Assembly (NCBI GenBank): GCA_026395055.1
Contig: JAPLZK010000004.1
Coordinates: forward strand, 18,805 to 82,804
Length of the DNA: 64,000 nt
Source of the DNA: Candidatus Uhrbacteria bacterium
GTDB taxonomy: Bacteria; Patescibacteriota; Patescibacteriia; UBA9934; GWF2-40-263
Direction: 5' to 3'
Part shown: positions 1 through 64,000 of the stretch, in pieces
How the letters are laid out: each line of letters opens with the position of its first letter
How positions within the stretch are numbered: the first letter of the stretch is position 1
Made by a program: the position numbers and the translations under genes
The notes under the pieces: model-generated
The model's database searches: none
Told to the model about the DNA's origin: nothing
The model's input: only the letters and a program-made list of their open reading frames with translations

Positions 1-16767: not shown

Positions 16768-17985
16768 ATGTGGCACACGGGATCTTTTCACCAACAACGT
16801 GAAACGGAATTTCTAGATGAAGCCTTGCGACGTGTAACAAACACGCCGGCTGTTTTTTTGTCTGCGGATGCAATTCTTTCTGGGGCGTCACAAGCAGAAC
16901 CGCTTATTGCAGAAGTGTTGCAAACTCCCCAAGACATTCGTTACCACGCGGAAGGACCGTTTGTGCATGCGCACGTGAAATCCATGCTGTGCACTATTTA
17001 TGCGATGCAAAAAGAAGAACTCCATTTGATTGATATTGAAGAATTGCGTCGTTTGAAAGGGTATGAGGGAGAGATCGAAGAACTTGAACTGACATTCAAA
17101 GAAAATATTGGCTTGTTTGAAGTATTTGCACTCATGCACGACATTGCAAAATGGACGAGTATTGTTTTTTCCGCACCAAAAGGATCCGAAGGGGATCGCT
17201 TAGGATTTAATGCACCACCCACCTACGAAATTACAACGGACGCAAAGCGTCGCGTTGAACTGCGAAGTGCCTACACAGAATTATTTCACGAGTTCGCAAA
17301 AGAACATCCAAACGAATCTGCTCGTACGTTGCAAAAACGTTTTTATGAAACGTATGAGATCGACGTTCACTATCCACATCATGACACCTTGATTTACACG
17401 CCTGTGTATCAAGCACTCCTTGATCGATTTGTTGTTACGCATCGGTTAACAGGACGCAATCGTAATTTGCTTGAGGATCTTATTGCGCATCACATGCAGT
17501 TTGGATTAGATTTTTCAGAAGTGAATCCATCGCATGTGAAGCGCACTATTTATCTTGCAGAAAAGCGGGGGTATGACGCAGAGAACTATCTTCGTCTTTC
17601 TCAAGCATGCATGTTCCTCGACATGGTTTGTGGTTCGGTGATCACCGTAAATGGTGAGCCACATCATCGTATTGCGCAGTTTGCAAATGCGCTCAAATCG
17701 GAGCATGATTATGCTCCAGAGCGTCGCATACAAAAAGAAATGCAACGAAAAACGCTAAAAAATAAAGAGCGTAATCAAGTCTTTCAACAGGTTGGGCTAG
17801 ATGGCGTTGCGTTGCTTGATTTGTTCAAAATGGATCCAGGACCAGCATTTGGAAATCTCCTTCGCCAAATTCAAGAAGCCGTTGTTGGACAAGGTTCTTT
17901 GCCAAAGGTTCCTACGTCCATCCAGGCGGAACTAGATCGCCGCATCAGTGCGTTTTATCAAACCACATTTAAGCATGGAATATGA
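16768..17985 (+). CDS. HD-domain protein (putative metal-dependent phosphohydrolase)
   Basis: H..H (YHAEGPFVHAH) followed by ALMHDIAKW gives an HD motif; 405 aa. Confidence 0.5.
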   Translation: MWHTGSFHQQRETEFLDEALRRVTNTPAVFLSADAILSGASQAEPLIAEVLQTPQDIRYHAEGPFVHAHVKSMLCTIYAMQKEELHLIDIEELRRLKGYEGEIEELELTFKENIGLFEVFALMHDIAKWTSIVFSAPKGSEGDRLGFNAPPTYEITTDAKRRVELRSAYTELFHEFAKEHPNESARTLQKRFYETYEIDVHYPHHDTLIYTPVYQALLDRFVVTHRLTGRNRNLLEDLIAHHMQFGLDFSEVNPSHVKRTIYLAEKRGYDAENYLRLSQACMFLDMVCGSVITVNGEPHHRIAQFANALKSEHDYAPERRIQKEMQRKTLKNKERNQVFQQVGLDGVALLDLFKMDPGPAFGNLLRQIQEAVVGQGSLPKVPTSIQAELDRRISAFYQTTFKHGI

Positions 17986-18527
17986 TCGCAATGATTGAGG
18001 GTGACGTCATGTACCGGGGGATTGGATTTGTGATTGTAAAATCGGGAAGCATTGGATACAAAATTATTTTGCCAGATGAAGTTGTTCAAACGTTGAATGG
18101 TTCCGTGATGCTTTATACGCACGAGACGATTCGTGACTCTGATCACGAGTTGTTCGGTCTTACAACCATTGCTGCCCTCGAACTTTTTTGGAAACTCATT
18201 ACGGTTTCCGGTGTTGGTCCAAAAAGCGCACAACGCATTGTTTTTTCAGAAGACATTGAGTCCGTAAAACGAAAAATTTCAAACGGAGACCTGACATTTC
18301 TGACCAGTATTTCCGGAATCGGAAAAAAGACGGCGCAAAAAATCATTTTAGAATTAAAGGGTGTCCTTGTGGATGAAGAATCCTCGAACGGGGGAGATGA
18401 AGATGCGATCAGTGCACTGCAAGCGCTCGGATATTCTCGTCGAGATGCAGAACAGATTTTGTCGACGGTGGAAGGAGAGACAACAGAAGAAAGAATTAAG
18501 GCAGCCTTAAAACGTTTAGGAAAATAA
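17982..18527 (+). CDS. ruvA: Holliday junction DNA helicase subunit RuvA
   Basis: OB domain I, two HhH motifs (VSGVGPKSAQRIV; ISGIGKKTAQKIILELKG) and C-terminal domain III. Confidence 0.85.
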   Translation: MIAMIEGDVMYRGIGFVIVKSGSIGYKIILPDEVVQTLNGSVMLYTHETIRDSDHELFGLTTIAALELFWKLITVSGVGPKSAQRIVFSEDIESVKRKISNGDLTFLTSISGIGKKTAQKIILELKGVLVDEESSNGGDEDAISALQALGYSRRDAEQILSTVEGETTEERIKAALKRLGK

Positions 18528-18528
18528 T

Positions 18529-19263
18529 ATGAATCGTTTTTTTCGATGTTCATATGTTCTTCGACTCCTGATGATTGGTTTTTTGGGTTTCGTCCTTGTG
18601 ACGTGGGTTCCGGTTTTCTCTTTTGAAAAAGTTCCAAGCACAGTAAACCCGCTGTACGGAGTTGTCCTTTTCATTTTTCTTTCCGGTTTTTTGATCACAC
18701 AGACCATGAGTCGTAATGCAACGCTGCAAAACAGCATTGAACTTGAACTGTCTCGCACAAGACGTATCATGCACCTTATTGAAAACATGCATGTGCAAGC
18801 GTCTTGGAAAAAGGAGGTAAAAAAACGCATCCTTGCGTATCTCCAGTTTGTTGGATCTAACAATTTTACATCCTATAAAAAATCAGACGACTTGTTTCGT
18901 GAGATGACACATGTGATTTATGCGTGCGCTCCAAAAACACGTAAGGATGAAATACTTTTTTCAGAATTATTGTGTGTGACAAGAGAGATTGCCCTTCAAC
19001 GACAAGAACTAGCGCGCGATTTACATTCTCCCATCACTTCGTACGTTTGGATCGTGTATTTCCTGGTTGGAGTGATTAATATCCTTCTCGTATTTCTTGT
19101 TCGAGATACGAGTATGCTTTCGAGTGTGTATGTCTTCCTTGTCTCCGTCATGATTTTCCTTATCGCAGATCTCTTGGTGGAATTAAACGTCCTTACAAAA
19201 TCAAAACGAAACGAGTTTCAGAATCTGTATGCAGAAAATGCTCAACGCGTTAAAAAAGAATGA
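18529..19263 (+). CDS. Hypothetical membrane protein (4-5 TM)
   Basis: Hydrophobic segments; no motifs. Confidence 0.45.
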   Translation: MNRFFRCSYVLRLLMIGFLGFVLVTWVPVFSFEKVPSTVNPLYGVVLFIFLSGFLITQTMSRNATLQNSIELELSRTRRIMHLIENMHVQASWKKEVKKRILAYLQFVGSNNFTSYKKSDDLFREMTHVIYACAPKTRKDEILFSELLCVTREIALQRQELARDLHSPITSYVWIVYFLVGVINILLVFLVRDTSMLSSVYVFLVSVMIFLIADLLVELNVLTKSKRNEFQNLYAENAQRVKKE

Positions 19264-20293
19264 GTGGGACGCGTTTGTCCTGAAATACGGCCCTCGCTCG
19301 GGCCGATTTTTGCAATCCTGGAGTTGGGGAGAATTTCAGAAATCCGCCGGGGAGGAAGTTGAACGTGTTGCATGGATGTCGGATGCAAAGGAAGTGAATG
19401 CGATCGCACAGGTTATTCGAAAAAGCATTCCACATTTTGGGACGTACGCTTACGTCCCTCGAGGTCCAATCGTCGCAAGCGCGTTCACCCCTCCTGCCAA
19501 GCCTTGCCTGCCGGCAGGCAGGGAGGGGGCGGCCGTTCGAGGCTCTGAGGAGCCCTCAGGCTCTCGAAGAGGGGAGGTTTCGATCCGGGATGTTGCCGCT
19601 CATGATCTATTTATTCGAGCTGAATCTGCTTTTGAATCTGACCACTCCCAACCCCTCCTTGTGAAGGAGGGGGGATTGCGCACTACATCTACACAACCTA
19701 CGCATACCCTCATTACAAATCTTTCAATTTCGACCGACGAGCTTCTTGCAAACATGCATGAGAAGACGCGATACAATATTCGTCTCGCAGAAAAGAAAGG
19801 GGTTGTGATCGAAATCGGGACCGCAACAATCGATGATGTCTGGCCTGTCTTTGAAGCGACGGCATCACGTGATGCATTTCGATTACATGGAAAAGAATAT
19901 TATCGAAAGATGATTGCGTGTGGAGTTGCTTTCCTCGCGATCGCAAAACAGGAGAACGATATTCTTGCGGCAAACATCATGATCGATTTTGGTGGCACAC
20001 GAACATATCTTCATGGCGCGTCATCGAATGTGAAACGAAACATGATGGCTCCATACCTGTTGCACTGGGAGTTAATGAAAGACGCACAATCTCGAAAGAT
20101 ACAATTCTATGACTGGTGGGGCGTTGCGCCGATTGATGTGTCCGCGAATCACGCTTGGGCTGGGATCTCCAGATTCAAGCGTGGGTTTGGGGGAGAAAAT
20201 GTTTCTTATCCGGATGGAGTGGATGTGGTGTTGAAAAGGTTTCAATATACGCTTTATACAATGGTTCGAAAACTACGCAGAGGATTCAGATAA
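19229..20293 (+). CDS. FemAB-family (peptidoglycan interpeptide-bridge aminoacyltransferase-like) protein carrying a ~70-aa in-frame palindrome-derived insertion
   Basis: FemAB-like N-terminus (WDAFV..QSWSWGEF) and core. Residues from about 19490-19700 are encoded by palindromic elements A and B (PCLPAGR ... PLLVKEGG). Confidence 0.55.
   Translation: MQKMLNALKKNEWDAFVLKYGPRSGRFLQSWSWGEFQKSAGEEVERVAWMSDAKEVNAIAQVIRKSIPHFGTYAYVPRGPIVASAFTPPAKPCLPAGREGAAVRGSEEPSGSRRGEVSIRDVAAHDLFIRAESAFESDHSQPLLVKEGGLRTTSTQPTHTLITNLSISTDELLANMHEKTRYNIRLAEKKGVVIEIGTATIDDVWPVFEATASRDAFRLHGKEYYRKMIACGVAFLAIAKQENDILAANIMIDFGGTRTYLHGASSNVKRNMMAPYLLHWELMKDAQSRKIQFYDWWGVAPIDVSANHAWAGISRFKRGFGGENVSYPDGVDVVLKRFQYTLYTMVRKLRRGFR
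19501..19523. repeat. Palindromic element A, copy 2 (inside the FemAB-family CDS, in frame)
   Basis: GCCTTGCCTGCCGGCAGGCAGGG. Confidence 0.85.
19652..19674. repeat. Palindromic element B, copy 2 (inside the FemAB-family CDS; translates as PLLVKEGG)
   Basis: CCCCTCCTT-gtg-AAGGAGGGGGG. Confidence 0.85.
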
Positions 20294-20294
20294 A

Positions 20295-20318
20295 GAAGTC
20301 GACTCGACTTCTTTTTTG
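20295..20318 (+). terminator. Intrinsic terminator after the FemAB-family gene
   Basis: GAAGTC-gactc-GACTTC plus a T6 run. Confidence 0.65.
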
Positions 20319-20372
20319 ATCTGGTGTATTGTCTTCGTGTGCTTGTCACACTTACCTTAAACGAGGTTCCTT

Positions 20373-21539
20373 ATGTCCATGCAAGTCATTCATGTCCCAA
20401 ACACGCCGCCGGAAACCTTCTCAAAAAGCTTGTTTCTTGCTGGTCCGTCACCGCGCGATTCTGCGCATTATGATTGGCGACCGGAAGCCCTCAAGATTCT
20501 TGAAGAGCTCGGATATGACGGTGTCGTCTTTGTTCCGCTTCCGGTGGATCACAGCGATTGGCGTCATGGATTTGATGCGCAAGTGGATTGGGAAAAGAAG
20601 TATTTGGACATGTGTGACGTTGTGGTCTTTTGGATTCCGCGTGATTTGAAAACATTGCCGGCACTCACCACAAATGTGGAGTTCGGAATGTATTTTGAAT
20701 CTGGAAAAGTCGTTCTTGGCTATCCAGAAACCGCGACCAACATGCGATACATTTCTTCGCATGCGGAGAAACAACATATTCCACAGTTTCGTGATTTGCG
20801 TGAAACACTTGCGTGCGCTCTCGAGCGCATCGGGGAAGGCGCACTGCGAATCGGTGGTGAACGTGAAGTTCCGCTTCATATCTGGAAGATGAAATCGTTT
20901 CAGGCGTGGATGATGGCACAGAAAGCGGCGGGAAATCGTTTGGATGGCGCGCATCTTCTTTGGAATTTTCGTGTCGATCCGACAAAAGATCTGGTCTTTG
21001 CGTATGCACTTCGTGTGAACGTGTACATTGCGCGCGAGCATCGCAACAAGACAAACGAGTTCATTCTTTCTCGTCCAGACATCTCGTCGATCGTTGCATA
21101 TCATCGAACGACCGAGAATATTCTCGACGCAGAGATCGCGATTGTGCGTGAGTTTCGCTCGCCCGCATCGCTCGGTGACTGCTACATCCAGGAAGTCCCG
21201 GGTGGATCTTCTTGGAAGATTGAAGAAGACGCGTTCGAGACAGCGGCACACGAGCTCTCCGAAGAAACAGGATTCTCTGTTGCTTCGAAACGCCTGAAGT
21301 TTCTTGGTGCGCGCCAAGTTGCAGGAACGCTCTCAACGCACCTCGCGCACATGTTCGCCTGTGAGATCACTGCGGAAGAGATCGCTTACTTGCGCTCGCA
21401 AGATGGCGTCGCACATGGCGTGATCGAAGACACGGAACGAACGTACGTCGAGATCTACACCGTTCGACAACTTCTCGCGCGTCCGCTCACAGACTGGGCG
21501 AACCTTGGGATGATTCTGACAGCACTGCTGTCGGAGTAA
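20373..21539 (+). CDS. Fusion protein: nucleoside 2-deoxyribosyltransferase-like (Rcl/DNPH1-like) N-domain + C-terminal Nudix hydrolase
   Basis: LFLAGPSPRD...DMCDVVVFWIPRD...VEFGMYFESGKVVLGYP resembles the Rcl/NDT fold; Nudix box GSSWKIEEDAFETAAHELSEETGF. Confidence 0.55.
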   Translation: MSMQVIHVPNTPPETFSKSLFLAGPSPRDSAHYDWRPEALKILEELGYDGVVFVPLPVDHSDWRHGFDAQVDWEKKYLDMCDVVVFWIPRDLKTLPALTTNVEFGMYFESGKVVLGYPETATNMRYISSHAEKQHIPQFRDLRETLACALERIGEGALRIGGEREVPLHIWKMKSFQAWMMAQKAAGNRLDGAHLLWNFRVDPTKDLVFAYALRVNVYIAREHRNKTNEFILSRPDISSIVAYHRTTENILDAEIAIVREFRSPASLGDCYIQEVPGGSSWKIEEDAFETAAHELSEETGFSVASKRLKFLGARQVAGTLSTHLAHMFACEITAEEIAYLRSQDGVAHGVIEDTERTYVEIYTVRQLLARPLTDWANLGMILTALLSE

Positions 21540-21544
21540 GACGT

Positions 21545-21570
21545 AAGAAGCCAACATGGCTTCTTTTTTG
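21545..21570 (+). terminator. Intrinsic terminator
   Basis: AAGAAGCCA-aca-TGGCTTCTT plus a T-run. Confidence 0.7.
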
Positions 21571-21653
21571 TTCTCATGCATTGACGCAAGGCTCTTTTCC
21601 TGTTACATTCCCGCCTCGGGGATGGCTCGATGTTCTTTGGAAAAAGGAGTGCG

Positions 21654-21944
21654 ATGACACGCGAAGATGTGGCAAAGAAGATCCACTGGAGATATGTGAT
21701 TGGGTTTATGGGAATGACGAATGTTGTGGCGATTTTGCCGCAGCTCATCAAAGTGCTTGAGACGCACCAAACCAAGGACTTGTCCTTGGTCATGTTCTCA
21801 ACCATTCTTGCAATCCAGATTGCGTTTTCTGCGGACGGATTTTTCACCCGCAACAGAACGCTTTTTCTGAGCAACGCATGCGCGGCATGTTGTAACGCAT
21901 CGCTCATTTCTTTGGTCATGTACTTTCGGTCTTTCAACTCGTAG
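21654..21944 (+). CDS. PQ-loop / SemiSWEET-like small membrane transporter
   Basis: PQLIKVLETH PQ motif in a roughly 97-aa 3-TM protein; AAAGGAG SD. Confidence 0.5.
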   Translation: MTREDVAKKIHWRYVIGFMGMTNVVAILPQLIKVLETHQTKDLSLVMFSTILAIQIAFSADGFFTRNRTLFLSNACAACCNASLISLVMYFRSFNS

Positions 21945-22024
21945 GAGAAAACATGCTGCATTGGTTTAAGGTGTTGTTGCGAATGATTTGCATGCGTGTC
22001 CCATTCCTTCGTCCGTTTCTTGGA

Positions 22025-22741
22025 ATGCCCATGCTCCTTGTGTTCATTCGACACGCACAGTCGGTGAACAATAAGGCGTATGCCGGCAAAGTGTTTTTGG
22101 AAGCACATGATCAGGTTGCAAATGGGCATCGCCTTCCGGATCATCGTATTCCGCTTTCGGAAGAAGGGGAGTTTCAAGCGATCCAGAGCGGTCCGTTTCT
22201 ACGCATGAAGTTTGGCACACCAGACGCGGTGATCCATTCGGGACACGTGCGAACGCGTCAAACTTTGCATGGAATCATGGGGGCGTACGGTGGCGCGCAC
22301 ATTCCGATTCGCGAAGATCGCTTGTGGCGTGAGCGCGAAGGGGGGCACACGTACCTCATGTCGCGCGCGGAAGTGGAAGAAAACTTTCCCTATCAGCAGC
22401 CGTATTGGAATCTGGTGGGAGACTATTACGCACGCCCGGCTGGAGGCGAAAGTCTCGCAGATGTTCTTGAGAAAAGACTCACGCTCGCATTCGCGGATCT
22501 CTACAAACGGTTCGCAGGCAAGCGCGTGTTCATCTTCACACATGGTCGTGTGATCCAGTGCGCGCGAGCGTATCTTGATGAACTCACCCTTGAACAGTTC
22601 GAGGCGTATCTCAAATTTGTAGACGACGCCCCCAAGAACTGCTCCATCATGGTTTATAAGTACGACCCACACTTTGGTAGACTTGTGCTCGATGAGTACA
22701 ACACGGTTTGTTCAGAACCCTCTCAAGCGTTTGATCTATAA
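22025..22741 (+). CDS. Histidine phosphatase superfamily protein (phosphoglycerate mutase-like)
   Basis: LVFIRHAQS (RHG-type motif) and a downstream FTHGRV His. Confidence 0.5.
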   Translation: MPMLLVFIRHAQSVNNKAYAGKVFLEAHDQVANGHRLPDHRIPLSEEGEFQAIQSGPFLRMKFGTPDAVIHSGHVRTRQTLHGIMGAYGGAHIPIREDRLWREREGGHTYLMSRAEVEENFPYQQPYWNLVGDYYARPAGGESLADVLEKRLTLAFADLYKRFAGKRVFIFTHGRVIQCARAYLDELTLEQFEAYLKFVDDAPKNCSIMVYKYDPHFGRLVLDEYNTVCSEPSQAFDL

Positions 22742-22897
22742 GATCAACGCTTTTTTCTTTGAAAATTGGCGTTTTATTCCCTTTGTCTCTTGACAAAACG
22801 CCATTTTTCTGATAATTTATTGCGTTATCGAGCATGTGTTTCGATACGTTTTTTCGCACGGGGCGAAGAATTTCCTGCAGATAAGGAGACCTCTCAG

Positions 22898-23935
22898 ATG
22901 GCAAAGAAGACGTTTGGCCCCCTCGCACTTGTGTTCAAGCTTGGCCCGAAAATCGGAGCTGTGTGCTTGAAGCTTTTGAAGGGATTGAAGATCGGAAAGA
23001 TCGGTCTTGCCGCGGCATCGCTCGCGGCGTACTCCTACGTACTTACGTGGCAGTTCGCGTGTCTCATTCTGTTCATGCTGTTCGTTCACGAAAGTGGGCA
23101 CATCTGGGCGATGAAACGCTGTGGCATGCACACTAAAGGCATTTATTTCATTCCGTTCTTCGGCGCTGCTGCTGTAACGGATGAATCATTCAACTCGCGC
23201 AACGAAGAATCGTTCATTGCCATCATGGGACCGATTTGGGGGCTCGCCCTCTCGTTTCTCACCGCTCTCGTGTACGTCGCAACGGACAATCCGTTCTTTG
23301 CGGCCGCCGCAAGCTGGATGGCGATGGTGAATCTCTTTAATCTGCTGCCCATCAATCCGCTCGATGGCGGACGCATTCTGAAGTCGATTGCCTTTTCTGT
23401 GCACTCGCACCTCGGTTACGTCTTCCTTGGTGTTGGTGTGCTTGCAGCCGGCATTCTTGCCTACACGATGCATGTTGGATTGTTCGTCTTTCTCCTGATC
23501 GTCGGGGCTCTTGAGCTGTTGGGAGATTTGTGGAAGCAGCAGAAGACGGAACGGCCTGTGAAGAGTTTCGAACTCGGCGAACGTGCGCGCATTGGGATGT
23601 TCATGGAAGAGTTTTACGCAGGCGTTGAAGATGGGATTGCAAAAAGTCCTGATCTCTCCCGGCGCGAAGCAGAGATCCACCGAGATGAGCAACGCGAAGA
23701 GGGAGAAGCCATTCGCACGCGCATGCTCGAGAAGTTGCAGGAGGATTTGAACGTACGGCGTTCAAAGATGACTGCAGGCACGCATGTCATGCCTCCCATG
23801 ACCACGCGTCAGATCATCTGGGCGTCGTTCCTTTTCATTGCTGTTGCGGGGGTCCTCTACGGCATCATGAGCAGCATGAATCACGTTCCGGGTGCCGCGG
23901 CTGCGATGGAGATTCTCAAAGATCAGCCGTCGTAA
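22898..23935 (+). CDS. M50-family (site-2 protease-like) membrane metalloprotease
   Basis: HESGH (HExxH) in a TM helix and NLLPINPLDGGRIL (LDG motif); AAGGAGA SD. Confidence 0.65.
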   Translation: MAKKTFGPLALVFKLGPKIGAVCLKLLKGLKIGKIGLAAASLAAYSYVLTWQFACLILFMLFVHESGHIWAMKRCGMHTKGIYFIPFFGAAAVTDESFNSRNEESFIAIMGPIWGLALSFLTALVYVATDNPFFAAAASWMAMVNLFNLLPINPLDGGRILKSIAFSVHSHLGYVFLGVGVLAAGILAYTMHVGLFVFLLIVGALELLGDLWKQQKTERPVKSFELGERARIGMFMEEFYAGVEDGIAKSPDLSRREAEIHRDEQREEGEAIRTRMLEKLQEDLNVRRSKMTAGTHVMPPMTTRQIIWASFLFIAVAGVLYGIMSSMNHVPGAAAAMEILKDQPS

Positions 23936-23946
23936 GATAGATTCTA

Positions 23947-23976
23947 ACGGTCTCCATATGGAGCCGTTTTTTTATC
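23947..23976 (+). terminator. Intrinsic terminator
   Basis: CGGTCTCCAT/ATGGAGCCG hairpin plus a T7 run. Confidence 0.65.
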
Positions 23977-24007
23977 CACACAATACCGTTGACAAACTGG
24001 ATTTTTT

Positions 24008-24463
24008 TTGATGAACTTAACGTATGAACTCCCTAGATTAAATTTCTTGGGAGTTTTATTTTTTATGCTTCACGACCACATCAAGAAAATTATTGAATGG
24101 ACAAAATTAAAAGTTCGGCTGCATATTGCGGCAGATCGGGATTTGTATTTTCGTGAGCGAGAGGTTTGGTGGACGAGTCTTGGCGCAAATATTGGAGACG
24201 AACAGAACGGAAAACATGATCAATTCGAAAGGCCTGTGTTGATTATTAAAAAGTTTGGGCGAAATACATTTTGCGGCCTGCCACTTTCTTCGCGGACAAA
24301 AGTTGGTCCTTATTATTCCGCGTTTAGAATGGGGAATACGATGGAAACCGTTATTTTTTCTCAGATACGAACAATGAGCTGTAGGCGGTTGCTCAGAAAA
24401 ATGGGTATGTGTTCAGTGGAAGACTTTTCAAAGATCATTTCAATTCTTAAGAATATCTTTTAA
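24008..24463 (+). CDS. PemK/MazF-family toxin-like protein (mRNA interferase fold), no adjacent antitoxin seen
   Basis: REVWWTSLGANIGDEQNGKHDQFERPVLIIKKF...GLPLSSRTK matches the MazF/PemK GxIWxxxF....RPxLVxS....PxTS pattern. An alternative start is at 24065. Confidence 0.5.
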   Translation: MMNLTYELPRLNFLGVLFFMLHDHIKKIIEWTKLKVRLHIAADRDLYFREREVWWTSLGANIGDEQNGKHDQFERPVLIIKKFGRNTFCGLPLSSRTKVGPYYSAFRMGNTMETVIFSQIRTMSCRRLLRKMGMCSVEDFSKIISILKNIF

Positions 24464-24571
24464 AAAAAGCGATACCGCCCTCTTGCGAAGGCGGTATCTC
24501 GGAGCTTCCGTATAGGACGGATGCCAGTTATGAAAATAGATTAACATTCGAAATCGATCTTGTCAATTGTT

Positions 24572-26398
24572 CTATTTCTTTACCGTCCCTTTTCCACTCG
24601 CGAATTCATCGGTCGATAAATTTGTTGTGAGTGCGTCCGCGGTCTTTGTAATCGTTTGCGACGTGCTTGCATCTTTTGCATTCATCGTCGATGAGGTTGT
24701 GAGTGGCATCGATGTATCTACATCGGATGCGGCTGGCTTCACCGAGACTTCAAACCAGGCGCCTGCTTGGGGAATAGAGGTTGGAAGTTTTGGAATGATC
24801 CAAGTGATAATATCTTTTTTGTATGTGATAGTTCCGATATCTGTTGAACTTTTGTTTGTCCATAGGACATTTGCTGGAATCGCTGTTGTCACAGCGACAC
24901 CTGAGAGATCATGAAGCGCATTCGTGATATTCCAGTACACACGATACGTTGTTGTTTTTCCAACGGTTGGTGGAAGAGGTCCTGTTCCAACAGGTGTTCC
25001 TTCTGTCGTGAAATAGCGTGCTTCACTTGTGAATCCTGTTTGTGCGTTGATGGAGATGAGGATTGGCGTTGAGGAAATAGATTTTGCGCCGCCCGTTTCT
25101 CCCAGGGATCCAATGTGTGACGTAAGCGTCATCGTGAAATGATCGGACGTGTTTGACCCGGTTGAAAGAGGAAGCGTGAAATCGAGAATGCCGGAGTCGT
25201 TTGGCTTCAGTTGTTTGAGAGAACTCAAACTCGATTTATCCCACACGATCTGGTTTCCATTTTGTTTTCCGCTGTGGAGATCCGCATGTGCCCAATCGAT
25301 CGGAAGTTTTCCTGTGCTATCAAGGGCGAGGGTAAATGAAACGTCTTGTGCGGTGTCTTTTGCTTGATTGGTGAAATCAATGGAACCATGAAGAGATTTT
25401 CCCGGATCAATGGTTTGATCTGTGTTTGATCCGTTTACAATCAGGTGAAAGGCAATCGAGCCTCCTTGCATGCTTGTTGTCACGTTTGCGTCTTTTTGTT
25501 TGAGATAAACGTTGTCAGAAACGAATCCAACGTTTGCGCCAACAGACTGATCTCCCGTAGCTGACGCGGTGTAGGATCCTTTGACGGTAAATGTTTTTGG
25601 TTGATTTGGGTCTAAGGATGCAAGGTTCCAATAACTTTGTCCGTTTTCAAAGGCGGGATCTGTTCCGCTTACAGTGAAGTTTTGTGGAAGCACAGGTATG
25701 ACGCGTAGATTTTGTACGGGATCTTTTTGTGCATGTCCGACCGAGATCACATATTGCACTTGGTCTCCAGGGAGTGCGTGGTCTGGTCCGTTCAGGGTCA
25801 TCTGAAGAACGGAGTCATTTACATTTACATCCAGTGTTTGAATGGTTTGAAAGGATGAGTTGAAGTTTGCGGGTTTGTAGGTGAAGAGCGCTTGGAGTTT
25901 TTCTGTGGAAGGAACTTCCGCAAGGAATGTTCCGTTGATGGTGATCATTCCGTCAGATTTTGGTGTGAGGGATCCAATCGTCCAGACATTTTTATCATTT
26001 GCTTCTGGTGTAGAAGTGGTGAGATGAAAGTCTGGAGGAAGGCTTGCCGCGAGTTCGAGGGTTGCCATGGGGACGTCGCCCGTATTTTCGTAGCGGATAG
26101 TGTAAGTCACGGCATCACCAGCCTTCACTTCTTGTGGTCCATCGATTTTAACCGAGAGTTGATCTTGTTTTTGAATGAATCCTTTTGAGAAGAAAAAGAA
26201 TCCCGTCCAAGCGACCGCAGAGAGGACAAGGAGTAATAAAATCCCTCGAACCAAAAAACGATGAAGACCTGATTTTTTTCTGGAAGAGAGTTTGCTCATA
26301 TCTGGGATAGATCCATCTGCGCGTTCATAGATGGCGCGTAAATCGGTGCGCACATCGCGCGCGGATGTTTTTGGTTTGGGGGGTCGTTTGTCGATCAT
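24572..26398 (-). CDS. Large membrane-anchored surface protein with DUF11-like repeat domains
   Basis: N-terminal TM anchor (GILLLLVLSAVAWTGFFFF); repeated beta-rich segments of the type VTYTIRYENTGDVP and DQVQYVISVG. Confidence 0.4.
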   Translation of the reverse strand: MIDKRPPKPKTSARDVRTDLRAIYERADGSIPDMSKLSSRKKSGLHRFLVRGILLLLVLSAVAWTGFFFFSKGFIQKQDQLSVKIDGPQEVKAGDAVTYTIRYENTGDVPMATLELAASLPPDFHLTTSTPEANDKNVWTIGSLTPKSDGMITINGTFLAEVPSTEKLQALFTYKPANFNSSFQTIQTLDVNVNDSVLQMTLNGPDHALPGDQVQYVISVGHAQKDPVQNLRVIPVLPQNFTVSGTDPAFENGQSYWNLASLDPNQPKTFTVKGSYTASATGDQSVGANVGFVSDNVYLKQKDANVTTSMQGGSIAFHLIVNGSNTDQTIDPGKSLHGSIDFTNQAKDTAQDVSFTLALDSTGKLPIDWAHADLHSGKQNGNQIVWDKSSLSSLKQLKPNDSGILDFTLPLSTGSNTSDHFTMTLTSHIGSLGETGGAKSISSTPILISINAQTGFTSEARYFTTEGTPVGTGPLPPTVGKTTTYRVYWNITNALHDLSGVAVTTAIPANVLWTNKSSTDIGTITYKKDIITWIIPKLPTSIPQAGAWFEVSVKPAASDVDTSMPLTTSSTMNAKDASTSQTITKTADALTTNLSTDEFASGKGTVKK

Positions 26399-29121
26399 AA
26401 GGATGGTTCAAACAAAGCGCTGAGAAAGGCATCTTCTGAATTAGGGAACTCTGCGTGTGAAAGATCCTGAGAGCTCCAAACAGTTTTCATCGAATTTGGC
26501 GTGTGAACATGAACGGTTGTGGAACGATTGTTTGCTCCGGATTGCTTTTGTAAGAGAATGGAATAATTTTCTGTTGGGGAAAGACCCAACCAGGATTTAA
26601 TCTCTTCCGTTGTTTTGTTTTTGGCAACGAGCGTGTTGAGAGTGAAGGGGAGCGTGTAGGTAAATGTTGTCACTGTTTCTGTTCCTGGTTTTGTTTGTGT
26701 CCAGTTTCCAAAAACTGTTTTTCCATTTTCTTCATACATTTGCGTGCCACTGTCTTTGTCGATGGTGAAACTTGCATCTGCAAATTGGAGATCCGGGTCT
26801 ACAATCCACGTTGGATCTGGTGTTTCAAACAGGCTGCCTCGTGGAATCGTGAATCCTTCCGCATGTGTAAGGACACTTCCCTTGGGAACGTAGAGTCTTT
26901 GGTAATTGACGTTGTGCGCTCCGGTGAACGGATCAAGCGGATCACCATGATGTTTGCGTGTAATGGTAACGGTGTTTGTGATCTCACCGTTTGAGGCGAC
27001 ATCAACGTTTACATCCACATGTTCGTCTATGACCGCATCCGTTTTTCCTCCACCTAAGTTTGTGTTCACGATCATCAAGTAATCTTTGTCTGTTTGCTTG
27101 AGATCTCCACCCCAACCACGTCCGAGAACCGTTTTTTCGACCGTTTCGTCTGTGAAGTAGAGTTGAATGTCTTTGTCTGCGAGCCCTTTGTTTAATTGAC
27201 CTGCAAGCGTAAGGAATGTGTCTGGAGATTCATGGAGCGCTTTTTCAATGAGCTTTGGAGCGAGCGCGCCAATAAAGGCTTTGGGTTTGTTTTCTGTTTT
27301 GTCGTATTCGTTTTCAACAATTTTCTGTGTTTCGGAAATAAAGTTTTGTTGATTGATCGTTCGATCAAACTCTGGCATTTCAACAGGACCAAGAAGACCG
27401 ATGAGGTCTTGAACGTAATTTGCGTTCACAGCAATCACACCATCTACATCGGATCCTCGTGAATTTTTATAGAACGAAATGATATGTCGCGCACTTGTGC
27501 GAAAATCGGGAAACCAGTTTGCGTCTTGGAACTCCCATTTGGCAGAAAGAAGTTGCAGTGGCCATGGGGCAACAAAGGATTGTTTTTGTTGTCCTTGAAG
27601 ATCGTATGTTCCCCCACCTGGGATATCGAGCTGTTCCATGACGCCGTTATGAACCGTCATCTCGGCAAAGCTTCCCATGAATCCTCCGGTTGGACGAAGT
27701 TCTGTGTTGTTTTGGAAAATGAGCAAGTAATGTTTTGTTTCGTTCGCGCCGAGGATGGTCGAGAGCGCATCGGACAATGAGAGAAAATCTTTTGTGGATG
27801 ATACAAGTGCGGGAAGCGTTGTTGTAAGTTGTGTGTACGTTTCTTTGTGATCGTCATTGATGGCAGTCAGGTCAACGTCTTTCATGGCGTCTTCCGCGGC
27901 AACCAAATGGGGAAGGGCGGAGCTGAGATATAAGTGAAGAATTTCAAGACGAGAGGATGGTGTTGGATTGACTTCTTGTTGCATGGCAGAGAATCCGTCT
28001 GTGATGCGAGAACCGGCAATGGAAAGTTCAGATCCAATTTTGAGAAGAGCGGTATTTGTTTTGACGGATTTTTGTGTTGGTGCAAGTGCAGCAAGGAGAA
28101 GGGAAACTCCGGATCCAAGGGAATCAATGTTTTCTTTTGCTTTTCCGAATTCCACACTCGCTGCGGCAAAATGCGCACCCGCTTCTGTTGGATTGGAAAC
28201 CAAGTTTGCTCCCGCAGCATCTTTCAAACTTTGTAAGGCTTGTGCGCCGTTTGCTTGTGCGTCTGTTTTTGCATCTCGCAAACGGTTCAGAACTTGCATG
28301 GCGTGGAGCGGAAGAACAAAGACGAACGAGAGAAGAACAAACACTCCAATGGTTTGTTGCCATCCGGAAGGCAGGATCAAAAAGTCGAAGGATGGGATCC
28401 AAGAGCGTTTTGGTTTTTCTTCCGGCTCGTCGCTTGTGAGATCTGGAACGTCTTCAACATCAAACAGTGATTCCAAATCTACATACTCGACTTCTTGACC
28501 ACTCGACTCCTCGACTACTTCTTCTTCCGGTAAATCGAAATACGATAAAATATTTTCTGGGAGCATTTTTGGTTCAAAGGAATCGATGGAAACGGATTCT
28601 TGTTTTTGAATACGCAGCGGCATGAGTTCTGGATTCATGCGTGTACGAAACATTATACGCGGATGAAACAACATTCCTTCGAATGTGGTTTTTGGTGCGG
28701 GGGTGTGTGCACTCATTTGGCCCTGAAGATCCGCGAGAGATAACTCGAGATCGTGCGTGGTGTCTGTGAGCGGTTCTTCGTCACGTTCCATTTCTGCTAA
28801 TGCATCTGCAAGGAAATTCAAGTGAATATCCATGTTTGGTTCGTCACGCAAAAGAGATTCTGGTGAGGGAACATGCGGACGAAGTTCTAAGATGAATGGA
28901 GAGAGTGTGGAGGATTCTTGTAGTTGAACGGATGGATTTTCTGCAGAGATGGTTGAGGATGTACGGAAATTTTCTGGGATTGCTTCATCAAAACGTAAGC
29001 CGTCATCAAGCAATGATTGGCGACGCACGGCATTTCTGAGTGCACGCTCAAAAGACACGCGAGAAAGATTTTTTCGCGGTTCTGGTTGTTTTTGGAATTG
29101 GTTAAGAACTTTTTTTGCCAC
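26395..29121 (-). CDS. Very large (908 aa) single-pass membrane protein with extracellular domain (possibly DUF4012-like)
   Basis: TM helix at about residue 250; conserved-looking block FQNNTELRPTGGFMGSFAE. Confidence 0.35.
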   Translation of the reverse strand: MAKKVLNQFQKQPEPRKNLSRVSFERALRNAVRRQSLLDDGLRFDEAIPENFRTSSTISAENPSVQLQESSTLSPFILELRPHVPSPESLLRDEPNMDIHLNFLADALAEMERDEEPLTDTTHDLELSLADLQGQMSAHTPAPKTTFEGMLFHPRIMFRTRMNPELMPLRIQKQESVSIDSFEPKMLPENILSYFDLPEEEVVEESSGQEVEYVDLESLFDVEDVPDLTSDEPEEKPKRSWIPSFDFLILPSGWQQTIGVFVLLSFVFVLPLHAMQVLNRLRDAKTDAQANGAQALQSLKDAAGANLVSNPTEAGAHFAAASVEFGKAKENIDSLGSGVSLLLAALAPTQKSVKTNTALLKIGSELSIAGSRITDGFSAMQQEVNPTPSSRLEILHLYLSSALPHLVAAEDAMKDVDLTAINDDHKETYTQLTTTLPALVSSTKDFLSLSDALSTILGANETKHYLLIFQNNTELRPTGGFMGSFAEMTVHNGVMEQLDIPGGGTYDLQGQQKQSFVAPWPLQLLSAKWEFQDANWFPDFRTSARHIISFYKNSRGSDVDGVIAVNANYVQDLIGLLGPVEMPEFDRTINQQNFISETQKIVENEYDKTENKPKAFIGALAPKLIEKALHESPDTFLTLAGQLNKGLADKDIQLYFTDETVEKTVLGRGWGGDLKQTDKDYLMIVNTNLGGGKTDAVIDEHVDVNVDVASNGEITNTVTITRKHHGDPLDPFTGAHNVNYQRLYVPKGSVLTHAEGFTIPRGSLFETPDPTWIVDPDLQFADASFTIDKDSGTQMYEENGKTVFGNWTQTKPGTETVTTFTYTLPFTLNTLVAKNKTTEEIKSWLGLSPTENYSILLQKQSGANNRSTTVHVHTPNSMKTVWSSQDLSHAEFPNSEDAFLSALFEPSL

Positions 29122-30220
29122 ACGTTTCGTAAATGGTTTGAATCGCTTGTGCCATCTTTTTCCATGAGTAGCGTTTTATTTGTTGGGTTCCTTTTTCAAT
29201 CAGGTTCGCGCGTTTTTGGGAAGAATCAACAAGTGTTGATAAAACGGTCGCCATGTTCTGTGAATCGTTTGGGTTGAAAAATGCGGCGGCGTCCCCAAGG
29301 ATTTCTTTGAGAGATGGAATGTCTGATGCCGCGACCGGAACTCCGACAGACATGGCTTCTAATGGCGGAAGTCCAAAACCTTCAACGCGTGATGGATACA
29401 CATACAGCAAGGCGTTTTGGTAAAGCTCTGCAAGGTGTTTATCTGTTGGGTGGTTGATGAATTCAACGTTTGTTGTTTTGTGTTCAAGAATGCGCTTATA
29501 AAAAACATTTTCTTTTCCTGCCAAAATCAGCGTGAGATCTGGATGTGTTTGTCGAAGAATTGTGAATGCCTCAAGGAGTCTCTCGAGATTCTTATGAGGA
29601 AACGCATTTCCAACGTAGAGCAAATATGGTCTCGAGCCCCCCTCCTTTACAAGGAGGGGTTGGGGGTGGTCGAGCGCAGTCACACCCTCATACACCACTT
29701 CAATCTTTTTTGGGTCAACACCTTCAATATGATGAAGAATGGAATTTGCGGTTGCGTGAGAGACACTGATAACTTTTTTTGCGGCGGTGATGGCGTGAGA
29801 AAGAACAAGTTTGTATCCCCAGTATTTTAGCGTAAAAATCGTTTGATGTCTTGTGGAAATCTTTGAGGAAAATGGTTCGTCGAGCAAAATTAGATCATGG
29901 ATGGTGACGACAAATGGTGTTCGAAGAAAAAGCGGAACGTTGAAGTGAGGGAAGTGGACGAGGTCGAGATGCTCGCGATCAACGATTCCTCCCATTTTCA
30001 GTTGTTCTTCGAGGCCGTACCAGTGAACATCTGCAAGTCGTTTCTCGAAGTTTGGATTCGTAATGACACACGTATCAAAATTCTCTTTTTTTAAAAACAA
30101 AACATAACGGTTCTTGGTGTCGACCATCTGGAGTTCATTCACCAGCTGTTCAACATATCTCCCAAGACCGCCCCCACCCACCATCGGGCCATACATACGT
30201 GCATCGATGCCGATATTCAT
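29102..30220 (-). CDS. Glycosyltransferase family 4 (GT-B) with in-frame palindrome B insertion
   Basis: EGFGLPPLEAMSVGVPV motif; start MNIGIDARMYG. The palindrome translates as PLLVKEGG within the linker before the LYVGNAFPHKN block. Confidence 0.7.
   Translation of the reverse strand: MNIGIDARMYGPMVGGGGLGRYVEQLVNELQMVDTKNRYVLFLKKENFDTCVITNPNFEKRLADVHWYGLEEQLKMGGIVDREHLDLVHFPHFNVPLFLRTPFVVTIHDLILLDEPFSSKISTRHQTIFTLKYWGYKLVLSHAITAAKKVISVSHATANSILHHIEGVDPKKIEVVYEGVTALDHPQPLLVKEGGSRPYLLYVGNAFPHKNLERLLEAFTILRQTHPDLTLILAGKENVFYKRILEHKTTNVEFINHPTDKHLAELYQNALLYVYPSRVEGFGLPPLEAMSVGVPVAASDIPSLKEILGDAAAFFNPNDSQNMATVLSTLVDSSQKRANLIEKGTQQIKRYSWKKMAQAIQTIYETCGKKSS
29627..29649. repeat. Palindromic element B, copy 3 (inside the GT4 CDS, in frame)
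   Basis: CCCCCCTCCTT-tac-AAGGAGGGG. Confidence 0.85.
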
Positions 30221-30346
30221 GAGGGAATTATAGCAGAAAGTCCTGAAGTCGTGGAGTTGTGGAGTGTTGGACAGTGCATATTTTATTCCAATGAAAAACA
30301 CCCGCCGCAGCAAACACAGAATGTGTTGTTGGGACGGGTGTGAGGT

Positions 30347-30826
30347 TTACTTCTTGGCGATGACGGCCACCATTTCCGCGTATCTTTCGCAATCGATGTT
30401 GGTTTGCGAGATCAATCGATCACCATGTCCGTCCATCGTCCGGACCACACGTGCGCTGCACTGCGGTTCATTCTCGGTAGGCGTTTTGCACACAAAGAGC
30501 TCTATGTGTGTGGTTGCATTGCTCCAGGTGGAAACGCACAGAGTCGCGTCTGCACCGGGCGTGAGACGTTTGACGCTTGCCCTTGCGGTCTGGGTGATCG
30601 CGTCGGAGGGATCCACGGCCGGCTTGTTGCAGAGAGCCAATTTCGTCTCCGCATTGTCGGCGCGTGCTTTTTCGAACTTCAGATCCTCAACCAATTTTTC
30701 GTTGGTCTGTTGCAGCAGGTCGATGTGCGCTTGGTCGAGCCTCGCTTGTTTGATCGCTTCGGCGTTGTTGCAGCCGAATACGGACATGAGCAAGAGAATA
30801 CCGATCATCTTGATAAGAGCACGCAT
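30347..30826 (-). CDS. Putative lipoprotein (159 aa)
   Basis: Signal peptide with an LMSVFGC lipobox. Confidence 0.5.
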   Translation of the reverse strand: MRALIKMIGILLLMSVFGCNNAEAIKQARLDQAHIDLLQQTNEKLVEDLKFEKARADNAETKLALCNKPAVDPSDAITQTARASVKRLTPGADATLCVSTWSNATTHIELFVCKTPTENEPQCSARVVRTMDGHGDRLISQTNIDCERYAEMVAVIAKK

Positions 30827-30884
30827 GTTTGCCTCCTCAGTGTGCACGAGATGCCTCTCGAGCAGGGTTGAAATGAACATGTCG

Positions 30885-31568
30885 TTACACTGCCGGTTCG
30901 TCCTTCTTCGGTTCGAACTCGACCGCGTAGTAGCAGACTTCGACGCGATAGCCTTCGCCCTTGCGCACGTCGATGCGCATCAGGCCGGCCCATGCGTGTT
31001 CGAGTTCCTTGAGTTTTATCTCGAGGTCATCGAAGTTTTTGAAGCCGTACGGTTCGAGGTTGTTCTCGTAGAACTTGTCACTGTTACAACCACCACCTTT
31101 GGTGTTGCGTGCCATATCCTCGAGGTACCTCGGCAAGGTCCAGAAGCCGTCGAGCTCGCCCTTGTACCAACCGTTTTCGTTGGCGAACTTGCGACAGGAT
31201 TCCGGAATCCGGAACGCGAGTTCTTTCGCGAGATCCGTCCAGACCTTCATTGCTTCGGCCTCGAGTGCGGCCTTGCGTTCGATTGAACTCTTGAGCGACG
31301 CGACGATCTGGATCTTGAGCCGATTGAATCCGTGGAATCGATCGCACGCGCCTTCAACCGAATCGATTGTCCTCGTGTCGGGCTTGAACGTCCAGCGCAA
31401 GCCGTCTTTCAACAGGACGTGCATATACCCTGCTTCGTCTGGTGCATCGAATGTGACGCACCCGATCGTTTGCGTATAATCGTTGTATAGGCCATGTGGT
31501 CCGATCAATGAAAACACGATTGTCTTTCCTGCGAACCGATCGCGCAATGCTTCGACAGTGAGCTGCAT
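30885..31568 (-). CDS. Hypothetical protein (227 aa)
   Basis: AGGAAACC before the ATG; no motifs. Confidence 0.45.
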   Translation of the reverse strand: MQLTVEALRDRFAGKTIVFSLIGPHGLYNDYTQTIGCVTFDAPDEAGYMHVLLKDGLRWTFKPDTRTIDSVEGACDRFHGFNRLKIQIVASLKSSIERKAALEAEAMKVWTDLAKELAFRIPESCRKFANENGWYKGELDGFWTLPRYLEDMARNTKGGGCNSDKFYENNLEPYGFKNFDDLEIKLKELEHAWAGLMRIDVRKGEGYRVEVCYYAVEFEPKKDEPAV

Positions 31569-31629
31569 GGTTTCCTCCTAAGTGGACGAGGTGCCCCTCG
31601 ACGATTCGTTGTTGTCGAATCGATTTTAG

Positions 31630-31740
31630 CATCTCAGCTCCCACTCACGACCGTTTCGCGAAGGGGAGAAAGACCACGTCATTCACGAATGACGTGGGAG
31701 CGCTCGATAACATTCTCCGAAATGTTATCGAGCGAGAACT
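31630..31740. repeat. Island-2 element D, copy 1 (ATCTCAGCTCCCACTCACGACCGTTTCGCGAAGGGGAGAAAGA + two hairpins)
   Basis: Shares a roughly 40-nt core with 32170-32252 and 33040-33112. Confidence 0.65.
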
Positions 31741-32118
31741 TTACGAAGGTACCTCTGCAAGCGACCGCGTGGAAAGGAAAAGTAGCTTTGTAATGTCTTC
31801 AATGACGAGTTGAAACATGACGATGCAGAACAAGTCCTTTGCCGCCTCATTATCTCTCTTGATTGTATCGCCGGACGCTCCTAGGTTGGTGCAATGGAGA
31901 CTGCGGCAGAAGCCGTAATCCGACCTGTCGAGCGTGTATTCGTAAAGCCGTTTCCCATCACTGACAAGAATGCTGAAGCCTTCATACGGTTTTTCCGCGT
32001 GCTTGATTGCAATCGTGTCGCAACCATGTTCGTTCGGCCAACCGATGTCGTTCTCAAACAATCCACCGTCGAGGTTCTTGAACTTTTCGAGAATTTTCAG
32101 CAATTGTTCGCGTGACAT
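31741..32118 (-). CDS. Hypothetical protein (125 aa)
   Basis: AAAAGG SD upstream of ATG 32118; element D2 lies 50 nt upstream. Confidence 0.45.
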   Translation of the reverse strand: MSREQLLKILEKFKNLDGGLFENDIGWPNEHGCDTIAIKHAEKPYEGFSILVSDGKRLYEYTLDRSDYGFCRSLHCTNLGASGDTIKRDNEAAKDLFCIVMFQLVIEDITKLLFLSTRSLAEVPS

Positions 32119-32169
32119 TCTTTTGCCTTTTGTATGCGCGTTGTGTCGACGCATAGTGTATCGAACGAT

Positions 32170-32252
32170 TGATCTCAGCTTCCATTCGCGACCGTTTCGC
32201 GAAGGGGAGAAAGAGCTCGACGTGATCGCGAGGGGCGATCTGATCGAGTAAG
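32170..32252. repeat. Island-2 element D, copy 2
   Basis: GATCTCAGCTTCCATTCGCGACCGTTTCGCGAAGGGGAGAAAGAGCTCGACGTGATCGCGAGGGGCGATC. Confidence 0.65.
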
Positions 32253-32410
32253 AATGTGAATGAACGTTCTCTCTAGCACAAATCGAGCGAGGTCGCGACC
32301 GGCGCAGTTGCGCGCGGGCCGTCGCCTTCTTCTTTGGTGGATTTGCGGGAGAGCTTTGCATGGAGCAGTTCCAGAAACAATCGCAGCATGAGACTCCTTG
32401 TGCCGGCGAC

Positions 32411-32791
32411 TTAATGCGCGGGCTGGCTGTAGAAATCCGTGATGAACATCTTGCCATTCAAACGACCGCGGCCGAGCCAGACTCGGAGAATGTTCCCGTT
32501 TTTATGGCGGTACGTTCCTTCCGTCACGCCGATCCAATCCTGTTCACCGTTTACTTCGAGGAGCAAATGCCACTCGGCTGGGACGGTTTTGTAGCGCCAC
32601 ATTTTCGTTGCGGCAAACCAGGTGTAATCGAATTCTTGGTGTGCGGGCTTGAAGTCGTGATTGACGACGACTGCATCCGCGACTTCGAGTTCGACACTGA
32701 CCGTGTTGATCAGATGGTAGATACCAGCGACAACGACAGCCAAGACCAGAAGGCCGAGGAGTCCGAGAAGACCGATGACGAACCAATCCAT
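32411..32791 (-). CDS. Membrane-anchored hypothetical protein (126 aa)
   Basis: N-terminal TM helix (FVIGLLGLLGLLVLAVVVAGIY). Confidence 0.45.
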   Translation of the reverse strand: MDWFVIGLLGLLGLLVLAVVVAGIYHLINTVSVELEVADAVVVNHDFKPAHQEFDYTWFAATKMWRYKTVPAEWHLLLEVNGEQDWIGVTEGTYRHKNGNILRVWLGRGRLNGKMFITDFYSQPAH

Positions 32792-32843
32792 TTTTTCCTC
32801 TCTGTGCCGACCCGAGCTTTGGGTGTGCAAGAATTTATGGTGC

Positions 32844-32981
32844 TTAGCGGACCGTCCGCGGCACGTTATTCATTGGAACACTCACCACATGCGGCGGATG
32901 CCAGATGCGGTAGATTCGCGCGCACGTTTTGGGGACGAGCAGAGTGAAGAGAAGCAGAAAAAGTTTCTGTCGGTAGGACAT
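32844..32981 (-). CDS. Small hydrophobic peptide (45 aa)
   Basis: Strong AAGGAG SD 5 nt upstream of ATG 32981; it is below the ORF-track cutoff; element D3 lies upstream. Confidence 0.35.
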   Translation of the reverse strand: MSYRQKLFLLLFTLLVPKTCARIYRIWHPPHVVSVPMNNVPRTVR

Positions 32982-33039
32982 GAGACTCCTTTTTCGAGTT
33001 GTCTCTCAATGTCGATCAAAATGTTCGACGTTTTTTCGA

Positions 33040-33112
33040 ACTTCCATCCACGATACACATCGCGAAGGGGAGAAAGAGCTCGACGCGATCGCGAGAGGCG
33101 ACGTTGTCGAGC
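33040..33112. repeat. Island-2 element D, copy 3
   Basis: ...CGCGAAGGGGAGAAAGAGCTCGACGCGATCGCGAGAGGCGAC..., nearly identical to copy 2 over about 50 nt. Confidence 0.65.
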
Positions 33113-33133
33113 AAGATGGAAATGTGCGTTGTC

Positions 33134-33499
33134 TTAGTACTCCTCGTCATGGATGTAGATCATGACGAGCGCGCCGTTCTTTGACACGAGACCGCCGAGT
33201 GCTTCCACGAGCATCCGCGCTTCCTGGCCGGGCACATCGTCCGGTTCCGCAAGGTGCCACCGTATGTGGAAGTCATTGACGCCGAGGACGAGGGCCAGAT
33301 AGTGAGCGAGTTCTTTCTCGCTCTCGACTTGCGTGACGATGGCACGGACGCAGATTTGTCGCTCCGTTTGCGTCATGGTCTCGTAGGTCTTCCGCATGTT
33401 GAGGATGAGATGCTTGCCCATCAACTGAGTGAGCGTATCGCGGGACCGTGAACGATTCACAACTCGCTTGATGACTGGATTTTGCAGAACTGCAACCAT
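33134..33499 (-). CDS. Hypothetical protein (121 aa)
   Basis: AGGAG SD upstream of ATG 33499. Confidence 0.45.
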   Translation of the reverse strand: MVAVLQNPVIKRVVNRSRSRDTLTQLMGKHLILNMRKTYETMTQTERQICVRAIVTQVESEKELAHYLALVLGVNDFHIRWHLAEPDDVPGQEARMLVEALGGLVSKNGALVMIYIHDEEY

Positions 33500-33551
33500 G
33501 AATTCTCCTGTTGTCGACGAATTGAATCGTGGGCGTTGTTGCTGGTTGAAC

Positions 33552-33896
33552 TTACTCCGCGAGCAGATAATCCACGACGCGGCGGTAGGTGCGGGCGGCC
33601 TTGGCCTGATCCGTGACAAGTGTCCGTGTGCCAACTTGGCCACGATAGCCTTCGATGTTCGAATAGCGCACGCACTTGATCTCGCCCGCCTCTTCGAGGA
33701 CGCGCAGCGAGGCGTATGGTTGCTCCTTGTCTACGACGTAGATGGCGAAACCGTCTGATGTGAGGTCGAGCAGGAGCGGTGCTTCGGTCCGTTTCAGGAA
33801 CGCGAAGAGCGCTCTCCAGAACCGTTGCGCCGCTGGATCTTGATCGATCGCGTTGAAGTCAATCAAAACTTGTTGCACGTTCACGTGAATTTCCAT
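33552..33896 (-). CDS. Hypothetical protein (114 aa)
   Basis: The GCGAGATCGCGTCGGC dyad lies immediately upstream of the ATG. Confidence 0.45.
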   Translation of the reverse strand: MEIHVNVQQVLIDFNAIDQDPAAQRFWRALFAFLKRTEAPLLLDLTSDGFAIYVVDKEQPYASLRVLEEAGEIKCVRYSNIEGYRGQVGTRTLVTDQAKAARTYRRVVDYLLAE

Positions 33897-33929
33897 GCCG
33901 ACGCGATCTCGCGTAAGCGTTGTTCTCGA

Positions 33930-34226
33930 TCAATGCACCAAGCTCTGCGAACGTCGCAAAGCGGAACCCCATTCCTTCATTGCTTGGGTCCGGATCCAGA
34001 CCTCGAGGGTTTCACGCGAGCGCGAAGCCTTGAGGAGGTGTCCACCCCAAAAAATCGTATCACCCTCGATTGGGACCTCGAGGGTGTGTGTCTCCCAACC
34101 GACTTCGATGTCGATTGCGATCACGAGACCGCGTTGGTTGATCAGCCACTCTCCGTCCTTGGGTGCACCGGCGTGGATTTCCACGATGCGGCTGTTTGGC
34201 GGCATCACAATGGCGAGGTGTGCCAT
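33930..34226 (-). CDS. Hypothetical protein (98 aa)
   Basis: CGCGAAATCGCGTCGGC dyad followed by AAGGAG SD. Confidence 0.45.
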   Translation of the reverse strand: MAHLAIVMPPNSRIVEIHAGAPKDGEWLINQRGLVIAIDIEVGWETHTLEVPIEGDTIFWGGHLLKASRSRETLEVWIRTQAMKEWGSALRRSQSLVH

Positions 34227-34396
34227 TTAATATTCTCCTTGCCGACGCGATTTCGCGCGGGCGTGTCATGGTTATTTCTTAACTTGAGTCTTCGATCAAG
34301 AGAGATAATCGAATGCTCGAGAAAAGCCATGTCGTTACAGGAACGACATGGAAGGCTCGATGCTCGTCATGAGTGACAAGGTGTCGAGTGGGAATG

Positions 34397-34621
34397 CTAG
34401 GCGCAGAGCAGGCGCGCCAGGTTGGCGTCGAACTGGTGGGGTTGTTCGTCGTCACGAACGTCGAGTCGCGACACCCGTTCGCGCAGTTCGGTTGCGATCA
34501 TCGCGTCCTCGCCGTCGATGAGGTGTGGGCGATGCCGGAACTCGAACTCGCGGCGCGTGATGACGCGATCGCTCGGACGGTAGACGCGACGCGAACGATT
34601 GGGACTGGAATTGGAACGCAT
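34397..34621 (-). CDS. Hypothetical protein (74 aa)
   Basis: AGGAG SD upstream of the ATG. Confidence 0.4.
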   Translation of the reverse strand: MRSNSSPNRSRRVYRPSDRVITRREFEFRHRPHLIDGEDAMIATELRERVSRLDVRDDEQPHQFDANLARLLCA

Positions 34622-34712
34622 GAGTCTCCTGTGCTCCGATTTTTATTCGGCGCAAGTCTTGAATCTTCTCCTCAGACCGACCATCACCATGCGACATTCG
34701 CAAATGCTGGGC

Positions 34713-34813
34713 GGTATCGAGTCCGCGAGCAGTGAAGCTGCTCGCGGCAAGTCGAAATGATTTCAAAGAGCGAAACTCGTTCAGCGCGAAGCTGATTGAG
34801 AGGGTGAGCGGGT
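34713..34813. repeat. Island-2 element C, copy a (~105-nt conserved element with covarying hairpin, loop TGAAGC)
   Basis: CCGCGAGCAG-TGAAGC-TGCTCGCGG hairpin, then TTTCAAAGAGC...GCGCGAAGCT..GAGAGG. Confidence 0.7.
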
Positions 34814-34824
34814 TGTGCGGAAGC

Positions 34825-35034
34825 CTACGCGCGCCACTTGGTGCGGCGGAAGTTCTTCCAGGTGCGGCTGTTGCGCGGACGATTGATGTCATCGTACGCA
34901 CTCGGGACAGTGCTCGTGGTGCGGCGATTCTTGAGCTTGAAGCTCACAAAGTCGCCGTCGAACGCATCCACTTCGAGCGCGTGACGCGCACGAATCTCCT
35001 GGGTCGTATTCATGCCGCGATGAGGATCATACAT
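34825..35034 (-). CDS. Hypothetical protein (69 aa), weak start context
   Basis: ORF only; weak SD. Confidence 0.3.
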   Translation of the reverse strand: MYDPHRGMNTTQEIRARHALEVDAFDGDFVSFKLKNRRTTSTVPSAYDDINRPRNSRTWKNFRRTKWRA

Positions 35035-35100
35035 GTTGAGTACCTGAGAAGGCGTGATTGCCTATCTCATGACGGGCCTCCTTTGTGCGGTGTTGATTGC

Positions 35101-35358
35101 CTAGTTGTGTTCGCGTTCCCAGCGACGGTTTTTGCTTTCCGGCTCTGCGATCGCACGTTCGATCACCTTGTCGATGTGCGGCAGGAATCCTTCGGGCTGC
35201 GTCGTGGGCCAGCTCTTCTCGATCGCTTCTTGGTAGAGGTAATCGCGAATCTGTTCACGCGTCATCGGCTCGGTGATGTAACCGTCCGAGACCGTAGTCC
35301 ACATGCGGAAATGCAACGAACCATCTTTCTTCGTACGCGCATGCACAACGTGTGCCAT
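35101..35358 (-). CDS. Hypothetical protein (85 aa)
   Basis: GTGCGAAATCGCATCGGC dyad followed by AAAGGAAA upstream of the ATG. Confidence 0.45.
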   Translation of the reverse strand: MAHVVHARTKKDGSLHFRMWTTVSDGYITEPMTREQIRDYLYQEAIEKSWPTTQPEGFLPHIDKVIERAIAEPESKNRRWEREHN

Positions 35359-35405
35359 GTTTTCCTTTATGTGCCGATGCGATTTCGCACGGGCGGGTTG
35401 GTTGA

Positions 35406-35630
35406 TTACTTCTTGTACTGCTTGTTTCCGACCATGAGTCCGATCATGCCGAGGGCGGCGTAGGTCGGCAGCATCATGTAGTAGCCAGTCTTCTGTATGA
35501 ACACGAGCGACGTGATCTCCTCGCCCTTCGCGGTTTTTTCGATGAGATCGACGGCGTCCTTGTTCAACGTGTAGCCGCAAAGCTGCGACAGGAGGAAGCA
35601 CAACAGACCAAGCAAAATATTCGTAAGCAC
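35406..35630 (-). CDS. Small 2-TM membrane protein (74 aa, GTG start)
   Basis: GGAG 8 nt upstream of the GTG; CGCGAGATCGCGTCGAC dyad upstream. Confidence 0.35.
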   Translation of the reverse strand: MLTNILLGLLCFLLSQLCGYTLNKDAVDLIEKTAKGEEITSLVFIQKTGYYMMLPTYAALGMIGLMVGNKQYKK

Positions 35631-35704
35631 TGGCAGACTCCACTGTCGACGCGATCTCGCGTAGACGTTCTCACTCTGCTTCGCGCACCACGTATCCGCC
35701 AATC

Positions 35705-35812
35705 GGAAGTGATGTTCGAAGTCGAGTCCCTGTTTGTGAAGCAAACAGGGCAAGACGGTTTTCAAAGAGCAACACTCTCATTTGCGCGAAGCTATGTGAG
35801 AGGGGAGTCGAA
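35705..35812. repeat. Island-2 element C, copy b
   Basis: GAAGTGATGTTCGAAGTCGAGTC-CCTGTTTG-TGAAGC-AAACAGGG...TTTTCAAAGAGC...CTCTCATTTGCGCGAAGCTATGTGAGAGG. Confidence 0.75.
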
Positions 35813-35816
35813 GGTG

Positions 35817-36762
35817 CTAGGCGGCCTCCTGCATGTTGAAGTGTTCGTTGTTGAGTTCGAATTCTTCCATCATGCGAGCTTCCGCTTGCGCCCTCATCTT
35901 GTCGACGTACGTGTTCCATGCCGCCACTTCGCGCTCTCGCTTGGTGAACGCTGCAGACATTTCGTCGCCGATCGTCCACGCGCAGTGGAACTTCGGCTTG
36001 TGACGCGCCCACTGCTTGGTCGCGTTGTCGGGGAAGTTCTTCTGTTCGAAGTCCCAGATGTGGATCCAACGATCGTCACCCGGGATTTTGTTCTTCTTTT
36101 CTTCGGCCATGATGTTGTAAACGCGGTCGGAATGACACCCTAGCCCGCGACGGCGCTTGTTCTTCCAGGACAATCCGTTGCGCTGCCGATTACGCTGGTT
36201 CTTTTTCGAACCATTCAGCTTTTGATACCGCGCTTCCGTTGTCGCGAGCTTCTCCTCGCCTTCGAGGTTCGACTCGATGTACACGTGGCCGCGCGGGTCG
36301 CACTTGGGCTTGTCGCGCTGCTCGTCTTTGACCTGCTCTTCGGCCGCTGCGCGATCCATCCACCAGAACCGCATGTGCAGTTCCGTGATTTTGCGCTGCA
36401 GGTTCATGCGGGCATTCCACTCCCGGTTCTCGCGCAGCGTGTACATCATCGCGTGATGGGTGATCTGCACGTGATCGAGATCGAGATCGTTGTCGTCATC
36501 CTCGACCAAGTCGCTTTCGTCGCGCTTGGCCCAGTGGACTTCGATGCCGTTCCCGCGACCGGGTTTTTTCGGCGTGATGTCCTTCGTCATGTTCGCCACC
36601 CAGCGCTTGTCCATTTCCGCGAGACGTTCCTCGTCGAGGATGAACCGTGGCGCGCGTGCCATCGACATCTGACGCGGCTCGCCCTTGTACGGGTCGAACC
36701 ACTTCGTGCCGATGATGCCACGACGACCGCTCGAGGACTTTCCGAAACTCAGCATGAGAATC
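35817..36762 (-). CDS. Hypothetical charged protein (315 aa)
   Basis: AAGGA SD before ATG 36762. It has highly charged blocks (DDDNDLDLD; KNQRNRQRN) and no family assignment. Confidence 0.45.
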
Positions 36763-36883
36763 CTTATGGCCGACCCAATATTGGGCGGGCGATCTTTCCA
36801 CCGTAGTTTTTTACGAAGGTGGATGTTGTTGTTTACACATTCAGGAACCAGACTCAGTCCGCCCACCACCGCACGAGAGACGT

Positions 36884-36987
36884 GAAGTGATGTTCGAAGT
36901 CGAGTCTCCCAGTTGTGAAGCAACTGGGAGCAGGACGAAGATTTCAAAGGAGCTAGGCTCTCATTCGCGCGAAGCTAAGTGAGAGGA
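36884..36987. repeat. Island-2 element C, copy c
   Basis: GAAGTGATGTTCGAAGTCGAGTC-TCCCAGTTG-TGAAGC-AACTGGGA...TTTCAAAGGAGC...CTCTCATTCGCGCGAAGCTAAGTGAGAGG. Confidence 0.75.
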
Positions 36988-37009
36988 AAATGTGTTGATG
37001 ATGGCTCGA

Positions 37010-37555
37010 TTACTTCTGGGCGGTGTCCTTCGGAAGCACCAGCTTGAAGTCGATGACCTTGCCGTCGGCGCTGCGCACGAACTCGTACTTCGCGAGATCG
37101 GGGCCGTAGTAGGGGGCGTCTTTCTTCTTGAACCAGATCGCTCCATCAGACACGCTGAGATGGTGTGTCTGGAACCAGCTGTTGCGGTAGGTGCACTTTT
37201 CGTACGCCGTGTCCTTGTACTTCTTCTCGCACTCGTCGTTTCCGGCCTTGACGGTGACGAGTGCGTCGAAGGTGTTCATGAGCGCGATGTGCTCCAGATC
37301 GGACGCGGTCTTGGTCGCTTCGAGCTGCTTGCTCAATTCCGCGACCTTGTCCGTCGCCGTCTTCAACTCGGTCGTCGTTTCGGTCAGTTTTTCTTTGGCC
37401 ACTTTGCCGGCGTCGAGCTGATCGGCCACTTCCAGTGCGTGGGCGTTGTAGCCTTGCTCCACGATCACGTTGCCGATGGCCCTGATACCGAAGCCGGCAC
37501 CAACCACCAGAACAATTGCACCCAAGAACGTCAGAACGGGATAGAAACCCTTCAT
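37010..37555 (-). CDS. Membrane-anchored coiled-coil protein (181 aa)
   Basis: N-terminal TM helix followed by a heptad-rich segment; AAGGAT SD. Confidence 0.45.
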   Translation of the reverse strand: MKGFYPVLTFLGAIVLVVGAGFGIRAIGNVIVEQGYNAHALEVADQLDAGKVAKEKLTETTTELKTATDKVAELSKQLEATKTASDLEHIALMNTFDALVTVKAGNDECEKKYKDTAYEKCTYRNSWFQTHHLSVSDGAIWFKKKDAPYYGPDLAKYEFVRSADGKVIDFKLVLPKDTAQK

Positions 37556-37630
37556 GTGCTTATCCTTTTTTGATTTGGCGCGTCCATTGCGCCGCAAGAC
37601 ACTCTCACCGAACACTACTCTTTGACTGCC

Positions 37631-37738
37631 GCAGAGTTATGTTCAGAGTCGAGTCCCGCAGCTGTGAAGCAGTTGCGGGCAGACCTGGTTTTCAAAGAGC
37701 GATTCTCTCATTCGCGCGAGGCTACGTGAGAAAGGGGG
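37631..37738. repeat. Island-2 element C, copy d
   Basis: TTATGTTCAGAGTCGAGTC-CCGCAGCTG-TGAAGC-AGTTGCGGG...TTTTCAAAGAGC...CTCTCATTCGCGCGAGGCTACGTGAGAAAGG. Confidence 0.75.
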
Positions 37739-37939
37739 TCATTTGTTGTGTGTGTCGCGGTGTGCGTCGCGTTTCAAGATGCCGTCGCGGATCTTCATGC
37801 GATCCTTGTCGACGCGCTTCTCATGGAAACGCTGATCATTGTTCATACCGGCCGCGATGCGAGCCTTGCGAACCGCCGCGATCGTGTCTTTCACGACCTG
37901 GGGGGTATTCCTTTTCTTCTTGTTTTTGTGCTTTGCCAC
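37739..37939 (-). CDS. Small highly basic protein (66 aa), possible nucleic-acid binding
   Basis: Lys/Arg-rich (MAKHKNKKKRNTPQ...). Confidence 0.4.
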   Translation of the reverse strand: MAKHKNKKKRNTPQVVKDTIAAVRKARIAAGMNNDQRFHEKRVDKDRMKIRDGILKRDAHRDTHNK

Positions 37940-38000
37940 GATCTTTTGCCTTTTTGCTCCGCGTACATAGCGCCGAGCGAACGTATTTCGATGAATAACA

Positions 38001-38054
38001 GAAAAACCGATACTTGTTTATTTCAACGAGAGAAATACTCAAATATCGGTTTTC
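38001..38054. repeat. Nested inverted repeat at the island-2 right boundary (possible bidirectional terminator)
   Basis: AAAACCGATA ... TATCGGTTTT 10-bp arms with internal ATTTC/GAAAT arms, flanked by A and T runs. Confidence 0.5.
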
Positions 38055-38274
38055 AAAAATAGGGCCCTCGACACGTTCGGGCAATATGATTGATTTTTTT
38101 ACTATCGATCTATCCTTTTCAGGATATATGGGACTGGATAGTGCAGCTCTCTCCCCATGGTTGTAAAAGAGGTAAGACGGAACAGACGTTTTTTTGACGA
38201 CTATTCAATCTAAGCATGGACATACTATATCACTTTTTGGCGCTTTTGTCAAGACCTGAGTGCAAAAAAATCGC

Positions 38275-39441
38275 TCATTTGAGCGATTTTTCAAAAATAG
38301 CGAGGGTTTGTTCCGCGGCTTTTTTCCAGGAAAACTCGGTTGCTCGCTCAAGTCCAGCCTTTTTGAGCTGTTCATGCAGGGGTTTGAGCGAAATGATGCC
38401 TTTTAAGGCGTCCGCGATGTCTTGGATGTTAAACGGATCAACATGCAACGCGCCTGAGCTCGTAACTTCAGGCATGCTCGAGATATTGCTTGTGATAACC
38501 GGGAGTCCAGAAGCCATTGCCTCGAGAATGGGAAGGCCAAAGCCTTCGTAGAACGACGGCCAGATAAAGACGCTGGCGGAACGGTAGATTGCGGGGAGAT
38601 CAAGTGGGTTTATGTATTCGAGGTTATGCACCCAATCATGAACATCGCGCTTCCAAAGTCGTCGACGGATGTTGTGAGACTTCCAACCCCATTTTCCCAC
38701 AAGAACAAGATGTAAATCGTCGTGCGTCATTTCGCGATACCGTTTTACACCTTCAATGATCGACAAGACATTCTTGCGTGGTTCGATCGTTCCGACAAAA
38801 AGGGCGAAGCGTTTCGGAAGTTTGAGCTTCGATCTGACACCGTGATCATGCGCTTCCATTCTTGGATGGAAGGTTGATGTGATGCCGTGCGGAATGGCTG
38901 CAATCTCGTCTGGGGATTTGCGAAACATACGTGCGACGTCATGGCTTGTTGTGTTGGATGGCGTAATCACGAATCGCGCATCGCGGATGAGTTTGTGCGC
39001 ATCAAGTAGATGATGCCATACGCGCATTTTGCGAGAAAAAAAATCTGGAAAAAATTTCCAAGAAACATCGTGAATGGTAAGGACGGTTGGAATGGAGGTT
39101 GGAAGAACCGTGATGTTTAGGTTTGGAAGAAACACAAGATCAATTGGATCCTTCACGAGCCAGTTGATGGCTGGTTGTTTCATTAAAAGTAATTTGAGAT
39201 TCAAAAATTTATTCGCCATCGGAACATGTGTATGTTTCACGAATGCTGGGAAGACAAATGATGGGGAAGTGCGTGAGCGAAAGATTGAAAGGAGGTCAGG
39301 TGCTTCTCGGCCAGACGTCAGCAAAATATATTCGTGAGTATTTGCTAAAGCAAAAAGCGCGCCGAGGAGTTGAATGGTGTACTCTCCGACGCCGCTTTGT
39401 TCGTGTGTATTCAAATGTCTACAATCAACGAGGATGCGCAT
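38275..39441 (-). CDS. Glycosyltransferase family 4
   Basis: EGFGLPILEAMASGLPVITSN motif. Confidence 0.7.
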   Translation of the reverse strand: MRILVDCRHLNTHEQSGVGEYTIQLLGALFALANTHEYILLTSGREAPDLLSIFRSRTSPSFVFPAFVKHTHVPMANKFLNLKLLLMKQPAINWLVKDPIDLVFLPNLNITVLPTSIPTVLTIHDVSWKFFPDFFSRKMRVWHHLLDAHKLIRDARFVITPSNTTSHDVARMFRKSPDEIAAIPHGITSTFHPRMEAHDHGVRSKLKLPKRFALFVGTIEPRKNVLSIIEGVKRYREMTHDDLHLVLVGKWGWKSHNIRRRLWKRDVHDWVHNLEYINPLDLPAIYRSASVFIWPSFYEGFGLPILEAMASGLPVITSNISSMPEVTSSGALHVDPFNIQDIADALKGIISLKPLHEQLKKAGLERATEFSWKKAAEQTLAIFEKSLK

Positions 39442-40513
39442 AACGTTTTGCGATTTCCTTCATTTTTTCAACAAACTTTGCTTCATTAAACAGTTCTGCA
39501 TGCGCCTTAATTTTGTTGGCATCGTACTTTGACTGATCAAATCGGATCAAATGATCCGCGAGCTCTTCCCAAGATTGTTCATCAAAGAACTCTCCACTTA
39601 GACCTTCAACAACTGTCTCAACCGCGCCACCTTTGCGATACGCAATGACGGGAGTTCCGCTTGCCATTGCTTCAACCGGTGTAATCCCAAAGTCTTCTTC
39701 TTGTGGGTGAATAAACGCTTTTGCATTCGCATACAATTCGCGCTGTTCTTTTTCGGAAACACGTCCAAGGAATTCAATATTGGATTTTGCTTTTTTGCGT
39801 AGTTCTTTTTCAACAGGTCCGTTTCCAAAAATTTTGAGAGGAATTCCTGTTTTGTTGCACGCATCCACAACCATATCGAAACGTTTGTAGGCAACAAGCC
39901 GACCTCCTGTCAGGAAATAGGTTTTTGGTTTTGGAGAGATGTGAAAGTTGTGTGTGGCAACAGGTGGAAAAATAATTTCCGAATCACGTCGATAATATTT
40001 TTTGATTCTGTCTGCGACGGTTTTTGAGTTTGCCACAAAATGATCCACGCGATTCGCCGCTTGTTGATCCCATAAACGTAAGTGGGACAACACGGGTGGC
40101 AACAGTGCTTTCACAATATTTGGAACACGTAACTCTTTGATATAGCTTTGCGTATCCGTCCACAAATATCTCGTTGGTGTGTGGCAATAACAAATATGAA
40201 TCGCGTCTGGTCGTGTAATGATTCCTTTCGCAAACGCACTCGTCGAAGAGATGACGACATCGAACTCACGCAGATCGTAATGTTCCGTTGCGGTCGGCAT
40301 GAGGCTGATGTACCACTGATACTTTTTGGTGGCGAACGGAAAACGTTGTAGGAACGAAGTTCGAATGTCTTTTCCAATAAACCCCGGCATCTTCTTTTGG
40401 TCAAAAAATAAAACAAAGGTCGGAGCATCCGGCCATGTTTTTTGGAGAACCTCAAGAACTTTCTCGGCTCCACCGTCTTGAACCAAATAATCGTGAACCA
40501 GGGCAATTTTCAT
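39425..40513 (-). CDS. Glycosyltransferase family 4
   Basis: EDFGITPVEAMASGTPVIAYRKGG motif. Confidence 0.7.
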   Translation of the reverse strand: MKIALVHDYLVQDGGAEKVLEVLQKTWPDAPTFVLFFDQKKMPGFIGKDIRTSFLQRFPFATKKYQWYISLMPTATEHYDLREFDVVISSTSAFAKGIITRPDAIHICYCHTPTRYLWTDTQSYIKELRVPNIVKALLPPVLSHLRLWDQQAANRVDHFVANSKTVADRIKKYYRRDSEIIFPPVATHNFHISPKPKTYFLTGGRLVAYKRFDMVVDACNKTGIPLKIFGNGPVEKELRKKAKSNIEFLGRVSEKEQRELYANAKAFIHPQEEDFGITPVEAMASGTPVIAYRKGGAVETVVEGLSGEFFDEQSWEELADHLIRFDQSKYDANKIKAHAELFNEAKFVEKMKEIAKRYAHPR

Positions 40514-40548
40514 AACACCGGCACTTTACCTGATCCTTTTTTGCTTGA

Positions 40549-41961
40549 CTAGTATGCCCCTTTTCTGAAAATAACAACGATCGGTGTCTTTAGGAGAATA
40601 TACAAATCTAACCACGGGCTCCAGTGTTCAATGTAGTAGGTGTCGAGTCTGACTTCTTCATCGAAGTCGAGGTCTGCGCGGCCGGAGATTTGTGCGAGGC
40701 CGGTGATTCCAGGTTTGATGGTGAGAACTTTTTTGTGTTCCGGTTTGTATTTTGCGACTTCTTCTGGTAAGTGTGGGCGTGGTCCAACGAGACTCATTTT
40801 TCCTGTGAGGACAAGAAAGAATTCAGGAAGCTCATCAATGGAGAATTTGCGAATAAATGTGCCGACGCGTGTGACACGAGGATCATTTGCGATTTTGACC
40901 ATGGGTGTTCCTTTGCGCGTATCTTTTTCCGCGAGTTCGCGATAGCGCATGTTATGTGTGTGTGGAACCATGGATCTAAATTTGAAATAGGGAAATGGTT
41001 TTCCACCTTGGCCAATGCGTGTCATGCGCTTATTATCATCGGATCGAGAAAAGAGAATGGGGCCACGCGAATCGAGTTTGATGGCGATTGCGGTGATCAA
41101 CATGATCGGCGAGGTGAGAATGATGAGAATGAGGGATGCAACAATATCAAACAAACGTTTATAAATGGCTCCCCAGCCATCAAGCGGGGTCTTTTGAACT
41201 TCAATCACGGGAATTCCGGAGAACATGTGAATCACGGATCTGCCGACAGCGGTTGCGAAAAGATCGGCAGAATATCGAAAGCCTAAATGTTCGACGTCCG
41301 TGAATGCGATGAGGGCGAGCGTTGTGTTTTTACTTGCTTCTGGATCGGCGAGGAGAACTTCATCAATTTTATCTTGATCTTTGAGAGTGCGTAATTTTTT
41401 TGCGACCGCATCATCAAATGTTTTGAATGCGGCAACGATTTGTAATCCGAAGCGTGGTTTTTTCTCAAAGATTCCTTTAAGGGTATCGGCTGTGTCGTTT
41501 GATCCAATGATCGCAATACGAATCACACCAATGCCCATAGACATGAGGGAGCGTTGTAATCCTCGAATGACAAGACGTCCAAGAGAAACAAAGACCATCG
41601 AGAAGAACCAGGCAACAAGCGCGATGAATCGAGAATCAAAAAATGTGCGTGAGAAGAATAGAATGGAAAACACAAGTGCCATCGAAGTAGATGTTGCGAG
41701 CAGCACGCGTGAAAGTTCTTTTGCGATGGATCGTCGATGTGTGGAATACAGTCCAGCGGATGCGAACACGGCGATCCAAATAAATAGACTTGGTAAAAGA
41801 ATGGTGATGTATTGTTGGAGAGTGAGCGCAAAGATAACAGGACGAATGCTTGTGAAGTAGGGGAGGAAACGCGAATAGTACGCAGCAATGCCGGCGGCAA
41901 CGAGTGCGAGATAATCGAGAGGAACAAGGGCAAGTGTAAAGGCGAGTTCAGAGCGTTTCAT
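40549..41961 (-). CDS. Polyprenyl-phosphate hexose-1-phosphate transferase (WbaP/bacterial sugar transferase family)
   Basis: N-terminal multi-TM region; C-terminal [20 protein letters not shown]...[21 protein letters not shown] sugar-transferase domain. Confidence 0.75.
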
Positions 41962-42003
41962 AGTGAAAGTATTGTAGCAAAATAAAGTCTAATCAAAAAA
42001 TCC

Positions 42004-42027
42004 CGCCTGCCTGCCGGCAGGCAGGCG
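42004..42027. repeat. Palindromic element A, copy 3
   Basis: CGCCTGCCTGCCGGCAGGCAGGCG. Confidence 0.85.
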
Positions 42028-42254
42028 CGAGGCGAGATTCTTTGGGTTCCAAAGGAGTGATCTGTAAGCCGAATTTTGTCTACCCTGTCTTTCAACAGAG
42101 GAGGCGATCATCTATCTTGTCTCATTGTCGCCAATGAGATCGTGCGAGCTACCAAATTTGCTCTTTCACCGAAAAGGGTTTGCCACACATGCATGTCACC
42201 ATGCAGCGAGATACGTAATCTTGCGATACCGTATCACTTTTCACCTTTCATTTT

Positions 42255-42412
42255 GCGAAGCAAAATGACCCTGAGCCTGTCGCCCTTCAAATTTTTCAGG
42301 GCGACCATGAGTCCGATCGAATGGTCGAAGGGTGCATGCGCATAGTATGGGCATAAGCTTGGACCCTTCGACTCACTGCGTTCGCTCAGGATAATTTTGC
42401 TTCGCAAAATTA
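42255..42412. repeat. ~160-bp nested inverted-repeat element (MITE-like or structured RNA)
   Basis: Outer arms TTTTGCGAAGCAAAAT..CCTGAGC and GCTCAGG..ATTTTGCTTCGCAAAA, with inner hairpins GTCGCCC/GGGCGAC and GTCGAAGGGT/ACCCTTCGAC. Confidence 0.55.
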
Positions 42413-42677
42413 GTATTGTCTCTGTGGTACTTTCCCTAAGGTTGGTATTCGGGATCAAAGCGTGAATTGCTCCAACGCCTCGCGCTCGAATGCGTATCCT
42501 TGGTTGTCGTTAACAACTTTTCTTGTTGTCGTATATTGCTATGCGACAGGTGTTCGGACTTTCCTCCCAGACGTTTGTCCAGGTAATCACCCGATCATCC
42601 TTTAGAACGTGGGGAAGCATACCAGTTTCAAGGGGAAATGTCAATGGAATTTGGGTAAGAAAAAACCGCACCATGGA

Positions 42678-43820
42678 TCAGTGCGGCAGGGAATCGAAGA
42701 GTCGATAGTTTTGGGTTTTGTTGAATTCGGCGAGAAGACCAAGGAGCATCTGGTCTTCCTCATTGTCTTCGCGAATGAACGAACCGCCCTTCACTTCAAG
42801 GTCTTCCGCGTTCAGACCGACGAAGATGGGAATGCCGAATTTTTCACCGTAGCGCACAGCTTCGACCACATCCGACAGAAATGGCGGCGTGTACCGATGT
42901 TCCTTGAATGCGGTGGCGAGTGGCGTACCGCGCGCGGCGTACGTCGGATTCAAGTGAATCGAGATTGATGAGCCGCTGATGCGGTCCATGACATCACCCA
43001 GGTACTTGATTGCACCATGGATGTCCTCGATCGCCTGTGCTCGCGTCATGTACTGATCCTCAACGGGTTTGAACATGTAGTAGCACTTCATGCGAAAGCC
43101 GTGTCGGGCCAATTGCTCGGCCATCGATTCCAACTTGCGCGTGGGCAAACCTTTGCCAAACACGTTCGTGCGCAGGTTCTCATCGTGAACTTCGACACCG
43201 ACCGCAATTTCGAGCGTGGTCGGGATTTCACCTTCATCGAGGGCACGTGCGAGAATTTCGAGCTCGACATCTTCCACATACTCGGGACGTGATTCGAGTG
43301 TGAGTGTGGCCATCTTCGGCAAATGCTTGTTGCATTTGGTGACGAAGTGTAAGAGCGCTGTGGTTGGGAACGTGTCCTGGTCAAGCACGGAACCCTGATT
43401 GCTCAGGATCACCTTTTGGATATCCTTCGCGCGCGCGAGAATTTCCGGTTGCTTGAAGAGAAAGTGCGTCTGATCCATGATGTCCCAGTGACTCACATGG
43501 TGAAGTGACGAGGTGGACGGGAGTGTGCATCCTGCGCAGCGCATCCATTTGCACGCTTGCGTGTAGAGAATCACGAACAAGATCAGGCCTTCTTGGGACT
43601 CCTGGAAGAAGTACGTAATCGGCCGTTTGGGATCGTGTGTATTGTCGAATTCGTGTGTCTTGCCGGACGAATGGTGTCCACGCAGGATTTGTCGTTCGAT
43701 GTCTACACGCTTTGCGGCGCGTTGTTCAATAGTCAGGACACGATGCGGGTGAACTTGATGGTGCGTATGGTCGGACACGACTGCCTCCTTGTTTTGAAAT
43801 ATCCCTGGAACCGTTTCCAA
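42678..43820 (-). CDS. Radical SAM-like protein (CX4CX2C cluster motif; Elp3/TIGR01210-like arrangement?)
   Basis: CKWMRCAGC cysteine triad early in a roughly 380-aa protein; family assignment tentative. Confidence 0.35.
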   Translation of the reverse strand: METVPGIFQNKEAVVSDHTHHQVHPHRVLTIEQRAAKRVDIERQILRGHHSSGKTHEFDNTHDPKRPITYFFQESQEGLILFVILYTQACKWMRCAGCTLPSTSSLHHVSHWDIMDQTHFLFKQPEILARAKDIQKVILSNQGSVLDQDTFPTTALLHFVTKCNKHLPKMATLTLESRPEYVEDVELEILARALDEGEIPTTLEIAVGVEVHDENLRTNVFGKGLPTRKLESMAEQLARHGFRMKCYYMFKPVEDQYMTRAQAIEDIHGAIKYLGDVMDRISGSSISIHLNPTYAARGTPLATAFKEHRYTPPFLSDVVEAVRYGEKFGIPIFVGLNAEDLEVKGGSFIREDNEEDQMLLGLLAEFNKTQNYRLFDSLPH

Positions 43821-43876
43821 AGATGCTTGACCCTAACAAAAAATTGATTCTTTGTCAATCCATCCACACCCAGCAC

Positions 43877-43905
43877 TTGCTTGGTCTGTCGTCTCGATTT
43901 ATACT
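43877..43905 (+). promoter_or_regulatory. Promoter TTGCTT-N17-TATACT for a candidate ~100-nt transcript
   Basis: TTGCTT at 43877-43882, 17-nt spacer, TATACT at 43900-43905. Confidence 0.4.
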
Positions 43906-43911
43906 TCTTTT

Positions 43912-44016
43912 GATATGTTGATCCAATCACAAAATTGGAAGCAGAAATTTGATCACATGTTAGATATTTCATTTACGTGTTCCATCCTCCGTTGAAAGAC
44001 GGAGGATTTTTTTATT
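43912..44016 (+). ncRNA. Candidate small RNA (or 26-aa sORF) between the radical-SAM-like gene and the AsnRS-like gene
   Basis: Promoter at 43877-43905 and a strong intrinsic terminator at 43983-44016 (ATCCTCCGT-tgaaag-ACGGAGGAT-T7). The enclosed ORF MLIQSQNWKQKFDHMLDISFTCSILR lacks an SD. Confidence 0.35.
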
Positions 44017-44035
44017 CATAATTTCTGTCATTGCG

Positions 44036-44124
44036 AGGAGGCACCCGACAAAGCAATCTTTTTCGCATTAAATAGTGCGCAAAGATCGCCACGTCGTAGA
44101 ACTCCTTGTAATGACACATACAAC
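44036..44124. repeat. GTCATTGCGAG nested-hairpin element, copy 3 (degenerate 3' arm)
   Basis: GTCATTGCGAGGAGG...AAGCAATC...CTCCTTGTAATGAC; it abuts the AsnRS-like gene start. Confidence 0.7.
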
Positions 44125-44125
44125 T

Positions 44126-45145
44126 ATGTCCACACCAAGCAGTATCGATACGTCTCGTGTTGAGTCTGAAGTGTTTCGTTCCGCAAGAAACTATTTTGCA
44201 GACCAAGGGTTCGTGGAACTTTTTCCTCCTCGCATCGTACGAGCGAGTGGGGCGTGTGAGAATGTGGATACGCTCTTTGAGGTTCGCGTTGATGGCGATC
44301 ATAAATGGTTTGAGCCAAATGGAACAAAGTCCCATTCGTATCTTGCGCAGACCGGACAGCTCTACCTTGAAGCGTATGTGCCAAAGTATGAGAATGTCTA
44401 TTGTGTAGGCCCAAGCTTTCGTGCGGAAGATGGCGTGGATGCACGACATCTCACAGAGTTCACGATGCTCGAAATTGAGTTTGCGGGCGGGTTCGAGAAG
44501 TTATTACAACACATTGAAGGCATGGTTTCTCATGTGGCACATGCAATTGGGACACGTTCTTCGAAGTTTGGGATTGATGAAGATCATGCGATGCGACTCA
44601 AATCATGCCCATCAATCTTCCCGCGCATCACGTATGATGAGGCTATTGAGAAACTCGCATCAATGGGCGAAACGATTGAGTGGGGAGATGACATTGATCG
44701 TCATCGTGAGCAAAAGCTTGTTTTGCAGTATGGAAATGTTCCACTCTTCATTACGCATTATCCAGACCCAATGATTAACTTCGGAAAAGAAATTGAGGTC
44801 GAAAAGTTTTTTAACATGCTTCCAGATCCAAAACGTCCGGGTCGCGTACAAAGTTCTGATCTCATCCTTCCGATCTCGGGCGAATCTGTTGGGTCTGCGG
44901 CGCGTGTGCATGAAGTTCAAATGCTTGTTGATCGATTATCAAACTCAAAGATGTTTAAACGATTAGAAAAACGCGGAGGAAGCATGGAAGATTTCTCTTG
45001 GTACATTGATCATGTTCGTGATAATGGAGCGGTTCCACATGCAGGGTGTGGGTTCGGGATGGCGAGAATTTTGCAATGGATTATTGGTGTGGCAGACATT
45101 CGAGATGCAGTGACATTCGTACAAAACAAAGAACAGTTGATCTAA
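44126..45145 (+). CDS. AsnRS/AspRS-like class II catalytic-domain protein lacking an anticodon-binding domain (archaeal-type asparagine synthetase AsnA-like)
   Basis: Class II motif 2 (GPSFRAE...TEFTMLEIE) and motif 3 (GCGFGMARIL); about 340 aa with no N-terminal OB domain. Confidence 0.6.
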   Translation: MSTPSSIDTSRVESEVFRSARNYFADQGFVELFPPRIVRASGACENVDTLFEVRVDGDHKWFEPNGTKSHSYLAQTGQLYLEAYVPKYENVYCVGPSFRAEDGVDARHLTEFTMLEIEFAGGFEKLLQHIEGMVSHVAHAIGTRSSKFGIDEDHAMRLKSCPSIFPRITYDEAIEKLASMGETIEWGDDIDRHREQKLVLQYGNVPLFITHYPDPMINFGKEIEVEKFFNMLPDPKRPGRVQSSDLILPISGESVGSAARVHEVQMLVDRLSNSKMFKRLEKRGGSMEDFSWYIDHVRDNGAVPHAGCGFGMARILQWIIGVADIRDAVTFVQNKEQLI

Positions 45146-45168
45146 ACGATTCGAAAAAAAATCAGGGT

Positions 45169-46152
45169 TTATGCAACCCCGATTTTTTTTCTAACTTCGA
45201 TCATTTTTTTCTGTGCAATCTCACGAGCTTTTGTTGCGCCACTTTCAAGAACCATGCGAAGCATGTCTTCGTCTTCAAGATACGATTTGATTTTTTCTTG
45301 GAGTGGACTTAGAAACGCCGTGATCTCAGCTGCAAGGGCGACTTTGAAATCCCCGTAGCCCTTGCCCTCAAATATTTTCTCTATTTCTCCCACGCTTGAT
45401 CCACTCATAAGCGAATAGATGGTCATCAAGTTTGCCATGCCTTTGCGATGCTCTCGATACACGATGGTTCCTTCTGAATCTGTGACAGCACTTTTGATTT
45501 TCTTAAGAACAGTCGCCTCGTCGTCCATAAGCGAGATGTAATTTTTCTCACTTGGTGCCGACTTCGACATTTTCTTTTCCGGATCATCAAGTCCCATAAT
45601 GCGCGCGCCGGATTCTCGAATCTGTGGTTTTGGAATGACGAACGTATAGCCGAATCGGTTATTAAATCGTTCTGCTAAATCTCGTGCGAGTTCTACGTGT
45701 TGCTTTTGATCATCACCAACCGGAACAATGTGCGTATCATACAAAAGAATATCGGCGGCCATGAGGATTGGATACGTAAACAATCCAACAGAGACAGATT
45801 CGCCTTTGCCTTTCGCTTTATCTTTGTACTGTGTCATGCGTTCCATTTCTCCCATGCCGGCAATACAGCTTAAGATCCACGCAAGTTCTGTGTGTTCTTG
45901 CACATGTGATTGTTGGAACAAAACGGTTTTGGTTGTGTCTACGCCGGCCGCAAGGTAAACCGCTGTTGCAAACAATAAATTTTTGCGAAGGGTTTCTGGA
46001 TCTTGGGGAACGGTGATCGCGTGATAGTCGACCGCAAAGAGGAAATTTTCATTTCCTTTATTTTGCAAATCTAAAAATGGTTCAATCGCACCGAAATAAT
46101 TTCCGATGTGGAGAACACCGGTTGGTTGGAGGGCAGTGAGTACTCGTGACAT
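45169..46152 (-). CDS. trpS: Tryptophanyl-tRNA synthetase
   Basis: GVLHIGNYFGA (HIGH-type) and KMSKS; 327 aa. Confidence 0.85.
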   Translation of the reverse strand: MSRVLTALQPTGVLHIGNYFGAIEPFLDLQNKGNENFLFAVDYHAITVPQDPETLRKNLLFATAVYLAAGVDTTKTVLFQQSHVQEHTELAWILSCIAGMGEMERMTQYKDKAKGKGESVSVGLFTYPILMAADILLYDTHIVPVGDDQKQHVELARDLAERFNNRFGYTFVIPKPQIRESGARIMGLDDPEKKMSKSAPSEKNYISLMDDEATVLKKIKSAVTDSEGTIVYREHRKGMANLMTIYSLMSGSSVGEIEKIFEGKGYGDFKVALAAEITAFLSPLQEKIKSYLEDEDMLRMVLESGATKAREIAQKKMIEVRKKIGVA

Positions 46153-46208
46153 ATGAGGAAAGGATAACAGAAAAGCCCATTTCTTGCGATCTGGGCTTTT
46201 TGTTGCGT

Positions 46209-48038
46209 TTAGACTTCAATGATAACAGGCAAAATCATCGGGCGGCGTTCCGTTTTCTTAAACAAGAACTTACCCACTTCATCGCGAATTTGATCGCGAA
46301 GGTATTTTGGATCTAATTCTGAACCAGGAGCTTTTTCAACGACCAGTTTTTTGACTTCTTTGCGTGTTCCTTCAATCAGCTCAATATGATCTTTCATGAA
46401 GATGAATCCGCGAGAGACAATGTCTGGATTGCCAACAAGTTTTCCGGTGTGCTTTTCAACCTGAACGATGACAACCACCATTCCGTCTTCTGCCAAAACT
46501 TGGCGATCACGGAGCACGACTTGAGAAACGTCTCCTACACCGAGTCCGTCTACAAAGACGTAGTCGGTTGGAACCTTCTCGTTTGTGAGTTTTCCGTGAC
46601 CTTTTGAAAACTCCATGATCTGTCCGTTGTCCACGATGAAAATGTTTTCTTCTTTCCAACCCATGGATTGTGCAACGAGTCCGTTTTCACGAAGAAGGAA
46701 ATGGTTTCCTTCAATTGGCACGTAGTAGGTTGGTTTGAAGAGTGCGAGCATGAGTTTGATGTCTTCTTTCTTTGCGTGACCTCCTGCGTGAACGTCCATC
46801 ATCTTGTAGTTGATGACTTTGCATCCTTTGCGATACAGCGTGTCCATGAGGCGTTGCACAGAGTTTTCATTTCCTGGAATAACAGAGCTTGAGAAAATGA
46901 CGGTATCTGTTTTGCGAATTTTAATGACACGATGTTCATTACTTGCAATACGATTCAGCGCCGCTTTCTTTTCGCCCTGAGCACCCGTACAGATAAGCAC
47001 GAGCTTATTGTCTGCGTAAGCATCCATTTGTTCTGGTTTGATGAGCGTGGATGCTTGGCATTTGATGAATCCAAGTTCTTTTGCGATTTCAATGTTTGTT
47101 TTCATGGAGTAGCCGTCGATGGCTACTTTCTTTCCCAAAGACTCGGAGATTTCAATAATTTGTTTTACACGTGCAAGAAGGGAAGCGAACGTTCCAATAA
47201 TGATACGTCCTTGTGCTTTTTCAATGACTGCACGTAATTCGTCTTCAATAACCTTTTCTGAGATTTGGTGGCCAGGAACGTTTGCGTTTGTGGAATCTCC
47301 CATGAGAACCAAAACACCTTTCTTTCCAATAGCCGCAATGGTTTGAAAGTCCGCGTGTTCCGTCCCCGCTGGATGAAAGTCAAACTTCCAGTCTCCGGTA
47401 TGACAAACCGTTCCAACAGGTGTTTCTACAACGATTCCGACAGAGTCTGGAATGTTGTGGTTAATGTGGAAGAAAGAAACCGTAAACGCTCCAAGTTTCA
47501 GAATATCTGTATTCTTTGTGACTTTGAGGTTCAATGGACGTGTATGGAAGTCTTCTTGTCGGCGTTTGATAATTCCAGCGGACATTGGCAATGCGTAAAT
47601 AGTTGGATTGCCGATATTTGGAACGGTGTGTGGAATCGCTCCGATGTGGTCATAGTGACCATGGGTAATAATGACTCCACGAATATTTTTTTCTTTTCCT
47701 TTCAAATACGTCATGTTTGGAATGATGTAATCAACTCCAGGCATGTTTTCTTCTGGGAACTGAAGTCCCATGTCGATGATAATGATGTCATCTTTGTATT
47801 CAAGAAGGGTGCAGTTGCGTCCAACTTCTTCGCATCCTCCGAGCACCATGATGCGGAGTTTGTCTCCACTTGAAGTGGAATACGTTTTAACAGAGCTGAC
47901 TTGTTGTGGAGTTTCTACAAAGCGTCGTGGTTGAGCGCGAAATACGCGTCCTTTAAATTTATTGTCTCCCGGTTTGCCTCCTCCTGGTTTGTGGTCTCCC
48001 GGTTTTGGTGCGGGAGGTTTTTGGTTTGTTTGTACCAT
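46209..48038 (-). CDS. rnj: Ribonuclease J (metallo-beta-lactamase + beta-CASP), with a Pro/Gly/Lys-rich N-terminal extension
   Basis: HGHYDHIG motif and beta-CASP region; 609 aa. Confidence 0.8.
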   Translation of the reverse strand: MVQTNQKPPAPKPGDHKPGGGKPGDNKFKGRVFRAQPRRFVETPQQVSSVKTYSTSSGDKLRIMVLGGCEEVGRNCTLLEYKDDIIIIDMGLQFPEENMPGVDYIIPNMTYLKGKEKNIRGVIITHGHYDHIGAIPHTVPNIGNPTIYALPMSAGIIKRRQEDFHTRPLNLKVTKNTDILKLGAFTVSFFHINHNIPDSVGIVVETPVGTVCHTGDWKFDFHPAGTEHADFQTIAAIGKKGVLVLMGDSTNANVPGHQISEKVIEDELRAVIEKAQGRIIIGTFASLLARVKQIIEISESLGKKVAIDGYSMKTNIEIAKELGFIKCQASTLIKPEQMDAYADNKLVLICTGAQGEKKAALNRIASNEHRVIKIRKTDTVIFSSSVIPGNENSVQRLMDTLYRKGCKVINYKMMDVHAGGHAKKEDIKLMLALFKPTYYVPIEGNHFLLRENGLVAQSMGWKEENIFIVDNGQIMEFSKGHGKLTNEKVPTDYVFVDGLGVGDVSQVVLRDRQVLAEDGMVVVIVQVEKHTGKLVGNPDIVSRGFIFMKDHIELIEGTRKEVKKLVVEKAPGSELDPKYLRDQIRDEVGKFLFKKTERRPMILPVIIEV

Positions 48039-48386
48039 AATATTCTGTGATTAGAAGTTGCTGAGTCGTTAAGTTTTTGAGTCGAGGTATATATTTTCCT
48101 AAATAGAAGACAGTGATTCCTTGACTAAATGACTTATCGACTCAACAACGCTTGTTTTTTCTAGTTAAGCGATCAAAAAAATACAAAAACAAAAACAAGG
48201 TTTTTTGATCGAATATCTTCAATTGTAAAAGAACAGTCTCTCTCCAGAAAAATCACGACGAACACGCGAACTTTTTAAGATGGTCTCGTGAACGGAGAGC
48301 ATCCAGAAAATGTCACGTGTTGTCTATGAACTTATTGTAGCGTGTTTCAAGAAGATCGGCTATCGGGCCGTTGCAACGCATTTCGA

Positions 48387-48472
48387 TGGTGCGGATGAGA
48401 GGACTTGAACCTCCAAGGGCTTGCGCCCACAGGCTTCTGAGACCTGCGCGTATACCATTCCGCCACATCCGC
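48387..48472 (-). tRNA. tRNA-Leu (anticodon CAG), type II with long variable arm, CCA encoded
   Basis: Manual fold: acceptor GCGGATG/CATCCGC, anticodon stem CAGGT/GCCTG with loop CTCAGAA, a 14-nt variable arm, and a TTCAAGT T-loop. Confidence 0.75.
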
Positions 48473-48546
48473 ATAGTGCTTCTGAGACCTACGCGCCTGC
48501 CTGCCGGCAGGCAGGTATACCAATTCCGCCATTCGTCCATGAGCGA
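48473..48546 (-). pseudogene. Degenerate duplicate of the tRNA-Leu 5' half, interrupted in the D-arm by palindromic element A
   Basis: GGCGGAATTGGTATAC[CTGCCTGCCGGCAGGCAGG]CGCGTAGGTCTCAGAAGCAC aligns with GGCGGAATGGTATACGCGCAGGTCTCAGAAGCC of the intact tRNA directly downstream. Confidence 0.6.
48493..48515. repeat. Palindromic element A, copy 4 (inside the tRNA-Leu fragment)
   Basis: GCGCCTGCCTGCCGGCAGGCAGG. Confidence 0.85.
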
Positions 48547-48560
48547 AATGCGTTGAGTGC

Positions 48561-50252
48561 TTACTTCAGGGTTTGTTTTGTCTTGATGTACCAATCTTCC
48601 ACATTCGCAAAGCGATCTGATGGAACGCGCAGGGAAGGAGGAAGATTTAAGTGAATCTTTTTTGGTTCCGCAAACGCATAGGTAGATTGATAAAGAAAAA
48701 CTGCTGGGACTTCTTTTACCAGAAGAGACTGGAATTGTCGAGAGAGTATGTCTTCATCTGCCTGGGTTTTTGCAGAACGGGCCTTTTCTAGGAGTTTGTC
48801 TGCATCTGCGTTTTGATAGTGAGAAATATTGAACCCACCTTTTCCAATTTGAGAAGAATGCCAGAAGAAATAGGGGTCCGGGTTTGTTGCTCCGTAATTG
48901 GCCGTTAGAAGGAGTTCGTAGTCTTGTGTAGCGACAACATCGGTCATTAAGTTGTCTGCGTCAACGGTTTTAATAGTGATGCCGATTCCAAGAAGGCTCA
49001 ATTCGTCTTTTATTTCTTGTGCAACATGAACAAATTCGTCGCTTGAGATGGTTGTGAGGGTAAAGGAAACATCTACTCCTGGCTGTGCCGGCGTATCTGT
49101 TCCTTTTTTCTTTGCAACAGGTTTGTTAGAGATCTGACGCAATGTTGCGCCAACAGGTTTTTGAAAACCCGCTGTGTCTAACCCGGAAGCTGCTGCAGAA
49201 GGATCAAAAGCGATTCCAGCGAATGTGGGATCAAAGGCAGATGTCCCATTGAAAATTGGACCATTCATGACGCTAGCGTGGGAAGAAAGAACTTGTGAAA
49301 CAAGTTTATTCTTATCAATGGCCTGTGCGATAGCAAGACGGACAGCTGTATTCTTTAATAGAGCGTTTTGCGTATTGAAATAAAGAGCGGTTCCACGGGG
49401 AATAGAGGAATACAGAAGATTAACCCCGTGATTATTTTCAATGGTGGCACGATGTTCAAATGCAACGTATCCAACAGCCTCTACGTTTTTGTTGGTGAGA
49501 GCTTGGGTGGCAGATTGTTCGTCTGGATAAAATTTAAAAATGAACTTTTCAATTTTTGGTTCAGTGCCGTAGTAATGGGTATTACGTTTGAGTGTGTATG
49601 TTCTAATGGAGCCTTTTTTGTCTTTGGTAAATTCTTGAAACGCATAAGGTCCGCTTCCGATTGGTTGGAGGTTTAAAGAGGCAAGCGGAACATTTTGTGC
49701 CAAAATATCCGACCACAAGTTGTTTGGGAGAATTCCAATGGTTAATTTGTGTGAAAAAGAAGGATCTGGGTTTTTGAGTGTGAACAAAACGGTCTGGTCG
49801 TCGGCTTGTTCAATTTTTATGTCGCGAAAATCCGCAGAAAGGGGGCTGCGGTAGTCTGAATCTTGGAGGGCAGAGTAGGTAAAGACCACATCACGTGCTT
49901 GAACAGGTTCGCCATCTGAAAATTTGGCGTTTGGATTGATGCGGAGGGTATAGCTTAATTGATCATTGCTTACGGTCATGGAATCTGCGAGATCATTTAT
50001 GTATCCTTGTGTTGGATCCCATTTGAGGAGACCTGAATAGATAAGGGATGCTAAATCCTCGTCCGCGTCGTTTGTGGACGCATAAAGTGGATTGATAAGT
50101 CTTGGGGTTCCAATAAGAGCTTCTGTGTCGTCTCCGCCAACAGCCGGGAGCTCTACGCGGTGTGCGAAAACATAAACACCCGCAAGAAAGAGGAGTGAGA
50201 CGAAGATAAGAGACAAAGATCCAAGAAACATCTTTTTTTCTTGGAGACTCAT
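48561..50252 (-). CDS. ABC transporter substrate-binding protein, family 5 (Opp/Dpp-like), membrane anchored
   Basis: N-terminal TM anchor; length and composition typical of SBP_bac_5. Confidence 0.5.
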   Translation of the reverse strand: MSLQEKKMFLGSLSLIFVSLLFLAGVYVFAHRVELPAVGGDDTEALIGTPRLINPLYASTNDADEDLASLIYSGLLKWDPTQGYINDLADSMTVSNDQLSYTLRINPNAKFSDGEPVQARDVVFTYSALQDSDYRSPLSADFRDIKIEQADDQTVLFTLKNPDPSFSHKLTIGILPNNLWSDILAQNVPLASLNLQPIGSGPYAFQEFTKDKKGSIRTYTLKRNTHYYGTEPKIEKFIFKFYPDEQSATQALTNKNVEAVGYVAFEHRATIENNHGVNLLYSSIPRGTALYFNTQNALLKNTAVRLAIAQAIDKNKLVSQVLSSHASVMNGPIFNGTSAFDPTFAGIAFDPSAAASGLDTAGFQKPVGATLRQISNKPVAKKKGTDTPAQPGVDVSFTLTTISSDEFVHVAQEIKDELSLLGIGITIKTVDADNLMTDVVATQDYELLLTANYGATNPDPYFFWHSSQIGKGGFNISHYQNADADKLLEKARSAKTQADEDILSRQFQSLLVKEVPAVFLYQSTYAFAEPKKIHLNLPPSLRVPSDRFANVEDWYIKTKQTLK

Positions 50253-50417
50253 GACACTTGGAAGTTGTTCCCATTGTTTCCATGTTGGAAAGGAGCGGGG
50301 TTTTGTAACAGAAAGAACCTGGCGAAGGGCCAGGTTTTTTGTTTGATGAGCTTCCGGATTCTTTGAGGATTTAAAAAAACGCGTAAAGATATTGCGGAAT
50401 TAAGAATGAATCCGCCT

Positions 50418-50639
50418 TTACAAAAGGATACCAGCAAGAGATACACCGAAAAAAAGAATGGCGATCAAGATGGTTGCTTGGAACAGTTTTTTTTCTGCTC
50501 CACGTTTTGTGCGGTAGACGTTTCCACCTCCACCAAACGCTGCTCCGATTCCTGTTCCGCGTGATTGCAATAAAATGGAGGCAATAAGCAATACGGCAAG
50601 AACGACTTCTGCGATTTTGAGAATGAGATCAATCTTCAT
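50418..50639 (-). CDS. secG: Preprotein translocase subunit SecG
   Basis: IASILLQSRGTGIGAAFGGGGNVYRTKRGAEKKL matches the SecG core; 73 aa. Confidence 0.65.
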   Translation of the reverse strand: MKIDLILKIAEVVLAVLLIASILLQSRGTGIGAAFGGGGNVYRTKRGAEKKLFQATILIAILFFGVSLAGILL

Positions 50640-50703
50640 AGTGAAATAATGGTACCAAAAACAGCCCGAATCGTCAACCGTTTGTGGATGGTTTTTTGGG
50701 ATT

Positions 50704-50726
50704 CGCCTGCCTGCCGGCAGGCACGG
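50704..50726. repeat. Palindromic element A, copy 5 (one mismatch)
   Basis: CGCCTGCCTGCCGGCAGGCACGG. Confidence 0.8.
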
Positions 50727-50881
50727 CAAAGCGTTTCATTCCTTTTCCGGTCATTTTCATCTTTGGGTTCCGTTTTACATGACGGCGCTTTGCGCGATCT
50801 TGTTCTCGCGCTTCTTCTTCCACAATGTGCGTATTTTTGTCTCGCATAGAGGTAAAACTATGATATACTTTTTGTAATAAA

Positions 50882-51625
50882 TTGTCTTTCATGAAAGATG
50901 ACGCACAAGTTCATCAAAAGCGAGGTTGGACAGGCACGATTATTACGCTCGTGATTCTTTTTTTGCTCGGTGCGTTTGTGTGGCGTGTGGTTTTTTTTAC
51001 CGCGCAAATTAGAAATGGAGGATTGAACTTATCTGATTTGAATTTTTCAAAAACAGTCTCCACCATGACAAAACTCGCTTCAGAGCCTGTGAAAGAAGGG
51101 GGGTTAGATGTTGCCATAAACAACAGGCCAACACTTGGAACCAAAAGCGCGCCAATAACAATCGTTGAGTTCGCGGATTTTGGTTGCCCATTCTCACGCA
51201 CCTCGAGTGTGATCATACGTACACTTGCAGCAAAGTATCCAAACCAATTTTCGTTTATTTACAGAGATTTTCCTTTACCAGAACTTCATCTGTTTGCACA
51301 AAAGGCATCAGAAGCTGCAGCGTGCGCAGAAGAACAAGGAAAGTTTTGGGAATATCATGACAAGCTCTATCAGAATCAGAATACACTCGGGGACGATTCC
51401 TTTGAACAATTCGCGAATCAGTTAAACATGGACACAGCGCGTTTTCATGATTGTTATGCTGGACACACGTACGCCAAACAAATAGAACAAGATTATCAGG
51501 ATGGTTTAGCTGCGGGCGTACGCGGAACCCCAACATTTTTTATCAACGGAACGCGCGTTCCCGGATCTATCCCACAAAATATTTTGGAGAACGTCATTCA
51601 GTCTGTGAATGCTCAAAAGAACTAA
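50882..51625 (+). CDS. DsbA-like thioredoxin-fold protein with CPFS (CxxS) active-site variant, membrane anchored
   Basis: TM helix, then EFADFGCPFS and a C-terminal GTPTFFINGTRV block typical of the DsbA/thioredoxin fold. Confidence 0.5.
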   Translation: MSFMKDDAQVHQKRGWTGTIITLVILFLLGAFVWRVVFFTAQIRNGGLNLSDLNFSKTVSTMTKLASEPVKEGGLDVAINNRPTLGTKSAPITIVEFADFGCPFSRTSSVIIRTLAAKYPNQFSFIYRDFPLPELHLFAQKASEAAACAEEQGKFWEYHDKLYQNQNTLGDDSFEQFANQLNMDTARFHDCYAGHTYAKQIEQDYQDGLAAGVRGTPTFFINGTRVPGSIPQNILENVIQSVNAQKN

Positions 51626-51631
51626 TGTTTT

Positions 51632-53128
51632 ATGATAAGACCTTTTCGTTTATTTTTTCGCCACCTTTTGTCTGCACTTGTATGTGCGACGATTGGATTA
51701 TTTTTCATGGCCCCTGTGGTTTTTGCTGCCACACCAGCAACTGCCTTACATGATTGCTATTGTGCAACCAGTTTAGGTGTTGAAAAAAAAACAGAGGCAA
51801 TTACACCAGAAACTTGTCTTGCGCTCTGTAAAAAAAATGGGCAGTCGATGGCTGCGTTTGTCACAAATGCAGCGAATGCTCCAGATCGTAGCGGATATTG
51901 TTATACAGAAGAACAATGTACAAAACAAAATGGAATTTTGGATGAAAAACAGGCTTGGGACTGTGTAAAAGGACAAAGATATTGTTACCCTGATCCAAAA
52001 AAATCCGCGAAAGTAACATTGAATGTCTCCATTCCAAACCCAGCAGATCCATCAAAACCACTAACATTAACGGGAAATATTGCGGATTATATTAACGCCA
52101 TGTTTTCTTTCATGATTAATGCGGGAATCGTCATTGCGATTGTGATGACTATGATTGGTGGACTTCAGTATACACTCGGAGCAACAACAAAAGACGGTGT
52201 TTCAAAAGGGAAGGATCGTATTAAAAACGGAGTTACGGGTCTTGTATTGTTGCTCTGTGTGACCTTGATTGCACAAACAATCAATCCATATTTGATTCGA
52301 ATGCAACTTCCAAAGTTCCCCATGATTAAACCTATTGGACTTCCAGAAGGAGCGAGTTCGTGCGAACAATATATAGCAAAGAAAGATAAAAATGGAAAAA
52401 ATCTTTATAAGATGGAAACCCCATGGGATGGAAAAGGTGATGCGTGTGGGAACTCATCAACGGTTGTTGCGGCAGAAGGTCAGCCGGAAGTTTCTGCAGG
52501 AATTTCTTGTGATTATAATAAGTGTGCAGATCTTTCAAAGGGCTGTCTTGGGAGTGGAAAGAATGCAAAATGTTTAAGTTGTGTAGATGTTGTTGAAGAT
52601 AACCCTACTAACATAGTACCTTCAAGCTCTGTGTGTTCACAGCTTTCTACCGAATCAGATGCTGCAACCATTTCAATTCCTGGATCTGAAGTTTCTTCAG
52701 CAAAAACAGGAGAAACAAAAGAAATGACAAAACAAGTGAAGGATTATTACCGATGCGGTTGGACAAAAGATAAAGATGTAAATAATGGTGTTGTGAAATT
52801 AGGCAGTTCTGGATCTTGTGCGAAGATTACAATTAATTGTAAGAATATTAAGAAGTGTGAGGATTATGATTATGTCAACGTATCAAACAGTGTGTATCCT
52901 GGACCGGGTGCAGATTTGGAAGATGTGATTCAAGAGAATAATGCGATTTGTGCGGTTGGTGGCGGGTGTGGTGATTTTGGTCTTCAGACAATTTGTAAAG
53001 AAAATCCTTGTGGGTTAAATGCAGGCGGTATCGTTCCAACGACGTGTGTGTACAGCTCATCAGGTACGGTTGCCTCGTTGGGTATACCGAAAGATGATTG
53101 TAAAACAACAACGAATACAAAAGATTAG
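51632..53128 (+). CDS. Secreted/membrane Cys-rich hypothetical protein (signal peptide + 2 internal TM helices)
   Basis: Signal peptide and many Cys residues. The central two-TM segment has a topology resembling TrbC/VirB2-like pilin, but this is not established. Confidence 0.4.
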   Translation: MIRPFRLFFRHLLSALVCATIGLFFMAPVVFAATPATALHDCYCATSLGVEKKTEAITPETCLALCKKNGQSMAAFVTNAANAPDRSGYCYTEEQCTKQNGILDEKQAWDCVKGQRYCYPDPKKSAKVTLNVSIPNPADPSKPLTLTGNIADYINAMFSFMINAGIVIAIVMTMIGGLQYTLGATTKDGVSKGKDRIKNGVTGLVLLLCVTLIAQTINPYLIRMQLPKFPMIKPIGLPEGASSCEQYIAKKDKNGKNLYKMETPWDGKGDACGNSSTVVAAEGQPEVSAGISCDYNKCADLSKGCLGSGKNAKCLSCVDVVEDNPTNIVPSSSVCSQLSTESDAATISIPGSEVSSAKTGETKEMTKQVKDYYRCGWTKDKDVNNGVVKLGSSGSCAKITINCKNIKKCEDYDYVNVSNSVYPGPGADLEDVIQENNAICAVGGGCGDFGLQTICKENPCGLNAGGIVPTTCVYSSSGTVASLGIPKDDCKTTTNTKD

Positions 53129-53207
53129 TCGTGTGATAAACCGGGCGGCCTTCAAGGCTTGCCCGTTTTTATTTTCCGTGATAGAGTCGCAGACGATTTA
53201 TAACTGC

Positions 53208-53310
53208 AAAGTCAAAGAGTCATAAAGTCAAAGAGTGATTGTTGGTGCGAACTCATTTGTGCTTAAAAAGAAGCTTCATTCACTTTTCGACTCTTTGACT
53301 TTTCGACTTT
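53208..53310. repeat. Imperfect long hairpin built from AAAGTCAAAGAGTC units upstream of uvrA
   Basis: Arm 1 at 53208-53237 (two direct AAGTCAAAGAGT units) and complementary arm 2 at 53281-53310 (ACTCTTTGACTT units). Confidence 0.6.
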
Positions 53311-53323
53311 CTTCTTTCCTCCT

Positions 53324-56185
53324 ATGCCTCAAGAATACATTTCCATTCGTGGTGCGCGCGTTCACAACTTGAAGAATATTGACGTGAACATTCCTAAAAA
53401 TAAACTCGTGGTGATTACGGGACTTTCTGGATCTGGAAAATCTTCTCTCGCTTTTGACACCATCTACGCAGAAGGACAACGCCGCTACATGGAATCTCTT
53501 TCGAGCTATGCTCGACAGTTTCTTGAATTGCAAGACAAGCCAGATGTAGATGAAATGTTAGGACTTTCTCCAACCATCGCCATCGACCAAAAGTCTTCTT
53601 CCCACAACCCACGCTCTACAGTTGGAACCGTGACGGAGATTTATGATTTTTTGCGAGTCTTATTTGCGCGTGCTGGACGTCCGCATTGTCCAAAGTGTGG
53701 TGCAATCGTTCAAGAACAAACGCTCGAACAGATGACAAAGATCGTGGAAGGATCTCTTGGGAAAGATACATTGCTTTTGTTTGCACCGGTTGTTCAAAAA
53801 CAAAAAGGAGAACACAAACATGTTTTGCAAGCCGCATTGAACGCTGGGTTTACTCGTGTGCGTTATGACGGATTGATTATCGACACAGACGAGGCGGTGA
53901 ACATGCGCAAAGATAAAAAGAAAGATCATGATTTAGATGTTCTTATTTTTGCGTTCCAAGGTGGACAAGCTTATTCGAAAGATCACATCACGCAAATGAT
54001 GAAGAAGGCGCTTGATTACGGAAATGGCTTTGTCACCATTGTGAATGATGAAAATGGAGACGAACGTTCGTTTTCACAGAGTTTCATGTGTGTGAATTGT
54101 GGACTCAATCTTCCAAAACCAGAACCACGCTTGTTCTCGTTTAACTCCCCGTATGGAGCGTGTACAGAATGTACGGGTCTTGGTGAGAAACTTGTTCTTG
54201 AACCCGAGCTTGTGATTCCAAATGGTCGCCTTACGCTCGAAGAGGGAGCAATCCGTCCATGGTCAAAAATCGCTGGCAATCAAACTAGTTATTTGCGCAT
54301 GCTCGATCTTGTTGGAAAGAAACATAAAATCCCGCTCGATGTTCCGGTTGAAAAAATTCCAAAAGCAAAAATGGATGTTATCTTGTACGGGACAGGTGCC
54401 GAACTTTACTCGTTTGATTCGCAAGAAGTTGTTTTTCCGGGAGTGCTTGCACAGCTTGAACAAAAATATCGCGAAACAGATTCGGATTACGTCCGTTCAG
54501 AACTCGAAGGATACATGCGTCGCATGCTTTGTCCTGGTTGTTCCGGAAAGCGTTTACAGCCTGCTGTACTTGCAATCACGATCGCGGAGAAGTCGATCGC
54601 GGATGTAGTAAACATGCCGGTTGAAGATGTAAAGCTGTTTTTTGAAGGGATTCTCGGAAAAAGTGGAAAAGGAAAGAGAGATGAAAAACAAAATTTGATC
54701 AACGGACTTTCGAGTGATGAACAGTTGGTGACAGAGCGTGTTGGAAAAGAAGTGTGTGCTCGTTTGGCACAGCTTACAGAAGTTGGTCTCGGATATCTGA
54801 CGCTTGATCGCTCTGCGATGACCCTCTCTGGAGGAGAAGCACAGCGTGTGCGTCTTGCTTCACAGCTTGGAAGCGGACTTTCAGGTGTGATTTATATTCT
54901 TGACGAACCTTCCATTGGACTTCACCCACGCGACAACGATCGTTTGATTCAAACGATTCGTCGTTTACAAGAATTCGGAAACTCCGTGATTGTTGTTGAG
55001 CATGACGAAGCAATGATTCAAGCGGCAGATTATGTATTCGATGTAGGTCCGGGTGCAGGAGAATATGGTGGAGAAATTGTTGCGGAGGGAACAGCAGCAC
55101 AAATTAAAAAGAACAAACATTCGCTCACAGGATTGTATTTGTCTGGCGAACGATCCATTCCACTTCCAAAGAAATACCGTAAAGGAAATGGAAAGAGTAT
55201 CGACATCATTGGAGCGACCGCATTTAACTTGCAAAACGTAAGTGTTTCCATTCCACTCGGAAAGCTTGTGTGTATCACGGGAGTTTCTGGATCCGGAAAG
55301 TCGACACTCATTCTCGACATTCTCGGCAAGTCCTTATCGAAACACTTCTATCGTGCAAAAGAGTATCCAGGAGCGCACAAGGCGATTAAAGGAATTGAAC
55401 ACATCGATAAAGTTGTTGCGGTGGATCAATCTCCCATTGGGCGCACGCCGCGTTCAAACCCAGCAACGTACACAGGAGTCTTCACGGCCATTCGTGATTT
55501 GTATACAGAAGTTCCAGAAGCAAAGATGCGAAACTTCGATGCAGGAAAATTTAGCTTCAACGTGAAGGGTGGAGGACGATGTGAAACGTGTTCAGGAGAC
55601 GGAGTTCGTAGAATTGAAATGCAATTCCTTCCCGATGTTTACGTTGAATGTACCGAATGTCGCGGAACGCGTTATAACCAAGAAGTCTTGGAGATTCATT
55701 ACAAACAAAAAAATATCTCGGATATTTTGAATATGACTGTAGAAGAAGCGCGACGCTTCTTTGCAGATCAAACATCCATCTTCGAAAAACTTGATGTGTT
55801 ACATGAGGTGGGACTCGGCTATATTCGTCTTGGACAATCGGCAACAACGTTATCTGGAGGAGAAGCGCAGCGTGTGAAGCTCTCTACAGAGCTTTCGCGT
55901 CGCGCAACGGGCCGAACCCTTTACATTCTTGATGAGCCAACAACAGGACTCCACTTTGAAGATATTAAGCGCCTTCTCGGCGTTCTTCACATGCTGGTGG
56001 ACAAGGGAAACACGGTTGTGATCATTGAACACAACCTAGATGTGATCAAAGGAGCTGATTGGGTGGTTGATATGGGGCCAGAAGGTGGTATTAAAGGAGG
56101 GATGCTGGTGGCAGAAGGAACACCAAAAGATATTGTGAAAGTGAAGGAAAGTATTACAGGTAAGTATCTCAAATCTGTTCTTTAA
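53324..56185 (+). CDS. uvrA: Excinuclease ABC subunit A
   Basis: Two ABC ATPase modules ([12 protein letters not shown]; [10 protein letters not shown]), LSGGEAQR signatures and Zn-finger CxxC pairs; 953 aa. Confidence 0.95.
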
Positions 56186-56195
56186 ATGACCAAAA

Positions 56196-56219
56196 AGCGG
56201 GGAAAAGCCCCGCTTTTTG
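56196..56219 (+). terminator. Intrinsic terminator after uvrA
   Basis: AAGCGGGG-aaaa-GCCCCGCTT plus T5. Confidence 0.75.
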
Positions 56220-56329
56220 TGTAGAAATCTTGACAAAATCACATTTTTCTGCTATTATTCCGCGTTAATTATCATCTTATCCATCCATCGAATTAGTCAC
56301 GGACGAATGTCTTCGACTGCCAAAAATCT

Positions 56330-57838
56330 ATGCTTAAAAAAATTCTTATCCTTTCTTTGGTCCTTGCGGCAGGTATCTGCCCATTTTTGCCAAAGGTATT
56401 TGCCGATAATGCTTCTTGGAAGACGTTGCTTGCAGATCGTGTTTGGGATCAAACCACTTTTCGCGTGGATCGTTTAACGTATCCCGCAAATGTAAGTAAC
56501 CCCATGAAACGTAATGGAATCGCCTTTGTTTCAACTCCTTCCACACAATGTGCGGATTTGGGTCTTTGTGACAAAATCGATCTTTCGATTTTGAAAGATG
56601 GAAAATCACAGACCGTAAACGGAGTTGATCAAAGCTTTTTGAATCCGTCTTTTGCCATTGCACAAAAGGGAAAGTTTGTGTATTTCACAAAATCTACAAC
56701 TAAGGATAATTGGTTCGATGTTTCCTTTGTAGATCCAAATACAGGTGAAATTCATCCATTTACTTCACTTGCGCGTAAGCCAAATGAGGTAAGTTTCGTA
56801 TCGTTTTCAACATCTGGAGATCGTTTGTACACATCTTTGCTTCAGATGAACCCAACAACAAAACAGGTTCAAAGTTCTATTGTTGCAAAGTCTACGGATG
56901 GGAAATATGAGCAACGTGATATTGCCTTTATGTTGAATGCACCTTGGCAACAGGTTGAGGATGCGTATAACGATCAATTACTTGTAAAATTTCAATTCTC
57001 TGGTGGAAATAAACAATTGTGGGTTATTAATGCGGCAACGCAACAAATGTATGCCATTCCAAATACATGGATTGATCCACAAGCAGATTTCTTTTATCCA
57101 CACTTCTTAACGAACGGAACAATCGTTTTCTTTCAGAACTACCAAATGTTTACGTTCAATCCAGCAACCCAAACCGTTGCACCAGTTGCACACGCGACAT
57201 TAAACTGGAAGTTACCAATCGAGGATGCTGTTACCGTGAAGGGGGATACGATGGCATGGGTAGATGACACGAACAAGATTTGGTATTCCTTGCCAGACGG
57301 TACCGTGAAACCAGCTCTTGAAATGATTGGAGAAAAGGTGGCAACAGCTCTCAATCAAAATCCTCAACTCTTGAATCAAATATCGTCAGATCCATTCATT
57401 ACAATGGATACGCTTGGAACGCTCCGTGTTGGAGAGGGGGCGAAGCAACAAATTTGGTTTAAGAACGGAACAGATAAAGCATTCGTGATCGGAACAGGAT
57501 CACATCCAATTTTGACAGATGCAACACACGTGATTTGGAAAGGAACAGATGGCGCGCTTTATCAAGCAACGTTTTCCTCAATTCTTTCCATGCATAAAAC
57601 AAACACCGTCTTTGATGGTGGATTTGTCCCAGGTCAGCGCGTAAAAGCCGTTGGGGATGCACGTGTCTACTTGATTGGAAATGATGGTCAATTGCACTGG
57701 ATTACCTCTGAGACGGTTGCCTATTCTGTGTTTGGAACCTCTTGGAATAAAGGAATCACAGAAGTGTCACCAACATTCTTGTGGCGATTCGCAAATGGAA
57801 CAAATGTGGATTCCGATCAAACCGTCAAATCCCTGTAA
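56330..57838 (+). CDS. Secreted hypothetical protein (502 aa)
   Basis: N-terminal signal peptide; no assignable family. Confidence 0.45.
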   Translation: MLKKILILSLVLAAGICPFLPKVFADNASWKTLLADRVWDQTTFRVDRLTYPANVSNPMKRNGIAFVSTPSTQCADLGLCDKIDLSILKDGKSQTVNGVDQSFLNPSFAIAQKGKFVYFTKSTTKDNWFDVSFVDPNTGEIHPFTSLARKPNEVSFVSFSTSGDRLYTSLLQMNPTTKQVQSSIVAKSTDGKYEQRDIAFMLNAPWQQVEDAYNDQLLVKFQFSGGNKQLWVINAATQQMYAIPNTWIDPQADFFYPHFLTNGTIVFFQNYQMFTFNPATQTVAPVAHATLNWKLPIEDAVTVKGDTMAWVDDTNKIWYSLPDGTVKPALEMIGEKVATALNQNPQLLNQISSDPFITMDTLGTLRVGEGAKQQIWFKNGTDKAFVIGTGSHPILTDATHVIWKGTDGALYQATFSSILSMHKTNTVFDGGFVPGQRVKAVGDARVYLIGNDGQLHWITSETVAYSVFGTSWNKGITEVSPTFLWRFANGTNVDSDQTVKSL

Positions 57839-57840
57839 AT

Positions 57841-57880
57841 AAAAAAACATCGGCCTTTCGGCCGGTGTTTTTATTTTTTC
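57841..57880. terminator. Bidirectional intrinsic terminator
   Basis: A7-CATCGGCC-tttc-GGCCGGTG-T5ATTTTTT between convergent genes. Confidence 0.7.
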
Positions 57881-58335
57881 TTTTTCTTCTTGGTTGTGGT
57901 GTTCACGTAGGTTTCTTTCAGCTTGCGTTTGAATCCGCTCTTTGTGTTTTGCAAGAAAGAAAGTTTTGCGCGGCGAACCTTTGCGGTCTTTACAAGTTCG
58001 ATCTTGGAAACAACCGGGGAGTTCACAGGGTAGATCTTTTCTACACCGAATCCACCAGAACTGATTTTACGAATCGTGAGTGTGCGGCTCAGGCCTGCTC
58101 CTTTGATCCCGAGGACAATTCCTTCAAAGATCTGAACACGTTCGCGGACTTCTCCTTTTGGAGTGACGTCTTTGATACGTTCGTGGATGCGAACCGTTTG
58201 TCCTGCACGTACTTCCGTTGTTTTTGTTGGCACGACTTCTACAGCGACTTCTGCGACAGGTGCCTCTTCTACGATCGGAGCATCGACGACTTCGTCTGTG
58301 ACAGCTTCAACCGGAGTTGTTTCTTCTGTTGTCAT
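57871..58335 (-). CDS. rplS: Ribosomal protein L19 with acidic N-terminal extension and C-terminal poly-Lys tail
   Basis: RAGQTVRIHERIKD...ERVQIFEGIVLGIKGAG...TLTIRKISSGGFGVEKIYPVNSP...RRAKLSFLQ matches the L19 core. Confidence 0.7.
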   Translation of the reverse strand: MTTEETTPVEAVTDEVVDAPIVEEAPVAEVAVEVVPTKTTEVRAGQTVRIHERIKDVTPKGEVRERVQIFEGIVLGIKGAGLSRTLTIRKISSGGFGVEKIYPVNSPVVSKIELVKTAKVRRAKLSFLQNTKSGFKRKLKETYVNTTTKKKKKK

Positions 58336-58445
58336 AATGGATGAATCGCGCAGCTCGAGAGGACCACATCGCCTAAACGGCCGATCAGTGTTCGTCAATG
58401 CGTCGATTGAATGTGGCAAAATAATAGCCGATCCGGGGTTTTGCG

Positions 58446-58994
58446 TCAAGATTGAGGCATTTTACTAAGGATTATCCGAGCTTTTTCCTCGATCGTGAGA
58501 TTTGTTGTGTCTAGGACAAGATCGTAGTTGGATTTATCCAAAAAATCGATTCCGTAGTACTTTTTATATCTGCGAACATCCGATGCGACGCGTTCATGAA
58601 TATGATGCTTCACTTCATCAACGGATGTATAGGCTTTTTCATCGTCACGTTCGCCTTTTTGTGAGGCAGAATAGATGCGCTGTGCCCCAATATCTGGATC
58701 AACATCCAAAAATACTTTGAATGAATTTGGAATGAAGTGCCAAGAAAGTCTGCCGTCAATCACAAAGGATTCAGCGGATGCGCCAAGTTTTGCTTGATAG
58801 TCATCTACCTCTTTGTCCGTAAATGCCTCTGTTTCTCCGAGCGCATTGAATTCATCAATCGTCATTCCGCGTTCTTCTGCCATTTTTCCGCGCAGGTTTC
58901 CAACCGAATACCACGGCACCCCAAGGATTTGGGAAAGCTGTTTGACAACTGTGGTTTTGCCAGAGCCGGGAAGGCCGGTAATGGTAATGATCAT
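58446..58994 (-). CDS. P-loop NTPase, archaeal-type cytidylate kinase-like
   Basis: MIITITGLPGSGKTT Walker A; about 180 aa. Confidence 0.45.
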   Translation of the reverse strand: MIITITGLPGSGKTTVVKQLSQILGVPWYSVGNLRGKMAEERGMTIDEFNALGETEAFTDKEVDDYQAKLGASAESFVIDGRLSWHFIPNSFKVFLDVDPDIGAQRIYSASQKGERDDEKAYTSVDEVKHHIHERVASDVRRYKKYYGIDFLDKSNYDLVLDTTNLTIEEKARIILSKMPQS

Positions 58995-58996
58995 AC

Positions 58997-59920
58997 TTAT
59001 TTTCTTGGAAGGGCATCAAGAATCATTTTCAATTCTTTTGGAAGAGGAGCTTTAACGGTTTTCTTTTTTCCGTCAGCAAGATGAATCACGAGACTGTTTG
59101 CGTGGAGGAAAAGACGACCGAGATTTTTTTCTTTGACGTGTCGCATGGATTTTTTGCGATACAAACGATCTCCAACAATGGGGTGATCAACCGCAAGGAA
59201 GTGAACACGAATTTGGTGTGTGCGACCCGTGTGAATTTTTACGTTTACCAGAGTAACGTTTTTAAATCGGTCCACGACATCCCATTCTGTAAGCGCATCT
59301 TTCCCAGCCTGTTCACCTGTGCGTGCAACCATGCGTCCTTGTGACTTAGATCTTGCGATTGCAAATGAAATGGAGTCGTGTTCTTTTGGGAGTTTTCCGT
59401 AAACGAGTGCCGTGTAATTTTTCTCAACCGTACGATCTTGAAATTGTTTTTTTAAATCTTCAAACATGGCTTGTGTCTTTGCAACAACCATGACCCCGGA
59501 TACTTCGCGGTCTAATCGTTGTACGATTCCAGGGCGAAGGGGATTGTCTCCAATTTTTTTCATTCCTTTGTATTTTTTGAGAAGGGTGTCTACAACGCTT
59601 GGGCGTACGTCTATTTCATTTGTTCTGTGAACAATAAGACCGGCCGGTTTGTTGATGACAACTAAATCATCATCCTCATAAAGGATGGGGATTTCAACGT
59701 TGCTTACTTCTTGTTTGGGTAGTTTGGTTGAAATTTTTGGATAAACAACGACATCATTCAACTGGGCGGGGGTGTGGGGTTTTGGAACTTTGTCATTGAT
59801 GGTGACCTCTCCTGCTTTAATGAGAGCTTGAATTTTTTCTCTTGAGATGTTTAAAACCTCAACCAAGATTTGATCGATGCGTTTTTTGCTCTGTGTGTCT
59901 GCGATGATGAATTTGGGCAT
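58997..59920 (-). CDS. RluA-family pseudouridine synthase (RluD-like, N-terminal S4 domain)
   Basis: HRLDREVSG catalytic motif; VVINKPAGLIVH. Confidence 0.8.
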   Translation of the reverse strand: MPKFIIADTQSKKRIDQILVEVLNISREKIQALIKAGEVTINDKVPKPHTPAQLNDVVVYPKISTKLPKQEVSNVEIPILYEDDDLVVINKPAGLIVHRTNEIDVRPSVVDTLLKKYKGMKKIGDNPLRPGIVQRLDREVSGVMVVAKTQAMFEDLKKQFQDRTVEKNYTALVYGKLPKEHDSISFAIARSKSQGRMVARTGEQAGKDALTEWDVVDRFKNVTLVNVKIHTGRTHQIRVHFLAVDHPIVGDRLYRKKSMRHVKEKNLGRLFLHANSLVIHLADGKKKTVKAPLPKELKMILDALPRK

Positions 59921-59922
59921 AC

Positions 59923-60093
59923 TTATTGAATCATCATCTTACTAATGATCCCGTAAAAAATGATTAAAATAGCGGCGGCGATCAAAATAGCGTTCATTCC
60001 TTCAACGCCCCCTTCGTGTTCTTTTTTTTTAAATCTCATGCGCATCCAAAAGCTGAGAGCAAAAAGGATTATGCCGATTACAATAAAGATCAT
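59923..60093 (-). CDS. Small hydrophobic protein (~56 aa)
   Basis: Internal start MIFIVIG of ORF 59923-60258; the longer ORF would overlap the tRNA. The displayed text and the ORF track disagree by 1 nt here. Confidence 0.25.
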   Translation of the reverse strand: MIFIVIGIILFALSFWMRMRFKKKEHEGGVEGMNAILIAAAILIIFYGIISKMMIQ

Positions 60094-60103
60094 AGGGTTT
60101 TTA

Positions 60104-60180
60104 TGGTGGGGATGGATGGACTCGAACCATCGACCGCAAAGGTATAAGCTTTGAGCTCTAACCAGCTGAGCTACATCCCC
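60104..60180 (-). tRNA. tRNA-Ile (anticodon UAU, genomically encoded), CCA encoded
   Basis: Manual fold of GGGGATGTAGCTCAGCTGGTTAGAGCTCAAAGCTTATACCTTTGCGGTCGATGGTTCGAGTCCATCCATCCCCACCA, with anticodon loop CTTATAC. Coordinates are +/-1 nt. Confidence 0.7.
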
Positions 60181-60240
60181 AGAATTTAAATACATTATAT
60201 CATTGCTTGATATCAGTCGAGCGGTTACAATGGGAACACT

Positions 60241-60726
60241 ATGGATGTTGGATTGCAATCATTTATCACCTTTCTCTCAATTTTGTGGTTTTTTGTGTAT
60301 TGGATTTTGGGCGGCGTCTTTTTTGCGGTCATGGCCATTTTGCGCCTGGGTCGTGTGCGAAAGGTGCGTTTTAGTTGTTTGTTCTCTATTCTCGCAGCTG
60401 TGTGTGCGGTTGGCGCTGCCTATTTTGGTGTTTACACGGCAAAGTCTTCTATTTTGTCTTGTACACTCAGTGCAACAAGTAATGTCCAAAAAAAGGTTGC
60501 GATCATTGGCTGTGGGTTCAGTGGGATCATGGAAGCATTTCTTCTTGGGGCACTTGTTCTCACACTCGTTGGATTTTTGATCATGGCGATTTCAAAATCA
60601 AAAGCACGTCCTTGGATTATTTTGGATCAAGAAGAACAAGAGGCACATGATGCACGTGTTCTTGAAGAACAGATCAATGTTTCAGATGCCTCCGAGATTC
60701 CGGGGAGTAAGAGCAAGTTTTTTTAA
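60241..60726 (+). CDS. Hypothetical membrane protein (4 TM)
   Basis: Hydrophobic segments; acidic C-terminal tail. Confidence 0.45.
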   Translation: MDVGLQSFITFLSILWFFVYWILGGVFFAVMAILRLGRVRKVRFSCLFSILAAVCAVGAAYFGVYTAKSSILSCTLSATSNVQKKVAIIGCGFSGIMEAFLLGALVLTLVGFLIMAISKSKARPWIILDQEEQEAHDARVLEEQINVSDASEIPGSKSKFF

Positions 60727-60749
60727 AAAAAGAGACTCGATGGTTCGAG

Positions 60750-61250
60750 TCAGAGAGTTTGTTCGGGTGGCTGGTGTCCGAACTTCGCGACAAATTTTTC
60801 CATGATTGCTGCACTGAGTCCCGTGAAGGTGACACCTCGCGTGAGCATGCCTTCTGGTGGGGGTGTTTCCATGATGATGCGTTCGATTTCTTTGCGAACG
60901 TCATCTGTGGTTGTAGAAAAAATCGTTTCAAATTCTGTTGCCGCAAGGTTTCGCAATTCGATGGAAAAGCTCGCATCAATACAGGTGATAAAAAATGAAA
61001 TGAGTTCTTGTACCCAAGCCCAATGAATCAGATGCGCTTGCAGGGAAGGGAAAGGGTTTTTTTCTGTACATGTTGATTCCGAGCAGCTGCCCGCAGCCTG
61101 GAGCCACATCCCAAGATGTAATCCTTGAGCATACGGTTTCACCTCAACAACTTTTTTCCCTGAAGGATCGTTTATGACTTCAAGGGTAAAGATCGGATCT
61201 TCATCCTCAAAAATGGCAGCTCGACCGTTTGTGGTAACCATGCGCTTCAT
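60750..61250 (-). CDS. Hypothetical protein (166 aa)
   Basis: ORF with start MKRMVTTNG; no motifs. Confidence 0.4.
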   Translation of the reverse strand: MKRMVTTNGRAAIFEDEDPIFTLEVINDPSGKKVVEVKPYAQGLHLGMWLQAAGSCSESTCTEKNPFPSLQAHLIHWAWVQELISFFITCIDASFSIELRNLAATEFETIFSTTTDDVRKEIERIIMETPPPEGMLTRGVTFTGLSAAIMEKFVAKFGHQPPEQTL

Positions 61251-61360
61251 GTTGTGACCTCCTGTCATGAAGAGAAGGAGAATAGCTGAGTTGATCGAGT
61301 ATGTCAATGAATCGCGGCAAACAAAAAACCTCCAACGTGTTGGAAGTTTTTTGTTTCCTG

Positions 61361-61810
61361 TTATTTTGTTTTGAATGTCACACCTATTTCACCTAAAAAT
61401 TCTTTCATCTCTGTTTGGATCCGAGGATCATTGATGTCGCTTGTCTTGTATTTCTGCATGAGCTCCCCGAGTTTTGATTCCGCATTGCGTTCGATCTCTG
61501 ATTTTTTGTTTGGTTCTAAATTTGGTTGCGCATCAGATTGAACCAGCTGTCCCACGGGTGTTGTGTAGTGTGCGGTTTCGGTAAATCTTTTTGGACCGCC
61601 AAAGAAAAATGTCCACAACTGACTGAGGATCATGAGAACAACGAGATACGCAACAAATTCTGCGTTTCCTGATGAGATGAGTGAAACGGGAAAAACCAGT
61701 TTGAACCCTTCAATGATTATTTTGGCGATGATGAACAGAGCGATATAGACACCGAGTCTTTGCCAAAACTCTTTTTTGGTTTGTTTTCGTCTAAATTTTA
61801 CGGTTTGCAT
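61361..61810 (-). CDS. Hypothetical membrane protein
   Basis: Two TM segments; start uncertain. Confidence 0.35.
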   Translation of the reverse strand: MQTVKFRRKQTKKEFWQRLGVYIALFIIAKIIIEGFKLVFPVSLISSGNAEFVAYLVVLMILSQLWTFFFGGPKRFTETAHYTTPVGQLVQSDAQPNLEPNKKSEIERNAESKLGELMQKYKTSDINDPRIQTEMKEFLGEIGVTFKTK

Positions 61811-61923
61811 ATAGTAGAAGTGTAACAAGGTTTGAATGAAAATGGAATTTCTCACAGTCAATTAAATTTTACGAGCCTTGACGATCAAGTTAAATTCCCT
61901 TATGATTTCGACACGAATTTCAC

Positions 61924-62000
61924 GGGCGGCTAGCTCAGCTGGTTAGAGCACTTGCATGACATGCAAGGGGTCAGAGGTTCAAATCCTCTGCCGCCCACCA
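61924..62000 (+). tRNA. tRNA-Val (anticodon GAC), CCA encoded
   Basis: GGGCGGCTAGCTCAGCTGGTTAGAGCACTTGCATGACATGCAAGGGGTCAGAGGTTCAAATCCTCTGCCGCCCACCA; anticodon stem CTTGC/GCAAG with loop ATGACAT. Confidence 0.75.
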
Positions 62001-62002
62001 AA

Positions 62003-62032
62003 AAAGATGATTCTTACGAATCATCTTTTTTG
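62003..62032. terminator. Bidirectional intrinsic terminator (after tRNA-Val on the plus strand and after cca on the minus strand)
   Basis: A5-AAGATGATTC-ttac-GAATCATCTT-T6. Confidence 0.75.
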
Positions 62033-62033
62033 T

Positions 62034-63386
62034 TTATTCCATCTGCTGTTTAATAAATCGTATCGCTGCCTCACGTGTCAGAATGTGACCATCGAGTTGT
62101 TTGTCGCGAACGGTTTCAAGGATTTCGCGTATGCGCGCGCCTGCAGGAATTCCAAGACGAAGAACGTCGTCACCTGTAATGAGGGAGGGAATGGGCTCGT
62201 GTTCTTCGCAGTTCCAGTTTTTACAAATCTCTGTGCGTCGTTTTTTTGCTGCATCCGCAACGGTTCCGTGGCCGAGATGCTCAAGAAGGTTCATGTGTTG
62301 GGTTCCGCGCGCACCAAGAAATTGCTTTTCGAAATGCGATGCGCGCATAACGAGAATATTTTGTGGAGTGAGATGTTGTTGGAGTCGTTGAATCATCCAA
62401 AGAATATGTTCAACATCAAGTCTGCGAGGAGATTGTTTGTCGATTGTGTCGAGGCCTGTAAAAGTAAGAGTTGTTTTTGCTTCTTCGATCGTGAGTCCTC
62501 GCAGGAGAAGAATGATTGTATGTTCGAGTTCACTAGGTTTTGATCGGGTCACTGGTTCCAGATAATGTGCATCGACTTGCATGTGTCGCCACACACTTGG
62601 AAAGAGTTCTTCGAGAACTCCGAGTTCTTGAAGGAGATGAACGGTTTGAGGTGGATTCGCAAAGAACGCTTTTGAGAGCTCGTTACCGATTGTTTCTCGA
62701 GGGACGATATAGGTACTCACCCCATCTGTTTTTCGAAGATGGTTTAATTGCGGAACAAGCAACTGCATCGCATTAAACGTCTGCGGTTCGATCGTGAAGT
62801 CCAATTCACAGGTAAATCGAAGTCCGCGTAAAATACGCGTAAGATCTTCCTGAAAACGATCTTGTGGATTTCCGACAGCGCGCAACGTTTTTGATTCAAG
62901 ATCCTGTTGTCCTCCAAACGGATCAATGATTTCTTTCGTTGTGAGACTGAACGCCATGGCGTTCATCGTAAAATCTCTGCGCGAGAGATCGTCTTGCATG
63001 GGGAGATTGGGATCAAATTGAACGGTTACGTCGCGGTATCCTCCAAGGGAATGAGGAAGGGACTGTTCGGTTCGCGGAAGCGCGATATCAATACAGAGCG
63101 AGAGGTTTTCTTGTGGTCGAAATTTAATCACTCCAAACGTTTTTCCAACGATATCAACCACTCCGCGATTTTTTAGCCATTCAATGAGTGTTTCAAGTGG
63201 AATACCGCGTATAACAAAATCCAAATCAACATGATTTGTTTTTCTTTGTAAAAGCCAATCGCGTAGCGCACCTCCAACACAAAAAATTTCTGTGTGTTCA
63301 AAATCTCTAGTGAGATTATTCAGAAAGACGGGTGGTATTTTGTCTTGAATCCAAGAGAAGAGTTCCTCCAAATTTTGCATACGCAA
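62034..63386 (-). CDS. cca: CCA-adding tRNA nucleotidyltransferase / poly(A) polymerase family (class II)
   Basis: FCVGGALRDWLL (GGxxRD) and DLDF nucleotidyltransferase head; 450 aa. Confidence 0.7.
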   Translation of the reverse strand: MRMQNLEELFSWIQDKIPPVFLNNLTRDFEHTEIFCVGGALRDWLLQRKTNHVDLDFVIRGIPLETLIEWLKNRGVVDIVGKTFGVIKFRPQENLSLCIDIALPRTEQSLPHSLGGYRDVTVQFDPNLPMQDDLSRRDFTMNAMAFSLTTKEIIDPFGGQQDLESKTLRAVGNPQDRFQEDLTRILRGLRFTCELDFTIEPQTFNAMQLLVPQLNHLRKTDGVSTYIVPRETIGNELSKAFFANPPQTVHLLQELGVLEELFPSVWRHMQVDAHYLEPVTRSKPSELEHTIILLLRGLTIEEAKTTLTFTGLDTIDKQSPRRLDVEHILWMIQRLQQHLTPQNILVMRASHFEKQFLGARGTQHMNLLEHLGHGTVADAAKKRRTEICKNWNCEEHEPIPSLITGDDVLRLGIPAGARIREILETVRDKQLDGHILTREAAIRFIKQQME

Positions 63387-63470
63387 CCATTATAGCAAAT
63401 CATTTTGTTTCGTGTGGAAGAAACTGCTATACTTGATGTAATCTTTCATTTTTATTTTGTCCCTGTCTTT

Positions 63471-64000
63471 ATGTCAACGAAACTTTTTGAACATGTTACG
63501 CGTTGGGTGACGTATCTTCTCCTTTTTCTTATCCCCCTCTTTTTTCTTCCTTGGTCTCAGGATGTTTTGGAACCGAATAAACAAATGGTCCTTGTTGTTT
63601 TGACCGTCATTGGTCTTGCGTCTTGGTTTGGTGCCATGGTGACACAAAAACGTTGCGAATTTCGTTCTGGGCTTGTGAATGTTACTCCTGCTGCGTTTTT
63701 GTTGATCGTTCTTGTTTCCTCATGTATTTCAAAGGCATCGTATCAAACATGGGTTGGTCAGTCGTCTCAGGAATATGTGAGTTTTCTCACAACCGCCATT
63801 TTGGTGTGTGTGTTTTATGTGTTCGCAAATGTCCATAAAGATGTTGTTGCACAAGGTCGAGCCCTTTTTGCCTTGCTGCTTTCAGCAGCAATTGCAGGAA
63901 TATTTTCCACACTTCAGTTGTTTCATGTTTTTCTTCTTCCGTTTGCATTTACAAAATCCATCGCTTTCAATTCTGTTGGAACGTTTAACAGTCTTACGCT
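63471..64000 (+). CDS. Polytopic membrane protein (partial, continues beyond window; O-antigen ligase/polymerase-like topology?)
   Basis: Open frame from ATG 63471 to the window end with multiple TM helices. Confidence 0.4.
   Translation, partial: MSTKLFEHVTRWVTYLLLFLIPLFFLPWSQDVLEPNKQMVLVVLTVIGLASWFGAMVTQKRCEFRSGLVNVTPAAFLLIVLVSSCISKASYQTWVGQSSQEYVSFLTTAILVCVFYVFANVHKDVVAQGRALFALLLSAAIAGIFSTLQLFHVFLLPFAFTKSIAFNSVGTFNSLT

Follow-up and report, generated by a model that had tools for sequence, protein, structure and literature searches.

Short composite stem-loop regulatory motifs located between small, mostly ORFan genes have been described in the hyperplastic regions of T4-type phages (PeSL), where they bound indels and replacements between relatives and serve as points of homologous exchange (PMC2839356; PMC4122927). 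The array presented here, found in a 64-kb stretch of DNA (hereafter the window) from a metagenome-assembled genome (MAG) of Candidatus Uhrbacteria, is built in a similar way, but it occupies a single locus of a CPR bacterial chromosome, and its intergenic modules (families C and D) carry no internal promoter consensus, are longer (about 100-170 nt), belong to several families and include a boxA-like sequence. A second comparison concerns the boxA/nut sites for processive antitermination of rrn leaders, lambdoid nutL/nutR and CRISPR-array leaders (PMC5725501; PMC7665894), which family D resembles in having an unpaired, hairpin-flanked linear motif that precedes, in the sense orientation, a long stretch of terminator-bearing DNA whose composition is foreign. 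In contrast to those sites, the D motif is repeated three to seven times per array and not once in a leader, its pentaloops are CUUCA and UUCGC instead of the GAAAA of boxB, and no N or Q homolog was found for the array; the role of D is putative. Chromosomal integrons and CALINs share with the array a promoter at the head, co-oriented promoterless small ORFans, structured repeats between genes, rapid gene turnover and, in relatives of the array, TA-like cargo; however, the array has neither IntI nor attC core sites, its elements have no fixed association with the 3' ends of the individual ORFs and show RNA-type wobble pairing, and its setting is a polysaccharide locus, where a structured leader and a terminator precede it. 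Finally, the start-associated sequences (SAS/ESAS) of Cluster K mycobacteriophages are short conserved motifs immediately upstream of the SD/start in a subset of genes, often after a small inverted repeat. The motif (G)UCGGCA(C)A is likewise found directly upstream of the SD/start in about 8 of the 16 array genes, often after a small inverted repeat, although it differs in sequence, belongs to a bacterial chromosome and coexists with the larger C and D modules.

The island spans positions 30347-37939 of the window, with all genes co-oriented on the minus strand. It is flanked by a GT4 gene at 29102-30220, with a DUF4012 gene at 26395-29121 on the same side, and by GT4, GT4 and WbaP (Bac_transf) genes at 38275-41961. 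As the earlier note had proposed, it is a GC-richer block of small co-oriented genes in a polysaccharide locus (52-57.5% GC against 42-47% in the flanks), and GC3 is 0.60-0.81 for its genes versus 0.40-0.49 for the flanking GT4/WbaP genes. The locus is otherwise contiguous, as had also been supposed, since in three relatives (L127, L132 and L133; GT4a 54-55% identical) the site is empty and GT4b and GT4a are 56-78 nt apart. The synteny comparison suggested in that note revealed that relatives at 64-90% identity (L123/L124, L125, L131, L128, L003, L005 and L102) hold arrays of 6-11 kb, made of GC3-rich small genes in one orientation, at exactly the same site, with the same element families and mostly different genes, and not the same ancestral genes with backbone-like composition. 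A lineage-specific flexible array is found at one fixed chromosomal hotspot of the envelope-polysaccharide locus, between GT4b and GT4a; its membership and order differ strongly between genomes of the clade. The clade consists of groundwater Uhrbacteria, which are ultra-small CPR bacteria. Judging from synonymous divergence, the island is not a recent insertion, because the dS of the four genes common to the window and L005 (0.51-0.82) is close to the 0.44 of the flank. No integrase or transposase was found among the 30 larger ORFs of the window, in agreement with the first reading of this DNA, nor was any tyrosine or serine recombinase in the 64 kb or any att repeat flanking the island.

Sixteen genes of 38-312 aa were identified, each with an AGGAG-type SD, plus one two-codon uORF; the earlier count of 17 genes of 45-315 aa thus stands as to small co-oriented genes and not as to its figures. 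Gene calls made independently on identical Logan contigs gave the same genes. The array genes are real and under purifying selection, because they have SD sites, GC3 periodicity and, for the four genes common to the window and L005, a dN/dS of 0.19-0.31. No island protein matched a family in Pfam, PADLOC or PDB, and PHROGs gave one marginal match at most, as expected from the earlier reading, and the protein types listed there (lipoprotein, TM-anchored, poly-basic and charged) are present in the translations. In order of transcription, g1 (37739..37939) encodes a poly-basic, Lys/Arg-rich protein of 66 aa without a family (GTG start, GC3 0.73), g2 (37010..37555) a 181-aa protein with an N-terminal TM anchor and a coiled-coil, and g3 (35817..36755) a highly charged 312-aa protein with basic patches. 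The latter is the only family recurring in all D-bearing arrays, with D on both sides in seven of them; most of it is predicted to be disordered or helical (AF2 pLDDT 52), and neither a recombinase motif nor a PDB relative was found for it. Next come g4 (35406..35630; 74 aa, two TM segments, inferred GTG start), g5 (35101..35358; 85 aa, with an L128 homolog of 76% aa identity at another array position), g6 (34825..35034; 69 aa, homologs in L123, L128 and L130), g7 (34397..34621; 74 aa), g8 (33930..34226; 98 aa), with the short hairpin GCGAAAUCGCG and GUCGGCA-SD before it, g9 (33552..33896; 114 aa), preceded by GCGAGAUCGCGUCGGC, g10 (33134..33499; 121 aa) and g11 (32844..32981; 45 aa, signal-like N-terminus). 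Orthologs in L005 exist for the TM-anchored g12 (32411..32791; 126 aa, dN/dS 0.19), for g14 (31741..32118; 125 aa, dN/dS 0.22) and for g16 (30347..30826), a 159-aa lipoprotein with the lipobox LSVFGC (dN/dS 0.25), and L005 has a different 74-aa gene at the place of g13 (32273..32389; 38 aa). The small family of g15 (30885..31568; 227 aa) is that of its C-terminal domain of ~135 aa, which recurs in the arrays of L003, L005 and L125 (two copies).

A sigma-70 promoter (TTGACA-17-TATAGT with extended TG, 11/12 positions) is located at 38224..38252 (minus strand). No other strong promoter match was found inside or adjoining the island, and this one is kept in L123/L084, L102, L098 and L128. It is followed by a conserved leader RNA (38001..38217, minus strand) made up of a 5' hairpin, AUGGGGAGAGA[GCUG..CAGU]CCCAU at about 38158-38128, a variable middle and a terminator hairpin at 38054-38001, with the conserved loop GUAUUUCUCUC, a fold of -22.8 kcal/mol and a U tract (UUUUU). 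According to the alignment and RNAalifold, the inner stem of the 5' hairpin covaries (GCUG/CAGU to CCAU/AUGG) and the terminator stem has compensatory changes at 4 pairs. The leader, for which no Rfam family was found, is present in every island-bearing lineage with a sequenced start and in 0/3 empty sites, and promoter, structured leader and terminator (38252-38001 in the window) stand at the head of every array examined. This array start is of host composition and conserved across lineages. The inverted repeat at 38001-38054, which had been taken as the end of the array, is real but misplaced: since the minus strand is the one transcribed, it marks the start, as the conserved terminator of the upstream promoter-leader module. 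Farther along the same strand, a terminator-like hairpin followed by CUUUUCU was detected at 34327..34351, and a canonical intrinsic terminator (30293..30341, -21.9 kcal/mol, UUUUU) closes the array and is followed by a TATAAT box for GT4a.

Family D has four copies between genes of the window, all on the minus strand (37633..37733, 36884..36986, 35706..35804 and 34711..34804). On the sense strand each runs from hairpin H1 (loop UUCGC) through GCUCUUUGA(A/C)A to hairpin H2 (loop CUUCA) and GACUCGAC; the boxA-like sequence is GCUCUUUGAAA in the first copy and the variant GCUCCUUUGAAA in the second, which has a conserved tail ACGUCUCUCGUG..GGACUGAGUCUG to about 36845, and the fourth ends in an alternative tail ACCGCCCAGCAUUUGCGAAUGUCGCA. 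Compensatory changes were found at 10/10 H2 pairs and the H1 stems covary around their loop; 88% of cells are paired, compared with 31-50% when the partner is slid, and 0/500 shuffles reach the observed values. Across 19 distinct copies, no variation is seen in the columns GCT..TT (the boxA core) and CTC.A. The 6 sense-strand occurrences of GCTCTTT contrast with 0 on the antisense strand (0.7 expected). Position 8 of the D motif is G and not A, as in the Firmicute rrn boxA, and a hairpin follows 9-15 nt downstream, in keeping with the geometry of nut sites, where a hairpin lies shortly downstream of boxA. The motif agrees with the boxA consensus GYTCTTTAANA (PMC5725501) at 10/11 positions, this consensus being gamma-proteobacterial and perhaps not that of the host. 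In some D copies the loop of H2 is an unrelated one, a finding that makes a loop-specific protein less likely. Resemblance in sequence points to a boxA-like site, and a putative antitermination role of the D modules is suggested by it.

Family C has three minus-strand copies between genes (33030..33116, 32170..32253 and 31626..31720), in which a terminator-like hairpin Ha with a U/C tract (UCUUUCUCCCC in the first copy) is followed by a long hairpin Hb rich in G-U pairs. In the third copy Ha (31697-31674) was flagged as terminator-like, and leader hairpins CGAUUCG..CGAAUCG and CGAGGGGCACCUCG follow it upstream of g15. Pairing extends to 86.5% of cells versus 44-54% when slid, and U-G pairs dominate, together with a G-C/G-U/A-U series. 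The GCUCUUU of C elements is probably only a U/C tract, because it runs into the end of the hairpin and one L125 variant has another sequence in its place. The recurring spacers of the earlier note are well founded, as the C and D core motifs have 3 matches each versus 0.02-0.13 expected by chance; none lies elsewhere in the 64 kb outside the island, and the families are conserved beyond the window, with at least 10 contigs (metagenomic or MAG) carrying them.

We consider, with a probability of about 0.5, that the locus is a flexible array of cassettes, transcribed by read-through from a single promoter, in which nut/rrn-like antitermination modules double as recombination joints. The whole array would be transcribed from the leader promoter, with no internal sigma-70 promoters; this single-promoter operon model rests on absent sigma-70 matches in a phylum whose promoters have barely been studied. 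Read-through of the leader terminator may be conditional (attenuator- or riboswitch-like). The promoter-proximal D modules would act as rrn- or phage-nut-like sites loading Nus factors, possibly joined there by an array-encoded basic protein such as g3, and the D-loaded RNA polymerase would resist Rho as well as the terminator-like hairpins in the C modules, which are distal. Long arrays elsewhere are shielded from Rho by boxA (PMC7665894). Partial termination, signalling for processing or stability, and structuring of 5' UTRs may be the tasks of the C modules and of the short hairpins that precede SD sites.

A possible but rather less probable explanation is that all these elements are ordinary punctuation of a variable operon, namely partial terminators, RNase processing or stability hairpins and 5'-UTR structures, the boxA likeness being coincidental. 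Ha with its U/C tract does score as terminator-like, the long Hb is a plausible substrate of a double-strand RNase, small hairpins directly precede SD sites, the C-element GCUCUUU overlaps a hairpin end and RNase J is encoded nearby. What this explanation accounts for poorly is family D, where GCUCUUUGA(A/C)A is unpaired and the most invariant segment of 19 diverse copies although both adjoining stems vary freely, and where a near-complete match to a known protein-binding consensus is followed by a nut-like hairpin and by no U tract.

As for recombination, the read-through array model holds that the modules, recurring as they do between genes that are not related, supply homology. Exchange within the array, or following the uptake of DNA, would then give rise to insertions, deletions and replacements of gene size and to reshuffling, as with the PeSL promoter-terminator motifs of T4-type phages. 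Between the window and L005, a four-gene indel and a one-gene replacement are both bounded by C elements, with the junction between Ha and Hb. The window has only g3, g5 and g6 in common with L128, where g5 and g6 stand in the reverse order, and shares just g3 and g6 with L123 (GT4a about 79-80% identical in both), and the element after g6 is D in the window and C in L123 and L128. From this handful of pairwise breakpoints we infer recombination at the elements. No strain-level polymorphism was seen, L123 and L124 being identical. In the window, L003, L123 and L128 all D copies precede all C copies, which could reflect descent from one ancestral array and not function. Related arrays also contain TA-like cargo (a HicB match) and a weak STIV_B116-like match.

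The earlier comparison with cassette arrays holds as far as indel and replacement junctions fall at elements, and fails for integron/attC membership. A CALIN-type array, with C/D as ssDNA-folding recombination sites and a recombinase encoded elsewhere or unrecognised (e.g., g3), is doubtful. It would agree with apparently promoterless ORFans behind one promoter, structured repeats at gene junctions, breakpoints at these repeats, reshuffled gene order, the HicB cargo and a conserved D-flanked core gene of no assigned function (g3); yet the RYYYAAC...GTTRRRY core pair is absent from both strands, no integrase and no tyrosine or serine recombinase was found in the window and g3 does not look like one, some genes have no element, and the divergence of common genes is in step with the flank. 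The element as the 3' end of an integron cassette was ruled out, because homologous ORFs, as g6, carry different downstream elements. Recombination hairpins are also the poorer reading, as sense-strand-specific structures with many U-G pairs, adjoining SD sites, fit RNA better. Least probable of all is the "early region" of a decayed prophage or of an integrated mobile element, fixed at this site, with small genes for host takeover or anti-defence and with nut sites and terminators of phage type, for although foreign composition, small ORFans, a boxA-hairpin arrangement as in lambdoid nut sites, the small basic proteins g1 and g3 and the STIV_B116-like and HicB matches would suit it, integrase, replication and structural genes are absent here and in all related arrays, PHROG matches are lacking but for a marginal one, element motifs and g15 are not above chance level in IMG/VR, att repeats are missing at the flanks and the array head is a conserved promoter and leader of host composition.

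Within the read-through array a minor feature precedes g6, a two-codon uORF (ATGAGATAG; 35062..35070, minus strand) with its own AGGAGG, read from the sequence 27 nt upstream of the gene and kept upstream of the g6 homolog in L128.

The array is a real and conserved feature of this DNA. It spans 30347-37939 of the window and holds 16 minus-strand genes of 38-312 aa (g1 to g16, g1 being promoter-proximal), each with an AGGAG-type SD, and the gene calls are identical in an independent annotation of Logan contigs of the same sequence. On one side lie a glycosyltransferase gene (GT4a, 29102-30220) and a DUF4012 gene (26395-29121), on the opposite side two further GT4 genes (GT4b and GT4c) and the sugar transferase gene WbaP (38275-41961). 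GC content is 52-57.5% in the array vs 42-47% in the flanks, and GC3 is 0.60-0.81 for the array genes vs 0.40-0.49 for the flank genes. The flanking genes, the GC-richer DNA and the lack of a recognisable family among the array proteins had been described in the earlier note, and all three are borne out: array proteins gave nothing significant in Pfam, PHROGs or PADLOC (the last with 10 of the 16 proteins), PDB sequence profiles searched with g3 and g15 yielded no relatives, and AlphaFold models of array proteins, a structure check proposed in that note, showed no informative fold. The g15 protein is identical to NTX72_04880 (Candidatus Uhrbacteria). No earlier description of the array was found in the literature searches run.

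Two minor features accompany the genes. A two-codon uORF (ATG-AGA-TAG, 35062-35070, minus strand) with a strong AGGAGG SD lies ~27 nt upstream of g6, which itself has no good SD; such a uORF is also present upstream of the g6 homolog in a related contig (L128, about 5018-5026), and TAGGCAATCA is repeated 3' of the g5 stop and 3' of the uORF stop. Furthermore, C/A-rich, G-poor tracts (e.g., UCAACCAACCCGCCC, CAACACCGCACAA, CAACCAGCAACAACGCCCAC) follow the stops of g2, g4, g5, g6, g9, g10, g15 and g16, and resemble Rho-utilisation sequences in composition.

The state of the GT4b-GT4a site was read in relatives by looking up GT4a orthologs in their own contigs (designated L and a number). Where GT4a is 54-55% identical (L127, L132, L133) the site is empty: WbaP, GT4c, GT4b, GT4a and DUF4012 are contiguous, the GT4b-GT4a gap measures 56-78 nt, and both leader and elements are absent. 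At 64% GT4a identity (L125/L126, L131) there is an array of about 5-6 kb, and at 77-90% (L123/L124, L128, L003, L005, L102) one of 6.6-10.7 kb or longer. Array GC exceeds that of its own flanks in every array-bearing genome checked (L003, L123/L124, L125, L128, L131). Gene content is mostly different between arrays at this site; the window has in common with L128 (GT4a 80%) only g3, g5 and g6, with g5 and g6 in swapped order, with L123 g3 and g6, and with L005 g11, g12, g14, g15 and g16. For the genes shared with L005, dN/dS is 0.19-0.31 and dS is 0.51-0.82, near the 0.44 of the adjoining GT4a, so these genes are real and have been resident since the lineages split. The array had been proposed to be an insertion into the glycosyltransferase cluster; the contiguous glycosyltransferase genes of L127, L132 and L133 agree with insertion as such, but the dS values speak against a recent single event. 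The site is an old hotspot under continuous remodelling, rather than the product of one recent insertion, and the conserved flanks, empty site, variable content and deviant composition are those of a flexible genomic island at a conserved hotspot.

Other contents of the related loci were also recorded. L132, with its empty array site, carries at about 1000-5500 a GC-rich block (58-65% vs about 48%) of ORFan genes, placed between the Trp/Tyr-tRNA synthetase gene and WbaP, and because of this different block nearby the neighbourhood may hold more than one hotspot. Cargo of related arrays includes a HicB-like antitoxin (L003, 9258-9500) and a weak STIV_B116-like domain (L123, 6745-7113). Between GT4b and the leader, L131 has a Methyltransf_21 gene (4070-4879), while in L124 (3381-3542) and L084 (about 1630-1790) a 53-aa ORF on the opposite strand separates GT4b from the leader promoter; this ORF occurs in a RIFCSP genome and the window has no counterpart.

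The head of the array is formed by a conserved promoter-leader module. A single strong sigma-70 match, TTGACA-17-TATAGT at 38252-38224 (minus strand), is present in the array and its surroundings; this promoter is located directly 3' of the GT4b terminator. Next comes a leader with a 5' hairpin, AUGGGGAGAGA[GCUG...CAGU]CCCAU, whose inner stem covaries (GCUG/CAGU to CCAU/AUGG), then a variable segment and an intrinsic terminator at 38054-38001, which has a covarying stem of 11-15 bp, a U tract and, as its conserved loop, GUAUUUCUCUC. The nested inverted repeat formerly noticed at 38001-38054 is thus present, but it is a terminator at the head of the array and not the array's end. The module was found in all arrays for which the start is available (window, L123/L084, L102, L098/L105, L128, L125 and L131) and in none of the three empty sites, and the first gene downstream of it varies among genomes. 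A conserved purine run of the leader (GGGGAGAGAG) is complementary to the conserved terminator loop UUUCUCUC; since both are invariant, covariation is uninformative on this pairing. The whole unit (38001-38252, minus strand) is a candidate attenuator, riboswitch or stand-alone sRNA. A leader peptide, MGRELxYPVP, was also considered and rejected, as the substitutions compensate the RNA stem, the peptide is not conserved and L125 does not have the ATG.

Within the array, two families of folded intergenic modules, D and C, are represented by four and three copies, respectively, with core motifs far above chance and confined to the array within the 64 kb. The repeated elements first noticed in the sequence are accordingly confirmed, and they extend outside the window: with nhmmer profiles, both families were detected in over 10 independent contigs, and every copy that could be placed belongs to an Uhrbacteria array at this same site; the orientation is invariably that of the genes. 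D is built of four parts, namely a two-tier hairpin (H1) with the pentaloop UUCGC and covarying stems (CUCUCA/UGAGAG, AGUUC/GAACU, AACCA/UGGUU), an unpaired GCUCUUUGA(A/C)A, a second hairpin (H2) with a stem of 9-10 bp and a loop that is usually CUUCA, and GACUCGAC followed by either of two conserved tails. In 19 distinct copies, no columns other than those of GCT..TT and CTC.A are invariant, and compensatory changes occur in 10 of 10 H2 pairs. Over all 18 pairs tested, 88% of cells were paired vs 31-50% with the partner slid, and on four of five structure measures none of 500 shuffles reached the observed value. C starts with a strong, terminator-like hairpin of variable sequence (Ha), directly followed by UCUUUCUYCCC; this pyrimidine tract pairs with GGRUGGAAGYUGAGA in a 17-pair hairpin (Hb), which is 86.5% paired vs 44-54% when slid and in which U-G pairs dominate, with G-C/G-U/A-U series. 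More small hairpins (CGAGAGACAACUCG) stand ahead of the SD, and (G)UCGGCA(C)A is found directly upstream of the SD in about half of the array genes. GCTCTTT occurs six times on the sense strand and never on the antisense strand, CTCGAC 13 and six times; the wobble pairs together with this strand bias speak for D and C structures in the sense-strand RNA. The D copies all lie promoter-proximal to all C copies in four arrays (those of the window, L003, L123 and L128). The leader matched no Rfam family, and leader, D and C matched none of the Rfam 15 covariance models at the gathering score, permissive scans giving only chance-level matches (E > 0.5); a weak match of RT-9 (E 2.5), antisense to D, was likewise taken as chance.

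A second GC-rich stretch of the window (about 8000-14000, 'Island 1') contains minus-strand ORFs without Pfam matches (9309-10550, 11361-11942, 11807-12592 and 12735-13763). It carries repeated hairpins CCUCUCAC...GAGAG (e.g., 11934-11968 and 12723-12757) which resemble H1 of D and are without the boxA-like motif.

BoxA recruits NusB/NusE, making RNA polymerase Rho-resistant, and in a nut site it is followed by a hairpin. The unpaired motif of D, GCTCTTTGA(A/C)A (GCUCUUUGAAA-type), is its most invariant segment in the 19 distinct copies, is present on the sense strand only, and agrees at 10 of 11 positions with GYTCTTTAANA (PMC5725501), a gamma-proteobacterial consensus that may not be the host's. 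Judged by its sequence, the D motif fits boxA, and boxA is known beyond rrn operons, e.g., upstream of CRISPR arrays (PMC7665894). The order of the parts, with a hairpin, the boxA-like motif, 9-15 nt and another hairpin, resembles that of rrn leaders and lambdoid nut sites; the loop of the hairpin 9-15 nt past boxA is CUUCA in most copies and unrelated in several. TTGA(A/C)A within the boxA-like motif was rejected as a -35 box, there being no -10 partner in the D sequences, and sigma-70-type matches were absent from C and D elements altogether. Basic proteins are also present (g1 and g3), neither homologous to known proteins. The g3 family, predicted to be largely disordered, is the sole protein family found in all D-bearing arrays and has D on both sides in seven arrays; it is, speculatively, a candidate partner protein of the D modules. 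Antitermination of a single long transcript fits the lack of internal promoter matches, the terminator at the head, the terminator-like hairpins and the position of D before C; the D modules would then act as boxA-like signals for processive antitermination along the array. Taken on its own, this mechanism is a reasoned hypothesis that we hold tentatively, at somewhat less than even odds. An rRNA operon, sought in the window and related loci, was not present, and a search of the literature on Nus or Rho in Patescibacteria returned nothing.

Comparison of arrays shows where they have been rearranged. Relative to the window, L005 has a four-gene block of its own; C elements border it, and the junction falls between Ha and Hb. 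In L005 an unrelated gene also stands in place of g13, in the stretch from the g12 stop codon to the following C. The C element between g15 and g16 of L005 is missing in the window, and we infer that the end-points of this deletion lie in CTCGA repeats. Breakpoints between the window and L005, L123 or L128 fall at C/D modules or directly past stop codons. For g5 and g6, homology with L128 and L123 covers a leader of 19-55 nt and the ORF, ending within about 10 nt past the stop, and the element downstream of g6 homologs is D in the window and C in L123 and L128. The exchangeable unit is for this reason a short leader plus ORF, and the C and D modules are therefore separate punctuation supplying homology for exchange. 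PeSL motifs have been proposed to supply homology for exchange in T4-type phages (PMC4122927), and the likeness is that composite regulatory stem-loop motifs, here the C/D modules, bound indels and replacements between related genomes; unlike PeSL motifs, which contain a promoter, C and D have no sigma-70-type match. L123 also contains a paralogous repeat (4320-4887 and 7127-7700; 78% identity over 582 nt) that spans D elements together with the gene they enclose and is evidence of duplication within arrays. What looked like strain-level variation between L123 and L124 proved to be a difference in gene calls only, on identical DNA.

The architecture had invited comparison with integron cassette arrays, and this likeness stands, but membership does not. 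An integron cassette is an ORF with its own downstream recombination site, whereas here the elements have no fixed association with the 3' ends of ORFs, no C or D being present between g4/g5, g8/g9 and g15/g16. An attC site has R'' (RYYYAAC) and R' (GTTRRRY) cores 40-130 nt from each other in an imperfect hairpin; a regex search for such cores on either strand of 30330-38060 gave 0 candidates (shuffled mean 0.86). A complete integron has the tyrosine recombinase IntI beside its array, which CALINs by definition lack; no recombinase was found among the array proteins, the flanks and 30 other ORFs of the window, nor was one called in related loci. On these grounds an integron or CALIN was rejected. 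A prophage or mobile element was rejected as well, since no integrase, att repeats, replication or structural genes were found, the exact element motifs had only single, chance-level matches in IMG/VR, and g15 had no relatives among viral contigs. MITE-like selfish repeats were dismissed because the elements are modular, restricted to the array and without exception oriented like its genes, and because neither terminal inverted repeats nor target duplications were seen at C/D elements.

The locus fits a flexible genomic island at a conserved hotspot, with a conserved leader and new RNA modules in addition. Going further, it may be a hitherto undescribed, integrase-independent CPR cassette system, a reading to which we give a probability of about one in five. 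In such a system, a leader resembling a riboswitch or attenuator would control the entry of transcription into a series of small genes open to exchange; nut-like modules in several copies (boxA and pentaloop hairpins), possibly read by g3, would license RNA polymerase through the terminator-studded cassettes, and the same modules would serve as recombination joints for swapping cassettes between cells. If the D modules are functional boxA/nut sites, this would be, to our knowledge, the first accessory array of protein-coding genes with antitermination signals recurring along its length. CPR (Patescibacteria) have small genomes that are considered streamlined, yet half of the genes lack a known function, and the ways in which these bacteria regulate and exchange genes are poorly understood. 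The locus contributes at least three new RNA motifs, structured and conserved (leader, D and C). It also reveals a conserved site reserved, within a gene cluster for envelope biosynthesis, for small proteins (membrane, secreted and basic) that a clade of Uhrbacteria maintains and swaps at a rapid pace. Here an integron-like architecture has clearly arisen with no integron machinery, and D, if a functional boxA/nut site, would open a way to study how transcription is controlled in a phylum without cultivated members.

Among the other RNA genes of the window, three tRNA genes were detected, all 77-86 nt long, including a tRNA-Ile with anticodon UAU (60104-60180, minus strand; ARAGORN). A bacterial type A RNase P RNA lies at 42048-42602 (minus strand); because it measures 555 nt vs 367 positions of the model, it carries large insertions. 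The length of the model is likewise exceeded by the homologs of this RNA in L102 (550 nt), L100 (414 nt) and L127 (434 nt).

Follow-up and report, generated by a model that had tools for sequence, protein, structure and literature searches.

A stem-loop family conserved in shape rather than sequence lies ahead of ribosome-binding sites in hypervariable ORFan islands of Candidatus Uhrbacteria

The analysed stretch of 64,000 nucleotides from Candidatus Uhrbacteria, referred to as the window, contains a hypervariable island of ORFan genes positioned between two conserved GT4 glycosyltransferase genes (Table 1). All of the island genes are encoded on the minus strand. Comparison of syntenic islands from at least five Uhrbacteria genomes shows that the gene content is hypervariable at a fixed chromosomal locus, and that the intergenic elements are more conserved than the genes. 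Greedy clustering of the open reading frames of the islands was set aside because spurious GC-rich reading frames confounded the grouping. The coding strand of the island has a single strong promoter of the sigma-70 type, which is conserved in the related loci L001, L016, and L017. The promoter is followed by a conserved leader, for which an interpretation as a leader peptide was dropped on account of its covarying stem and its lack of a conserved ATG. In addition to the hairpins described below, called type C, the island has at least three further conserved structured intergenic elements and this dedicated promoter-leader platform.

Table 1. Features of the ORFan island in the window, in the direction of transcription. 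Hairpin sequences are given in the mRNA sense; bits are covariance-model scores.
Feature	Position	Strand	Description
Hypervariable ORFan island	30330..38260	-	GC-rich (52-57%)
Sigma-70-type promoter	38224..38252	-	TTGACA-17-TATAGT, extended TG
Conserved leader	38003..38166	-	small covarying RNA motif (~38124-38166), then intrinsic terminator hairpin (38003-38053)
Variant hairpin C2	37956..37978	-	GCTCG-GCG-CTATGTA-CGC-GGAGC; regex census; fold ((((.(((.......))).))))
First island gene	37739..37939	-	66-aa basic protein; downstream of C2
Type C copy 5	36769..36790	-	GCCCG-CCCAA-TA-TTGGG-TCGGC; 28.0 bits, E = 5e-5; missed in the preliminary description
Largest island gene	35817..36755	-	312 aa, ORFan family; downstream of copy 5
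Type C copy 4	35645..35666	-	GTCTA-CGCGA-GA-TCGCG-TCGAC; exact motif match; 35.7 bits
Small membrane-protein gene	35406..35630	-	74 aa; downstream of copy 4
Type C copy 3	35373..35394	-	GCCCG-TGCGA-AA-TCGCA-TCGGC; motif match; 40.6 bits
ORFan gene	35101..35358	-	85 aa; downstream of copy 3
Related hairpin	34633..34653	-	GCG-CCGA-ATAAAAA-TCGG-AGC, then A-CAGGAG-ACTC-ATG of gene 34397-34621; predicted fold
Type C copy 2	34241..34262	-	GCCCG-CGCGA-AA-TCGCG-TCGGC; exact motif match; 39.0 bits; predicted fold
ORFan gene	33930..34226	-	98 aa; downstream of copy 2
Type C copy 1	33897..33918	-	GCTTA-CGCGA-GA-TCGCG-TCGGC; exact motif match; 36.0 bits; minimum-free-energy fold (((.(((((....))))).)))
ORFan gene	33552..33896	-	114 aa; downstream of copy 1
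Degenerate type C copy	33508..33540	-	AAC-GCCCA-CGA-TTCAAT-TCG-TCGAC; weak match, 12 bits; upstream of gene 33134-33502
Degenerate type C copy	32801..32834	-	CACCC-AAAGCTC-GGG-TCGGCA-CAGAGAGGA; weak match, 11.3 bits; predicted fold

The genes downstream of the hairpins are mutually unrelated. Two genes of the island, 37739-37939 and 34825-35034, encode small basic proteins. Searches of the island proteins against Pfam, PHROGs, and NCBIfam returned only sub-threshold noise, so that all of them are classified as ORFans, and no RNA-binding protein was identified among them in these databases. For the family of the 312-aa protein, the AlphaFold2 model was unusable (pLDDT 48) and a PDB profile search gave no match. 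A viral contig collection contained neither a relative of the 312-aa protein nor the 20-mer of another island element, type A, and thus provides no evidence for a phage origin of the island. A full-text literature search on Uhrbacteria hypervariable islands and on boxA sequences found nothing relevant.

A preliminary description of the window had reported a CGCGA-NN-TCGCG dyad at the ribosome-binding sites of at least four island genes. The four dyads are present on the minus strand, within type C copies 1-4. Exact matches of GCGARATCGCRTCGRC occur at 33897-33912, 34241-34256, 35373-35388, and 35645-35660 of the minus strand. Shuffled windows (n = 100) contained a mean of 0.64 matches, and the observed count was reached in none. 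Under a Markov null derived from the GC-rich island alone, about 0.24 copies of YGCGANNTCGCR were expected against the four observed. The 16-mer was present in 0 of 500 simulations, and its four real copies are all upstream of gene starts. Palindromes of the generic 5-2-5 form show no enrichment (14 observed, 10 +/- 3 expected), which shows that the signal is specific to the CGCGA-NN-TCGCG motif. The preliminary description would have been undermined by dyads at a similar frequency at random positions of the island; the island dyads are restricted to the four sites. One additional CGCGANNTCGCG is located at 40930, outside the island.

Several details of the preliminary description require correction. 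Copy 3 reads TGCGA-AA-TCGCA, with a compensated outer pair. The conserved unit is larger than the dyad and includes paired flanks, GYYYR upstream and TCGRC downstream. The spacings reported for copies 2, 3, and 4 were slightly inaccurate and are TCGGC-AAGGAG-N8-ATG, TCGGC-ACAT-AAAGGAAAAC-ATG, and TCGAC-AGTGGAG-N7-GTG. Rather than lying directly on the ribosome-binding site, the dyad is positioned just 5' of the Shine-Dalgarno sequence, at a distance of 0-5 nt and without overlap; across the family, the hairpin ends 0-6 nt ahead of it. Copies 1 and 3 begin 11 nt past the stop codons of genes 33930-34226 and 35406-35630, respectively. Copy 3 lies 14 nt ahead of its ATG, and copy 4, which immediately follows a type A element, 14 nt ahead of its GTG. 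The lower stem of copy 4 contains a compensated change, in which a U-A pair replaces C-G. The orthologue of copy 4 in the related locus L003 (1280-1296) is followed by a gene different from that in the window. Copy 5 is 13 nt ahead of the conserved ATG (MLSFGKS...) of its gene, the start of which was fixed by alignment. The annotated ATG of gene 33552-33896 abuts the motif and has no Shine-Dalgarno sequence. By analogy with other copies, for example that of L019 (TCGGCATGGAGAATCATG), this gene probably starts 12 nt further downstream, at the in-frame GTG at 33884.

The CGCGA-NN-TCGCG palindrome is one version of a family of stem-loops conserved in shape, not in sequence; it represents merely the local upper stem of the type C hairpin, which also occurs in the syntenic islands of other Candidatus Uhrbacteria. 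The type C element has the form AAC-GCCYG-(variable 3-7 bp stem and loop)-TCGGC-A, followed by a Shine-Dalgarno sequence and a start codon 10-20 nt from the hairpin end. From the base of the 21-26 nt hairpin, a lower stem of 3 bp is followed by a 1x1 mismatch between a pyrimidine and C, a pair that is either G-U or A-U, an upper stem of 3-7 bp, and a loop of 2-7 nt. The G-U pair is preserved in 16 of 19 copies, and the loops vary freely (AAAT, AGAT, GT, TA, AAA, AACAC, AAAAA, and others). In related islands, the upper stem is replaced by CCCAAGTTTGGG, CCCCGCCTTGGCGGGG, CCCAAAAAGGG, CGACAAAGTCG, CGTCATGGACG, or CGCAGTCTGCG, but the sequences remain self-complementary and keep both their flanks and their distance from the start codon. 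The exchange is clearest between copy 3 and its counterpart in L001, in which the upper stem is CCC-AAAAA-GGG. The two upper stems are wholly different, the flanks are identical, and the downstream 85-aa genes are orthologous, with 76% amino-acid identity. The linear gap between the conserved flanks varies from 11 to 16 nt, indicating that they become adjacent only when the element is folded.

A covariance model was trained on ten type C copies without information about start codons or Shine-Dalgarno sequences. It detected nine further copies in islands of other Uhrbacteria and the fifth copy in the window. The scores are separated by a clean gap, with matches at 26.7 bits or more and the remainder at 18.4 bits or less. 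In approximately 209 kb searched there was no match outside the islands; matches of at least 26 bits were absent from the other 56 kb of the window and from the regions flanking the loci. All matches of at least 26 bits are within islands and in the sense orientation. The newly found copies are all 10-15 nt upstream of a start codon that is preceded by a Shine-Dalgarno sequence. Across the 19 copies, 97.4% of cells are paired, compared to 29-38% when the partners are slid, and five of eight pairs exhibit double-sided changes, although these pair counts are somewhat inflated because the alignment was partly fitted to the model. The covariation score of 0.45, compared to 0.16 in shuffles, was attained by 0 of 500 shuffles. 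The variant C2 has about ten occurrences in related islands and shares the type C architecture, with a covarying, compensated lower stem. A search of Rfam gave no match at the gathering score and none at E <= 5 that overlapped a type C copy. Hairpins beside ribosome-binding sites are common as a class; type C is a multi-copy family supported by covariation, absent from Rfam, and confined to the islands.

The distance from the hairpin to the start codon is tightly restricted, whereas the stop codon upstream may be anywhere from 10 to 219 nt away. The element is thus part of the initiation region of the downstream gene. The hairpin is present in the minimum-free-energy fold in ten of ten sequence contexts, and the Shine-Dalgarno sequence is outside the stem and unpaired in the predicted folds. 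An RNA hairpin modulating access to the Shine-Dalgarno sequence had been proposed. The hairpin itself is supported by the retention of the structure through replacement of the upper-stem sequence, but masking of the Shine-Dalgarno sequence is not. Disruption of the hairpin in silico changed the predicted Shine-Dalgarno accessibility only marginally (0.57 and 0.55, p = 0.096), so that a simple insulating role also lacks support. A sequestering hairpin of the translational attenuator or RNA thermometer type was rejected, because the Shine-Dalgarno sequence starts beyond the stem and is not paired in the predicted folds. As judged from the predicted folds, base-pairing with the Shine-Dalgarno sequence is not the mode of action. 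Both strands are predicted to fold with the same stability (-10.7 kcal/mol). Therefore, thermodynamics does not single out the mRNA strand, and only the conserved G-U pair does.

Since the shape is preserved and the sequence is not, and the stem-loop is located just ahead of the ribosome-binding sites of many unrelated small genes, the type C element most likely functions at the mRNA level rather than as a DNA site for a repressor. The comparative sequence data favor, with some confidence, a cis-acting mRNA stem-loop that forms, together with the Shine-Dalgarno sequence, a mobile module for ORFan genes in a single-promoter array. The hairpin and Shine-Dalgarno sequence would constitute a portable 5' module common to many unrelated ORFan genes, which are apparently transcribed as an array from one promoter, and the hairpin would act post-transcriptionally on each cistron. 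Such a module may coordinate the cassette genes in their expression, as the preliminary description had suggested. The hairpin may shield the termini of mRNAs that arise by processing or read-through and delimit the translation-initiation region on its 5' side. It may also serve as a docking site for a shared RNA-binding factor, a role suggested by the conservation of its lower stem, of the wobble pair, and of the mismatch.

Stem-loops adjoining Shine-Dalgarno sequences at 5' ends and protective hairpins between cistrons stabilize mRNAs, as in the ompA and aprE leaders, the STAB-SD of cryIIIA, the REP hairpins of malE-malF, and the early mRNAs of phage T7 processed by RNase III. Type C resembles these in the placement of a stable stem-loop by a strong Shine-Dalgarno sequence or between cistrons, with the Shine-Dalgarno sequence outside the stem. 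However, such stabilizers belong to single genes or occur genome-wide, whereas type C is a multi-copy family with a sequence-conserved lower stem that contains a mismatch. Protein-bound translational operators upstream of or at the ribosome-binding site include the thrS operator, the coat-protein hairpin of MS2, and lambda boxB. Type C is similarly a small hairpin within the 30S footprint, and its G-U pair and 1x1 mismatch suggest recognition by a factor. In these operators the conserved determinant is the loop or a bulge, and a lambda-type nut site has a conserved boxB loop recognized by an N-type protein, with boxA a few nucleotides upstream; in contrast, the type C loop varies freely. Should modules of this kind control the cassette genes or move along with them, they would reveal how bacteria of the Candidate Phyla Radiation (CPR), which are uncultivated and have reduced genomes, express and shuffle novel genes. 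For RNA biology, the element would also be a small hairpin suited to tests for a binding partner, given its conserved wobble pair and mismatch.

An unlikely alternative, although the most probable of the rivals, is a DNA-level junction or recombination site. The hairpin would then form in single-stranded DNA, or be extruded as a cruciform, at the points of gain, loss, or exchange of cassettes. The recombinase could be encoded elsewhere, or the exchange could proceed by template switching or short-homology recombination. A site of this kind is compatible with the hypervariability of the locus, which stays in place in at least five Uhrbacteria genomes while its genes differ, with intergenic elements that are more conserved than the genes, with identical hairpins ahead of unrelated genes, and with the equal predicted stability of the two strands. 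In L003 the hairpin is separated from the membrane-protein gene by an additional 96-aa gene. The junction of this gain or loss coincides exactly with the 3' base of the hairpin, an arrangement that also agrees with a DNA-level role. However, a second indel, comprising hairpin, Shine-Dalgarno sequence, and 85-aa gene, is joined at short AATCAAC direct repeats and not at the hairpin, and a recombination site would not need the tight spacing of 10-20 nt to the start codon. No integrase or recognizable recombinase was detected among the genes of any island in Pfam, PHROG, and NCBIfam searches.

The design of a conserved stem base with a variable yet palindromic center is reminiscent of integron attC sites, which likewise form hairpins between promoterless genes in a one-directional array behind a single upstream promoter. 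The stem-loops of attC have been reported to influence translation of the next cassette when present in mRNA (PMC8876359). Nevertheless, attC sites are 57-141 nt long, with L''/L' boxes and extrahelical bases, whereas type C hairpins are far shorter and have a single 1x1 mismatch. The attC core sites RYYYAAC (R'') and GTTRRRY (R') are missing, as are the L boxes; all 19 type C and 10 C2 copies have a stem base of GCCYG/TCGGC or GCTCG/GGAGC, without a GTT/AAC core. Type C is linked to the Shine-Dalgarno sequence that follows it rather than to the 3' end of the preceding cassette. A further parallel is the promoter-early stem-loop (PeSL) of T4-type phages, a sigma-70 promoter combined with a terminator stem-loop (PMC2839356, PMC4122927). 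Both are short regulatory cassettes between ORFan genes in hyperplastic regions, exceed these genes in conservation, and seem to move along with genes or between them and to mediate modular shuffling. Unlike PeSL, type C combines a hairpin with a Shine-Dalgarno sequence, has neither a promoter consensus nor a terminator tail, with no promoter-like hexamers at its copies, and is located on a CPR chromosome instead of a phage genome.

Somewhat less probable still is a combined reading, in which type A, B, and C elements would be the working parts of an undescribed CPR gene-cassette system. This system would have a fixed expression platform of promoter, structured leader, and terminator, followed by an array of ORFan cassettes. 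Its mini-hairpins would be both single-strand recombination or junction sites, at which cassettes are gained and lost, and translation-initiation modules of the captured genes, making it a functional analogue of the integron without a recognizable integron integrase or attC.

Two other explanations have a low probability. The GC-rich stem-loop and its intercistronic position could indicate a site of transcriptional pausing, attenuation, or termination that would establish polarity within the array; the island also has terminator-like hairpins (type B elements and the leader) and a boxA-like motif in type A, which hints at antitermination. However, there is no U-tract on the 3' side of type C, which continues with CA and the purine-rich Shine-Dalgarno sequence. 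No copy was picked up by the terminator scan, whereas the terminators at the locus, the leader hairpin of the window and the insert-closing hairpins in the related loci L047 and L020, carry canonical U-tails. It is the distance to the following start codon that is fixed, not the distance to the preceding stop codon. Equally improbable is a REP- or MITE-like palindrome, selfish or relic, that was copied together with a Shine-Dalgarno sequence and has no role in the expression of the adjacent genes. Type C is short, palindromic, multi-copy, and intergenic, and its common flanks could reflect common descent. REP/BIME elements, however, are dispersed genome-wide in both orientations, with a conserved head and a RAYT transposase; type C is restricted to the islands in a single orientation at a fixed distance from the start codon, its pairing survives complete sequence replacement, and neither a RAYT or transposase gene nor a REP-type head sequence was found.

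The least tenable reading, in which a dimeric repressor of transcription would bind the element as duplex DNA, was the first option of the preliminary description and agrees with the four near-identical inverted repeats near gene starts, but it is largely refuted by the comparative data: the half-site sequence varies between copies and orthologues, the conserved flanks are at variable linear spacing and are joined only in the folded hairpin, most copies have no adjoining promoter and two start 11 nt behind the preceding stop codon, the coding strand has one sigma-70-like promoter, and no helix-turn-helix or ribbon-helix-helix protein was detected in the island of the window.

Type A elements are separate from type C and contain GCTCTTTGAAA, which we take to resemble boxA, followed by a hairpin with a constant loop. 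The zero-spacer dyad CGCGATCGCGTCGAGC in type B repeats was rejected as a homologue of the type C dyad, as it is the 3' half of the inner stem of a different, terminator-like hairpin. The degenerate type C copy at 33508..33540 is absent as a hairpin from the predicted minimum-free-energy fold. The other degenerate copy is positioned upstream of a membrane-protein gene, 32411-32791.

The dyad-bearing hairpins lie in an 8-kb stretch (window ~30330-38260) of the Candidatus Uhrbacteria MAG (metagenome-assembled genome) with a GC content of 52–57%, versus 42–47% in the flanking host DNA. The island is bordered by two GT4 glycosyltransferase genes, and all of its genes are on the minus strand; none of them matched Pfam, PHROGs or NCBIfam. 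Only one strong promoter of the sigma-70 type is present on the coding strand (TTGACA-17-TATAGT with TG, 38252-38224); a conserved leader and then a canonical terminator hairpin follow it. Islands of 2.9–10.7 kb are positioned between the same two glycosyltransferases in other Uhrbacteria (loci L001, L016, L017 and L019), and a more distant relative (L020) has one GC-rich gene at the island position. The gene content of the islands differs widely. They have intergenic elements in common, with identities as high as 97%; for the glycosyltransferase genes on either side, identity is only 75–81%.

The preliminary description placed a CGCGA-NN-TCGCG palindrome, the dyad, on the ribosome-binding sites of at least four island genes. 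Its presence at four gene starts is borne out: the window contains four exact matches to GCGARATCGCRTCGRC, all of them directly upstream of minus-strand ORFs. Shuffling of the whole window gave a mean of 0.64 matches, and the observed count was reached in none of 100 shuffles. To allow for the high GC content of the island, a second null was drawn from a first-order Markov model fitted to island sequence only. Under this model, YGCGANNTCGCR is expected ~0.24 times and observed four times, and none of 500 simulations produced the dyad 16-mer; given this excess and the location upstream of ORFs, the dyad does not occur at similar frequency at random island positions. Generic 5-2-5 palindromes are not enriched against the island null (14 versus 10 ± 3). 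The outer pair of the dyad in copy 3 is compensated (T...A). The proposed placement holds only in part, since the dyad adjoins the Shine-Dalgarno sequence rather than covering it: it stops 5 nt short of the end of a longer conserved unit, which itself ends 0–5 nt before the Shine-Dalgarno. Gene 33552-33896 has an ATG that abuts the dyad without a Shine-Dalgarno; an in-frame GTG 12 nt downstream (33884) would fit the spacing of the family better.

The longer unit is a hairpin, type C, the upper stem of which is locally the dyad. At the equivalent positions, L001 contains CAACC-GCCCG-X-TCGGCA followed by a Shine-Dalgarno and ATG, where X is CCCCRCC-TT-GGCGGGG, CCC-AAAAA-GGG, CCCATGATGAGGG or CGC-AACAC-GCG. 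Because these variants differ, it is self-complementarity and the flanks that are conserved, not the palindrome sequence. The two flanks are complementary, forming G-C, C-G and C-G, then a Y x C mismatch and then G-U, and flank changes within the window are compensated (copy 4 GTCTA...TCGAC, copy 1 GCTTA...TCGGC). A covariance model trained on ten copies was used to search ~209 kb of the window and related loci. It gave 22 matches of at least 26.7 bits, some of which are one site seen on overlapping contigs, and the next score was 18.4. All strong matches are inside islands in sense orientation. The nine outside the training set all sit 10–15 nt before a start codon with a Shine-Dalgarno, features of which the model held no information; copy 5 lies 13 nt upstream of the start of the 312-aa gene, at which the residues MLSFGKS are conserved. 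In 19 distinct copies, standard pairs fill 97.4% of cells versus 29–38% with slid partners. Two-sided changes are present in five of the eight pairs (for example GC:11/CG:8 and AU:5/CG:5/GC:5), and the covariation score is 0.45, versus 0.16 in shuffled alignments, none of 500 of which reached the observed value. All of these counts are somewhat biased in favor of the model structure, to which the alignment had been fitted; given the slid controls and the independent matches, the predicted paired structure is nevertheless robust. RNA folding places the hairpin (((.(((((....))))).))) in the minimum-free-energy structure of all ten native contexts, with the Shine-Dalgarno predicted to be unpaired.

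The variant subfamily C2, GCTCG-(GCG...CGC)-GGAGC-A, has the architecture of type C with a compensated lower stem (U-A replacing C-G) and a shifted mismatch position. In the window it lies ahead of the first island gene, and in other loci ahead of ~10 genes; weaker relatives precede three further window genes. With all three groups counted, most island genes have such a hairpin directly 5' of the Shine-Dalgarno.

Coordinates of structured elements and associated genes in the window
Feature	Window position	Strand	Related loci or remarks
Dyad, exact GCGARATCGCRTCGRC matches	33897-33912, 34241-34256, 35373-35388, 35645-35660	-	
Type C copy 5	36769-36790	-	GCCCG-CCCAA-TA-TTGGG-TCGGC; covariance-model match outside training set
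C2 hairpin	37956-37978	-	upstream of first island gene
Type A	37600-37745, 36850-37000, 35667-35830, 34640-34815	-	also L001, L003, L004, L016, L017, others
Type B	33035-33125, 32172-32260, 31631-31700	-	also L001 8248-8335, 9423-9510, 10347-10396; L048
Leader motif and terminator	38124-38166, 38003-38053	-	L001 1274-1487, L016 5860-6010, L017 11565-11760, L019 1075-1190
Mini-ORF	35062-35083	-	L001 4975-5055, L003 ~1880-1925, L047 1161-1249, L048 1321-1400
Genes with basic motif	34825-35034 (69 aa), 35817-36755 (312 aa)	-	families conserved across islands

Action of type C in the mRNA is favored, because its orientation is constant across copies, its spacing to the downstream start is tight (10–20 nt, mostly 12–15, versus 10–219 nt to the upstream stop), and the G-U pair, which in the opposite strand would become an A x C mismatch, is kept in 16 of 19 copies. 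Together with the covarying pairing, these features uphold the earlier suggestion of an RNA hairpin, but not of one that masks the ribosome-binding site, given the predicted unpaired Shine-Dalgarno. Predicted stability does not distinguish the strands (-10.7 kcal/mol on both). The upper stem evolves freely next to a conserved lower stem with its wobble pair and pyrimidine-C mismatch, a pattern expected if the stem base were read by a common putative factor, which may be a protein, a ribonuclease or the ribosome; the precise role of type C is inferred.

Genes that are unrelated can have identical hairpins upstream: CGCGA-GA-TCGCG is located before the 114-aa and 74-aa genes in the window and before a 96-aa gene in L003, and the C2 hairpin GCGCATGACGC precedes the large protein in L001 and L002 and a secreted protein in L016. 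The window and L003 are 95% identical over a stretch of type A and type C elements, with two gene-sized indels. The first, present only in the window, comprises hairpin 3, its Shine-Dalgarno and the 85-aa gene, with AATCAAC direct repeats at the borders; the second is the 96-aa gene, present only in L003. From this sequence comparison, the hairpin and Shine-Dalgarno unit behaves as a portable module. One junction of the 96-aa gene coincides with the hairpin's 3' base. The unit may also be a preferred breakpoint, which leaves a low probability for a role in recombination at the DNA level. The short repeat (A)TCAAC(C/A) or CAACAAC very often follows island stop codons within a few nt, whatever element comes next (window 35400-35408 and 35091-35100; L001 7818-7830 and 9104-9120), and also borders one of the window/L003 cassette indels.

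A passive 'insulator' role gains no support, because the accessibility predicted for the Shine-Dalgarno falls merely from 0.57 to 0.55 when the 5' arm is scrambled (p = 0.096). The site for a dimeric repressor, the other option of the preliminary description, is not supported, as half-sites change even between orthologues: the 85-aa proteins encoded in the window and in L001 have 76% identity, and their genes have upper stems TGCGA-AA-TCGCA and CCC-AAAAA-GGG, respectively. Moreover, the flanks are 11–16 nt apart in linear DNA and joined only by folding, and two copies start 11 nt past the preceding stop codon, too close for a promoter to fit in between. Type C is unlikely to be a terminator, as it has no U-tract, which the leader hairpin of the window and the insert-closing terminators of the related loci L047 and L020 possess, and unlikely to be a promoter, as the -10 region would fall in the variable stem.

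Type C is therefore filed as an intercistronic, initiation-region mRNA stem-loop, since it failed the membership tests for attC, PeSL, REP, terminator, attenuator, nut/boxB and Rfam. The nearest analogs form four groups: integron attC sites, PeSL cassettes, 5' stem-loop and Shine-Dalgarno stabilizers together with intercistronic protective hairpins, and protein-bound translational operators (thrS, MS2). No Rfam family matched type C. Unlike REP elements, it is not distributed genome-wide in both orientations; unlike intrinsic terminators, it has no U-tail; unlike Shine-Dalgarno-sequestering attenuators, it leaves the Shine-Dalgarno outside the stem; and unlike nut/boxB, it has no conserved loop. 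It resembles integron attC in its conserved base, variable palindromic center and one-promoter array, but fails the core-box and length tests. The mRNA stem-loops of attC are reported to affect translation of the next cassette (PMC8876359). In T4-type phages, PeSL are regulatory cassettes that are conserved, lie between ORFans and bring about modular shuffling (PMC2839356); type C differs in lacking a promoter plus terminator. As a structured family, type C is clean and undescribed. The island around it, in a CPR bacterium, is unusual in combining a promoter-leader platform with four structured intergenic families between shuffled ORFans.

The leader motif is a small conserved RNA element, UGGG-GAGAGA-(covarying stem of 4 bp with loop NGCUAUC)-CCCA, downstream of the island promoter and followed by the intrinsic terminator. 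Three pairs covary across five genomes, and Rfam contains no match. It looks like a riboswitch- or attenuator-type element that would gate the whole island. The type A elements, which are structured, conserved and intergenic, span ~150 nt and begin right after stop codons. Their parts are, in order, CCCTCTCAC, AGCYTCGCGCGAATGAGAG, GCTCTTTGAAA, a hairpin (covarying stem, invariant loop CTTCA), ACTCGACTTCGAACATCAC, another hairpin that varies, and GTGGTG..CGATGAGAGT. We take GCTCTTTGAAA to resemble rRNA/lambda boxA. RNAalifold predicts 27 pairs, of which ten show compensatory changes; CTCTCA, TGAGAG and CTCTTT could also pair with one another in alternative ways. Type A has no match in Rfam and may act as an RNA for nut-like antitermination or as a riboregulator.

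In type B, the base of the hairpin is conserved as GCTCRAC/GTYGAGC, with a compensated change from G-C to A-T, and the interior is variable; a terminator-like TCTTTCT and another hairpin (CTTCGCGA...TCGCGAA) follow. Shuffled sequences fold much less well than type B (z = -3.6 and -3.2). The base of one copy (GCTCAAC...GTTGAGC) resembles the attC R''/R' consensus, at a length of only ~35 nt. The mini-ORF has two codons (ATG-AGA/AAA-TAG/TAA) behind a very strong Shine-Dalgarno, AAGGAGG, and is followed by GGCAATCACGCC. Its conservation upstream of the 66–69-aa gene (34825-35034), which has no good Shine-Dalgarno of its own, suggests start-stop or reinitiation control of that gene. The 69-aa and 312-aa proteins have in common a basic motif, NRxRN..(S/T)WKNxRR (window 34844-34884 and 36151-36191), and the 66-aa product of the first island gene (37739-37939) is extremely basic; each of the three is a candidate for a partner that binds the intergenic elements as nucleic acid.

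An unannotated ORF at the distal end of the L001 island (11182-11912), absent from the window island, has a helix-turn-helix-like terminus (...LRQADVAKRLGITQQAYQKLERIGANPTLETIVKLGQALNIDFNLVAM) and resembles a HicB/XRE-type antitoxin. The GC content is also raised at window ~8000-12000 and ~21000-24000 (0.50–0.60 versus ~0.44), stretches that have no sequence in common with the island and no type C matches. The bacterial RNase P RNA is encoded at 42048-42602 on the minus strand; it matches the full 367-position class A model and, being 555 nt long, must carry large insertions.

Follow-up and report, generated by a model that had tools for sequence, protein, structure and literature searches.

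Conserved three-hairpin spacers in a cassette-like gene array of Candidatus Uhrbacteria

Described systems of several kinds come close to the repeats analysed here. In integrons, the attC strand that is recombined is the bottom strand, and a cluster of attC sites lacking an integron integrase is known as a CALIN, a designation for which the attC sites must be detectable. At the RNA level, intercistronic hairpins for processing or stabilisation are known from phage T7, with RNase III sites between its genes, and from E. coli operons, with REP-type 3' stabilisers. We compared with these systems a repeat found in a 64,000-nt stretch of DNA, hereafter the window, from Candidatus Uhrbacteria (assembly GCA_026395055.1, contig JAPLZK010000004.1, positions 18,805-82,804, forward strand).

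The four copies that had been read from the sequence at 34713, 35705, 36884 and 37631 are real (covariance-model scores of 89-116 bits, E = 1e-18 to 6e-25), and a scan of the 64-kb window with a model built from 18 copies returned none beyond these four at E <= 1. On the plus strand, each copy carries GAGTC and then a stem and its complement on either side of TGAAGC, followed by TTTCAAAG(G)AGC and CTCTCA..TGAGAG, and every one of the four differing stems (CCTGTTTG, TCCCAGTTG, CCGCAGCTG and CCGCGAGCAG) pairs with its partner as described; pairing is perfect but for a single G-T in the 37631 copy (A-C when read on the opposite strand). Nevertheless, the original prediction used the wrong strand, as it is the minus strand that carries the genes and gives the functional orientation, and its length of about 105 nt was too short: the full element between ORFs measures 140-190 nt with a third hairpin included, of which about 60% had been covered. 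The shared set of motifs holds for the other copies, whereas the 34713 copy (copy A in Table 1) lacks the GAAGTGATGTTCGAAGTC part and has a different module as its 3' half (ACTCGATACCGCC...GGTCTGAGGAG), the same as in the copies at 2518 and 6229 of the related locus L027. Moreover, the TGAAGC loop, considered invariant, is so inside the window, but at least six related copies elsewhere have other loops, which makes it the commonest loop.

Table 1. Features of the array island and its flanks (window coordinates; g, array genes).
Feature	Positions	Strand	Details
Upstream flanking GT4 glycosyltransferase	38275-39441	-	Pfam; host gene marking the conserved locus
Sigma-70-type promoter	38224-38252	-	TTGACA, 17 nt, TG-TATAGT; 11/12 matches
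Leader hairpin	38128-38158	-	UGGG-GAGAGA-GCUG-CACUAUC-CAGU-CCCA; YTTYACAAYY in front
Terminator-like hairpin and U-run	37996-38056	-	Leader end, just ahead of first gene; inverted repeat; conserved in seven arrays
Gene array	30347-37939	-	About 15 small genes (45-312 aa), function unknown; minus strand throughout
Element copy D	37601-37741	-	Between g15 (stop 37739) and g14; model match 37626-37741, 107.8 bits, E = 5.6e-23; H1 arms 37727-37733 / 37704-37710; linker GCTCTTTGAAAA 37689-37700; H2 arms 37670-37679 / 37655-37664, loop CTTCA 37665-37669; H3 37601-37654
Element copy C	36851-36994	-	Between g14 (stop 37010) and g13; model match 36877-36994, 116.4 bits, E = 5.6e-25; H1 arms 36980-36985 / 36958-36963; linker 36941-36953; H2 arms 36921-36930 / 36906-36915, loop 36916-36920; H3 36851-36905
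Element copy B	35673-35811	-	Between g13 (stop 35817) and g12; model match 35700-35811, 103.7 bits; H1 arms 35797-35802 / 35775-35780; linker 35759-35770; H2 arms 35742-35750 / 35728-35736, loop 35737-35741; H3 35673-35727
Element copy A	34668-34811	-	Between g10 (stop 34825) and g9; model match 34695-34811, 89.3 bits; H1, linker and H2 present; H2 arms 34738-34747 / 34723-34732
Second spacer family (fam2), copy 1	33022-33123	-	Repeat families D3, D6; nhmmer E = 1e-24
fam2, copy 2	32159-32261	-	Repeat search and nhmmer
fam2, copy 3	31618-31713	-	Repeat search and nhmmer
Putative terminator of whole array	30290-30346	-	Hairpin and U-run behind last gene; read directly from sequence
Downstream flanking GT4 glycosyltransferase	29102-30220	-	Pfam; host gene

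On the gene strand, the spacer starts 5-25 nt past the stop codon and contains three hairpins. H1, the CTCTCA/TGAGAG dyad already noticed, is a variable stem enclosing a conserved ..AGCUUCGCGCGAA.. interior, and a conserved, unpaired, U/A-rich linker, GCUCUUUGA(A/C)A, separates it from H2, the variable stem of the original prediction, which has 9-16 bp and usually a GCUUCAC loop. Directly after H2 comes the newly recognised long hairpin H3, ACUC..CUUCG..CAUCAC-(variable tip)-GUGGUG..CGAAG..GAGU, and downstream of it are small 5'-UTR hairpins, the ribosome-binding site and the next start codon. Stop codon and H1 are regularly spaced, and ahead of the starts there is a recurring series of a hairpin, CAAC, GGAGG and ATG.

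A covariance-model search, the kind of check that had been proposed, gave 36 matches, all 36 on the gene strand; covariation of all three hairpins extends over at least 36 copies from 11 contigs, every one of them from Candidatus Uhrbacteria. H2 is 97.9% paired in 30 copies from nine contigs, with changes on both sides in 8 of its 10 pairs, values reached by none of 500 shuffles, and sliding the 3' partners lowers the pairing to 25-45%. The second dyad covaries too (all six H1 pairs are compensatory), while H3 has 13 pairs in 19 copies, five of them compensatory, and the same fold in 28 copies. The central inference that covariation implies a functional hairpin thus stands, since compensatory changes of this kind indicate a single-stranded nucleic-acid hairpin under selection. 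About 32 G-U cells in H3 and 7 in H2 are A-C mismatches on the other strand, the reverse being found in 2-3 cells only, and the U-G in CAUCAC/GUGGUG is retained in 16 of 19 copies. These wobbles identify the gene-sense strand as the one that folds, and it is on this strand that selection maintains the hairpins. As G-T wobbles form in single-stranded DNA too, a folded sense-strand DNA site is compatible with the same bias and may be an alternative to an RNA fold.

We then considered the surroundings of the spacers. The array forms an island of 7.6 kb between two glycosyltransferase genes, with 52-57% GC as compared to about 44% in the flanks and the genome. None of its genes has a Pfam, PHROG or PADLOC match, and a search of 5.8 billion proteins gave only 8 homologues of the g13 family. 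This family was rejected as an array-associated enzyme, being absent from several complete arrays, and its AlphaFold model (pLDDT 48.8) is too poor to use. Lipoprotein-type signal peptides and transmembrane starts were read by eye, without a predictor, in several array ORFs. A single sigma-70-type promoter was found on the island's gene strand, where it precedes the first gene and is kept upstream of seven arrays, and from its position the whole array is predicted to be transcribed from it via a structured leader. The leader hairpin (no Rfam match) has 8 pairs in seven aligned arrays, 4 of them with compensatory changes; a leader peptide, MGREL.YPVP, was discarded as an explanation of this region, since even diverged genomes show no change at third codon positions, L064 has lost the ATG and there is covariation in both stems. 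Further into the array, a second spacer family (fam2) follows the same plan as the first, namely a hairpin, GCTCTTTC, and then a hairpin TTCGCGA..TCGCGAA. The putative terminator behind the last gene was missed by a simple terminator scan because its loop is longer than the scan allows.

The same GT4-bounded locus holds differing gene sets in the window and in L013, L027, L062, L064/65, L066, L072 and L073. Orthologues of the upstream GT4 gene adjoin the arrays in L027, L062, L064/65, L066, L072 and L073, and those of the downstream one stand at the far array end in L013, L064/65 and L073. No gene family is common to all arrays, and one genome has a second array at another locus. In covariance-model scans, neither the remaining 56 kb of the window nor L068, an orthologous locus that has no array, contained the element, and a pattern scan of a 569-kb scaffold matched in its two arrays only. 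Most of the loci returned by the collection scan (L002-L061) were chance matches, chiefly within coding regions.

Comparison of these arrays located several breakpoints within the spacers. L064 and L065 are 99.9% identical with two cassettes different, and from a hybrid spacer in L065 the crossover can be located to a stretch of 52 identical nt extending from the H2 loop to the H3 5' arm. Among L027 paralogues the breakpoint comes after GCTCTTTGA, while for the g10-like gene it is at the spacer end. In addition, the spacer's 5' part stays linked to the gene upstream of it: that of copy B (TAG..CCTTCGAC..H1..linker) recurs behind g13-family genes in five other contigs. Altogether, one event and the mosaic patterns of several copies show that the conserved blocks between the variable stems are the sites where gene units are joined, deleted and swapped. 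The one clean gain or loss event observed, between L064 and L065, fits homologous and site-specific recombination alike.

Based on these results, the explanation that we favour, and to which we give an even chance of being right, is that the repeats are structured RNA spacers of a cassette-like array, which would insulate and stabilise the cistrons and serve as a homology anchor for cassette exchange. A sense-strand structure between the cistrons of a single transcript is what orientation, G-U bias and the single promoter point to, and a processing or protein-binding role on RNA is the most likely one for the element, as judged from its sequence. In the polycistronic RNA, the hairpins would insulate and stabilise: the preceding cistron would have its 3' end capped by H1, the following cistron would be shielded on its 5' side by H2 and H3, and the single-stranded U/A-rich linker would be a likely entry point for an endonuclease. 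Such a structure would leave each ribosome-binding site free, and could spare about 200 nt of untranslated RNA from Rho or nucleases. Recombination would be driven by homology (RecA-type, or gene conversion after DNA uptake), without a dedicated site-specific enzyme. Against the stabiliser reading, at least 60 nt of primary sequence are conserved between species whose housekeeping flanks are no more than about 80% identical. Ordinary nuclease signals need no such long primary-sequence conservation, and the excess could be a sign of a specific partner, whether protein or RNA, or of selection for a role in recombination.

A bolder version, which we consider possible but doubtful, takes the promoter, the leader RNA and the three-hairpin spacers defining mobile units together as a previously undescribed cassette platform of Uhrbacteria, by which a private GC-rich gene pool would be captured, shuffled and expressed without integrase or attC, via an enzyme recognising the folded spacer or via an RNA-level step.

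The original prediction had named a recombination site analogous to attC among its candidates, and here the picture is divided: the surroundings are integron-like and recombination within the element does add and remove genes, but the element fails the attC tests that were run. A dedicated recombinase encoded elsewhere would recognise the folded single-stranded DNA and excise or insert at a defined point, an integron analogue with no linked integrase, which we regard as unlikely. The layout speaks for it, with promoter-less, co-oriented cassettes behind one promoter and a structured repeat behind each, as do the composition foreign to the host, the content that varies between strains at a fixed locus, the second array elsewhere in one genome, the attC-like movement of the spacer 5' part with the upstream gene, the variable stems within conserved flanks, which recall the variable terminal structure of attC sites, and GTTAGAA/GTTAGAC-like strings at spacer and leader ends. 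Nevertheless, no closing helix was found in 28 copies, the spacer ends (post-stop and post-H3 segments) being no more complementary in cognate (-6.86 kcal/mol) than in non-cognate (-7.01 kcal/mol) combinations. Paired terminal core sites RYYYAAC (R'') and GTTRRRY (R') are lacking, which sets a canonical attC aside; RYYCAAC-like and GTKAGAA-like strings are present, but as direct rather than inverted repeats and inconsistently among copies. In the candidate outer boxes, pairing reaches 71% (TTTGAA/TTCGAA) and 57% (GTC/GAC), with essentially no compensatory change. An attC site is a single imperfect hairpin of 57-141 nt that has R and L boxes, extrahelical bases and a central spacer left unpaired; the element consists of three independent hairpins in series over 140-190 nt, and its folding strand is the gene-sense one. 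Moreover, no recombinase domain was detected in the 30 non-array ORFs of the window or in the array genes, and no recombinase or intI in the precomputed Pfam annotation of the flanks of L062, L064-L068, L072 and L073 or in the scanned L044 flank. Finally, the breakpoints are scattered across several blocks.

It is also conceivable, with a rather low probability, that the spacers serve to bind a specific partner, an RNA-binding protein or an RNA, by which the whole array would be controlled together with the leader hairpin and terminator, for example by processive antitermination or co-ordinated translational control. The conserved unpaired motifs (H1 interior, linker and H2 loop) suit sequence-specific recognition, and the array opens with a conserved promoter, hairpin and terminator, a leader that implies regulated read-through. 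The leader GGGGAGAGAGCU is complementary to the fam2 linker AGCUCUUUCUCCCC, although for the family-1 linker complementarity extends to only about 6 nt. Such a partner is hypothetical, the H2 loop is replaceable and the arrays share no common gene family.

A selfish MITE or REP/BIME-type repeat that colonised the intergenic spaces, with no role for the array, is very improbable. The copies are intergenic, hairpin-rich and behind stop codons, some have TCAAC(AAC) flanks on both sides, and standard copies have CTCTCA..TGAGAG-like strings near both ends. However, a MITE with these ends and a TCAAC(AAC) target duplication is inconsistent across copies, as the flanking string is duplicated in only 4-5 of 18 and the end similarity disappears when H1 varies. 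The repeat is neither dispersed nor found in both orientations: it is confined to the arrays and always has one and the same orientation with respect to the genes. A search of the window ORFs gave no transposase of the HUH or RAYT type, and the strand-specific compensatory changes point to selection on the fold.

A new self-cleaving ribozyme, or other catalytic or processing RNA cutting the polycistronic transcript between cistrons, is the least probable reading and hardly to be expected, for although a sense-strand repeat between cistrons has several helices linked by conserved unpaired nucleotides, the helices are serial rather than arranged around a junction, no conserved core can be defined (H2 and the H3 tip are freely replaceable), and Rfam 15 (4227 models, including self-cleaving ribozymes, riboswitches and EAR) gave no match to 30000-38400 even at E <= 5 other than a chance RT-9 on the opposite strand (23.7 bits, threshold 46.1, E = 2.5).

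Other known classes were also compared with the locus. At gathering thresholds, the Rfam scan of the window returned RNase P and three tRNAs only, and a hammerhead-like core (CUGANGA/GAAA) was rejected, its order and positions being unfit and lacking an Rfam match. The termination signal suggested in the original prediction is not supported: neither strand has a U-tract behind the hairpin, H2 being followed by GACUCGACUUCG on the gene strand and by CAAGACGG and then UUUUC on the other, and no copy was listed by the terminator scan. The TTGACA/TTGAAA of the linker recalls a sigma-70 promoter element, but it lies at no constant distance from the loop, with a 60-nt insertion among the variants, and has no -10 box at 16-18 nt. 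A phage or plasmid origin was not supported by blastn against phage and plasmid collections or by PHROG, both pattern matches in viral contigs (L001 and L075) were due to chance, and a defence island was rejected for lack of a PADLOC match.

Genomes of the Candidate Phyla Radiation (CPR, or Patescibacteria), to which Candidatus Uhrbacteria belongs, are tiny, yet here about 8 kb is given to the array, roughly one-third of it structured spacer; arrays reach 10 kb or more in some relatives, and two of them are present in at least one genome. If the spacers do make the array exchangeable and expressible, this would be a new organisation of strain-variable accessory genes, with integron-like logic and different parts, and a true cassette platform would mean that the integron principle was invented a second time, independently, in the CPR. 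It would then explain how minimal-genome episymbiotic bacteria diversify small secreted or membrane proteins. Arrays of this type would escape searches based on attC or intI, and the spacer and the leader hairpin would add at least two conserved RNA structures to those annotated.

Overall, the locus combines traits of the systems known to date. As in REP, BIME and MITE families, short hairpin-forming repeats stand behind stop codons in intergenic DNA; unlike them, the spacers are restricted to one or two arrays per genome and always in one orientation, they have neither a GTAG-type head motif nor a consistent target-site duplication, and no transposase (RAYT or other) goes with them. With integron arrays, CALINs and the attC repeats of sedentary chromosomal integrons such as the Vibrio VCRs, the locus shares one upstream promoter, short promoter-less genes of unknown function in the same orientation, a structured repeat of about 100-190 nt behind each gene in which stems vary and pairing is kept, a composition foreign to the host, a gene content that differs among close relatives at a fixed chromosomal site, and a repeat 5' part inherited with the upstream gene. 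It differs from them in that no intI was found in the window or adjoining any of 10 arrays, RYYYAAC and GTTRRRY ends do not pair, three serial hairpins over about 190 nt replace one bulged hairpin, folding is on the gene-sense rather than the bottom strand, breakpoints are scattered instead of fixed, and a structured leader and terminator take the place of attI/Pc. The T7 RNase III sites and the REP stabilisers of E. coli resemble the spacers as conserved sense-strand hairpins between cistrons of one long transcript, which are not terminators and occur in several similar copies per transcript; the spacers of Uhrbacteria are much longer, modular and tied to gene turnover, and their primary sequence is conserved across species though the intervening genes are unrelated.

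The DNA of the window is bacterial chromosome of approximately 44% GC, carrying an RNase P RNA and three tRNAs; one flanking protein shows 100% identity to a protein of a Candidatus Uhrbacteria MAG. Two family-4 glycosyltransferase genes bracket an island whose GC content is 52-57%. Its small ORFs, approximately 15 in number, share the minus strand, and no match was obtained for them in Pfam, PHROGs or PADLOC. For the largest, g13, a search of 5.8 billion proteins yielded just eight homologues. GC skew is near zero in the array (30000-38000; -0.02 to 0.09) and clearly positive in most flanking DNA, which is consistent with array DNA unadapted to its host replicon. Elsewhere in the window, an ORF at 8688-10385 (plus strand), inside a patch of 53-60% GC (approximately 8000-11000, above genome level), has matches to two domains, Ro60 TROVE and vWA. 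In bacteria, genes for Ro60 typically neighbour Y-RNA-like genes; none was reported in this case at Rfam thresholds. In addition, the class A RNase P RNA (42048-42602, minus strand) measures 555 nt against a 367-position model, and thus contains large insertions.

Four spacer copies are present in the array, at 34713, 35705, 36884 and 37631, with the consensus and stems originally described. Every copy follows a minus-strand gene, starting 5-25 nt past its stop codon, and leaves 45-130 nt before the next start codon, so that the relevant reading is the reverse complement. On this gene strand, a first hairpin, H1 (CTCTCA..TGAGAG), is followed by the linker GCTCTTTGAAA, by a second hairpin, H2, whose stem varies and whose loop is G-CTTCA-C, and by GACTCGACTTCGAACATCAC. 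The original prediction of an element of approximately 105 nt was correct in location and stems but not in its end point, as the element runs on into a long third hairpin, H3 (ACUC..CUUCG..CAUCAC, variable tip, GUGGUG..CGAAG..GAGU), whose 5' strand is GACTCGAC..CATCAC. Moreover, the loop said to be invariant, GCTTCAC (TGAAGC), is merely the commonest one, and some copies carry other loops or extra inserted hairpins. A covariance-model scan of the kind proposed, with a model trained on 18 copies, returned the window copies at 89-116 bits; across the 64 kb, no further copy reached E ≤ 1.

Compensatory covariation of the variable stem was borne out: H2 pairing reached 97.9% in 30 copies, with both-side changes in eight of the ten pairs. 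The second dyad that had been pointed out corresponds to H1, where each of the six pairs has changed on both sides (CTCTCA/TGAGAG, AACCA/TGGTT, TTCCA/TGGAA, CTCGA/TCGAG and others). For both hairpins, shuffles never matched the observed pairing, and shifting the 3' partners abolished the signal. H3 adopts the same fold in 28 copies, with compensatory change at 5 of 13 consensus pairs (19 copies). The outer pairings suggested by RNAfold (TTTGAA/TTCGAA and GTC/GAC) received no support from covariation. G-U pairs are common on the gene strand (approximately 7 cells in H2 and 32 in H3), a U-G within CAUCAC/GUGGUG of H3 being retained in 16 of 19 copies, and the opposite type of mismatch is rare, which identifies the gene-sense strand as the one that folds. 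Overall, the sense-strand fold is under selection; judging from these sequences, the folding form would be the transcript, gene-sense single-stranded DNA being less likely. Termination signals, one of the roles put forward originally, were rejected since no U-tract follows the hairpins, and a promoter within the spacer was rejected in the absence of a -10 box at the right distance.

The array is served by a single promoter, and ends in a hairpin and U-run after the last gene. The leader is conserved upstream of seven arrays in the order strong sigma-70 promoter, motif YTTYACAAYY, small hairpin and intrinsic-terminator-like hairpin. The small hairpin comprises 4 bp, a GAGAGA internal loop, 4 bp and the loop YRCURUY; as both of its stems covary, a leader peptide was ruled out. 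UCUCUC in the apical loop of the terminator-like hairpin is complementary to the GAGAGA loop. The leader has no Rfam match and resembles an attenuator, riboswitch or small RNA of a kind not yet described.

When genome, metagenome and viral collections were scanned with exact patterns, the element turned up on a few contigs only, the remaining matches being due to chance; judged from title or flanking genes, these contigs are of Candidatus Uhrbacteria origin. Contig L013 (CAYHWG010000058.1), which is among them, was deposited as an uncultured Gammaproteobacteria MAG, yet it carries an Uhrbacteria-type array and a flanking glycosyltransferase with 80% DNA identity to that of the window, so it is probably mis-binned. 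Orthologues of the flanking glycosyltransferase led to a further six arrays in the corresponding position (L062, L064, L065, L066, L072 and L073), and a more distant orthologous locus (L068) is devoid of both array and element. In MGEI01000005.1, a second array of the same genome sits at another locus, beside rpsP. Altogether, at least 36 spacer copies were found on 11 contigs, in every case on the gene-sense strand. In L066 (5132-5620), the space between glycosyltransferase and leader is occupied, on the opposite strand, by genes for a ParD-type antitoxin and an 87-aa partner.

Two further inter-ORF spacer families have a matching layout, in which a pyrimidine-rich GCTCTTT-type linker separates two hairpins, and their stems covary; a hybrid spacer at 480-600 of L017 combines family 2 with the H1 of family 1, the family described here. 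Recurrent modules are also found in 5'-UTRs. One consists of a strong ribosome-binding site, AAGGAGG, a start-stop mini-ORF of two codons (ATG AGA TAG/TAA) and GGCAATCACGCC; it lies approximately 30 nt upstream of the real start of g10-like genes, and in L017 precedes an unrelated gene. Many array genes have a short variable-stem hairpin, then TCGGC(A), directly 5' of the ribosome-binding site, and others have alternative hairpin modules, AATCGACG..CGTCG or GCTCGGCG..CGCGGAGC, then CAAC and GGAGG.

Coordinates of the array features in the window and in related contigs (L-numbers)
Feature	Location	Strand	Remark
Family-4 glycosyltransferase gene	window 29102-30220	minus	downstream flank
Second spacer family	window 31618-31713, 32159-32261, 33022-33123	minus	
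TCGGC(A) UTR hairpins	window 33892-33920, 34236-34264, 35368-35396, 35640-35668, 36765-36795, 32800-32830	minus	
Mini-ORF 5'-UTR module	window 35062-35083 (minus); L027 ~7225-7260; L073 ~5005-5040; L013 ~2240-2275; L017 native ~3340-3375		
g13	window 35817-36755		largest island ORF
Terminator-like leader hairpin	window 37996-38056	minus	
Small leader hairpin	window 38128-38158	minus	conserved GAGAGA internal loop; downstream of promoter
Sigma-70 promoter	window 38224-38252	minus	sole good one on gene strand of island; upstream of first gene
Family-4 glycosyltransferase gene	window 38275-39441	minus	upstream flank
Leader	window 37996-38252 (minus); L027 1950-2150; L044 (gene-sense) 6740-6940; L062 4990-5290; L064 11215-11490; L066 5780-6060; L072 3000-3260		
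Third spacer family	L044 native 4-78, 425-475, 1371-1462, 1934-2025, 3442-3516; L017 native 4560-4690		
Two-gene insertion/deletion	L064 12005-13063 vs L065 8182-8299		bounded by spacer copies

Arrays at the same locus have spacers in common and few genes in common, and no gene family is universal to the arrays compared; the spacers are limited to a gene array whose content varies among relatives. L064 and L065, from one study, are 99.9% identical, and L064 is longer by 1060 nt, which hold two genes and a spacer. In L065 one spacer stands in their place, its left portion matching one of the flanking L064 spacers and its right portion the other; the two meet inside 52 identical nt that extend from the H2 loop to the H3 5' arm. 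Here the gain or loss of cassettes, by recombination within the spacer, is seen directly. Two paralogous units of L027 share 88% identity over the 5'-UTR hairpin, the ORF and H1 as far as GCTCTTTGA, and diverge beyond it; g13-family genes have an identical TAG-TTCCTTC(A/G)AC-H1-linker downstream in six contigs; and g10-like genes share their whole downstream spacer between L027 and L073, the window's having a different spacer family. From where these shared segments end, the 5' part of the spacer tends to move with the upstream gene.

An even chance can be given to a reading, taken as a whole, in which the spacer acts both as RNA insulator and stabiliser and as DNA homology anchor. In a long transcript, it would insulate and stabilise individual cistrons, with cleavage likely at the conserved unpaired U/A-rich linker (GCUCUUUGAAA), H1 shielding the 3' end of the cistron before it and H2/H3 the 5' side of the one after it. 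The conserved DNA blocks may in turn anchor homology, so that arrays of related cells could exchange gene units with one another, or have them duplicated or deleted. A dedicated recombinase that recognises structure and works on the folded sense strand, in analogy to integrons, is unlikely though worth keeping in mind; breakpoints are spread across several conserved blocks, with no single fixed nucleotide. Somewhat less probable still is a specific regulatory partner acting together with the conserved leader. A selfish repeat is improbable, and a dispersed REP or MITE was rejected, as the copies are restricted to arrays, in one orientation always, with neither transposase nor consistent duplication. 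A known RNA family was ruled out by the lack of an Rfam match, phage or plasmid DNA by the lack of a phage or plasmid match, and a new ribozyme is very improbable.

Apart from insulation and homology anchoring, the likeness to attC sites that had been raised deserves comment. A full-text literature search yielded no account of arrays or repeats like these from Uhrbacteria, Patescibacteria or CPR. The cassette-array organisation upholds that likeness, but the spacer is not a canonical attC site: its ends are non-complementary, it has three serial hairpins instead of one, it folds on the sense strand, and no integrase was found in the window or beside any array. There is a real chance that the array is a system separate from integrons, similar to them in its organisation as a cassette array with structured repeats, but made of parts that do not pass as those of an integron.
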